Below are positions 1 through 24,000 of a stretch of 24,000 nt of DNA, in pieces. Under the pieces are notes generated by a model. The model was not told where the DNA came from. It searched no databases and saw nothing but the letters and a program-made list of their open reading frames with translations. Numbering within the stretch: the first letter of the stretch is position 1; each line of letters opens with the position of its first letter. Made by a program: the position numbers and the translations under genes. This DNA comes from Paucimonas sp. (GTDB taxonomy: Bacteria; Pseudomonadota; Gammaproteobacteria; Burkholderiales; Burkholderiaceae_D), in the NCBI GenBank assembly GCA_035627375.1, contig DASPLX010000034.1, positions 43,033 through 67,032 on the forward strand. The letters are read 5' to 3'.

Positions 1-431
1 AAGAGGCAGAACACCGGATGCGGCTGCCGGCTTTCGCCGTCGCCGGTGACCGCCACGGCGAGGTCGGCATCAGCTTGCCGCAGCGCGCTCGCCAGCCGCG
101 CGACCAGGTCGGCGGGCAGGAAAGGCGAGTCGCACGGGGCCGTGGCCAGATAAGGCGTCGCGCAATGGCGCAAGGCCGTCTGCAGTCCGGCCAGCGGTCC
201 GGCGAAATCCGGCGTCTCGTCCGGCCAGACCGGCAGGCCGAACGCCGCGTAGCGGTCGAGATTCTGGTTGGCGTTGATCATCAGGCCGCCGACTTGCGGC
301 GCCAGGCGCGCCACTACATGCGCCGCCATCGGCGCGCCGCGGAACGGCTGCAAGCCCTTGTCGACGCCACCCATGCGGGAGCCGCGTCCGCCGGCCAGCA
401 CGACGCCGGTGATTTGATCTGTGGATATCAT
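1..431 (-). CDS. mobA: Molybdenum cofactor guanylyltransferase MobA, N-terminal ~143 codons (3' end runs off the window)
   Basis: Not in the ORF track because it has no stop in the window. My own minus-strand translation from ATG (431-429) gives MISTDQITGVVLAGGRGSRMGGVDKGLQPF...GPLAGLQTAL...APCDSPFLPADL...HPVF. This contains the MobA signature blocks LAGGxxxRMGGxDKG, GPLAG and PCDxP. Confidence 0.9.
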   Translation of the reverse strand, partial: MISTDQITGVVLAGGRGSRMGGVDKGLQPFRGAPMAAHVVARLAPQVGGLMINANQNLDRYAAFGLPVWPDETPDFAGPLAGLQTALRHCATPYLATAPCDSPFLPADLVARLASALRQADADLAVAVTGDGESRQPHPVFCL

Positions 432-479
432 CGTTGCGGAAAGCCAGGACGAGAAGAGGCCGTCACGATAGCATGCCGC

Positions 480-1151
480 TCAAGCCGGCGGACAAGCCGC
501 CTGCACCAGTTCCAGCACGTATTCCCCGGCATCCATGCCCGGCAGGCTGAAAGCCAGCCATTCGTGCCAGACCGATTCGTCCGGCAGGTCGGCATGCACC
601 GGAAATCCGCAGAAGCGGCAATGCGGCGGCGCCGTGGATTCCGCCTTGACGCAATACAAGGTGACGCTGTCGCCTCGATAAGGCATGCTGCCGTTCTCGG
701 CCAGCACGAAGGCGCGGATGTCGCGCCGCGGCAGGCGGGCGCGCCAATAGGGCAGGAACATGAAGGTATGGATGGCGGCCACGCCGTCGCGGTCGATGAC
801 GGCTTTCATGCCGTGGCCGAGCAGCGCCAGGCCAAGCAGCGCGAACCCGAGCGCGGCCAGGTTCATGACCAGGGGCGCGCTGGTCGGATCGGGGAGCAGG
901 CGATCGACGGCGAAGGCGATCCACGGCGTTTCGATGTTGCCGCTCATGCTGGATTTCTTGCGCGACCCGAGCGCTTGCAGTGTCCAGAATAGCAACGGCA
1001 AGGCCAGGCATAGCAGCCCGATCCAGCCGTGGCGGCCGATCGGCGTGGTCAGTATCAAGCGTTCGCCCCGGCGGCGGATGGTCAGCACGCGCGGCGTGAG
1101 CGCGTCCGGTTTCCTCGACGGTTCCTGGCGGTCCATGTTGGCGGCGGGCAT
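480..1151 (-). CDS. Hypothetical inner-membrane protein (two hydrophobic helices), immediately upstream of mobA
   Basis: ORF 480..1226 (-). Hydrophobic segments are WIGLLCLALPLLFWTL and LVMNLAALGFALLGLALLG. GC3-rich codons and non-shadow composition. The start is uncertain: TTG at 1226, ATG at 1151 or ATG at 1136, none with a clear RBS. No family recognised. Confidence 0.5.
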   Translation of the reverse strand: MPAANMDRQEPSRKPDALTPRVLTIRRRGERLILTTPIGRHGWIGLLCLALPLLFWTLQALGSRKKSSMSGNIETPWIAFAVDRLLPDPTSAPLVMNLAALGFALLGLALLGHGMKAVIDRDGVAAIHTFMFLPYWRARLPRRDIRAFVLAENGSMPYRGDSVTLYCVKAESTAPPHCRFCGFPVHADLPDESVWHEWLAFSLPGMDAGEYVLELVQAACPPA

Positions 1152-1294
1152 GATGCGGATGGCGACAGCATAACAAGCGCCGGGCCGGAGAGCGAGGTCC
1201 GCGCGCCGCACCGGTACAATTGCCAATCGGGCCCGGCCGCAGTATCGTGCCGGTAGCGTGCCGGTCCGGCCGCCATCCTTCTAGAATCGTTTTC

Positions 1295-2134
1295 ATGACG
1301 CGTCCGCAACTATCCCATGCCGTTACCTGCCTGACCCAGGAGATCGAGGTCCTCGACGAGCGCGGCCGCGCATCGCTGATCTCGATACCGGCCGAGCGCC
1401 CGTTGACGGTCTACCTCGACAAGCGCGAGCTGGTGACGCTGATGACGCTCGGCGGCGCGCCCGAGGCGCTGGTGCTCGGCTACCTGCGCAACCAGCGCTT
1501 CGTGCGCGCGCTCGACGAGATCGCCGCCATCCAGGTCGATTGGGAAGTCGAGGCGGCGGCGGTCACGACGCGCCACGGCGTGGACCGCATCGAGGAACTC
1601 ACCGCGAAACGCGTGGTGACCACCGGTTGCGGCCAGGGCACCGTGTTCGGCGGCTTGATGGATGAAGTCGAGGCCATCGCATTGCCGCGCGACGGACGGC
1701 TCGCGCAATCGACCCTGTACAAGATCGTCGACACGATCCGCCTGCAGCAATCGATCTACAAGCAGGCCGGCTCGGTCCACGGCTGCGCGCTGTTCTCGCC
1801 GGCCGGCGACTTGCTGTACTTCGTCGAGGACGTTGGCCGCCACAACGCGGTGGACACGATCGCCGGCAAGATGTGGCTCGACGGCGTGACGGGCGGGGAC
1901 AAGGTGTTCTACACGACCGGGCGCCTGACCTCCGAAATGGTCATCAAGGGAGCGCAAATGGGCATTCCCTTCCTGTTGTCGCGTTCGGGGACGACGCAGA
2001 TGGGCCTGGCCGTCGCGCAACAGCTCGGCGTGACCATGCTGGCGCGTTGCACCGGCAAGCATTTCCTGCTGGTGTCGGGCCGGGAAAGACTGCAGTTCGA
2101 ACCGCAGCTGCTCGAAGCGCTGCGCATCGCCTGA
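1295..2134 (+). CDS. fdhD: Formate dehydrogenase accessory sulfurtransferase FdhD
   Basis: ORF 1220..2134, with ATG at 1295 (MTRPQLSH...). Characteristic FdhD blocks are present: VVTTGCGQG, SVHGCALF, EDVGRHNAVD and TGRLTSEMVIKGAQMGIPFLLSRSG. Confidence 0.92.
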   Translation: MTRPQLSHAVTCLTQEIEVLDERGRASLISIPAERPLTVYLDKRELVTLMTLGGAPEALVLGYLRNQRFVRALDEIAAIQVDWEVEAAAVTTRHGVDRIEELTAKRVVTTGCGQGTVFGGLMDEVEAIALPRDGRLAQSTLYKIVDTIRLQQSIYKQAGSVHGCALFSPAGDLLYFVEDVGRHNAVDTIAGKMWLDGVTGGDKVFYTTGRLTSEMVIKGAQMGIPFLLSRSGTTQMGLAVAQQLGVTMLARCTGKHFLLVSGRERLQFEPQLLEALRIA

Positions 2135-2152
2135 GTCGCTCCCGGTGAAATC

Positions 2153-2887
2153 ATGTACTTGATCGACGCCATCGGAGCAGCCTTCGGCTTGCTGGCCGCC
2201 GGCGATCCGGCGCTGTGGCAGATCGTCTGGGTTTCGCTGAAGACCGCCGTCGCGGGACTGGCGATCGCGGCGCCGCTGGCGATCGGCGCCGGTTATCTGC
2301 TGGCGACCAAGACCTTTCCTTGCCATCGCATCGCCATCTGGCTGGCGCAGGCGGCCGTGTCGCTGCCGACCGTGCTGATCGGGCTCCTGCTTTACCTGCT
2401 GCTGTCGCGCCAGGGGCCGCTCGGCGGACTGCAATGGCTGTTCTCGCAGCCCGGCATCGTCGCCGGGCAGGCCTTGATCGCCTTGCCGGTCCTGACCGCG
2501 TTCACGCTGGCGGCGGTGCAGGCGGCCGATCCGCGTCTGGCGGAGACCGCGTTCACGCTCGGCGCCTCGCGGCTGCGCGTGATGCTGACCGTGCTGCATG
2601 AAGTCCGCTTCGGCGTGATGGCTGCGCTGATCAACGGTTTCGGCCGCGTGATCTCCGAAGTCGGTTGCGCGCTGATGGTCGGCGGCAATATCGCCGGCGA
2701 GACGCGCACGATCACCACCGCGATCGCGCTCGAGACCAGCAAGGGCGAATTCGCGCAAGGCATCGCGCTCGGCATCGTGCTGATCGCATTCGCCCTGCTG
2801 ATCAATGCCGCCCTGATGCTGCTGCAGGGCGATGTGCGGGCCGGACGCGCGGCGCGCGCCGCGCTGGAACGGGAGGCCGCGCGATGA
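2153..2887 (+). CDS. tupB: Tungstate ABC transporter permease (TupB-type)
   Basis: 244-aa polytopic membrane protein. It has an ABC permease EAA-like loop (ETAFTLGASRLRVMLTVLHEVRFG) and the TupB-typical tail GGNIAGETRTITTAIALETSKGEF. It starts 18 nt after fdhD, and its stop overlaps the tupC start (ATGA at 2884-2887). Confidence 0.8.
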   Translation: MYLIDAIGAAFGLLAAGDPALWQIVWVSLKTAVAGLAIAAPLAIGAGYLLATKTFPCHRIAIWLAQAAVSLPTVLIGLLLYLLLSRQGPLGGLQWLFSQPGIVAGQALIALPVLTAFTLAAVQAADPRLAETAFTLGASRLRVMLTVLHEVRFGVMAALINGFGRVISEVGCALMVGGNIAGETRTITTAIALETSKGEFAQGIALGIVLIAFALLINAALMLLQGDVRAGRAARAALEREAAR

Positions 2888-3573
2888 GCCTGCTCTCGCT
2901 GCGCGGATTGCGCAAGTGCTTCGGGCCGCGCCTGCTGTTCGATATCGAGGCGCTGGAGATCGACGAAGCCGCGGCGTATGTCCTGACCGGCGCCAACGGC
3001 AGCGGCAAGAGCACGCTGCTGCGCATCCTGGCCGGCCTGGAAACGGCGCAGGCGGATCATGTCCGGTTCCTGGGCGCGCCGGCGGCGCTGCATCCCTATC
3101 CGGAGGCGATGCGCCGCGACATCGTCTACGTGCATCAGCACCCGGTGATGTTCTCGACCAGCGTGGAACGCAATATCGCCTACGGCTTGCGATCGCGGCG
3201 CATGGCGCCGGCCGAGATCCGGGAGCGCGTCGACGCGGCGCTGGCGTGGGCCGGCATCGCGCATTTGCGCGATCGCGATCCGGTCCTGCTCTCCGGCGGC
3301 GAAAAGCAGCGCATCGCCCTGGCGCGCGCCAAGGTCTTGCGGCCGAAGCTGCTGCTGCTCGACGAGCCGACCGCCAACCTGGACGGGCCGGCGCGCGAGC
3401 AGGTGATCGCCATGATCCCGGCTTTGCTGCGGGAGGGCGCCAGCGTCGTGATGGCTTGCCATGACCGCGACTTGATCGCCTTGCCCGGCGTGCGCCGGAT
3501 CAAGCTCAAGAACGGCCGGCTCGTCCATCGCCATCGCGATGGCGAAACATGGCCGCTTCGCTCCTTGGGATAA
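2884..3573 (+). CDS. tupC: Tungstate ABC transporter ATP-binding protein (TupC-type)
   Basis: Walker A GANGSGKST, ABC signature LSGGEKQR, Walker B LLLLDEP. The ATG at 2884 overlaps the tupB stop, so the genes are translationally coupled. The longer ORF start at 2665 encodes Arg-rich shadow sequence. Confidence 0.8.
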   Translation: MSLLSLRGLRKCFGPRLLFDIEALEIDEAAAYVLTGANGSGKSTLLRILAGLETAQADHVRFLGAPAALHPYPEAMRRDIVYVHQHPVMFSTSVERNIAYGLRSRRMAPAEIRERVDAALAWAGIAHLRDRDPVLLSGGEKQRIALARAKVLRPKLLLLDEPTANLDGPAREQVIAMIPALLREGASVVMACHDRDLIALPGVRRIKLKNGRLVHRHRDGETWPLRSLG

Positions 3574-3583
3574 GGAACAGCAT

Positions 3584-4405
3584 ATGCACGCTTTATCGAT
3601 GCGCCGCCTTCTTCCGCTGCTGCTTGCCGCTTTCTGCATCATGCCGGCGCGGGCGCAGCAAGTCATCCGGCTATCGACCACCACCAGCACCGACAATTCG
3701 GGCCTGCTGAACCACCTGCTGCCGGCCTTCGAGGCGCGGACCGGTTCCAAGGTGCACGTCATCGCGGTCGGCACCGGCAAGGCGCTCGAAATGGCGAAGA
3801 ACGGCGACGTCGACGCGACCCTGGTGCATGCCCGCCCGGCCGAGGACAAGTTCATGGCCGACGGCCACGGCGCCGGGCGGCGCGACGTGATGTACAACGA
3901 TTTCATCCTGGTCGGACCGGATTCGGATCCGCTCGGCCTGCGCGGCGGGAAGGATATCCTGGCCGCCTTGAAAAGAATCGCCGAGCGCCGCGCGAAGTTC
4001 ATTGCGCGCGGCGACAATTCGGGCACCGACCTGATGGAAAAATCCTGGTGGAAGGAACTCGGCCTCCAACCCGGCGGCGGCAACGGCAACTACCTGTCGG
4101 CCGGACTCGGCATGGGCGCCGTGCTGAACATGGCGGCCGAGTTGCGGGCCTATACGCTGACGGATCGCGCCACGTATGTCGCGTATCGCGCCAAGACCGG
4201 CCTTGCCGTCATGGTGGAGGGCGATCCGCGCATGTTCAATCCTTACGGCATCATCGCCGTCAATGCGGCGCGCCATCCCTCCGTCAATCATCGCGGCGCG
4301 ATGCAATTGATCGAATGGATCACCTCGCCGGAAGGACAACGAAGGATCGCCGGCTTTCGGGTGGAAGGACAGCCCTTGTTTTTTCCGCTGGCCGGTGCCA
4401 AGTGA
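3584..4405 (+). CDS. tupA: Tungstate ABC transporter periplasmic substrate-binding protein (TupA-type)
   Basis: ATG at 3584 follows AAGGAAC. Signal peptide MHALSMRRLLPLLLAAFCIMPARA. The TTTS anion-binding motif (LSTTTSTDNSGLL, codons 3677-3688) is diagnostic of TupA rather than ModA. Confidence 0.8.
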   Translation: MHALSMRRLLPLLLAAFCIMPARAQQVIRLSTTTSTDNSGLLNHLLPAFEARTGSKVHVIAVGTGKALEMAKNGDVDATLVHARPAEDKFMADGHGAGRRDVMYNDFILVGPDSDPLGLRGGKDILAALKRIAERRAKFIARGDNSGTDLMEKSWWKELGLQPGGGNGNYLSAGLGMGAVLNMAAELRAYTLTDRATYVAYRAKTGLAVMVEGDPRMFNPYGIIAVNAARHPSVNHRGAMQLIEWITSPEGQRRIAGFRVEGQPLFFPLAGAK

Positions 4406-4438
4406 GAGCGCGCGTGGAAAAAGCAAGAGAAAAGGCAA

Positions 4439-4537
4439 TCAGGCGATGGCGACGTCGCAGATGCCGAGCAGCAGCAGGCCGAGCGCCAGCTGTTGCATCA
4501 GCCGCTTCCTGAACGAAGGTTTCCTGGGCGACTTCAT
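4439..4537 (-). CDS. Possible 32-aa small membrane/signal-like peptide (MKSPRKPSFRKRLMQQLALGLLLLGICDVAIA)
   Basis: My own translation; too short for the ORF track. It has a basic N-terminus plus one hydrophobic helix. 28 of 31 third codon positions are G/C, consistent with genuine coding in this genome. GGAAG lies about 8 nt upstream. No homology evidence is available. Confidence 0.25.
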   Translation of the reverse strand: MKSPRKPSFRKRLMQQLALGLLLLGICDVAIA

Positions 4538-4673
4538 CGGTTTCTTCCGATCGTGACGAATGAATAACCGTTGCCGTGGAATTCGCCGCTTCGTTTTCGC
4601 GATGCAACGCGGAGTCCGAAATGACGTCTAAGGTTTCGTTTGCCGTCTCCGAAAAAGGGCGAAAGGATCACCC

Positions 4674-4928
4674 ATGAGAAAGCTGCTATTCATCCTATGG
4701 CATATGAGTAAGAGCGATTTGCGCCTGCTCTGGTTCGCGTTGCGGCATCCGCGGCGGCCGGCATGGCTGGTGCCGGCCGTGTTGCTGCTCTTGCTCTACG
4801 CGATCGCGCCCTTCAGTTATGCGATACCGCTGCTCGGCCTCGTCGACGACGTCGTGCTGGTGCCCTTGATGTTCCACTATCTGCTGAAGCTGCTGCCGAA
4901 AGACATATTCACGGGCCCGGTTCGATGA
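4674..4928 (+). CDS. DUF1232 (YkvA-like) small membrane protein
   Basis: 84 aa. The pattern LLWFALRHPRRPAWL...YAIAPFSYAIPLLGLVDDVVLVPLMFHYLL matches the DUF1232 hallmark (D-x-IP-x-x-G-x-x-DD). Confidence 0.75.
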   Translation: MRKLLFILWHMSKSDLRLLWFALRHPRRPAWLVPAVLLLLLYAIAPFSYAIPLLGLVDDVVLVPLMFHYLLKLLPKDIFTGPVR

Positions 4929-5035
4929 TCCGGCCTCGCGTTTCAGCCTAATCCGCGGCGCCCGGACGGCGCGGCGGGTTTCCTGCCGACAATTCCGATT
5001 GTCAGTAAAATGCAAGGTTTTGCAGCGGGGTCGTC

Positions 5036-6469
5036 ATGTCTTCCTCCATCGCGACGCACGAGACGCGCCGTGCAGCCATCCTGAAAGAAGCGCGCGCCCT
5101 GTGGGCGCTGGCCTGGCCGGTATTGATCGGCCAGCTGGCGACGGTCGGCATGTCGGTCGCCGACGTCGTCATGACCGGGCACCTGAGCGCGGCCGACCTG
5201 GCCGCCGTATCGCTCGGCGCATCGATCTGGGCCATCATCCTGGTGGCCGCGATGGGCGTGATGATGGCGATCAACGCCGTCGTCGCGCACGAGATCGGGG
5301 CCGAACGCCATGACCGCGTGCCGCATGTGGTGCGGCAGGCCCTGTGGAAAGGCCTCGGCGTCGGCCTGGCGGCGTGCGCGCTGATGAACGCCGCGACCAT
5401 CATCTTCGATCATCTCCAGCTCGAACCCGCGGTCGCCGCCAAGGCCGCCGCCTTCGTGCACGTGATCAGCATCGGCATGCCGGCGTTCGCGATGTTCCGC
5501 GCGCTGTACGGCTATAGCGTCAGCATCAATTACAGCAAACCGATCATGGTGATCGCGCTCGGCGCGCTCGCCTACAACGTGTTCGTCAACTGGCTCCTGA
5601 TCTACGGCCACTGGGGATTTCCCAAGCTGGGAGCGGTCGGTTGCGCGGTCGCCACAGGCACCGGGCTGTGGCTGACTCTGGCCGCGATGATCTTCTGGAT
5701 ACGCCGCGCGCCGCAATACCGGCCGACCTATCCCTTCACGCATTGGGAGTGGCCGAACAAGCGCGAGATCGCATCGATGCTGAAAATGGGCCTGCCGATC
5801 GGCATCACTTATTTCGCGGAAGTCAGCGCCTTCGGCGCGGTCGGCTTGCTGGTGGCGCGCTTCGGCGTCGTCACGGTCGCGGCCCACCAGATCGCCCTGA
5901 ATTTCTCCTCGCTGGTCTTCATGGTTCCGCTGTCGTTCGGCATCGGCCTGATCACGCGCGTCGGCCAGGCGCTCGGCGAAGGCGATCCGCTGCGCGCCCG
6001 CTTCGTGGCCTGGGTCGGCATCGGCTTGTCGCTGGCGTTCGCCGTGGCATCGGCGGCGTTCATCGCCGTCTTCCGCTACCAGATCGCGGCGGCCTATACC
6101 TCCGATCCCGCGGTGCAGGAGTTGACCGTGCACCTGCTGCTGTTCGCCGCGCTGTTCCAGCTGTCCGACGCGGCCCAGGTGGCGGCGTCGAGCGCGATCC
6201 GCGGCTACAAGGTGACGCGGCCGCCGATGGTGATCCACCTCGCGGCATTCTGGGGCTTCTCGCTGCCGGTCGGCTGCGTGCTCGGGTTGGCGCCGTCCTG
6301 GTTGTCGTTCGCGCCGGCGGCGCCGATGGCGGCCACCGGTTTCTGGATCGGCCTGGTGCTCGGGTTGACGGTGGCGGCGGTGCTGCTGGTGTGGTTCCTG
6401 CATTGCTTGTCGCGGCGGCGCATCGGCGCGGCGCGCGAGCTTACTTGTCCGAACCCCATTGCATCCTGA
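5036..6469 (+). CDS. MATE family multidrug efflux transporter (NorM-like)
   Basis: 477 aa with about 12 hydrophobic segments. The MATE-typical N-terminus is LWALAWPVLIGQLATVGMSVADVVMTGHLSAADLAAVSLG, and there is an internal duplication (second half LKMGLPIGITYFAEVSAFGAVGLLVARFG). Confidence 0.9.
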   Translation: MSSSIATHETRRAAILKEARALWALAWPVLIGQLATVGMSVADVVMTGHLSAADLAAVSLGASIWAIILVAAMGVMMAINAVVAHEIGAERHDRVPHVVRQALWKGLGVGLAACALMNAATIIFDHLQLEPAVAAKAAAFVHVISIGMPAFAMFRALYGYSVSINYSKPIMVIALGALAYNVFVNWLLIYGHWGFPKLGAVGCAVATGTGLWLTLAAMIFWIRRAPQYRPTYPFTHWEWPNKREIASMLKMGLPIGITYFAEVSAFGAVGLLVARFGVVTVAAHQIALNFSSLVFMVPLSFGIGLITRVGQALGEGDPLRARFVAWVGIGLSLAFAVASAAFIAVFRYQIAAAYTSDPAVQELTVHLLLFAALFQLSDAAQVAASSAIRGYKVTRPPMVIHLAAFWGFSLPVGCVLGLAPSWLSFAPAAPMAATGFWIGLVLGLTVAAVLLVWFLHCLSRRRIGAARELTCPNPIAS

Positions 6470-7223
6470 TTCTCGAGAGCGTGCCGTTTTTTTCCAGGCG
6501 CTGGAATGCGGCTTCCAATGATTTCTCGACGCCCGGGGCGGCGCGCTTGCTGACCCCGAAATAGACCGGATCGGCCGCCAGCACGAAGGAATGCATCGCC
6601 AGCTCCTGGAATTCCGGGTTGGTCTGCAGTTGGTAGGCGACGTAGTTCTGGTCTTCGAAGAAACCGAGATTGCGGCCTCCCGCGGTTTTCTTGGCCAGCA
6701 GCGCGCCTTGCGGCACCGCGTCGAAATGGCGGGCGAAGGTCGCATCGCCGGCCAGGCGGCTGTCGAATGCTTCCGAGTATTTCGCGTCCTTCTGGATGCC
6801 GATCGGCAGCCGTGTCCGGGCCGAGGCCTTGAGCAATTCGTCGAGGTTCGAGATCGGCAATTCCAGATGTTCGCGACGCACCACCAGCACGCGCCGCGAG
6901 ATGCGTTCCGGCCCGACGAAATGCATGAACGCTTCGCGGTCCGGCGTACGCGTCAGGTTCGCCATCATGTCGATCTGCCCGGTTTCCATGTAGAGCAGCG
7001 CGCGCGACCACGGCAATTCGACGAACTCGATGTCGAAACCGGCTTCCTTGACGACGGCTTCCGCCAGTTGGACATCGAGGCCGGTCCAGCGGCCGTCCTT
7101 GAGAAAATAATTCGGCGCGAATTGCGTGACGCGCAGCCTGATTTTTTCCGCTGCCGATGCCGCTCCGTCCGGTACGGAAAGCGCGAGGCCGAGCACAACG
7201 ATGAACCCCGCCAGAACGCGCAT
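6441..7223 (-). CDS. Orphan periplasmic solute-binding protein, family 3 (amino-acid-type PBP fold)
   Basis: ATG at 7223 is preceded by AAGGGAGA. Signal peptide MRVLAGFIVVLGLALSVPDGAASA. Family-3 SBP-like blocks FAPNYFLKDGRWTGLDVQLAEAV and GQIDMM. No permease or ATPase gene is adjacent. Confidence 0.8.
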   Translation of the reverse strand: MRVLAGFIVVLGLALSVPDGAASAAEKIRLRVTQFAPNYFLKDGRWTGLDVQLAEAVVKEAGFDIEFVELPWSRALLYMETGQIDMMANLTRTPDREAFMHFVGPERISRRVLVVRREHLELPISNLDELLKASARTRLPIGIQKDAKYSEAFDSRLAGDATFARHFDAVPQGALLAKKTAGGRNLGFFEDQNYVAYQLQTNPEFQELAMHSFVLAADPVYFGVSKRAAPGVEKSLEAAFQRLEKNGTLSRIRMQWGSDK

Positions 7224-7371
7224 GCTTTCTCCCTTCGAGTCGACCAGGCAGTTTCGCATGCGTCCGGCGAAAATTCCACATGGGCGCGCGCCGGTGTTGC
7301 GGGCTGCGCAAGCCTTGAATCGACCCGCGAATCGCTCTACGATCTGCCATCGCCGCCTTTTCTATCCAAGC

Positions 7372-8604
7372 ATGAAATCTTCGACAAATATCCTGGCCGG
7401 CGCCGTGCTCGGCATGGCGGTCGGCACGAGCGCCCATGCGCTCGATCTGCGCGGCTTGCTCGATGCCCGCATCGTCGCCGCCGATGCCCGGCACGGCTGG
7501 ACCCGCGACGGCCTCGGCAAGATGCGCTACGACCAGGCTTCGGACGGCATCCGCCTGGGGCAAGCCTTCGTGCGCGCCGACGGTGAGCCGCTCGACGCGG
7601 TGACGGTATCCGTCGTGCTGAGCGCCGCGGACGACCGGCATGGAGCGCTCGATGTCAACGAGGCATGGATCGGATGGAATCCGCTCCCTGCCGGTCCCTG
7701 GAAGACGCGCGTGAAGGCGGGCGCATTCTTCCCGGCGACGAGCCTGGAGATCGATTACGACAGCGTCGGCTGGACGCCGGTCCGAACGGTTTCCAGCTCG
7801 GCGCTCAACAGCTGGATCGGCGAAGAATTGCGCACCAAGGGCATCGAATTCAACCTGTCGCGGCGCGGCCGCTTCGCCGGCTCGCCGCATGACGTCGGCT
7901 TCACCGTCGCGCTGTTCAACGGCAACGATCCGGCCGGCACGCTGATCGCCTGGCGCGGCTGGGCGATCAGCGACCGCATCAGCGGCTTGTCTGAACCGTT
8001 GCGCCTGGCGGACCTGCCGGTCTACCGGCCGGACGGCGCCATCGCGAAGCAGAGCCGGACCATCCATCTGTTCCGTGAGATCGACGGCCGGGCCGGATAT
8101 TACGCCGGCGCGCAATACGCTTATGGCGAGCGGCTCGAAGCCGCCGTCCTGCATTACGACAACCGCGGCGATCCGCTGATCGTAAAGAATGGACAATACA
8201 GCTGGACCACGCGTTTCGACCACCTGAGCCTGCGCCTGCGTCCCGGCGGCGGCTGGGAACTGGCCATGCAGGCGATGCAGGGCTCGACCGTCATGGGACG
8301 GGCCGCCGTCCGGCTCGACTACGGCGCCTGGTATCTGCTCGCCAGCCATCCGCTCGGCGGCGGAACGGCGGCGCTGCGTTACGACCGGTTCCGGGCCCGG
8401 GAAGACGATATCCTGCCGTCCGATCCCAACGGCGAAGACGGCAGCGCCTGGGCGTTGGCCTACTCCTACCGCATCAACGACGCGCTGAGCCTGGTTGCCG
8501 AAGCGCTGCTGGTGCGCAGCACCCGGCCGGCGCGCGCGCTGGTCGGCGAGAATCCGCGCCTGACGGAACGCGGCGTGACGGCGGCGTTGCGCTGGCAGTT
8601 CTGA
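7372..8604 (+). CDS. Outer-membrane beta-barrel protein, unknown family
   Basis: ATG at 7372. Signal peptide MKSSTNILAGAVLGMAVGTSAHA. Alternating amphipathic beta-strand pattern, and a C-terminal OMP signature ...GVTAALRWQF ending in Phe. Confidence 0.65.
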   Translation: MKSSTNILAGAVLGMAVGTSAHALDLRGLLDARIVAADARHGWTRDGLGKMRYDQASDGIRLGQAFVRADGEPLDAVTVSVVLSAADDRHGALDVNEAWIGWNPLPAGPWKTRVKAGAFFPATSLEIDYDSVGWTPVRTVSSSALNSWIGEELRTKGIEFNLSRRGRFAGSPHDVGFTVALFNGNDPAGTLIAWRGWAISDRISGLSEPLRLADLPVYRPDGAIAKQSRTIHLFREIDGRAGYYAGAQYAYGERLEAAVLHYDNRGDPLIVKNGQYSWTTRFDHLSLRLRPGGGWELAMQAMQGSTVMGRAAVRLDYGAWYLLASHPLGGGTAALRYDRFRAREDDILPSDPNGEDGSAWALAYSYRINDALSLVAEALLVRSTRPARALVGENPRLTERGVTAALRWQF

Positions 8605-8623
8605 CCGCCGGCCTTCGGCTCGG

Positions 8624-9754
8624 CTACTCGGACCAGGCCTCCAGCGCGGCGTTCTCGGCGGCGGGTGCGACTTGCGCCGGCGCCGCCTCCGTGCGCGGCG
8701 GCGCGGCCGCGGCCGCATGCGACGCGCGCTGCAATTGCTTGGGCGATCTGCCGAACCAGCGCTTGCAGGCGCGATGAAACGCGCTGGGCTCGGAGAATCC
8801 GAGCTGGAAGCTCAGCTTCTTCAGCGAGATCTGTCCGCCGCTCAGATACTGCTGCGCCATCGCGCGCCGCGTGTCGTCCACGATCCGGGTGAAATTGGTG
8901 CCTTCCTCGGACAGCCTGCGCTGCAGCGTGCGCTCGCTGATCATCAGCCGCTTCGCGACTTCCTCGCGCAGCGGTTCGCCCTTGGCCAGCATGCCGGCCA
9001 GGAGGCGCTGCACGCGCGCCGAGAAACTCATGCTCGCGCGCTGCAGCAGCGCCGATTCGGCGAACATGCGCAAGGTCCAGTCGGCGGCCGCCGGCGGCGG
9101 CGTCGGGAACGAGATCCGGAGGTCGGCATCGGCGAATTCGACCGTATTGGCGGCGGCATCGAAATGCACCGGGCAGCCGAAGGCTTCCGCGATCGCCTGC
9201 GCTTGCGGCGGACGGGGATAGGCATAGGTGACCAGCAGCGGCCTCAAGCCGTCGCACGCCGCCGCCGAGCGCAGGGTGCGCAACACCATCGACCAGACGA
9301 AATCGTAGCGCTGTCTCGGCACCGGCCGGATCCCGGCCGCCAGGCGCAGCGTGACGCGCGTGCTGGCGGGAGCGCGCTGGGGCAGGTGCTCGATCGCGCT
9401 CTGCACGGTCGGCGACAGCAGCGGCGTATAGCGCACCAGGTTGTCGATCGCCGTCTTGATGTCCGGCGACAGCAGCATGATATGTCCCATCAGGCCGAGC
9501 CAGCCGAGTTGATAGGGCGACGACACGCGAAAGGCGATCAGCGGATCGCCCGAGCGCTGTGCCAGCGTCTCCCACAGATGGCTCAGCTTGTCCGACAGCG
9601 CGGCCGGATCGCTTTCGATGATCCCGGCCGCTCCGCCGGAGTCGATATCGCGGTCGAGGCCGGTCAACCGGAACAGTTCGTCGGCGTCGAAGCCGCAGGC
9701 CGCGAGGCGGGCCTTCATGCCGCGCACCAGATCGCTTGCAGAGGAATAGCTCAT
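8624..9754 (-). CDS. AraC family transcriptional regulator (N-terminal AraC-type effector domain plus C-terminal double HTH)
   Basis: 376 aa, with strong RBS CAGGAGGG. C-terminal HTH_18-type region: REEVAKRLMISERTLQRRLSEEGTNFTRIVDDTRRAMAQQYL...LKKLSFQLGFSEPSAFHRACKRWFGRSP. It ends in an extra Ala/Pro-rich tail of about 40 aa. Confidence 0.9.
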   Translation of the reverse strand: MSYSSASDLVRGMKARLAACGFDADELFRLTGLDRDIDSGGAAGIIESDPAALSDKLSHLWETLAQRSGDPLIAFRVSSPYQLGWLGLMGHIMLLSPDIKTAIDNLVRYTPLLSPTVQSAIEHLPQRAPASTRVTLRLAAGIRPVPRQRYDFVWSMVLRTLRSAAACDGLRPLLVTYAYPRPPQAQAIAEAFGCPVHFDAAANTVEFADADLRISFPTPPPAAADWTLRMFAESALLQRASMSFSARVQRLLAGMLAKGEPLREEVAKRLMISERTLQRRLSEEGTNFTRIVDDTRRAMAQQYLSGGQISLKKLSFQLGFSEPSAFHRACKRWFGRSPKQLQRASHAAAAAPPRTEAAPAQVAPAAENAALEAWSE

Positions 9755-9800
9755 CGTTTCCCTCCTGAAGAAGATTCCATGCTTCGTTGCCGGAGGCGGG

Positions 9801-10391
9801 TCACGGCGCGACGGCGCTGCGCAGCCGCATGCCGATACGCTGCTGCAGCTCTTGCAGTTTCGGATCGATGACGGGGCGCGTGTCGGCCGCGATCTTCTCG
9901 CCGAGCGACTTCTGCAATTCAGGCGCCAGGGCTTCGAACTTGCGTTTCACAGGCGATTCGAGCATCGCGATGATCTGCCGCAGTTCATCCTCGGAAAAGC
10001 GTTCCGCCAGGAGCGGCGCGACCGTCGACGGGATCAGCTTTTGCGCGCTGCCGGTCACGATCGGCGCGGAGTCTTCGAGGAATTTCTTCGCATCGGCGGC
10101 GATCTCGCGCAGCGCGGCGTCGCGCTTCTCCGGCGTGGCGCGGCCTTGCAGCATCGCGCGCGCCTGGTTGACGGCGTCGGCCACCGGTTCTTGCAGCATC
10201 GATTGCCCGAGCGTTTCCACGTGCCACAGCTTGAGCAGGCGCTGCACCAGCTCTTGCTTGGCCGGCGTGATCGGCGCCGAAGCCGGCGCCGATGCCGGCT
10301 TGGCGTCGGCCGCGGCGGCCTGCAGGTTGGCGCAGAGCAGCGCGACGGCGAGGGCGGATTTCAGAACGGCTGCGGAAAATCTGTTCGGCAT
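9801..10391 (-). CDS. Periplasmic alpha-helical protein, DUF2059-like
   Basis: This is only the last 196 codons of track ORF 9801..12014. ATG at 10391 is preceded by AGGAGA. Signal peptide MPNRFSAAVLKSALAVALLCANLQAAAA, then an Ala/Pro linker. The segment SEDELRQIIAMLESPVKRKFEALAPEL resembles the DUF2059 ExSPxGxK block (from memory). Confidence 0.7.
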   Translation of the reverse strand: MPNRFSAAVLKSALAVALLCANLQAAAADAKPASAPASAPITPAKQELVQRLLKLWHVETLGQSMLQEPVADAVNQARAMLQGRATPEKRDAALREIAADAKKFLEDSAPIVTGSAQKLIPSTVAPLLAERFSEDELRQIIAMLESPVKRKFEALAPELQKSLGEKIAADTRPVIDPKLQELQQRIGMRLRSAVAP

Positions 10392-10453
10392 GGCGGTCTC
10401 CTGTCGGTGATTCATACGATGTCGGTCCAAGGCGCTCGGCGGCGGACGCCGCC

Positions 10454-12097
10454 TCAAAAGCGCTGCGTGAAGCTCGCGCCCACGTAGCGCACGCGCAGGT
10501 CGCCGGCGACATCGAGGCCGGCGTACGGGTTGTAAATGATGTTGAAGAAGTTGCTGCAGTTGAGGTTGCAATCGGTATTGGCCGGCACGTTGAACTTGCC
10601 GCGCATGTAGCTGGCGCCGACGTTGAGGTCGCGGCCGCCGCCGAGCTTCATGTTGAAGCCGAGGCTCATGACCTTGGTGTCCGGCAGCGGCGCGATCAGG
10701 TCGATCTTGTCGGCCGGCACCGAGCTCTTGCGCGGCTCGTAGCCGGCGCGCAGCGTGATCCGGCGGCTGAGTTCCGCCTGGATGCCGAAGCCCCAATGCA
10801 CCACGTTGCGGTAGCCGCGCGGAATCTTCAGCTGCGTCGCGTCGGCAAATCCGAACATGCGCGCCACTTCCAGCAGCCGGATGCTCTGGTCGAACTTGAA
10901 GGTCAGCGTGTCCCAGGCACGCCAGTTGGTGTAGTTGGCGTCGATGTTGAGCTGCAGCCGGCGCGTCGGCTTGAATTTCACGCCGATCTGCAAGTGGGCG
11001 GGAAACGGAATGACGGCGGTCATGTTGCCGCTTTGCGTTTCCGGTATCCGGTCCGGCAAGCCGAGCGTGGCCGCGATGATCGGCCCTTGCAGGCTCGCAT
11101 AGAGTCCCTCGACGAACTTGCGCACCATCGCCTCGGTGTTGAAGGTGTAGCGGCCGCTGTAGACGGTCTTCGATCCACCCTGGTAGACGATGCCGAGCGC
11201 GAAGCGGTCCGACGGTTCCCATAGCAAGCCGAGGTTGAGCGTCGGATCGACCGGCGAGGTCATCTCCATCTGCATCGCCGCCACTTTCTTGAAGGGATTC
11301 AGCCGGCCTTCCGGGCCGCCGCTGCACAAGCCCACCGTGAGCGTGTCGATCGGATTGCCGCCGTCCTCCGGGCACCAGCCTCGCTGCGCCTTGCCGGTGA
11401 TGCCGAGCAGGGGATTGGGCATGCGCATGTCGGTGTCGATCACGAACGCCGCATGCGCGATCGGCACCGCGGCGCCGACGCGCAGCGTGTCCGAGAACTT
11501 GTAGCCGATCGCCGGCGACAGGTACACGAGCCGCTGCAGCTGCACCACCTTGCCGTCGTAGCGGCCGGGATCGTTCGGATCCTTGCTGCGGTCGACCGAG
11601 AACGCCTGCGGGATATAGGACAGCGTCGCGAACGTGAACGGCGAGCCGGGGTTGTTGTACGCCAGGCCGAGGCCGGGAATGACGACCCCGGGCAGCTTCC
11701 ACTTCAGCAAGCCGGCCACCGGCAGCAGCAGCCGCTGGCGCACCTTGCCGGTACGCGCGCCGTCGAGCGGATCGTCGGTCCAGCCGCCGATGTCGAAGCC
11801 GGGCGGTTGCGTGAACGAGGCGCCGGTGCGGATCGAGGCGCCCCAGAGGGTGAAAGTTTCCGACCTGCCTTCCATGCGCGCCAGGCCGGCCGGATTGAAG
11901 TGGATCGATTCGATGCCGGGCGGATCGGCGGTGACCGCGTTGCCGAGCGACATGGCGGTGGCACTGGTGGCGAGATTCTCGGTCAACGCGGCATGCGCGG
12001 GCAGCGGCGCGCACGGCAGCAGTCCGGCCGCCAGCAAGGCGGCCAGCCTTGGTCCGCGGAACCGTCGATGCCGGCGGCGCTGGGAACGTCGTGTCAT
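10454..12097 (-). CDS. FadL/TodX/OMPP1-family outer-membrane transport barrel (unusually long, 547 aa)
   Basis: RBS GGAGAG. Signal peptide ending PAHA|AL. The N-terminal hatch motif SATAMSLGNAVTADPPGIESIHFNPAGLA is the conserved NPAGL block of the FadL family. The C-terminus GASFTQRF ends in Phe. Two Cys pairs lie in predicted loops (GWCPEDGG...VGLCSGG; NTDCNLNCSNF). Confidence 0.85.
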   Translation of the reverse strand: MTRRSQRRRHRRFRGPRLAALLAAGLLPCAPLPAHAALTENLATSATAMSLGNAVTADPPGIESIHFNPAGLARMEGRSETFTLWGASIRTGASFTQPPGFDIGGWTDDPLDGARTGKVRQRLLLPVAGLLKWKLPGVVIPGLGLAYNNPGSPFTFATLSYIPQAFSVDRSKDPNDPGRYDGKVVQLQRLVYLSPAIGYKFSDTLRVGAAVPIAHAAFVIDTDMRMPNPLLGITGKAQRGWCPEDGGNPIDTLTVGLCSGGPEGRLNPFKKVAAMQMEMTSPVDPTLNLGLLWEPSDRFALGIVYQGGSKTVYSGRYTFNTEAMVRKFVEGLYASLQGPIIAATLGLPDRIPETQSGNMTAVIPFPAHLQIGVKFKPTRRLQLNIDANYTNWRAWDTLTFKFDQSIRLLEVARMFGFADATQLKIPRGYRNVVHWGFGIQAELSRRITLRAGYEPRKSSVPADKIDLIAPLPDTKVMSLGFNMKLGGGRDLNVGASYMRGKFNVPANTDCNLNCSNFFNIIYNPYAGLDVAGDLRVRYVGASFTQRF

Positions 12098-12110
12098 GTC
12101 ACTCTCCGGT

Positions 12111-13136
12111 CTACAGGCTCAGCGGCAAGCTCAGCCCGAGCGTGAAATTCGGCGAGTCGTTGGTGAGGCCGACGCCGACCGTGATGTTGAGCGTGGTTTT
12201 CGGCGAGATGCGGTAACCGAGGCCGAAATTGAGGATGCCGGCCGTCTGCGTCGTGGTCTTGATCGTCCTGCCGTCGCGGAAGCGCAGCTTGGAGCCGGCC
12301 GAAATCGATTCCTGCAGCGATATCGAGGTCGAGATGTCGTACGACAAGGCGTAGGCGAAACCGAGCCCGAAGCCGAAGCTCATCCCCGGCTCGACCCTGG
12401 TCAGGACGCGGCCGTTGCGGATCTGCGACAGGTGTTTCGCCGGCGCGCTATAGGTCAGGTTGATCGAGCCGAACAGCGCGACCGGATCGACGATATGGTT
12501 GAGATTCAGGCCGGCGCTCAGCGAGGCGACGCCGGAGCCGGTGGCCAGGCCCTTTTCGGCGTCGACCTTGAACGGGCTGCGTCCGGTGGGCAGGCGCAGC
12601 AGCGTGGTGGCCGTCGCCGAGGGACGGCCGCGGCGGGTTTCTAGCGGTTGCCAGCGCAGGCCGAGGCCGATGTCGCCGACCGAGTGCGAGGTTCCTTCGT
12701 ACGCCCGGTTCTGCGAATACTTGCTCACCAGCGGCAGGCTGATGCTGCCGGTCAGGTTGTTCTGGATGCCGTAGTCGACCGTCAGCGTGTTGGTGGCCGT
12801 GTGCGAACTGTCGTTCTCGATGCTGAACAGCGTGAGTTCGCCCGACGACAGGTCGGCGTTGATCCGTTCCTGACCGATGTAGGTGTAGCCGAAGTCGTAG
12901 GTTGCCTGCAGCCTGCCGCGCTTGATCAGCGAGTATTGCTTGTCGACCGCCGTCAGGGTCTGCTTGAGCAAAGTCGATTGGTCGGCGTCGCCTTCCTTCG
13001 GCGCCAGGGCGTCGCGCGCGGCGCTGGCGCTGGCGGCGGCCGCGGGAGCGGCCGGCGTCGCGGCGGGCGGCTGCTGCGCCGCGGCCGGCAGCGCGAACAG
13101 GGCGGCGATCACTCCCAGCGGGGGACGAATCTTCAT
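12111..13136 (-). CDS. Outer-membrane beta-barrel 'transporter' protein (MetA-pathway/PF13557-like, FapF-like architecture)
   Basis: Strong RBS AAGGAG. Signal peptide MKIRPPLGVIAALFALPAAA, then an Ala/Pro-rich linker (QQPPAATPAAPAAAASASAA), a short predicted helix (STLLKQTLTAVDKQYSLIKRG), then a regular amphipathic strand pattern to the C-terminus. It stops 13 nt before the FadL-like gene. Confidence 0.75.
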   Translation of the reverse strand: MKIRPPLGVIAALFALPAAAQQPPAATPAAPAAAASASAARDALAPKEGDADQSTLLKQTLTAVDKQYSLIKRGRLQATYDFGYTYIGQERINADLSSGELTLFSIENDSSHTATNTLTVDYGIQNNLTGSISLPLVSKYSQNRAYEGTSHSVGDIGLGLRWQPLETRRGRPSATATTLLRLPTGRSPFKVDAEKGLATGSGVASLSAGLNLNHIVDPVALFGSINLTYSAPAKHLSQIRNGRVLTRVEPGMSFGFGLGFAYALSYDISTSISLQESISAGSKLRFRDGRTIKTTTQTAGILNFGLGYRISPKTTLNITVGVGLTNDSPNFTLGLSLPLSL

Positions 13137-13263
13137 GAGAACTCCTTGTCGATGATGAACTAACGGTGCCGATGCAAAAGCGCCGGCGAGGAAAACCCGG
13201 TCCGGCCGCTGATCGATGCGGCCGGATTGCTTTCAAGGCGCGCGCCGGGCGTGCGCGATACGT

Positions 13264-14028
13264 TTAACGTCGGCGCAAATAACTGCCGCTGGCGCCCGAA
13301 TGGAGGGCGCGTTCCAGCAGGTAGGCATTGCCCAGCGGCGCGAGGATGGCCCGGTCTTTAACGCGGTCCATATCGAATACGCCCAGCTCCCGGTCGGAGA
13401 GGGCGAGTTGTCCGGCCGGCGGACGGTTCTTCGGCGGGTAGACGATGAACAGGGTATTCCGGTCCCACAGCTTTCCGAATTCGTCGATCGGGATCACGAT
13501 GTTGCCGGCCGATGGATCGGCGATGAACGCCAGGCCGTCGCGCACGCCGCGCAGCACGACGAAGTGCTTGAAGCCGGCATAGTCGATCGGCACGATGGCC
13601 GGATGTTCGAGCGTGAGCAAGTCCTTGACCTCGGCGCGAAAGCCCGCGCTGTCCACGTCGAGCGAAGCGACGTAGCGCTTCATGTCGAGCAGCGAAAAGC
13701 CGCGGCGTTCGATGATCTTCTGTTTCTCGCCGCGCTCGAGCATGCCTTCCATCGCCTGCTGTTCGCTGACGTCGATGCCGATGTGATGCTTGAGCAGGGT
13801 CACGAGCGCCGCCGAACCGCAGCTATAGTCGTAGGCCTGGCGCACGATGTTGCGGTATTTCAATTCGGAAAACGGTTCGATCTCGACCGATTGCGCGACC
13901 GGGCCGGCGGCGGCCGCCGCCAGCGGGAGTTCGAACTGATTCTTCGGACGATCGGCCGGCTCATGCGTGGCCCATGCGCCGGAGCCGGCGATCAGGATGG
14001 CGATCGCGCCGAGCAACATTCCCAACAT
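13264..14028 (-). CDS. Free-standing periplasmic C39-family cysteine peptidase
   Basis: RBS GGAAGGGG. N-terminal signal/anchor MLGMLLGAIAILIAGSGAWA. C39 catalytic blocks are intact: VRQAYDYSCGSAALVTLLKHH (Gln64, Cys70; Cys codon at 13819-13821), FKHFVVLRGV (His155) and FIADPSAGN (Asp171). There is no fused ABC transporter domain. Confidence 0.9.
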   Translation of the reverse strand: MLGMLLGAIAILIAGSGAWATHEPADRPKNQFELPLAAAAAGPVAQSVEIEPFSELKYRNIVRQAYDYSCGSAALVTLLKHHIGIDVSEQQAMEGMLERGEKQKIIERRGFSLLDMKRYVASLDVDSAGFRAEVKDLLTLEHPAIVPIDYAGFKHFVVLRGVRDGLAFIADPSAGNIVIPIDEFGKLWDRNTLFIVYPPKNRPPAGQLALSDRELGVFDMDRVKDRAILAPLGNAYLLERALHSGASGSYLRRR

Positions 14029-14211
14029 AGTGTCCCCTTCCTGTCGCGCCCGGCCTTCCCGCTCTTCGGCGCGATGTCTCTCGCGTTCCGATCTTGCCGG
14101 GAAGCGGCGCGGTAGCCGGTGAAGATTTCGTATCGGCGGGCCGCCTTTTCCATCGGATCATGCGGCGCCGCAAGCTTGCTCAAATGTACGGGGAGAGCGG
14201 GACGGCGCTTT

Positions 14212-14229
14212 CATCCGTTCGGATGAATA
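14212..14229. promoter_or_regulatory. Perfect 8+2+8 palindrome TTCATCCG-TT-CGGATGAA (candidate operator upstream of the C39 operon)
   Basis: Read directly from the sequence. It lies between the regulator stop (14323) and the C39 start (14028). Each arm contains GGATGA, the core of the E. coli MalT box. Confidence 0.35.
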
Positions 14230-14322
14230 AGGGTTGTGCGAGGTCAATCGCCTACGTCGCGCCGGTAAGCAGATGTAACAGAGCGAGGACGTCTTTCCCC
14301 GCAAAAATGAACAGGAAAGATT

Positions 14323-17115
14323 TCAGGAAAGAATCGCCCGCTTGCGCGCGATCGAAATCGCTTCCGTGCGGTTGTGCGCGCCGAGCTTCAGGTTGATGTT
14401 GCGCAGATGGGTCTTGACGGTCGTGATGGAGACGAACAGCTTCTCGGCGATCGCTTGATTGCCGCAACCTTGCGCCAGGAGTTTCAGTACGTCGAGTTCG
14501 CGGCCGGTCAATTCGCTTTCGCTCATCAGCGCCTGCAGGCGCGGCTCGTGCGCGGCCGCCGGCAGGTGGCGCATGAAGGGCGCATGGATGGCGGCGACGA
14601 AACGGTATAGCGCCGCATGCTCTTCGCCGGGCGGATCCTGCATGCCTTCCAGCAGGTCGCGGATCAGGGCCAGCAGCGCGGGGCCTTCATCCTTGAAGAG
14701 GCGCACGAATCCTTCCGCCTGCGCTTCCTGCAGCGTTTCGCGCATGGTGCGCAGGGCAGGATTGCGTTGGCCGGCATGGGATAGCGCGAGCGCATGCAAT
14801 ACCTTGACCCGCAGGGCATAGCGCACGCGGCCGCGCGCATGGACGTCCTGCAAATGCTCCTTGAACAGCGGCAGGGTCATGGCCGCCTGGCCGCAATGGA
14901 CTTGCAGGCGCAGATAGGAAAGCATCGGCGTTTCGAGGTCGTTCGCGATCATCTGCACGCCGTTGTATTGCCAGGCCGGCGCGGCGCCGACCAGGGCCTG
15001 CAGCGAACGCGCGGATTCGATGTCGCCGTCGAGCAGGGCGCAGCGCGCGCGTTCCAGTCGGGCGACGTCGATCACGCGCGGCAGGTTGCGCTGCATGCCG
15101 AGCTGCTCCAGGTCGAGCAGGGTTTGCAAGGCGTCGTTGCCGTTGCGTTCGGCGCGCAGGATGCGCGCGTAGATGACGTGGCTGGCGATCAGCTGGTCGG
15201 GAATGCCGGCATCCTTGACCAGCGGCAGATAGTGCGTCAGCAGCCGCTTGGCGTCGTCGAGCTGGTCGGTCTCGTAGAGCACTTCGGCCAGGTAGAGGCT
15301 GGCGAAGCCGGTATCGGCGCCGTAGCGCGGATTCGTCGACCCGGCATCGGCGCCGATCAGGGCGCGCAGGCGCGGGCCGGTGCTGCGCAGGCGCACGTGC
15401 GTGTCGTTGCCGATCAAGGCGCGCAGGCGGGCGCCGGCGGCGCGCAGCCGGCCTTGCAGGATGTCGAGCATGGCGTGTATATAGCCCGCTACCCCGACCG
15501 AAAACAATGGCCCGACCGCCGAATGTTCGCGCGTCGCCTGGTCGAGCAGGACGCGCGCTTCCTGGTAGCGGCCGATGGTGGCGTAGTAGTAGGCGCAACC
15601 GATCATCAGCATGCTGCGCAGCAGGGGTTCGCCGGCGGCGCCGCCAAGAATGTGCGGGTCTTCCCACATCGGCGCGGTTTGCTCGATGCGGTCGAGCATC
15701 ACCAGGCTGAAGGTTTTCAGCACCAGGTAGGTCGGATGCGAGATCGAGGCGGTTCGCGGCGGCACGCCGCCGGGATTGACCGCTGCCTCCAGCAGCGCCA
15801 GCGCCTCGGCGCTGCGGTTGATGTGGATCAGCGACCAGGCATGGACCGACAGCAGTTGCGGGCGGGCGGCGACGGCGCCGCGGTCGAGCGCATCGAACCA
15901 GCGCGCGAGCAGGCGCACCCTGCCTTGCAGGAACAAGGCCTGCGCGTGACGATCGAGCAGGTCGAGCGCGAGCTCGCTATCGGCGGCGGCGATCGCATGC
16001 TCGATCGCGTGCGTGGGATGTCCTTGTTCGTCATACCAGCCGGCCGCGCGCCGGTGCAGCACGATGGACAAGCCCGGATGCCGCTGTTCGAGCTGGGCGC
16101 GCAGAAAGCCGGCGAACAACGGGTGATAGGTGAACCAGACGTGCTGCTCGTCGACCGCGGTGATGAACATGTTGGAACGTTCCACTTCGCGGATCAGCGC
16201 GTCGCCGTCGTCGCGGCCGGTGACGGCGTTGCAGCTGTCGGCGCAGAACTTGTGCAGGATGCTGGTCTGCAGGATGAAGTCCTGCACATGGGGCGGCCGG
16301 TGCGACAGCACGTCTTCGGCAAGATAGGCGGACACGACCGAATTGCAGCCCGAGAAGTTGCGGATGAAGCGCTTCGGATCTTCATGGCTTTCCAGTGCCA
16401 TCGACGATAGCCATAGCGCCGCGGCCCAGCCGCCGGTGATCTCGTGGAAGCGCTCGACCTCGCCGCGCTCGAGCTTGAGCCGGCGCTTCTCGCACAGGAA
16501 TTGCCCGGTCTCGGCCAGCGAGAAGCGCAATTGCTCCGCGCCGATTTCGAGCAGTTGCTGGCGCGCGCGCAGGCGCGCCAAGCTTAGCGCCGGCTGCTCG
16601 CGCGAACCGATCACGATGCGCTGCTGCGGGCTCAGCATGTCGATCAATTGCTGGATCACCGACAGCGCCGCCGGATTGTGCAGGTGTTCGAATTCGTCGA
16701 GGATCAGGAGGAAGGGCAGCGGCGTGGCCGCGATCGCCTGCGTCAGCTCGAACCCGCTGCCGCCGTCGAGCGGGCGCAAGGCGTGCTGCCCGGCCGGATG
16801 GAGCGTCGCGAATGCCTGCGCCAGGCAGGTCATGAAGCGGTCGAGATCGTTGTCGCCGGCGTCGAGCGTGAGCCAGGCGACCGCGCTGTCGGCGATCGAT
16901 ACGTCGTACAGGTGACGCAGCAGCGTGCTCTTGCCGAATCCGGCCGGCGCTTCCACCAGGATCAGTTTCGCCGTTTCCGCATGGCGCATGCGCTCCAACA
17001 GCCGGTCGCGCGCCACGAAAGGCGCGGCCATGGCTGGCGGTTTCAGCTTCGACGGCGCCGGTCGAAGTACTGACGGTCTTTCCGGCGCGTAATTAGGCAG
17101 TGCGGACGATCGCAT
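14323..17115 (-). CDS. MalT/LAL-type large ATP-binding LuxR-family transcriptional regulator (STAND NTPase + helical sensor + LuxR HTH)
   Basis: About 930 aa. The N-terminus PSKLKPPAMAAPFVARDRLLERM parallels MalT PSKLSRP...VRERLL. Walker A is EAPAGFGKSTLL and Walker B is FLLILDEFEHL. C-terminal LuxR HTH: LTGRELDVLKLLAQGCGNQAIAEKLFVSITTVKTHLRNINLKLG. Start is ATG at 17115 (a GTG at 17118 is also possible). Confidence 0.9.
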   Translation of the reverse strand: MRSSALPNYAPERPSVLRPAPSKLKPPAMAAPFVARDRLLERMRHAETAKLILVEAPAGFGKSTLLRHLYDVSIADSAVAWLTLDAGDNDLDRFMTCLAQAFATLHPAGQHALRPLDGGSGFELTQAIAATPLPFLLILDEFEHLHNPAALSVIQQLIDMLSPQQRIVIGSREQPALSLARLRARQQLLEIGAEQLRFSLAETGQFLCEKRRLKLERGEVERFHEITGGWAAALWLSSMALESHEDPKRFIRNFSGCNSVVSAYLAEDVLSHRPPHVQDFILQTSILHKFCADSCNAVTGRDDGDALIREVERSNMFITAVDEQHVWFTYHPLFAGFLRAQLEQRHPGLSIVLHRRAAGWYDEQGHPTHAIEHAIAAADSELALDLLDRHAQALFLQGRVRLLARWFDALDRGAVAARPQLLSVHAWSLIHINRSAEALALLEAAVNPGGVPPRTASISHPTYLVLKTFSLVMLDRIEQTAPMWEDPHILGGAAGEPLLRSMLMIGCAYYYATIGRYQEARVLLDQATREHSAVGPLFSVGVAGYIHAMLDILQGRLRAAGARLRALIGNDTHVRLRSTGPRLRALIGADAGSTNPRYGADTGFASLYLAEVLYETDQLDDAKRLLTHYLPLVKDAGIPDQLIASHVIYARILRAERNGNDALQTLLDLEQLGMQRNLPRVIDVARLERARCALLDGDIESARSLQALVGAAPAWQYNGVQMIANDLETPMLSYLRLQVHCGQAAMTLPLFKEHLQDVHARGRVRYALRVKVLHALALSHAGQRNPALRTMRETLQEAQAEGFVRLFKDEGPALLALIRDLLEGMQDPPGEEHAALYRFVAAIHAPFMRHLPAAAHEPRLQALMSESELTGRELDVLKLLAQGCGNQAIAEKLFVSITTVKTHLRNINLKLGAHNRTEAISIARKRAILS
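15352..15447. repeat. Imperfect in-frame tandem duplication, 57-bp period, inside the regulator gene
   Basis: GCCGATCAGGGCGCGCAGGCGCGGGCCGGTGCTGCGCAG (15352-15390) versus GCCGATCAAGGCGCGCAGGCGGGCGCCGGCGGCGCGCAG (15409-15447). By my count 33 of 39 positions are identical. The encoded peptides are ..ARLRALIGNDTHV.. and ..PRLRALIGADAGS... Confidence 0.6.
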
Positions 17116-17291
17116 CACCGGACACGGAAATGAAAGGGAATGAGTTACCGCCCTGCTCGAGAACGGCGGCTAGTGGTTCGATATCTCCCGATTGCCTTGG
17201 CATGAATCGCAAATCGGGGTATGGCGGGCCACTAGACCACTAGGCTTCCGAGGCGGAGGTAACAGGTTACAGAGGATTGTCAAAAATGCTA

Positions 17292-17307
17292 TAGAGCGAT
17301 CGCTCTA
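17292..17307. promoter_or_regulatory. Perfect 16-bp palindrome TAGAGCGATCGCTCTA in the divergent control region
   Basis: Read directly. It lies in the AT-richer 606-bp intergenic region between the regulator gene and the secreted-protein operon. This is a candidate dimeric-regulator operator. Confidence 0.35.
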
Positions 17308-17646
17308 ATTGCCGTGCTTTTTTGGAATTCCGGCTGATTGCAGGAAAGAGAAGGCAAGCGAGGGCGTATTCGAGCGCAAGGGAGGACACTCTTCCGGTAT
17401 CCCTACTGAAGATAGGCATGGTCTTGTCTCCGTATATTCTGGCCGGTCTGGCGCCGGCTCATTATGAGGTGGCTATTATGCCGCAAAAAAATTGCCGCAC
17501 AACAGTTCCCGGGAGCGTGGATTTTTCCTTATGGAACAACAAGATGTGGAACGGAAACCGAATTCGCGCGCGTGGCTCTCGCTGCCATGCGTTTGGCTTC
17601 GGAGGTCAGCCCGCGAGGGCACGGGAATTCTGGCCACTGTCCTAAC

Positions 17647-17695
17647 ATGAAGGCTCTTAATATTGTCTCAATGTTAAGAGTTGCAGTGCCTTCAT
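17647..17695 (+). promoter_or_regulatory. Composite inverted repeat / leader hairpin about 30 nt upstream of the first secreted-protein gene
   Basis: Outer arms ATGAAGGC (17647-17654) and GCCTTCAT (17688-17695). Inner arms TCTTAA (17655-17660) and TTAAGA (17674-17679). The right outer arm reads GGATGAAGG on the minus strand, the same heptamer as the 14212 palindrome. Confidence 0.35.
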
Positions 17696-17724
17696 CCTTC
17701 CGAAATTCCTCTAGGAGACCGACT

Positions 17725-18255
17725 ATGAAATTTAGCTTGATCAAGAAAACCGCCATCGCCGCTGCGTTGTCCTCGTTCGCCCTGGGCGCGTCCGCCATGA
17801 CGACGATCGACGATGCGGACCTATCCAAGGTCAGCGGCCAGGACGGCGTGTCGATCGCCGTCGACCTGAATATCAATGTCGGTGAATTCAGGTACACCGA
17901 TACCGATACGGACGGCGGTTCGGTCAGCTTCAACAACATTCGGACGACCGGTACGATCGCCGCGACGCTGGACGTGATCAGCGGCGCGACTTTCGCGACC
18001 CTGGGTACCGGCGAAGCCTACACCGTGCTCGGCCTCGACCCGACCGCGGCCAATACGCAAGCCAACATCGCGGCCTTCTACGGCGGCGGCGACGTCGTGA
18101 AGATCGCCATCCCGGATCTGGACGTCACGGCCGGCCATACGCTGAGCCAGACCATCGACAGCATCCGGATGGGCGGCTCGACCAAGTCCTTCGGCAGCTT
18201 CGCGATGAACAACATCCGTCTCCAGGGCACGACGGCTTACATCTGGGCTCACTAA
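17725..18255 (+). CDS. Secreted subunit-like protein A (176 aa): Sec signal peptide + double-glycine-leader-like motif; candidate major subunit (DUF6160/FilA-like from memory)
   Basis: AGGAG lies 7 nt upstream of ATG 17725. Signal peptide MKFSLIKKTAIAAALSSFALGASA, then MTTIDDADLSKVSGQ|DGVSIAV. Mature part has no Cys, is Thr/Gly/Asp/Ile-rich and has repeated xNNIRxxGT blocks. The C-terminus is ...TAYIWAH. Confidence 0.85.
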   Translation: MKFSLIKKTAIAAALSSFALGASAMTTIDDADLSKVSGQDGVSIAVDLNINVGEFRYTDTDTDGGSVSFNNIRTTGTIAATLDVISGATFATLGTGEAYTVLGLDPTAANTQANIAAFYGGGDVVKIAIPDLDVTAGHTLSQTIDSIRMGGSTKSFGSFAMNNIRLQGTTAYIWAH

Positions 18256-18307
18256 GCCGGAACGGCGGCGCAATTCCCCGGGCCGCGTTCGCCGGCGTAA
18301 CACGGCA

Positions 18308-18340
18308 CCTCCCGGCAGCGGCCGGGAGGCCGTCTTTCCA
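18308..18340 (+). terminator. GC-rich hairpin after gene A (partial terminator/attenuator candidate)
   Basis: CCTCCCGGC-AGCG-GCCGGGAGG (9-bp perfect stem, 4-nt loop) followed by CCGTCTTTCC. The U-tract is weak, so read-through into genes B-D is likely. Confidence 0.5.
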
Positions 18341-18361
18341 ACGTCATTTCCCAGCGAGATC

Positions 18362-19138
18362 ATGATGCTTGCCCGCTTCTTGCCAGCCGGATGCCTGCTC
18401 GCCTTGGTATGCGCCGCTCCGGCATCGGCGCAACTGCGTCCCATGAGCGAACCCGAGCTGTCGGACATGCACGCTCAAGGCTTGATCGAATTGAGCAACA
18501 GCAGCCATGGCGGCTTCGATTTCACGCGCATCGCGTTCGGCGCGGACGTGCGATTGAATGCGAATTTCCGCAATATCCGTCTCGGCGAATATCACTACGC
18601 GACGCGCGACGGCAGCGGCGCCGACCTCGACATCCCGCTGCTGCGATTCGGCCGCACCGACGGCACGGCGGCGCAGCGCGTGGTGGAGATCACCAATCCC
18701 TATTTCGAATTCATCTATCGCAACGCGGGCAACGCGGCCCAACGAGAAATCGTCGGCATCCGCTTCGGCTTCGACGGCATCGCCGGCGACGTCGGCCTGG
18801 CGATGACGACGCTATCCGGCTCGCTGCGCATCGACGGCGGGGCGGCCGGGGTCCTCGATTCGCGCACCGATGCCGGCGGCGGCAAGCGCTGGGACGGCGC
18901 GTGCGCGGCGCCGTGCCTGAACCTGAACCAGATCGGCGGCGTGCGCGCCGGCGATCTGAGCGGTCCGAGCCGCGACTTCTGGGTCGCGGCGGTCAAGGTG
19001 CCGGTGCAATTCCAGGCGCCGTCCGGCACGACCCAGGTGCCGGATGTCGCGCAACCGGGCTTCTGGCTCAATTGGCGCGACAAGCTCGCCGCCATCAACG
19101 TCAACGGCGCGCCGCCGCCCAACGTCGCCGGAAAATGA
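18362..19138 (+). CDS. Secreted paralog B (258 aa) with degenerate GG-leader-like motif
   Basis: Signal peptide MMLARFLPAGCLLALVCAAPASA, then QLRPMSEPELSDMHAQ|GLIEL. It shares the FRNIRLG block with A, C and D. Mature part contains one Cys pair (GACAAPC). Its stop overlaps the gene C start. Confidence 0.8.
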   Translation: MMLARFLPAGCLLALVCAAPASAQLRPMSEPELSDMHAQGLIELSNSSHGGFDFTRIAFGADVRLNANFRNIRLGEYHYATRDGSGADLDIPLLRFGRTDGTAAQRVVEITNPYFEFIYRNAGNAAQREIVGIRFGFDGIAGDVGLAMTTLSGSLRIDGGAAGVLDSRTDAGGGKRWDGACAAPCLNLNQIGGVRAGDLSGPSRDFWVAAVKVPVQFQAPSGTTQVPDVAQPGFWLNWRDKLAAINVNGAPPPNVAGK

Positions 19139-20049
19139 CGATGAACGGGCCGATCCGACGCTGGCTCCGCTTTGCGGCCGCGACCTGTTGCGCGGGCATC
19201 GCAGCGGGAAGCGCCATGCCTGTCGCTCATGCGCAGGGCTTGCGCCCGCTCGACGACGCCGCGTTGTCGGCGGTGCAGGGGCGCGACGGCCTGAGCTTCG
19301 ACCTCGCGAACTTCTCGATGGCGGGCGACGCCCGCATCACCTATTACGCACCGGCGCCATCGACCGCTAGCGCCTGGGTCGGCAACTTGTATGCGGCGCG
19401 TTCCGACGATCCCGCCAACCCGTTCGGCGATCCCTATCGTCTCGACATCGTGCGGCGCGGCGGCGGCCTGGCCGATGTCGTCGAGCTCGCCTTTCCGGTC
19501 AACGCCAACGGCGCGCAGCGCTGGCAATTCGCCTACGACTGGGGCGTTGCCGCCGGCGGCATCGATGCTGAGGGCGGCAGCGTCGTATTCAAGGATGCGG
19601 TGTTCTACGGCGGCGGCATGCAATGGTCGACGCCGCGCGACGTCGAGGGCATGGCGTTCGGGCTCGCGCTGCGCCTCGATATCGGCAACCTGTTGCTGCG
19701 TCCGCGCGGACGCGGCGATATCGGCGCCGTCGATGGCGCCGCCGAGCAGATGAATATCCGCGGCGTGCGCATCGGCGCCGTCGACGGCGCCGGCAATTTC
19801 CTGGGTACGCCATGGCGCATCGCGGACGTGACGGCGCAACCCGGGATCGTCAACGCCGTACCGGACGCCAGCGGCACGCCGCGCCTGCATGTCGGCATCG
19901 ATTGGCCGGACACGGGCGCCGCCGCGCTCGGCGGACTGCAGATCGACAATCTTTCGTTCAAGAGCGATGTGACCGGCAATCTCGATCTCGGCTCGAGCCG
20001 TATCGGTTCGATGCAGATCCAGTATCTCGATATCAAATTTCGACCTTAG
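19135..20049 (+). CDS. Secreted paralog C (304 aa) with GG-leader-like motif
   Basis: ATG at 19135 overlaps the gene B stop (ATGA). This is only the last 304 codons of track ORF 18391..20049. Signal peptide ...AGSAMPVAHA, then QGLRPLDDAALSAVQGR|DGLSFDL. It contains an MNIRGVRIG block. Confidence 0.8.
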   Translation: MTMNGPIRRWLRFAAATCCAGIAAGSAMPVAHAQGLRPLDDAALSAVQGRDGLSFDLANFSMAGDARITYYAPAPSTASAWVGNLYAARSDDPANPFGDPYRLDIVRRGGGLADVVELAFPVNANGAQRWQFAYDWGVAAGGIDAEGGSVVFKDAVFYGGGMQWSTPRDVEGMAFGLALRLDIGNLLLRPRGRGDIGAVDGAAEQMNIRGVRIGAVDGAGNFLGTPWRIADVTAQPGIVNAVPDASGTPRLHVGIDWPDTGAAALGGLQIDNLSFKSDVTGNLDLGSSRIGSMQIQYLDIKFRP

Positions 20050-20052
20050 GCC

Positions 20053-20514
20053 ATGTTGAACCTGTTCATCCTCTTGCTATTGTGGTGCTGCTGCAGCCTG
20101 GCGGCGCAGGGAGCGCGTTCGCTGAACGACGAAGAGCTCGCGCAAATCAGCGGCGGCGACGGCGTCAGCATGGCGGTGCACCTGGCGCTGAACGATCCGG
20201 CCTCGTCCGGCGGCGGGAGCGAGAACCGGATCGCGATCGGTACCGCGGTCGATGGGCAGACCAATTACATCGTCGTCCGGAATCTGCGCGGCACGATCGA
20301 TATGTTCGCCGTCAATCTGAGCGTGCGGAAGAAGCCGGACGGCGGCGACTATCTTGCGCTCGGCCTGCCAGGCTATATCCGCTTCGGCGGCTTCGGCTTC
20401 GATTCCCTGAGCGTGCAGGCCGATCCTTCGGGGCCGGTCACGCAGAGCCTCGGACGGATCGATATCAACGGCACGCTCTCGATGCAAGGACAACTGCGCC
20501 TGTGGGCGCACTGA
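20053..20514 (+). CDS. Secreted paralog D (153 aa) with canonical double-glycine motif
   Basis: Starts 3 nt after the gene C stop. Hydrophobic N-terminus MLNLFILLLLWCCCSLAAQG, then ARSLNDEELAQISGG|DGVSMAV (motif codons 20122-20157). VRNLRGT block. C-terminus ...QLRLWAH, like protein A. Confidence 0.8.
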   Translation: MLNLFILLLLWCCCSLAAQGARSLNDEELAQISGGDGVSMAVHLALNDPASSGGGSENRIAIGTAVDGQTNYIVVRNLRGTIDMFAVNLSVRKKPDGGDYLALGLPGYIRFGGFGFDSLSVQADPSGPVTQSLGRIDINGTLSMQGQLRLWAH

Positions 20515-20557
20515 TCGAACCGGCAGCCTGTCTTTCTCCACGGATAGATGGAGTGAC

Positions 20558-20588
20558 TTGCAGCCGTTTGCCGGCCGCGCCGTATAAT
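20558..20588 (+). promoter_or_regulatory. Candidate sigma70 promoter for the receiver gene (TTGCAG-19 nt-TATAAT)
   Basis: Perfect -10 hexamer TATAAT at 20583-20588 and a -35-like TTGCAG at 20558-20563. The 19-nt spacer is longer than optimal. A second GTACAATGGC copy lies about 28 nt downstream. Confidence 0.3.
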
Positions 20589-20739
20589 GGCCGCAACGCC
20601 GCCGGTTCCCGGTACAATGGCGTATTACCGCAAGTAATGCGGCAGGCATTTTTTCCAGACAAGCATCCCGGCATCAAGAACGGCCCGCTTTCCTAGTTGA
20701 TTCTCCGGCCGCGCCGAGGCGGAATGCGATTCGACGACC

Positions 20740-21147
20740 ATGATATCGACACCCCCTATTCACGACCGCTCATTGACCGTACTCGTCATCGAGGACAACC
20801 GAGACCTTGCCCGCCTGTTCTGCGATCTGCTCGAGGTCATGGGATGCATCGCTCATGTCGCCTGGAGCGCGCAGGCGGGTCTCGAGTTGGCGCTGGAAAA
20901 GACGCCGGACCTGATTTTCTGCGACCTCGGCATGCCCGGCGACAAGGACGGTTTCGACGTGGCGGCGGAAGTGCGCGGCCATCAGTCGCTCAAAGATACC
21001 TGGCTCATCGCCGTGACCGGTTTCTCGGAAGCGGAGACCCATGAGCGGGCGCGCAATGCCGGCTTCAACCGGGTATTCGCCAAGCCGGTCAAATTCGCGC
21101 AATTGCAAAACGTTCTGAACGATTTCAAGATCGCGCATCCTCTCTGA
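20740..21147 (+). CDS. Single-domain response regulator (CheY-like receiver only)
   Basis: 135 aa. Receiver signature residues are present: VLVIEDN (acidic pocket), LIFCDLGMPG (phospho-acceptor Asp62), IAVTG and FAKPV (Lys). There is no output domain and no histidine kinase in the window. Confidence 0.85.
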   Translation: MISTPPIHDRSLTVLVIEDNRDLARLFCDLLEVMGCIAHVAWSAQAGLELALEKTPDLIFCDLGMPGDKDGFDVAAEVRGHQSLKDTWLIAVTGFSEAETHERARNAGFNRVFAKPVKFAQLQNVLNDFKIAHPL

Positions 21148-21404
21148 ATTTCCGATTCCCTCTTCTCCTTTCGGCGCCGTCGGACGGCATGCCCGTCGTC
21201 GCGCGTCCGCGCTCCGCGCCACGGGCTAGCCTTGCCGCGCCTGCGGTCATTGCCTATTTTTCATCCTGCGGCTTTTGTTGCATTTCGGCCTCTGTATTCT
21301 CTAAAACATTGGTCAAAACATATTCGGCCTCGTAACATGGAATCGCCATCGAACACTTGATGGCCATCAATCATCGGGATCTTCCAGAGACGAGGTAAAT
21401 GGCA

Positions 21405-21815
21405 ATGAAAAGCAAACTGTGTTTTCTTGCGCCGCTGGTTCTTTTGTCCGCGGTATCGTTGCCGGCCGCTGCCGAGCTGGCGATCATCGTGAATCCCCAG
21501 AATCCCGCGACACGCATGCTCGGTTCGCAGGCGGCGCAATTCTTTCTGGGCGGTTCGACCATGTTCGCGCCGGTCGAGCAGGCCGAGAATTCGCCGCTGC
21601 GGGCGGAGTTCTACAAGAAGGTTTTGGAAAAGGAGCCGGCCCAGGTGAAGGCCATCTGGGCCAAGCTGCTCTTCACGGGCAAGGTCAAGGCTCCGCAGGA
21701 AGGCAAGTCGAGCGCCGAAGTCAAGAAGCTGGTGAGCCAAAGCATGAATGCCATTGGGTACATCGAAAAATCAGAGGTCGACGACACCGTCAAGGTGGTC
21801 GCCATCATTCCTTGA
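21405..21815 (+). CDS. Short periplasmic PstS-like (type-2 PBP fold fragment) protein
   Basis: GAGG lies 9 nt before ATG 21405 (an alternative ATG is at 21399). Signal peptide MKSKLCFLAPLVLLSAVSLPAAA. ELAIIVNPQNP...FFLGG...AIWAKLLFTGK...NAIGYIEKSEVDDTVKVV matches the ~140-aa proteins commonly annotated as phosphate ABC substrate-binding protein. Confidence 0.75.
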   Translation: MKSKLCFLAPLVLLSAVSLPAAAELAIIVNPQNPATRMLGSQAAQFFLGGSTMFAPVEQAENSPLRAEFYKKVLEKEPAQVKAIWAKLLFTGKVKAPQEGKSSAEVKKLVSQSMNAIGYIEKSEVDDTVKVVAIIP

Positions 21816-21859
21816 GGCGCGACGCCGTCGAACCCAATTACCCTAACAGGAGATATTCG

Positions 21860-23020
21860 ATGAAGAAGATTTTGCTTGCTCTCGCGCTCGCACCCGCGAT
21901 GGCCTCCGCGATCGACCTCGATGAAAGCGGGTCTCTGAAATTGACCGGCTTCTACAGCGTTACCGGCGCCAAGGTGCTCAGCGGCAGCGCCCAGGGCGCC
22001 AGCGGTCCGTGGCAATACCAGGAATGGAAGTGTCCATGCAGCATGCAGAACTGGGAATACGTCGGCATGTACGAGAAGGAAAAGGGATGGCAATTCGACC
22101 AGGAATCGCTGGTCGGCGTGCAGATCAAGAAGGACTTCAGCCCGACGCTGTCGGCGACCGCCCAACTTCTCGCGCGCGCCAACAATCCGAACCGGGGATC
22201 GAGCCCGACCCTCGACTGGGCGTATCTGACCTGGCAGCCGGCCGCCGACTCGGCGTGGACGTTCCGCGCCGGCCGCTTCCGCATTCCGCTCTACTATTAC
22301 AGCGACTACCTCTATATCGGTTATGCCTACCCGTGGGTGCGCCCGGCGCCCGATGTCTACGGCTGGCCGATCTTCATGTACAACGGCGCCAATGCGAGTT
22401 ACAGCACCCAGCTCGGCAACTCGGATTGGGCGATGACCGCCAGTTTCTGGACCGGCAGTTATACGCAGAAGAACGATGCCTACTACACCAAGATCTATTA
22501 CACCACGCCGACGCATGACGCCTGGAAACGTATCGCGGGCAGCTCGGTGGCGGTCAACAACGGCATCTTCGATTTCCGCCTCATGCTCATGAGCCATCAT
22601 GAAACGGCATGGCAGGATAATCCGGACGGCACCAAAACCTATCTGGTGTCGAACATGCCGACCCGGATCATGGGCATCTCGGGCAACATGGACTACAAGA
22701 ACTGGCTGATCAAGACCGAAGTCGACCGCTTCGAGCAAGTCGATCCGGGAAAGAACATCAACTTCATCTACAAGTATGCGCTGGTCGGCGTCGGCTACAC
22801 GTTCGGGAACTGGACGCCGATGTACACCTTCTCTCGCTACACGACAGTCGCGGCCCCGGTCGAAGGCCGGCGGACGCAATACCTGTCGCTACGCTGGGAT
22901 TTCATGAAAAACACGGCATTGAAGGTGCAGTACGACATCTCGAAGGACAGGTCCCAATATTCTTACCCGTTCTTCGGAGATTCGAAAGTGTTGTCGGTGT
23001 CGCTGCAGGGCGTGTTCTGA
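21860..23020 (+). CDS. Outer-membrane beta-barrel (porin-like) protein, unknown family
   Basis: AGGAG RBS with ATG at 21860; only the last 386 codons of track ORF 21419..23020. Signal peptide MKKILLALALAPAMASA. Tyr/Trp-rich strand pattern. C-terminus VLSVSLQGVF ends in Phe. Visibly lower GC than the neighbouring genes. Confidence 0.75.
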   Translation: MKKILLALALAPAMASAIDLDESGSLKLTGFYSVTGAKVLSGSAQGASGPWQYQEWKCPCSMQNWEYVGMYEKEKGWQFDQESLVGVQIKKDFSPTLSATAQLLARANNPNRGSSPTLDWAYLTWQPAADSAWTFRAGRFRIPLYYYSDYLYIGYAYPWVRPAPDVYGWPIFMYNGANASYSTQLGNSDWAMTASFWTGSYTQKNDAYYTKIYYTTPTHDAWKRIAGSSVAVNNGIFDFRLMLMSHHETAWQDNPDGTKTYLVSNMPTRIMGISGNMDYKNWLIKTEVDRFEQVDPGKNINFIYKYALVGVGYTFGNWTPMYTFSRYTTVAAPVEGRRTQYLSLRWDFMKNTALKVQYDISKDRSQYSYPFFGDSKVLSVSLQGVF

Positions 23021-23043
23021 CGGGACGAAGCGGGGAGGAAGGA

Positions 23044-23070
23044 GCCGGCGCCAAGGCGCCGGCTTTTTTT
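23044..23070 (+). terminator. Rho-independent terminator
   Basis: GCCGGCG-CCAAGG-CGCCGGC followed by T7 (23064-23070), 24 nt after the stop of the OM barrel gene. Confidence 0.8.
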
Positions 23071-23259
23071 ATGCCGAATCCGGCGGGCGCGCCGCCCGTT
23101 CGGAGGCCATGTAGTCGCACCGTCGCTGCGTTGCCGCAAGCCTATGGAGGAACTTGGGCGTATAGTCGCGGCCATGCGACCGGAGCCAATCTCATCCATG
23201 CGAGAGGGCGCGTTCGCGTCGGAATCAGGACTGGTCTTTTTACTTTCGGGAGAATCACG

Positions 23260-24000
23260 ATGCTGATCGGAGTACCCAAGGAAATCAAGAATCATGAATA
23301 CCGCGTCGGCCTGACGCCGTCCAGCGTGCGCGAGCTGATCGCGCACGGACACGCGGTGATCGTCGAGAAAAATGCCGGCAGCGGCATCGGCGTCGGCGAC
23401 GGCGACTATGAAGCGGCAGGCGCCGCCATCGTCGCAAGCGCGGAAGAAGTGTTCGAGCGCGCCGAGATGATCGTCAAGGTCAAGGAGCCGCAGGCGGTCG
23501 AGCGGGCCCGCCTGCGGCCCGGCCAAGTGTTGTTCACCTATCTGCATCTCGCCCCCGACCCGGCCCAGACCGAGGAACTGGTCGCTAGCGGCGCCGTCTG
23601 CATCGCCTATGAAACGGTGACCAACAACGCCGGCGGCCTGCCGCTGCTCGCGCCGATGTCGGAGGTGGCGGGACGCATGTCGATCCAGTGCGGCGCGCAC
23701 TGCCTGGAAAAGGCGAGCGGCGGCCGCGGCATGCTGCTGGGCGGCGTGCCCGGCGTGGAAGCGGCCAAGGTCGTGATTCTCGGCGGCGGCGTGGTCGGCT
23801 CCAATGCCGCGATCATGGCGGTCGGCATGGGGGCGCAGGTCGTCGTTCTCGACCGCTCGCTCGACACCCTGCGCAACCTGGTGCGCCAGTTCGGCACGCG
23901 TATCGAAACCGTGTTTTCCACCAGCGACGCGGTCGAGCGCCACGTGCTGTCGGCGGATCTCGTCATCGGCGGCGTGCTGATCCCGGGAGCGGCGGCGCCC
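23260..24000 (+). CDS. ald: Alanine dehydrogenase, N-terminal 247 codons (3' end runs off the window)
   Basis: Not in the ORF track because it has no stop in the window. My own translation from ATG 23260 (RBS GGGAGA) gives [40 protein letters not shown]...MIVKVKEP...LFTYLHLA...MSEVAGRM...[14 protein letters not shown] (Rossmann GxGxxG). This is a classic Ald sequence. Confidence 0.95.

Follow-up and report, generated by a model that had tools for sequence, protein, structure and literature searches.

The window, the whole stretch of 24,000 nucleotides that was analysed, probably (at a probability of roughly 0.7) carries a locus for a Fil-type extracellular fibre ('pilus') system, which is related to the Fap secretion machinery of Pseudomonas and has folded-subunit pilins rather than amyloid as its cargo. 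The cluster is a variant, from a betaproteobacterium, of the 'putative pilus' system fil of Acinetobacter.

Gene content and relation to fil and fap

Gene calls and profile searches of the window locate all nine genes of the cluster at the positions given in an earlier sequence-only reading, with the domains assigned to them there. The features are listed in Table 1. The divergent layout of two units described in that reading holds for genes and strands. A single transcript for the minus-strand 'unit' is in doubt, because a gap of 294 bp separates the regulator and peptidase genes, so that this unit may be two transcripts. The usual partners of C39 peptidases and double-glycine leaders, as well as pilus-assembly genes, are missing, as had been noted: no ABC/PCAT exporter, HlyD, TolC, usher or T2SS/T4P component is found among the other genes of the window.

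Table 1. Features of the locus (position 1 is the first nucleotide of the window; a slash marks the predicted cleavage site)
Feature	Position	Strand	Description
AraC-family regulator	8624..9754	-	376 aa, QhpR-like; just outside the interval of the sequence-only reading, conserved locus member
Periplasmic helical protein	9801..10391	-	196 aa, weakly DUF2059-like; fifth gene of the Burkholderiales variant
FadL/TodX-family barrel, FilD homologue	10454..12097	-	547 aa
FapF-like barrel, FilC homologue	12111..13136	-	341 aa, predicted export channel
C39 cysteine peptidase	13264..14028	-	254 aa, stand-alone, FilB/FapD homologue; predicted leader peptidase
MalT-type STAND/LuxR regulator	14323..17118	-	931-aa ORF; public gene call starts at 17031 (902 aa)
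Regulator-to-A intergenic region	17119..17724	.	lower G+C; hairpin 17647-17695 in presumed 5' leader of A
Protein A	17725..18255	+	176 aa, likely major fibre subunit
Leader of A	17797..17841	+	residues 25-39, IDDADLSKVSGQ/DG; column statistics of ~155 homologues and 9XFV chain start
Protein B	18362..19138	+	258 aa, presumed minor subunit; signal peptide and leader QLRPMSEPELSDMHAQ/GL
Leader of B	18431..18478	+	residues 24-39, MSEPELSDMHAQ/GL, Ala-Gln/Gly type; read from sequence
Protein C	19135..20049	+	304 aa, presumed minor subunit; signal peptide, leader QGLRPLDDAALSAVQGR/DG
Leader of C	19234..19284	+	residues 34-50, LDDAALSAVQGR/DG, Gly-Arg/Asp type
Protein D	20053..20514	+	153 aa, leader ARSLNDEELAQISGG/DG, C-terminus RLWAH
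Leader of D	20107..20157	+	residues about 19-35, LNDEELAQISGG/DG, canonical Gly-Gly leader

The best NCBIfam matches are FilB, FilC, FilD and FilA (Fil models NF050077-NF050080 and NF033645), each below its cut-off (FilA, 35 versus 220 bits; FilB, 220 versus 475; FilC, 293 versus 630; FilD, 421 versus 970), and Fap ranks second. The systems filA-F and Fap, which the sequence-only reading named for comparison, are the right ones. The claim that the system is undescribed fails, because NCBIfam models for FilA, FilB, FilC, FilD and FilE exist, filaments of FilA, which are thin and curved, have been purified from Acinetobacter (PMC10980823, PMC11539960), and a homologous filament is in the PDB.

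The fil operon of Acinetobacter (filA-F; 'Fil pilus', or 'type III pilus' in proteomics work) shares its core with the window: a subunit of the DUF6160 family whose leader is the same, a stand-alone C39 peptidase, and FapF-like and FadL-like barrels, all encoded in an identical order. The leader AMSAVTGQ/DG of a gammaproteobacterial FilA that scores above the NCBIfam cut-off is of the same type as those of the window. In contrast to fil, the window has four subunit genes instead of one, its subunit A has 176 residues as compared with 279 positions of the FilA profile, AraC-type and MalT-type regulators are present, and the DUF2059-like protein stands in for FilE and FilF, which are not found in the window by NCBIfam profile searches.

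The Fap system (FapA-F) shares with the window a Sec-exported cargo, a periplasmic C39 peptidase (FapD) and a barrel with a PTG motif (FapF), but lacks the second, FadL-like barrel. FapF has a long coiled coil, whereas the FilC-like barrel of the window appears to have a short Ala/Pro linker and a helix. Fap has been termed a 'hybrid secretion system', in which the periplasmic FapD is needed for secretion and its C38A mutation abolishes secretion of FapC (Rouse et al. 2017, PMC5557850). The amyloid cargo of Fap is a Q/N-rich repeat protein that lacks a canonical C39 recognition sequence (PMC5557850), and fapD-fapF pairs are seen in other phyla (PMC6173800).

Probable subunit proteins and a homologous filament

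Protein A consists of a Sec signal peptide (residues 1-24), a leader (residues 25-39, MTTIDDADLSKVSGQ) and a mature part DGVSIAV...YIWAH, and matches Pfam DUF6160 at 82 bits. The only PDB structure that its AF2 model (pLDDT 81.6) matches is 9XFV, a filament of a DUF6160 protein from cave water determined by cryo-EM at 2.9-3.4 Å. The entry, 'pilus-like-alpha', is labelled a pilus and provides a structure only, from an uncultured cave drip water source. The 9XFV chain begins at DGVS, directly behind the leader, and ends in WAH; the mature N-terminus DGVSIA and the C-terminus WAH are common to 9XFV and protein A. The profile of the A family aligns with 9XFV chain A at an E-value of 1e-41, with chain residue 1 at D40, and the identity between protein A and the residues visible in 9XFV is 41%. 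The closest gene to 9XFV in our set (80% identical) lies in a locus, L022, whose layout of A/B/C/D, C39, FilC, FilD and DUF2059-like genes matches that of the window. In the accessible part of the 9XFV paper (PNAS 2026, PMC12956863), the structure is used to validate a handedness method, and the gene cluster, leader and biogenesis are not discussed in that part of the text. The leader residues could be absent from the 9XFV model through disorder instead of removal. The homologous structure supports that protein A would polymerise into a helical filament.

The 9XFV subunits contain alpha-helices and form a helical polymer with a rise of 11.7 Å, and neither matches of A-D to the Fap subunit profiles of NCBIfam nor equivalents of FapA and FapE in the window are found. 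A functional-amyloid system of the Fap kind, with amyloid subunits that have diverged, is therefore highly improbable, although the peptidase is homologous to FapD and one of the barrels to FapF.

The four secreted proteins had been described as paralogues. This holds over the full length for A and D, but only at the N-terminus for B and C. Protein D, the shorter of these two paralogues, aligns with A at 98.8% over 132 columns (hhalign of the two families). Proteins B and C share with A only ~35-70 N-terminal columns, which cover the signal, leader and first strand. Protein B has no Pfam match and aligns with the A family by profile-profile comparison at 95.6% over the N-terminal 61 columns only; its gene is kept beside that of A in those Burkholderiales loci whose upstream flank is long enough. 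The start of gene C overlaps the stop of gene B by 4 nt. Protein C matches DUF6160 at 27.5 bits at its N-terminus only and has a large all-beta body, the AF2 model of which (pLDDT 86.4) has no fold match in the PDB; D51 and G52 are invariant among 61 homologues. B and C would have only an export and processing module in common with A, and may be minor subunits, for example at the tip or base or as an adaptor.

Double-glycine-type leaders

A leader motif follows the signal peptide in all four proteins, as the sequence-only reading had proposed. A loose pattern of this leader is detected in 155 of the 158 DUF6160-like ORFs, as compared with 208 of the 5159 other ORFs of the related loci, and is far beyond chance. 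A hydrophobic segment precedes it in 143 of 155 homologues. The conserved positions among ~155 homologues are -12 (L/M/I), -10 (D/E), -7 (L/M), -4 (V/I) and -2 (G/A), and position -1 is mostly Gln or Arg. Cleavage of the leader of A is predicted after Gly38-Gln39. The Ala-Gln type of the B leader recurs in B orthologues (AQ in 17 homologues). The leader of D passes NCBIfam TIGR01847 (bacteriocin_sig) at 18.8 bits versus a cut-off of 15.7, aligned to LNDEELAQISGG.

Double-glycine leaders, a hallmark of class II bacteriocins, typically have hydrophobic residues at -4, -7 and -12, and at -1, known C39 peptidases tolerate Gly, Ala or Ser. The window leaders share this hydrophobic pattern with the leaders of PCAT/AMS substrates (class II bacteriocins, ComC, colicin V), as well as an acidic residue at -8 to -10 and Gly at -2. 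In contrast to them, the window leaders are internal, behind a Sec signal peptide, mostly have Gln or Arg at -1, and are carried by fibre subunits of 150-300 residues. The double-glycine leader, and the TIGR01847 match of that of D in particular, would also suit secreted bacteriocin-like toxins or signals that are matured by the C39 peptidase and are not fibre subunits. This is barely plausible for A-D, which have 150-300 residues and Sec signals, are not accompanied by genes for immunity or an ABC exporter, and have a homologue whose solved structure is a filament.

The C39 peptidase

The peptidase matches Peptidase_C39 at 67.7 bits, and FilB (220 bits) and FapD (125.5 bits) below their cut-offs. 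It also matches the C39 domains of PCATs (PDB 6MPZ, E-value 9e-8), but unlike these cytoplasmic domains of ABC transporters, it is a free periplasmic protein with its own N-terminal hydrophobic signal-like segment. Of its homologues, 81 of 82 are stand-alone proteins with such a segment and without ABC fusion. Gln64, Cys70, His155 and Asp171 are invariant in 52 diverse homologues.

The peptidase may alternatively leave the leader uncut. The leader would then be a targeting or chaperoning signal, to which the peptidase binds in order to deliver the subunits, or the peptidase would cut the periplasmic linker of the transporter and thereby open or close the channel, and another protease, or none, would trim the subunit. 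The substrate of FapD is undetermined in the literature, in which the transporter itself is a candidate and cleavage of the FapF linker has been proposed as an alternative (PMC5557850, PMC6173800), and certain C39-like domains function purely as chaperones (PMC5557850). Among C39 substrates, Gln or Arg at -1 is also unusual. This alternative is nevertheless unlikely: the catalytic residues Gln, Cys, His and Asp do not vary, the conserved G-[QR]/D-G boundary falls where the subunit in the 9XFV filament structure begins, and a leader-like motif is not seen on reading the N-terminal linker of FilC.

Barrels, a possible periplasmic helper and gene neighbourhood

The 341-aa barrel has a signal peptide, an Ala/Pro-rich linker, a short helix and a barrel with a PTG motif. 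It matches FilC (293 bits), FapF (94 bits) and Phenol_MetA_deg (34.7 bits), and its residues 150-338 align with FapF (PDB 5O67) at an E-value of 1e-22 with the PTG motifs in register. The 547-aa barrel matches Toluene_X (137 bits) and FilD (421 bits, below cut-off), and distantly 3DWO and TbuX in the PDB; FilD is ~100 residues longer than typical FadL proteins. The 196-aa protein is sub-threshold for DUF2059 (23.1 versus 23.6 bits; PDB 3OAO/2X3O, E-value 0.19) and is possibly a periplasmic chaperone.

Linkage was surveyed in 80 related genome loci from Burkholderiales, Pseudomonas and marine Gammaproteobacteria. The genes for the C39 peptidase, FapF-like barrel and FadL-like barrel are adjacent and constant in order in essentially all of them: the FapF-like barrel gene adjoins the C39 gene in 76/76 loci, and FilD follows FilC in 71/72 loci, where visible. 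Judging from the sequences, the FadL-like barrel is apparently an obligate partner of the FapF-like barrel, always encoded beside it. Within 10 kb, each of the 23 fully flanked Burkholderiales loci has four or more DUF6160 genes, and the 16 Pseudomonas loci all have DUF6160 genes as well. The two units are thus found together, so that co-conservation, the first test by which the sequence-only reading could be refuted, does not refute it. The gene for the 196-aa protein follows FilD in 24/24 Burkholderiales loci and is in no gammaproteobacterial locus surveyed. The source organism of the window is a soil betaproteobacterium.

A DUF6160 gene is absent nearby in 13 of the 20 marine gammaproteobacterial trios with full flanks, suggesting that the trio may serve other cargo or another function. 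The families of both barrels are best known for uptake of hydrophobic compounds. The core trio might be primarily an uptake or envelope device for such compounds, with FadL-type and COG4313/FapF-type barrels, to which the DUF6160 fibre would be an accessory that, for instance, helps adhesion to hydrophobic substrates. In Pfam, Toluene_X and Phenol_MetA_deg are families of uptake proteins, and many matches come from genera known for hydrocarbon degradation (Alcanivorax, Marinobacter, Oleiphilus, Thalassolituus, Macondimonas and, in Pseudomonas, P. benzenivorans), many of these without a nearby DUF6160 gene. This function is quite improbable for the window, however. While its barrels belong to the same Pfam families as the FadL/TodX/TbuX and COG4313 channels, their genes lie with those of a peptidase and secreted cargo and not with catabolic genes, none of which flanks the cluster. 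Cargo genes are always present in Burkholderiales and Pseudomonas. To our knowledge, uptake channels do not need a dedicated peptidase. C39 genes are not reported beside COG4313 uptake pores (PMC6173800).

Regulation

The proposal that the cluster is under a MalT-type regulator is weak. The STAND regulator matches TPR_MalT, GerE and MalT (PRK04841, 367 bits), but a regulator of this type is present in only 2/23 Burkholderiales loci, as compared with 22/23 for a homologue of the AraC-type regulator (Arabinose_bd and HTH_18 domains; QhpR, 194 bits, below cut-off). A MalT-type regulator is also present in 16/16 Pseudomonas loci, with two copies each, and in 5/20 marine loci. The conserved regulator is the AraC type, not MalT. 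From this conservation, the AraC-type regulator would control expression, and the MalT type would be an extra lineage-specific input. No sigma-70-like consensus site is found in 17119-17724.

Proposed pathway

The sequence-only reading proposed Sec export, propeptide removal by the C39 peptidase and export through a barrel. This model fits every test made and is well supported, if not proven, by the gene linkage, the conserved leader and the mature end in 9XFV. Export through a barrel agrees with the FapF homology, while from which barrel the subunits emerge, and whether they polymerise 'through' it, is a matter that we infer only. Proteins A-D would cross the inner membrane via Sec. The periplasmic C39 peptidase, as is strongly supported, would recognise the 15-17-residue double-glycine-type leader behind the signal peptide, and the predicted cut after [Gly/Ala]-[Gln/Arg/Gly] would yield mature Asp-Gly-(Val/Ile/Leu)-Ser in A, C and D and Gly-Leu in B. 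By analogy with FapF, the processed subunits would then cross the outer membrane, probably unfolded, via the FapF-like barrel. The FadL-like barrel might, as a guess, be a surface anchor or assembly platform, and the DUF2059-like protein, given its conservation, may be a periplasmic helper. A dedicated periplasmic protease most likely removes the leader before the proteins exit through the outer membrane.

Gene organization and family assignment

The nine genes proposed in the sequence-only reading are all found at the coordinates claimed for them. They are listed in the following table, together with a gene for an AraC-family (QhpR-like) regulator, which lies directly downstream of the DUF2059-like gene, just beyond the interval of that reading. 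The B, C and D genes are close-packed, with an overlap of 4 nt between B and C and a gap of 3 nt between C and D, and the spacing between A and B is 106 nt. The other window genes encode a phosphate-binding-type protein, a MatE protein, a solute-binding protein, a signal-peptide protein without assignment, a receiver domain and a porin. As had been noticed, the window genes include none for an ABC/PCAT exporter, an adaptor, TolC or an usher, nor any for type II/IV parts. The G+C content of the window is approximately 0.65-0.69 and falls to 0.56 near 17-18 kb.

Features of the window and their database matches (bit scores, with NCBIfam cut-offs in parentheses)
Feature	Position	Strand	Domain and structure matches, remarks	NCBIfam best	NCBIfam second
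MalT-type STAND/LuxR regulator	14323-17118	-	TPR_MalT, GerE, MalT PRK04841 (367 bits)		
C39 peptidase, 254 aa	13264-14028	-	N-terminal hydrophobic segment	FilB 220 (475)	FapD 125.5 (330)
341-aa barrel (FilC-like)	12111-13136	-	Phenol_MetA_deg	FilC 293 (630)	FapF 94 (700)
547-aa FadL-family barrel (FilD-like)	10454-12097	-	Toluene_X, 137 bits	FilD 421 (970)	PorV/PorQ 33
196-aa protein, marginally DUF2059-like	9801-10391	-	23.1 versus 23.6 bits; PDB 3OAO, E 0.19		
AraC-family (QhpR-like) regulator	8624-9754	-			
Protein A	17725-18255	+	Pfam DUF6160, 82 bits	FilA 35 (220), sole match	
Protein B	18362-19138	+			
Protein C	19135-20049	+	Pfam DUF6160, 27.5 bits (cut-off 27)		
Protein D	20053-20514	+	Pfam DUF6160, 18 bits, below cut-off		
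409-aa signal-peptide protein	7375-8604	+	C-terminal ...ALRWQF		
Imperfect 49-nt hairpin	17647-17695	+	Fold z-score -2.3		
G+C-rich hairpin	18302-18333	+	Fold z-score -2.5		

The C-terminus of the 409-aa protein resembles an outer-membrane beta-signal; this protein has no match in Pfam or NCBIfam and no homologue among the related loci. In the public NCBI gene call, protein C consists of 277 aa, with a start 27 codons further downstream (19135-19215 omitted) and loss of the signal peptide. The longer start is favored, because the homologues of C consist of 296-307 aa.

An Rfam scan of the entire window gives no match. A promoter/terminator consensus scan of the control region detects no convincing site, the counts being at or below the shuffled expectation, and a repeat search of this region detects short pairs, which probably arise by chance, plus one hairpin. 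The imperfect hairpin is located 30-78 nt upstream of the A start codon. The G+C-rich hairpin, which is followed by UUU, is located in the A-B gap and is not called by a simple terminator scan. Its role may be that of an attenuator or stabiliser, by which the proportion of major to minor subunits would be set.

The comparison with the Fil and Fap systems made in the sequence-only reading agrees with NCBIfam, in which the Fil models rank best and, for the peptidase and the 341-aa barrel, the Fap models second. The Fil models are 'exception' models with narrow cut-offs, and the cut-offs of FapD and FapF are equivalog. All four Fil scores are under the cut-offs, and therefore the window system is a homologue, not an orthologue, of the Acinetobacter system. 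Homologues of Alcanivoracaceae are intermediate (FilB 301, FilC 358 and FilD 775 bits), and one FilA of this family exceeds the NCBIfam cut-off (235.5 versus 220). The proposal that the system is undescribed is not supported: it is the form taken in Burkholderiales by the Fil system, which already has a name, and its fibre is already represented by a structure.

The fil operon has been described as a six-gene 'uncharacterised putative pilus assembly' locus (PMC4751259), and FilC and FilF increase in biofilms (PMC8792954). In strain Tol 5, FilA is a fibre protein of the cell surface (PMC11784438, citing Hori 2011). FilA filaments, which are thin, curved and 'of unknown function', have been purified from Acinetobacter and identified by MS (PMC10980823, PMC11539960). 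No account of Fil fibre biogenesis was found in the literature searched. The fil operon and the window have in common a subunit gene of the DUF6160/FilA type and the contiguous order of the genes for the peptidase, FapF-like barrel and FadL-like barrel (14028 to 10454, minus strand). In contrast, the Acinetobacter operon contains FilE and FilF, whereas the window contains the DUF2059-like gene in the fifth position instead, and no window protein matches FilE or FilF in NCBIfam.

The homology of the peptidase to FapD and of the 341-aa barrel to FapF is clear, and the locus might therefore be read as a Fap-like amyloid system. However, the Fap scores are lower than both the equivalog cut-offs and the Fil scores, and the amyloid repeat subunits FapB/FapC, FapA and FapE are not found among A-D or their neighbours. 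The Fap-like amyloid reading is rejected, because none of these proteins matches a Fap subunit family, and because the homologous filament subunits contain alpha-helices. What distinguishes systems of the Fil type from those of the Fap type is the FadL-like barrel. This barrel shares its family domain with the FadL/TodX uptake proteins, but its neighbours are a peptidase, secreted subunits and regulators, with no catabolic genes within the window.

Conservation of the gene set

The query in the search for related loci was an alignment built from 52 C39 homologues, all stand-alone and diverse (28-63% identity). Eighty loci were fetched from species-representative genomes, and their ORFs were classified by phmmer, hmmsearch and jackhmmer. 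The results are summarized in the following table, in which DUF6160 is the subunit family of A.

Gene content of the 80 loci by clade (denominators are the loci whose contig is long enough to show the gene)
Clade (loci)	FilC adjacent	FilD next	Fifth gene	DUF6160 within 10 kb	AraC	MalT
Burkholderiales (25)	25/25	24/24	DUF2059-like 24/24	23/23, always at least 4 copies	22/23	2/23
Pseudomonas (18)	18/18	17/17	FilE-like 15/17	16/16, one copy		16/16, two genes each
Marine Gammaproteobacteria (37)	33/33	30/31	FilE-like 19/30	7/20		5/20

Over all clades, FilC adjoins the peptidase at 76/76 loci and FilD is next at 71/72 informative loci. The A-B-C-D order is kept in Burkholderiales, in which A is often duplicated. 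The two units, which had been proposed to form one system, are clearly co-conserved in other genomes. The proposal that they are governed by a MalT-type regulator is weak: the gene is present and sits between both units, but the conserved regulator of Burkholderiales is of the AraC type. MalT is a lineage-specific addition.

FilE-like genes (YTWVDxQG motif) are found only at gammaproteobacterial loci. At gammaproteobacterial loci (L030:13466-14620, L058:13564-14622 and L056:13399-14562), the product of the gene following FilD has an N-terminal YTWVD(E/D)QGR motif. The C-terminal part of the two scanned, those of L030 and L058, is weakly MalM-like, and a related gene of locus L073 gives a faint FilE match. 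The trios of peptidase, FilC and FilD genes of Marinobacter, Oleiphilus and Bermanella (L037, L040, L041, L044, L056-L058 and others) have no DUF6160 gene within 10 kb, and in several marine trios of this type the upstream gene reads like that of the periplasmic chaperone PpiD. Many genera with these trios are hydrocarbon degraders. The cargo of the marine trios without DUF6160 is either located elsewhere in the genome or of another kind. A conserved 283-aa gene is located between the genes for the AraC-type regulator and peptidase at L007:8980-9831 and at nine other Massilia-type loci; the window contains no homologue of this gene.

Leader sequences of proteins A-D

In all of A-D, a typical signal peptide is followed by a short acidic segment, in which hydrophobic residues are spaced and which has a small residue pair at its end. 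The leaders, separated by slashes from their flanking residues, are ASA/MTTIDDADLSKVSGQ/DGVS in A, ASA/QLRPMSEPELSDMHAQ/GLIE in B, AHA/QGLRPLDDAALSAVQGR/DGLS in C and ...ARSLNDEELAQISGG/DGVS in D. When approximately 155 homologues are aligned and numbered from the predicted cut, the leader contains L/M/I at -12 (153/154), D/E at -10 (153/154), E, A or D at -8, L/M at -7 (154/154), V/I at -4 (136/156), G/A at -2 (155/156) and Q/R at -1 (137/156), and is followed by D at +1 (105/124) and G at +2 (145/156). The pairs at -2/-1 are GQ (80), GR (34), AQ (17), GA (11) and GG (6). Double-glycine leaders (ComC/ComA, bacteriocins) likewise have hydrophobic residues at -4, -7 and -12 and Gly at -2. With TIGR01847, a curated model of double-glycine leaders, the D leader reaches 18.8 bits (cut-off 15.7), and it also gives weaker matches to class IIb bacteriocin leaders. 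The A, B and C leaders do not match TIGR01847, because they end with Gly-Gln, Ala-Gln and Gly-Arg respectively; they align with the D leader column by column. A loose leader pattern is present in 155 of the 158 DUF6160-like ORFs, as compared with 208 of 5159 other ORFs, and is preceded within 30 residues by a hydrophobic segment in 143 of the 155. In essence, the Pfam DUF6160 model comprises the signal and leader together with the first hairpin.

A leader of this type would also be expected of bacteriocin-like toxins. This reading is rejected, because A-D consist of 150-300 residues and have Sec signals, because immunity and ABC genes are absent, and because a homologue has been solved as a filament.

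Mature end of the filament subunit

The A-family profile matches one PDB entry, chain A of 9XFV (E 1e-41), a cryo-EM structure named 'bacteria pilus (like)' with 25 chains of 173 residues. This 'pilus-like-alpha' is a helical filament with a rise of 11.70 A and a twist of 283.86 degrees. It comes from stalagmite drip water and was reconstructed at 2.9-3.4 A; the map yielded its sequence, which was assigned to UniProt A0A257CJ09. The topic of the paper is handedness determination, and the text available is silent on biogenesis (PMC12956863). Among the related loci, the gene closest to 9XFV is that of L022 (80% identity, 148 visible residues). Its precursor reads ...ASASAMSSIDDAALSQISGQ/DGVSIAGD..., and the gene set of L022 is that of the window: A, AraC, B, C, D, peptidase, FilC, FilD and DUF2059-like.

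Residue 1 of 9XFV (D of DGVSIAGDLNINIG) aligns with D40 of A, directly after Gly38-Gln39. Therefore, the subunit of the cryo-EM filament begins exactly at the end of the leader. The C-termini are also alike (WMWAH in 9XFV, YIWAH in A and RLWAH in D). The start of 9XFV strongly supports removal of the leader, but is not proof of it, because a disordered extension would likewise be invisible.

Peptidase, barrels and proposed processing mechanism

Gln64, Cys70, His155 and Asp171, which represent the catalytic Cys/His/Asp and the oxyanion Gln, are invariant in the 52 homologues of the peptidase (28-63% identity). An N-terminal hydrophobic segment precedes the catalytic motif in 81 of 82 homologues, a transporter fusion is found in none of the 82, and the region from this motif to the C-terminus consists of 183-253 residues across the family. 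The peptidase matches the C39 domains of PCAT transporters. However, in the PCAT type the C39 domain forms part of an ABC exporter, which has an adaptor and a TolC partner, whereas the window peptidase is a free protein, and the cluster contains no ABC, HlyD or TolC gene.

FapD has periplasmic activity and its catalytic cysteine is needed for Fap secretion, but its substrate in the Fap system is still undetermined (PMC5557850, PMC6173800, PMC12459412). The Fap proteins have no canonical C39 sequences (PMC5557850), whereas the Fil-type cargo has an obvious leader. A true FapD orthologue was sought among the peptidase representatives for comparison of the Fap cargo, and none was found. FapF is the channel for unfolded Fap subunits. 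Residues 150-338 of the 341-aa barrel, including the PTG motif, match the solved FapF structures (E 1e-22). The subunits would be exported through the FilC-like barrel, to which this role is given because of its homology with FapF. The three-step model of the sequence-only reading, in which Sec export is followed by leader removal by the C39 peptidase and export through a barrel, is the best-supported mechanism, with a probability of about 0.7.

Subunits and a fusion paralogue in related loci

The AF2 model of A (pLDDT 81.6) contains a long beta-hairpin; its sole match in PDB is 9XFV (E 4e-11, TM 0.55), and no known pilin fold is matched. The AF2 model of C is all-beta and confident (pLDDT 86.4), and has no match in PDB. 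A profile-profile comparison indicates that the A and D families are homologous throughout (98.8%, 132 columns). In contrast, the similarity of B and C to A and D is confined to 35-70 columns at the N-terminus. The proposal of four paralogues is only partly right, as A and D alone are paralogues over their full length. Subunits of the A, D and Pseudomonas types terminate in (W/F)-(A/G/S)-His, and a C-terminal His is present in 97 of 158 homologues. A is read as a putative major subunit, and B-D are read as putative minor subunits with a common export/processing module.

A fifth DUF6160 paralogue, which is not present in the window, is found at L007:14031-14783, L021:11527-12291, L005:14222-15001 and at least 14 other Oxalobacteraceae loci. 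Starting from the N-terminus, it consists of a cytoplasmic MshEN-type c-di-GMP-binding domain (NF053729, 59 bits, cut-off 38), a membrane segment, the same leader as in A-D, which reads for example LSDEELGEIMAQ/G, and a C-terminal part that is DUF6160-like. Proteins labelled c-di-GMP binding by NCBIfam were suspected to result from drift of jackhmmer; this possibility is rejected, because the sequences are genuine fusions with the leader and DUF6160-like C-terminus. Most loci with the fusion have no MalT, and the window has MalT and no fusion. The layout of the fusion paralogue suggests that c-di-GMP controls fibre initiation across the inner membrane.

Biological significance

Pili of Gram-negative bacteria are usually credited to a few pathways: chaperone-usher, type IV, curli, type V and conjugative. 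None of these pathways accommodates the Fil/DUF6160 fibres, which are known from Acinetobacter and now also as an abundant filament in natural water. A wider proposal, for which the odds are slightly less than even, is that the locus exemplifies a widespread pilus-assembly pathway that lacks a prior mechanistic account. The double-glycine leader behind the Sec signal would be a periplasmic propeptide, which a free C39 peptidase removes to license export through the FapF-like and FadL-like barrels. This leader would represent the first substrate rule for FapD-class peptidases, and the MshEN fusion of many Oxalobacteraceae, with its membrane anchor before the leader, would allow c-di-GMP to gate fibre initiation from inside the cell. 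Within the literature searched, the explicit connection of the leader with both the periplasmic peptidase and the mature end in the solved filament appears to be new, as do the family's extent and layout, its variant gene set, and the fusion of a c-di-GMP sensor in the relatives.

Acinetobacter FilF has been tried as a vaccine antigen. Because of this, and because biofilms show an increase in FilC and FilF, the route of biogenesis has some applied relevance. The system is not categorically new. The locus and its 80 relatives give a testable assembly scheme with an exact predicted cleavage site and suggest what periplasmic FapD-type peptidases recognise, which bears on amyloid secretion in Pseudomonas. 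The questions of the FapD-type target and of Fil fibre assembly are turned into simple experiments.

Follow-up and report, generated by a model that had tools for sequence, protein, structure and literature searches.

We identified a stand-alone C39 cysteine peptidase of the little-studied FilB family, with an intact catalytic set, that most likely trims a bacteriocin-style leader off Sec-exported subunits of a recently imaged pilus-like filament. We put the probability of this reading at roughly 0.6, since both the export of the enzyme, whose N-terminus is atypical, and the cleavage itself are inferred. If correct, it would provide a concrete substrate for a class of periplasmic proteases whose targets are unknown, although the gene itself belongs to an already catalogued family.

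The FilB-like peptidase and its locus

The window analyzed here is the whole 24,000-nucleotide stretch of the Paucimonas sp. contig DASPLX010000034.1 (assembly GCA_035627375.1), and it contains the following features relevant to this system, with the C39 gene on the minus strand and the four candidate subunit genes, A to D, on the plus strand:
9801..10415 (-), DUF2059 exported protein, last gene of the operon
10454..12097 (-), filD-like gene, FadL/TodX-family outer-membrane barrel
12111..13136 (-), filC-like gene, FapF-related outer-membrane barrel with signal peptide
13264..14028 (-), filB-like gene, stand-alone C39 cysteine peptidase of 254 aa
13267..13437 (-), C-terminal tail of the peptidase (residues 198-254) with the conserved motif LxLS[DE]x[DE]L.., function unknown
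13444..13851 (-), C39 catalytic domain (residues 60-195), with Gln64 (13837-13839), Cys70 (13819-13821), His155 (13564-13566) and Asp171 (13516-13518)
13969..14028 (-), N-terminal hydrophobic segment (residues 1-20, MLGMLLGAIAILIAGSGAWA), a signal peptide or, more likely, an uncleaved membrane anchor
14323..17118 (-), MalT-type LuxR-family regulator between the two gene blocks
17725..18255 (+), subunit A (DUF6160/FilA-like, 176 aa), predicted major filament subunit, with Sec signal 1-24, leader 25-39 (17797-17841, MTTIDDADLSKVSGQ) and mature protein from Asp40
18362..19138 (+), subunit B (258 aa), with signal 1-23 and leader 24-39 (18431-18478, ..PELSDMHAQ|GL)
19135..20049 (+), subunit C (304 aa, DUF6160), with signal 1-33 and leader 34-50 (19234-19284, ..LDDAALSAVQGR|DG)
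20053..20514 (+), subunit D (153 aa), with signal 1-21 and leader 22-35 (20116-20157, RSLNDEELAQISGG|DG), a literal double-glycine leader

The ATG-initiated ORF of 254 codons is preceded by a GGAAGGGGA ribosome-binding site 5 nt upstream, with no in-frame start further upstream, whereas the antisense ORF 13216..14115 (+) is a high-GC artefact. Its translation contains QAYDYSCGSAAL (Gln64, Cys70), KHFVVL (His155) and IADPSAG (Asp171), and Pfam Peptidase_C39 (PF03412) matches residues 60-195 (E=1.2e-18, 67.7 bits against a cut-off of 22). An identical protein is deposited as 'C39 family peptidase [Paucimonas sp.]' from a MAG (Oxalobacteraceae), and more than 3200 relatives score E<=1e-5. In an alignment of 40 relatives down to about 30% identity, we observe that Q64, D67, C70, G71, H155, F156, D171, P172 and G175 are invariant, and HMMER alignment to PCAT1 and LahT pairs the Cys, His and Asp motifs. 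An AlphaFold model (AF2, pLDDT 84, core above 90, with low confidence in the C-terminal tail) superposes in Foldseek on the ComA peptidase domain (TM 0.80-0.82), on LahT150 bound to its leader (TM 0.82, rmsd 2.0 A) and on PCAT1, with rmsd 2.0-2.8 A to 3k8u, 5xe8 and 6mpz. Placement with unrelated papain-like hydrolases does not apply. We also considered whether the conserved tail motif acts as a pseudo-substrate, but a PSSM built from 96 leaders scored FilB sequences no better than shuffled ones (-6.2 against -7.3 +/- 4.3), and the best hits did not fall consistently in the tail, so this idea was rejected for lack of support.

With respect to family assignment, NCBIfam FilB ("putative pilus system C39 family peptidase") is the best match (E=3.7e-65), followed by FapD (E=1.9e-36). 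The downstream genes match FilC (E=5e-87), FapF (E=9e-27) and Pfam Phenol_MetA_deg for the first barrel, FilD (E=6e-126), a weak PorV/PorQ match and Pfam Toluene_X (E=7e-40) for the second, and Pfam DUF2059 for the last gene, while the regulator matches NCBIfam MalT (E=2e-109) and Pfam TPR_MalT, GerE and AAA. FilA is the best NCBIfam hit for a fourth gene of the locus. All NCBIfam scores are far below the curated cut-offs, which belong to narrow "exception" models, indicating a distant orthologue and not a strict member. Intergenic gaps are 127 nt (filB-filC) and 13 nt (filC-filD), and a terminator and promoter scan of 9600-18000 found nothing between filB, filC and filD, with counts at or below the number expected from shuffles, which is consistent with an operon but uninformative about promoters. 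The sequence-only reading, that a stand-alone C39 enzyme with a complete catalytic set heads an operon with two outer-membrane barrels and no ABC partner, is therefore supported; the only ABC genes in the window (2153-4405) form a binding-protein-dependent importer.

A scan of one genome per species returned 80 related loci, and FilB-FilC-FilD are adjacent, in that order, in every locus as far as its contig reaches. These loci span beta- and gamma-proteobacteria and Desulfoluna, and include Ideonella, Vitreoscilla, Pseudomonas, Marinobacter, Alcanivorax, Oleiphilaceae, Thalassolituus, Acinetobacter (19 Acinetobacter-type loci) and Alkanindiges. Ideonella benzenivorans has A-B-C-D-FilB-FilC-FilD-DUF2059 on one strand, Undibacterium parvum has A, B and C-type genes (no D-type ORF detected) ahead of the same FilB-FilC-FilD-DUF2059 block, and Pseudomonas species have two MalT-type regulators, then A, then FilBCD. 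The DUF2059 gene has the same position in the Ideonella, Vitreoscilla and Undibacterium loci, and homologous regulators also flank filB in Marinobacter. The divergent arrangement in the window is thus a rearranged version of a single conserved unit.

Candidate substrates and a homologous filament

The four divergent genes about 3.7 kb away are the best substrate candidates, as the sequence-only reading had proposed. Each begins with a classical Sec signal ending A-x-A, followed by a short conserved segment, which reads MTTIDDADLSKVSGQ|DG in A, QLRPMSEPELSDMHAQ|GL in B, QGLRPLDDAALSAVQGR|DG in C and RSLNDEELAQISGG|DG in D; in A, the predicted cut after Gln39 falls within the peptide MTTIDDADLSKVSGQDGVSIAV. 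The description of these proteins as carrying a GG motif is literally true only for D, since A has Gly-Gln, B has Ala-Gln and C has Gly-Arg at the equivalent positions. An HMM iterated on the related loci found 60 ORFs with a Sec signal plus the leader motif in 52 of the 80 loci, nearly all just upstream of filB. A logo from 141 unique family members shows -15 M/L, -12 I/M/L, -10 D (95%), -7 L (91%), -6 S (83%), -4 V (73%), -2 G (99%), -1 Q (84%) or R (14%), +1 D (92%) and +2 G (99%). Hydrophobic residues at -4, -7, -12 and -15 with Gly at -2 form the established recognition pattern of double-glycine leaders for C39 domains, as in ComA, LahT and PCAT1.

The register is confirmed independently by subunit D, whose post-signal segment scores 19.1 bits on TIGR01847 "bacteriocin_sig" (curated cut-off 15.7), with the alignment ending exactly at Gly-Gly, and weaker matches to ComC, Bacteriocin_IIc, Lactococcin and lactococcin-G-beta leaders fall in the same register. 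The leader HMM matches C (E=5e-9) and, weakly, B (E=0.085), and in the window the motif occurs only in A-D, not in FilC, FilD, DUF2059 or FilB itself. Orthologues of B in Ideonella and Undibacterium carry ..GQ|AL and ..SGQ|GL, orthologues of C also have QGR|DG, and the Ideonella orthologue of D has G-A at these positions. It should be noted that 28 of the 80 FilBCD loci have no leader-bearing gene within 10 kb and instead carry a conserved lipoprotein after FilD, and that A-type genes can be unlinked from filBCD.

Subunit A matches Pfam DUF6160 (E=4e-23), and its AlphaFold model (pLDDT 76) has one significant PDB match, 9xfv_A, "Pilus-like-alpha" (E=5e-11, 37% identity), whereas PDB searches with B, C and D gave no matches. 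9XFV is a helical filament (rise 11.7 A, twist 283.9 degrees) imaged by cryo-EM directly from karst-cave water, the sequence of which was read from the density and matched to UniProt A0A257CJ09 (PMC12956863). By sequence, A matches it at E=1.9e-25 and the family profile matches it at E=8.6e-43, and the 173-residue chain aligns end to end with profile positions 38-178, beginning DGVSIAGDLNIN.., at the Asp that follows Gly-Gln, and ending at the invariant C-terminal ..WAH. Only 57-76% identical relatives of the 9XFV subunit were found as precursors, and all of these encode a signal peptide plus ..GQ|DGVSIAG... The PDB chain lists only residues built into density, so an uncleaved but disordered leader is not strictly excluded; Gly at +2 is as conserved as Gly at -2, so a cut after Asp-Gly cannot be ruled out from sequence alone; and Gln or Arg at P1 is unprecedented for C39 enzymes, canonical members of which accept only Gly/Ala/Ser. 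Nevertheless, DUF6160/FilA proteins do build extracellular filaments, and the ordered subunit starts exactly where a C39 enzyme would be predicted to cut. Signal peptidase I cannot make that cut, because Gln or Arg at -1 breaks the established -1/-3 rule and 15 polar residues separate the site from the hydrophobic core, so a second protease is required, and the one protease in the conserved locus is FilB.

Proposed pathway and alternative readings

We propose that FilB acts on the periplasmic side of the inner membrane, probably tethered by its N-terminal hydrophobic helix, as the leader (propilin) peptidase of a Fil/DUF6160 pilus-like filament. In this model, subunits A-D are exported by Sec and signal peptidase I removes the classical signal (inferred), exposing a ~15-residue amphipathic, double-glycine-type leader that FilB would dock in its hydrophobic groove and cut after Gly(-2)-Gln/Arg/Gly(-1), releasing a mature subunit that starts Asp-Gly. 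Mature subunits would then cross the outer membrane through the FapF-like FilC barrel, with the FadL-like FilD barrel acting as a second channel or anchor (both roles being inferred), and polymerise into a helical filament, with a MalT-type regulator controlling both divergent operons. In its broadest form, which we consider about as likely as not, Fil/DUF6160 filaments would be a distinct class of Gram-negative pilus whose subunits carry a tandem Sec signal plus double-glycine-type leader and are matured in the periplasm by a dedicated C39 peptidase with relaxed P1 specificity (Gly-Gln, Gly-Arg, Gly-Gly). This would be the first defined substrate and recognition code for the large family of stand-alone periplasmic C39 peptidases, FapD included.

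The periplasmic location of FilB is inferred. The sequence-only reading had proposed a cleavable-looking signal or anchor with an AWA|T site, but the A-x-A site is not conserved, 169 of 213 relatives have no Lys or Arg before the hydrophobic segment (which is modelled as a helix), and Pseudomonas and Acinetobacter orthologues begin M-[IL]-E, so that an uncleaved anchor is at least as likely as a cleaved signal. We favour an anchor with the domain facing the periplasm, since flanking charges lean that way (mean net charge of -0.5 over the 15 residues after the segment), orthologues in FilB-FilC loci of Macondimonas-like genomes and more distant relatives have classical basic signal peptides, all partners are periplasmic or outer-membrane proteins, and FapD functions in the periplasm, where its active-site Cys is required for Fap secretion (PMC5557850).

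An alternative, which we regard as unlikely, is that FilB is a periplasmic protease needed for secretion but targets the machinery, for example by cutting the periplasmic linker of the FilC barrel to open or close the channel, as speculated for FapD and FapF, with the subunit motif serving as a targeting signal for FilC or FilD that is removed by another protease. Rouse et al. proposed FapF or FapE as FapD targets and could not identify the substrate (PMC5557850), and FilB-FilC adjacency is universal while subunit genes are absent from 28 of 80 loci. However, the leader HMM finds no leader-like motif in FilC, FilD or DUF2059 in the window, the subunit motif has the exact register of C39 leaders, the mature end in 9XFV sits exactly at that site, and no other protease is encoded in the conserved locus. 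A cytoplasmic C39 domain acting on cytoplasmic precursors or on an unlinked substrate unrelated to A-D is more doubtful still; the absent basic n-region, the Glu at position 3 of some orthologues, the 12-20-residue hydrophobic segment, the unconserved signal-peptidase site and the cytoplasmic location of canonical C39 domains would agree with it, but a cytoplasmic cut after the leader would remove the Sec signal and block export of A-D, in addition to the topology arguments given above. Finally, a non-proteolytic chaperone or docking module, as in RTX exporters such as HlyB (among the weaker structural matches), is very improbable, since C39-like domains lack the Cys that is invariant here along with Gln, His and Asp, the FapD Cys-to-Ala mutant abolishes function, and the modelled filament chain lacks the leader.

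Relation to known systems

The arrangement is less unprecedented than the sequence-only reading implied, as NCBIfam already names this family, FapD is an experimentally periplasmic stand-alone C39 peptidase, and about 986 clusters at 50% identity match at E<=1e-10, with nearly all of the best-scoring representatives being 200-300 aa and having no room for an ABC module. What appears to be new is the mechanism that the locus points to, namely leader processing of the bacteriocin type, moved to the periplasm and combined with a FapF-type channel and a pilus-like product. In the literature that we could search, we found no paper that describes a Sec signal followed by a double-glycine-type leader, assigns substrates to FilB or FapD, or links 9XFV to a biogenesis locus. 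The locus links this filament of unknown origin to a candidate FilB, FilC and FilD pathway that is widespread in soil Oxalobacteraceae, Pseudomonas, Acinetobacter and marine hydrocarbon degraders.

Compared with FilB of the Acinetobacter filABCDEF 'putative pilus system' (NCBIfam NF050078), the protein shares the catalytic motifs, the hydrophobic N-terminal segment and the filB-filC-filD gene order with a FilA/DUF6160 subunit gene nearby, but it scores 220 bits against a cut-off of 475 (45-52% identity). Here there are four leader-bearing subunit genes, divergently transcribed and separated from filB by a MalT-type regulator, and a DUF2059 gene replaces filE/filF. No published mechanism for the Acinetobacter system was found in the literature that we could search, only FilF having been studied, as a vaccine antigen and type II secretion lipoprotein. 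The AupA/AupB alkane-uptake system is not the same system, since AupA is FadL-like but sits in a different two-gene operon with no peptidase.

In the Pseudomonas Fap functional-amyloid system, FapD (NCBIfam NF058616) is likewise a stand-alone C39 peptidase paired with a FapF-family outer-membrane barrel, but our protein scores 125.5 bits against a cut-off of 330, there are no FapA, B, C or E amyloid genes here, the cargo is a folded DUF6160 filament subunit, and an extra FadL-like barrel is present. FapD has a classical signal peptide and has had no identified substrate since 2017, whereas here a leader motif points to the substrates. As a functional analogue, the type IV prepilin peptidase PilD would similarly remove a short leader ending in Gly from pilus subunits before polymerisation, although it is probably best seen as an unrelated polytopic aspartyl protease that cuts on the cytoplasmic face.

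The C39 domains of the peptidase-containing ABC transporters ComA, LahT and PCAT1 share the predicted fold and the catalytic Gln/Cys/His/Asp, and their substrates carry an amphipathic leader with hydrophobic residues at -4, -7, -12 and -15 and Gly at -2. In contrast, the FilB-like protein is not fused to an ABC transporter and is predicted to work after Sec export, in the periplasm, with a predicted P1 residue that is mostly Gln or Arg rather than Gly/Ala/Ser and with a 14-30 kDa filament subunit, not a small peptide, as its cargo.

C-terminal motifs of the subunits and of FilB

The A-type and D-type subunits end in an invariant C-terminal motif, at the following positions of the window:

18241-18255, C terminus of subunit A, ..Y-I-W-A-H-COOH
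20500-20514, C terminus of subunit D, ..R-L-W-A-H

In the D-type subunit of Ideonella the corresponding ending is W-A-R. In the family alignment (A2), we observe that His176 is invariant in 38 relatives, and the motif is retained at the end of the 9XFV chain, whereas B and C end differently. The motif may be an assembly or secretion signal.

The tail of FilB beyond the C39 domain (window 13267-13437, residues 198-254) carries a conserved LxLS[DE]x[DE]L[RG]x[VI][DE] motif across the FilB clade, although this region is modelled with low confidence. The idea that the tail mimics the leader was not supported by a PSSM test.

Other genes and low-GC stretches in the window

We observe that GC content drops to 0.56 to 0.58 in two stretches of the window (21000-23000 and 17000-18000), against about 0.66 elsewhere. 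The first stretch holds a Porin_4 gene next to a stand-alone response-regulator receiver gene, and the second is the 600-bp divergent promoter region between the regulator and subunit A. In addition, the window encodes a 492-amino-acid ORF with no Pfam family, which has an internal signal-peptide-like start and a C-terminal ..AALRWQF typical of outer-membrane barrels. These genes lie at the following positions:

7126-8604 (+), 492-amino-acid ORF with no Pfam family
20740-21147, stand-alone response-regulator receiver gene
within 21419-23020, Porin_4 gene

Subunit genes and gene content of the related loci

With respect to the distribution of subunit genes, the genome of Undibacterium parvum holds at least three nearly identical A-type subunit genes (loci L081, 10001-10507, and L083, 5594-7842), one of which is unlinked, about 1.4 Mb from filBCD. 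This suggests subunit paralogy or antigenic variation. Furthermore, a DUF6160 fragment with the bacterial leader (protein P0396 in our searches) is deposited under the yeast Metschnikowia pulcherrima on a 502-bp contig, which is probably bacterial contamination of a eukaryotic assembly.

Across the related genome loci L013 to L059, the genomes carrying FilBCD are conspicuously rich in hydrocarbon degraders, with Marinobacter, Alcanivorax, Oleiphilus, Thalassolituus, Bermanella, Macondimonas, Alkanindiges, Acinetobacter, and Ideonella benzenivorans all represented, and the operon also includes a FadL-type barrel. Loci without a nearby leader-bearing gene (L013, L017, L030, L033, L035, L042, and L053) have a conserved lipoprotein-like gene immediately after filD, with the motif Y[FY]TWVDEQGRVRYSP. 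This gene may be the FilE equivalent, whereas the window has a DUF2059 gene in that position instead.

Follow-up and report, generated by a model that had tools for sequence, protein, structure and literature searches.

The four tandem genes A to D most likely code for proteins that a Paucimonas-like betaproteobacterium secretes as subunits or cargo of a pilus system of the Fil (DUF6160) type. We put at about 0.7 the probability that their products are exported by Sec, trimmed by signal peptidase I, and then freed of a second, bacteriocin-like leader by a periplasmic C39 peptidase, FilB, prior to export and polymerization. The motif is conserved at constant spacing, the genes are linked, and the peptidase retains an intact fold and catalytic residues. 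The genes lie in a 24,000-nucleotide stretch of DNA (“the window”), all of whose positions are counted from its first letter.

In the proposed pathway, precursors A-D would cross the inner membrane via Sec and lose their signal peptides to signal peptidase I. The remaining propeptide of 15-17 residues would fold into a small amphipathic helix with hydrophobic side chains at -12, -7 and -4 and acidic ones at -10 and -8, and the last two propeptide residues would be Gly(-2)-X(-1) (X = Gln, Arg, Gly or Ala). FilB, facing the periplasm, would bind this helix as the peptidase domains of PCAT, ComA and LahT bind double-glycine leaders, and it is FilB that we infer makes the cut, after X, baring the invariant Asp-Gly-[Val/Ile]-Ser N-terminus. 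Mature subunits would leave through the FapF-like FilC barrel, which we infer to be their conduit, with the FadL-like FilD helping or anchoring, and would then polymerize. A would be the major subunit, with B, C and D presumably minor or specialized ones.

What periplasmic C39 peptidases cut has been a question since the 2017 work on FapD, and this locus, its family and Fap-type loci offer a concrete, testable motif. The proposal would also give a biogenesis model for Fil/DUF6160 fibres, which are known from Acinetobacter baumannii and are frequent among soil Oxalobacteraceae; for one such fibre there is a cryo-EM structure but no described assembly pathway. Our literature search found no paper describing the leader or the substrate of FilB. 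The reuse of a bacteriocin-type leader behind a Sec signal carries a risk of annotation error, in that such proteins may be miscalled as bacteriocins, and may be of use in engineered secretion tags.

A Fil-type locus with a stand-alone C39 peptidase

All four open reading frames were confirmed where the sequence-only reading had placed them (Table 1). The stop codon of B and the start codon of C overlap (ATGA), and D starts 3 nt past the stop of C. The gap between A and B holds a stem-loop of -24.6 kcal/mol (z = -3.8 versus shuffles) followed by CCGTCTTTCC. A terminator scan did not call this stem-loop, the T run being too short; it is possibly an attenuator that tunes how much major subunit is made relative to the minor ones.

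Table 1. Features of the locus and of the four leader-bearing genes
Feature	Position	Strand	Description	Score or method
FilD-like protein	10454..12097	-	OmpP1/FadL/TodX-family outer-membrane protein; possibly a second channel or anchor	
FilC-like barrel	12111..13136	-	outer-membrane barrel related to amyloid exporter FapF; proposed export channel	
FilB-like peptidase	13264..14028	-	stand-alone C39 cysteine peptidase, 254 aa; proposed leader peptidase	
STAND regulator	14323..17118	-	MalT/LuxR-type, between filB and A, divergent from A	NCBIfam MalT 366.7 bits
Gene A	17725..18255	+	putative major pilin precursor, DUF6160/FilA family, 176 aa	PF19657 82 bits
A, signal peptide	17725-17796	+	codons 1-24, MKFSLIKKTAIAAALSSFALGASA	
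A, leader	17797-17841	+	codons 25-39, MTTIDDADLSKVSGQ	
A, mature part	from 17842	+	from Asp40, first residues DGVS, C-terminal end ...YIWAH	
Stem-loop	18302..18333	+	GC-rich, in the 106-nt A-B gap	RNA fold
Gene B	18362..19138	+	leader-bearing protein, 258 aa; presumed minor subunit or accessory cargo	
B, signal peptide		+	codons 1-23 (...CAAPASA)	
B, leader	18431-18478	+	codons 24-39, QLRPMSEPELSDMHAQ	
B, mature part		+	from Gly40, GLIE	
Gene C	19135..20049	+	leader-bearing protein, 304 aa	PF19657 27.5 bits, N-terminal region only
C, signal peptide		+	codons 1-33 (...AMPVAHA)	
C, leader	19234-19284	+	codons 34-50, QGLRPLDDAALSAVQGR	
C, mature part		+	from Asp51, DGLS	
Gene D	20053..20514	+	small pilin-like protein, 153 aa	
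D, signal peptide		+	codons 1-20, MLNLFILLLLWCCCSLAAQG	
D, leader	20113-20157	+	codons 21-35, ARSLNDEELAQISGG	
D, mature part		+	from Asp36, first residues DGVS, C-terminal end ...RLWAH	

The proposed leader peptidase scores 67.7 bits with PF03412 (cut-off 22), and 220 and 125 bits with the NCBIfam FilB and FapD models, both under the equivalog cut-offs. Its catalytic set (Gln64/Cys70/His155/Asp171) is invariant in 121 sequences. The core of its AF2 model matches ComA-PEP, LahT150 and PCAT1 with a target-normalised TM-score of ~0.8 and an rmsd of 2.1-2.7 A (Foldseek E 1e-9 to 1e-7 against ComA, LahT150 and PCAT1), and the predicted fold resembles the LahT150-leader complex 6MPZ and substrate-bound PCAT1. 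The enzyme stands alone, with no ABC domain found among the window genes scanned. Its residues 2-20 form a hydrophobic helix without a positively charged n-region, and a hydrophobic N-terminus is present in 119/120 orthologues; this segment probably serves as an export signal or anchor, which would leave FilB facing the periplasm. FapD, a relative of FilB, was reported in 2017 to be periplasmic and needed for amyloid secretion (PMC5557850). Leader genes and filB are found together in 80/80 of the Oxalobacteraceae loci, in the two Acinetobacter loci and in loci of the Fap type. The sequence-only reading had tied the leader motif to the neighbouring C39 gene, a link borne out by this genetic coupling to a stand-alone enzyme with a hydrophobic N-terminus, an intact catalytic set and a periplasmic relative.

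The FilC-like barrel (NCBIfam FilC 292.6 bits, FapF 93.8 bits) matches the FapF crystal structures 5O65, 5O67 and 5O68 with E 1e-22. The FilD-like protein scores 137 bits with PF03349 and 420.8 bits with NCBIfam FilD and has 3DWO and TbuX as PDB relatives; a DUF2059 gene lies downstream of it. The STAND gene also matches Pfam TPR_MalT and GerE, and from its position alone it might regulate the locus; just 11/80 related loci have a homologue.

The locus shares its core genes with the Acinetobacter filABCDEF “putative pilus system” (NCBIfam NF050077-NF050080), which owes its name to “filamentous type III pili” (cited in PMC3203104). Identity to A. indicus is 51% for FilB, 39% for FilC and 34% for FilD. 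In A. indicus and A. baumannii the DUF6160, C39, FapF-like and FadL-like genes are linked as they are here (10454-20514), and FilA, adjoining filBCD, carries the leader motif. Acinetobacter FilA, likewise of the DUF6160 family, also runs from signal through leader to DG (AFA, then MQAMDDSALSATTGQ, then DGLSIG) and has a C-terminal His. The NCBIfam FilA/B/C/D models, which are narrow and of the “exception” type, score 35/220/293/421 bits here versus cut-offs of 220/475/630/970, all below, and the window proteins are relatives, not equivalogs, of Acinetobacter Fil. The two loci differ in that four leader-bearing genes are present here versus one in Acinetobacter fil, and in that the leader genes here, unlike those of Acinetobacter, lie on the strand opposite filBCD with the MalT-type regulator in between. 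Acinetobacter FilE has a plain signal peptide and FilF is a lipoprotein; neither a homologue of FilE or FilF nor a FilE_C domain turned up in the window genes scanned or in A-D.

The leader and the domains that it precedes

Each of A-D begins with a Sec-type signal peptide (hydrophobic, 20-33 residues, assigned by eye from n, h and c regions), followed by a 15-17-residue segment of the form P-[LIM]-x-D-x-E-L-S-x-V-x-G-[Q/R/G/A] and then by D-G-[V/I]-S. The sequence-only reading had proposed a propeptide resembling a double-glycine leader behind a Sec signal on these proteins of 150-300 aa, and had looked to homologue alignment for its conservation. The proposal holds: in all four classes the segment and its spacing are kept across 80/80 related Oxalobacteraceae loci, and both recur in virtually every complete representative of the wider DUF6160/FilA family (471 clusters at 50% identity), Acinetobacter FilA included. 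The distance from Met1 to the proposed cut is 33-40 residues, with a mode of 37. Within the 80 related loci, a family regular expression matches 101/113 A, 69/76 B, 67/74 C and 67/72 D orthologues, as well as 33 copies of a fifth related class (E), and none of the ~12,200 other ORFs. A stricter core expression has a background of 2 matches per 2.02 million residues.

The most constrained leader positions are Asp(-10), Leu/Met(-7) and Gly(-2), all near-invariant, and the +1/+2 residues are nearly invariant as well. The label “double-glycine” does not suit the family: its consensus site is Gly-Gln↓Asp-Gly (arrow, proposed cut), with Gln at -1 in 100/112 representatives, and a true Gly-Gly, as in D, is rare. 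The B class (74 orthologues) reads [LM]S[DE]x[ED][LM]Sxxx[GA]Q↓G[LF], and the C class (also 74) has R, G or A at -1. The characterised C39 leader peptidases that we know of want Gly, Ala or Ser at this position; Gln or Arg would require a wider S1 pocket, a point against the proposed cut. In the AF2 model of A (pLDDT 83), residues 30-37 of the leader form a helix, at a low confidence of pLDDT ~57, and strands begin from residue 42.

Once the leader is removed, the only detectably homologous pair among A-D is A with D (hhalign 86%, E 5e-6, over the C-terminal ~57 aa of D). Mature B and C show no profile-level kinship to A (hhalign probability <10%), and mature B is unrelated to A, C or D. What all four have in common is a module made up of the signal, the leader and a few residues at the mature N-terminus. 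The description of A-D as four tandem paralogs is therefore upheld for this shared module and for A and D as homologues, and fails for mature B and C, which are unrelated to A. One leader on non-homologous mature domains looks like a portable processing tag. With PF19657 (gathering cut-off 27 bits), A scores 82, C 27.5 and D 18 (below the cut-off), and B has no match. By profile, A is a clear DUF6160/FilA member and C a borderline one; B and D count as members by shared leader and synteny only. For B no Pfam, NCBIfam or PDB match was found, and for C no PDB relative. The search with A returned 683 homologues, the 100%-identical one coming from a Paucimonas sp. MAG.

A homologous filament and the fate of the leader

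Structural evidence comes from PDB 9XFV (“pilus-like-alpha”), a helical filament from cave water solved by cryo-EM (PNAS 2026; PMC12956863). The paper used it solely to try out a method for determining handedness and does not discuss its processing, genes or assembly (PMC12956863). A is homologous to the 9XFV subunit over the whole mature length (E 1.9e-25, 36% identity; Foldseek E 3e-11). Residue 1 of the 9XFV chain aligns to Asp40 of A, that is, to +1 of the proposed cut; the chain begins DGVS (DGVSIA, as in A), right after the SGQ or TGQ of the closest precursors (the Gln(-1) type), and ends at the native C-terminus WAH, again as in A. With a homologue building this filament from a chain that starts at +1, A reads as a putative pilin that would itself form a filament, its leader missing from the ordered fibre. 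The start at +1 could also mark merely the beginning of the folded core, with a retained leader disordered.

A second line of evidence is class E in the related loci, in which a membrane anchor precedes the motif and a pilin-like C-terminal domain follows it; in this arrangement, that domain is releasable only by a cut.

The sequence-only reading had allowed that, with residues other than Gly at -1, the motif might be a docking helix. Under such an explanation the helix would be retained as a docking, chaperoning or anti-polymerization element, with FilB acting as a chaperone or cutting something else; the leader could be disordered on the fibre, or could merely target the subunit to FilB or FilC. 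The mostly Gln or Arg residues at -1 are unlike classical sites, the AF2 core starts at ~+3 so that an ordered 9XFV chain from +1 proves no cut, and work cited in PMC5557850 has protease-inactive C39-like domains binding substrates in type I secretion systems. However, the FilB catalytic residues do not vary across the sequences compared, FapD requires its catalytic Cys (PMC5557850), and the near-invariance of Gly(-2) and of +1/+2 fits a scissile site and not the end of a helix. The +1 start of 9XFV, itself of the Gln(-1) type, and the class E domain, which could not exit the cell uncut from behind its anchor, further disfavour retention, and we consider it unlikely.

Rather improbable, too, is removal of the leader by another periplasmic protease, with FilB processing a part of the machinery such as a plug or linker of FilC. 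Rouse et al. did weigh FapF as a possible target of FapD (PMC5557850). Against this, the geometry of the leader (hydrophobic -12/-7/-4, Gly at -2) is that of a target for a GG-leader peptidase, which is the fold FilB has; leader genes and filB co-occur throughout the loci compared; and no further protease gene is conserved at the locus.

We give very little credence to the idea that the N-terminal segment is a donor strand or extension kept in the fibre, chaperone-usher style. It would account for a conserved N-terminal segment on pilus subunits, and the 9XFV rise of just 11.7 A per subunit (PMC12956863) implies heavy interdigitation; but the segment is missing from the 9XFV model, although the full UniProt precursor served as guide in building it (PMC12956863), it is predicted to be helical and acidic with no beta strand, and no chaperone or usher gene was found at the locus.

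It is hardly credible that A-D serve as toxins of the bacteriocin kind or as signalling peptides, or that the resemblance is due to chance. D does match bacteriocin models weakly (TIGR01847 bacteriocin_sig, consensus LSxxELxxIxGG, 15.6 bits versus a cut-off of 15.7; PF10439, 13.9 bits), but it was the sole sequence tested to come near TIGR01847, with no match for A, B, C or six GG-bearing orthologues. The proteins are of 150-300 aa with Sec signals, the window genes scanned include neither an ABC/PCAT transporter nor an immunity gene, a homologue of A is a filament subunit, and the motif is far too conserved and specific for chance.

Fap, double-glycine and type V systems compared

Like the Fil-type locus, Pseudomonas Fap combines a stand-alone C39 peptidase, there periplasmic and needed for secretion, with a FapF-type barrel (PMC5557850). 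The Fap equivalog models score below their cut-offs here (FapD 125 bits versus 330, FapF 94 versus 700). The Fap-type comparison loci have Asn/Gln-repeat amyloid subunits of the FapB/FapC type, whereas none was found among the window genes scanned (fil genes and neighbours), and A-D lack the repeat pattern. The window also has the additional FadL-like FilD, and the fibre made by the A family (9XFV) is a helical, ordered pilus and no amyloid. In seven loci of the Fap type, the gene next after that for the C39 peptidase, in the fapE position, encodes a signal peptide and then a comparable leader that ends with RGG or RGR, which fits the reported loss of the FapE N-terminus (PMC5557850).

Class II bacteriocins, competence peptides and lanthipeptides have double-glycine leaders that resemble the present ones in length (15-17 aa, once the signal peptide is gone), in hydrophobic -12/-7/-4, in Glu-Leu at -8/-7 and in Gly at -2. 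The PCAT/AMS transporters that cut those leaders (ComA, LahT, PCAT1) share the protease fold and catalytic residues of FilB. There are differences: here the leader stands behind a Sec signal, where a classical one opens a peptide that does not use Sec; the enzyme has no fused ABC transporter and is predicted to be extracytoplasmic; Gln or Arg occupies -1 far more frequently than Gly does; conservation extends to Asp(-10) and to Asp-Gly at +1/+2; and the cargo would be a fibre subunit of 120-250 aa.

The leaders on fapE-position genes suggest a general rule for FapD/FilB peptidases. Such periplasmic C39 enzymes might commonly recognize Sec-exported fibre subunits by a post-signal leader of the form h-x-D/S-x-E-L-x-x-h-x-G-[Q/R/G] and cut after it, a generalization to which we would give somewhat less than even odds. 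That the rule amounts to a double-glycine system shifted to the periplasm, with relaxed specificity at -1, is similarly tentative, falling a little short of an even bet. If true, the leader would be a portable module that licenses export via FapF-type barrels, Fil would be a separate fibre assembly pathway beside chaperone-usher, type IV, type V and curli, and the long-sought site of the FapD substrate would have been named in FapE.

The type V pili of Bacteroidota also have a Sec-exported subunit, held inert by an N-terminal segment until a dedicated protease removes it. Type V pilins are lipoproteins cut by Arg/Lys-gingipains, with another fold and other machinery; unlike them, A-D have no lipobox. 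The proposed pathway resembles theirs in that an N-terminal segment would be kept on a Sec-exported subunit until a dedicated protease removes it before assembly.

The leader of A–D and its conservation

Each of the four proteins A–D begins with a hydrophobic signal sequence ending in a small-x-small site (signal sequences were judged by eye), and in each we find, exactly as the sequence-only reading had written, a segment of 15–17 residues between the signal and the mature part. We examined this leader in 80 Oxalobacteraceae loci fetched with the C39 protein, with the gene classes sorted by BLAST. A regular expression for the motif matches 101/113 orthologues of A, 69/76 of B, 67/74 of C, and 67/72 of D, and none of about 12,200 other ORFs, a fifth related class (class E) excepted.

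Orthologue statistics of the leader in 80 Oxalobacteraceae loci (the proposed cut lies between -1 and +1)
Position	Residues
-13	Pro
-12	Leu/Ile/Met
-10	Asp/Glu, almost invariant
-8	Glu/Asp; class C: Ala
-7	Leu/Met
-6	Ser/Ala
-4	Val/Ile; class B loose
-2	Gly, occasionally Ala
-1	A: Gln/Arg; B: Gln; C: Arg/Gly/Ala; D: Ala/Gly/Arg/Gln
+1, +2	Asp-Gly; B without Asp, Gly at +1
+3 to +5	[Val/Ile]-Ser-[Phe/Ile]

Searching 1.84 billion representative proteins with a profile gave 471 clusters for the DUF6160/FilA family, and 112 of 142 complete-looking representatives match a regular expression for the motif, so that the motif is conserved in the wider family as well as in the 80 loci; its spacing is also kept, with 33–40 residues from Met1 to the predicted cut. 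About 12 further representatives carry the motif with Leu at -8, and the remaining ones are N-terminal fragments. Among the 112 matches, Asp occurs at -10 in 109, Leu or Met at -7 in all, Gly at -2 in 105, Gln at -1 in 100, and Gly at +2 in 107. These statistics make the motif a hallmark of the family, and since the Pfam match spans residues 5–82 of A, the motif is essentially what DUF6160 models. The segment had been described as a double-glycine leader; this holds for D, whose leader is a perfect Gly-Gly example, but the family site is Gly-Gln/Asp-Gly, and Gly-Gly is unusual. Only D nearly reaches the bacteriocin signal model TIGR01847 (0.1 bit short), and a scan of six GG-bearing orthologues and four FilA proteins with this model gave no matches; we therefore make no claim that these leaders belong to the GG-leader family at the HMM level.

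The four proteins had also been called paralogs. With the leader removed, profile–profile comparison links A to D through the C-terminal ~57 residues (86%) and A to class E (95% probability), but for the mature parts of B and C no significant match emerged, neither with A or D nor between the two, and a PDB search for relatives of B, C, and D found none. What A–D have in common is thus a module in which the signal and the leader, together with a few residues at the start of the mature part, sit on different cargo domains; judged from these sequences, it would look like a portable processing or targeting tag. At the other end of the proteins lies a conserved His, with a small residue and an aromatic or aliphatic one before it: A ends in IWAH, D in LWAH, 9XFV in MWAH, and Acinetobacter FilA (proteins P0390–P0459) in ISGH, IRGH, or IKGH. 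Class B, with AGK, and class C, with KFRP, end differently.

Gene layout, peptidase, and barrels

Gene A and the C39 gene each have a best match of 100% identity, to proteins from a Paucimonas sp. MAG (Oxalobacteraceae). In NCBIfam, the best names for the three machinery genes are FilB, FilC, and FilD from the "putative pilus system" of Acinetobacter; FapD and FapF come second, and all scores fall below the equivalog cut-offs. The gene family, the Fil name, the C39 annotation, and a filament structure already exist in the record; the locus is a new, rearranged Fil member with four leader-bearing genes and a MalT-type regulator. No resemblance to FilE or FilF was seen among the window genes scanned.

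Coordinates of the features in the window and in the comparison loci (L-numbers)
Feature	Positions	Strand	Remark
Gene A	17725-18255	+	C-terminal end 18241-18252
Gene B	18362-19138	+	
Gene C	19135-20049	+	
Gene D	20053-20514	+	C-terminal end 20500-20511
GC-rich hairpin	18302-18333		between A and B; -24.6 kcal/mol, z = -3.8
Orphan response-regulator receiver gene	20740-21147	+	after gene D
MalT/LuxR-type regulator	14323-17118	-	
Stand-alone C39 peptidase (FilB-like)	13264-14028	-	N-terminal hydrophobic segment 13969-14028; C-terminal tail 13264-13420
FapF-like barrel (FilC-like)	12111-13136	-	
FadL-like barrel (FilD-like)	10454-12097	-	
DUF2059 gene with signal peptide	9801-10424	-	directly downstream of filD
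Class E, L017	ORF start offset 14235	+	
Class E, L014	offset 14042		
Split filD, L083	10914-12587		ORFs 10914-12083 and 12087-12587
Leader genes, L085	9600-10283 and 8604-8918		fapE-position leader ITDYELATMRGG, then IRLPDG
Leader gene, L087	9582-10103		leader LTDDEMSSLRGG, then FVS
Leader gene, L089	9575-10231		leader LADGELAHLRGR, then YVS
Leader gene, L086	9632-10207		leader LSNSSLEEYRGG, then FQI
Leader gene, L088	9537-10304		leader LSEEVLARQRGG, then IRLPGG
Leader gene, L090	9595-10053		leader VDELDRSVGR, then LLLPDG
Leader gene, L084	9365-10735		

Genes A and B are separated by 106 nt containing a stable stem-loop, B and C overlap in ATGA (19135-19138), and D starts 3 nt past the stop of C. 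The hairpin and these junctions suggest that A is highly expressed and that B, C, and D are attenuated and translationally coupled; a consensus scan for promoters and terminators returned nothing useful. Gene A occurs in one copy in the window and in up to four tandem copies elsewhere (L062), with variation in number or order noted in L061, L062, L066, and others, and B, C, and D are mostly single, which fits A as the major subunit. Massilia-type loci have A–D upstream of filBCD and in the same orientation; in the window and in Noviherbaspirillum loci, A–D are on the other strand from filBCD. The DUF2059 gene occupies the place where other genomes carry a fifth leader-bearing gene.

In the C39 sequences, Gln64, Cys70, His155, and Asp171 are kept in 121/121, and an N-terminal hydrophobic stretch is present in 119/120 FilB orthologues. 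FilB comes without the ABC transporter part. Its AF2 core (residues 60–200, pLDDT 75–89) can be overlaid on PCAT1 with bound substrate, on ComA-PEP, and on the LahT150-leader complex (target-normalised TM-scores of ~0.8, rmsd of 2.1–2.7 A), and a sequence search with FilB recovers PCAT1, ComA, and LahT150 too. FilC matches FapF crystal structures (E 1e-22), and FilD matches FadL-family structures.

Two further features of FilB were observed. The N-terminal hydrophobic segment, MLGMLLGAIAILIAGSGAWA, lacks a positively charged n-region here and in orthologues. Instead of serving as a standard signal peptide, it may stay on the protein as an uncleaved anchor; the called start of A. indicus filB leaves out a similar segment (MLEIALGSAL...), visible 10 codons upstream. 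The C-terminal tail (residues ~206–222) contains an invariant leader-like segment, LALSDRELGVFDMDR, with Leu, Asp, Glu-Leu, and a hydrophobic residue in leader register and no Gly at -2, found by regular expression in 59/80 orthologues; the corresponding place in A. indicus FilB reads FLALQDSDMRHVEDA. This segment could be a pseudo-substrate or docking element; docking as a pseudo-substrate is unsupported by the AF2 model, which leaves the tail disordered (pLDDT < 50).

The 9XFV filament, class E, and the fate of the leader

The only significant PDB structural match of A is 9XFV, "pilus-like-alpha" (Foldseek E 3e-11), which a sequence search aligns to the whole mature protein (E 1.9e-25). It is a helical filament with a rise of 11.7 A, reconstructed from karst-cave drip water; model building was guided by the UniProt precursor A0A257CJ09 in full length. 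The paper concerns a handedness method, and its text does not treat biogenesis (PMC12956863). The deposited chain runs from DGVSIAGDLNINIG... to ...WMWAH, the native C-terminus. In the alignments, its first residue falls on Asp40 of A and, in the closest precursors in our dataset, on the residue directly after SGQ or TGQ, so that the modelled N-terminus coincides exactly with the bond proposed from the sequence. The alignment indicates that the family forms pili and that signal and leader lie outside the ordered fibre. In the AF2 model of A (pLDDT 83), the signal helix is followed by a short, low-confidence helix at leader residues 30–37 and by a beta-rich core from residue 42. The start of 9XFV is consistent with cleavage, short of proof, because the folded core begins there anyway.

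We favor, at a probability of roughly 70%, a route in which the subunits are exported by Sec and trimmed by signal peptidase I, the leader is then cut by periplasmic FilB, and export through FilC precedes polymerisation. The freed leader, of the length of a typical double-glycine leader, would be bound by FilB as an amphipathic helix, and a cut after Gly-X would expose Asp-Gly-Val-Ser; FilD would assist the passage through FilC. A would form the shaft, and B, C, and D would be minor or specialised subunits. The candidate FilB substrate peptide is MTTIDDADLSKVSGQDGVSIAVD, alongside the leaders of B, C, and D. In Bacteroidota type V pilins, an N-terminal segment blocks polymerisation in the periplasm, and by analogy the leader may also prevent subunits from polymerising there.

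That the leader is retained and serves for docking only is unlikely; the 9XFV start agrees with a cut without proving one, and class E favors a cleavage site over a mere docking helix. This fifth motif-bearing gene follows filD in about 60 of the 80 Oxalobacteraceae loci and is missing from the window. Its product starts with a cytoplasmic domain of ~65 aa that holds two LGxxL...L..AL..Q-like repeats; after it come a single membrane helix, a linker, the leader (for example, LQALTEEELGETSAQ followed by GL; the motif ends AQ/G), and a pilin-like C-terminal domain. This last domain is homologous to the C-terminal part of pilin A (hhalign 95%) and could join a fibre only if cut from its anchor. 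One possible role for class E is that of a primer or anchor subunit that is held in the membrane and responds to a signal. An MshEN-like assignment of its N-terminal domain was dropped, as Pfam gave only a weak DUF4388 match. Removal of the leader by a protease other than FilB is slightly less likely than docking. It is very improbable that the leader is a structural extension retained in the fibre, as it lies outside the ordered part of 9XFV. Bacteriocins or a chance pattern hardly deserve credence, the near-match of D to TIGR01847 standing beside the zero matches among other ORFs.

A literature search (DUF6160, FilA-F, periplasmic C39, FapF with pili) found the leader and the FilB substrate undescribed. 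In the searchable literature, neither a bacteriocin-type recognition helix behind a Sec signal and ending in Gly-Gln, nor the linkage of such a leader to stand-alone C39 peptidases in both Fil and Fap-type systems, was found described.

Related leaders in Acinetobacter and Fap-type loci

Acinetobacter indicus has the gene order filA-filB-filC-filD-filE-filF and carries the motif on FilA only, where the leader MQAMDDSALSATTGQ stands between AFA and DGLSIG; its FilE has a plain signal peptide, and its FilF is a lipoprotein. The motif is also present in A. baumannii FilA. In A. baumannii 2021CK-01407 (L083), filD is split into two adjacent ORFs and may be a pseudogene in that strain, whose 4.09-Mb record is labelled "plasmid" in PLSDB and is evidently a chromosome.

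FapD, a relative of FilB, has a Sec signal, acts in the periplasm, and requires its catalytic Cys for amyloid secretion, and FapE is its suspected substrate (PMC5557850, PMC6173800). We sampled seven loci with a FapD/FilB-like peptidase and a FapF-like barrel and without FilD, from Polymorphobacter, Croceicoccus, Cupriavidus, Vibrio, Photobacterium, Aeromonas, and Indioceanicola, a small sample in which the weaker leader matches were picked by eye. In each, the fapE-position gene directly after the peptidase encodes a signal peptide and, 18–27 residues later, a similar leader ending in RGG or RGR and often followed by IRLPDG; the chance background of the strict pattern is 2 occurrences in two million residues. 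Two small upstream subunits in the Fap-type loci have a leader too. That FapE loses its N-terminus has been published and agrees with the fapE-position leader; at the level of sequence these leaders point to the sought FapD cleavage site in FapE and suggest one rule for the FapD/FilB branch of peptidases.
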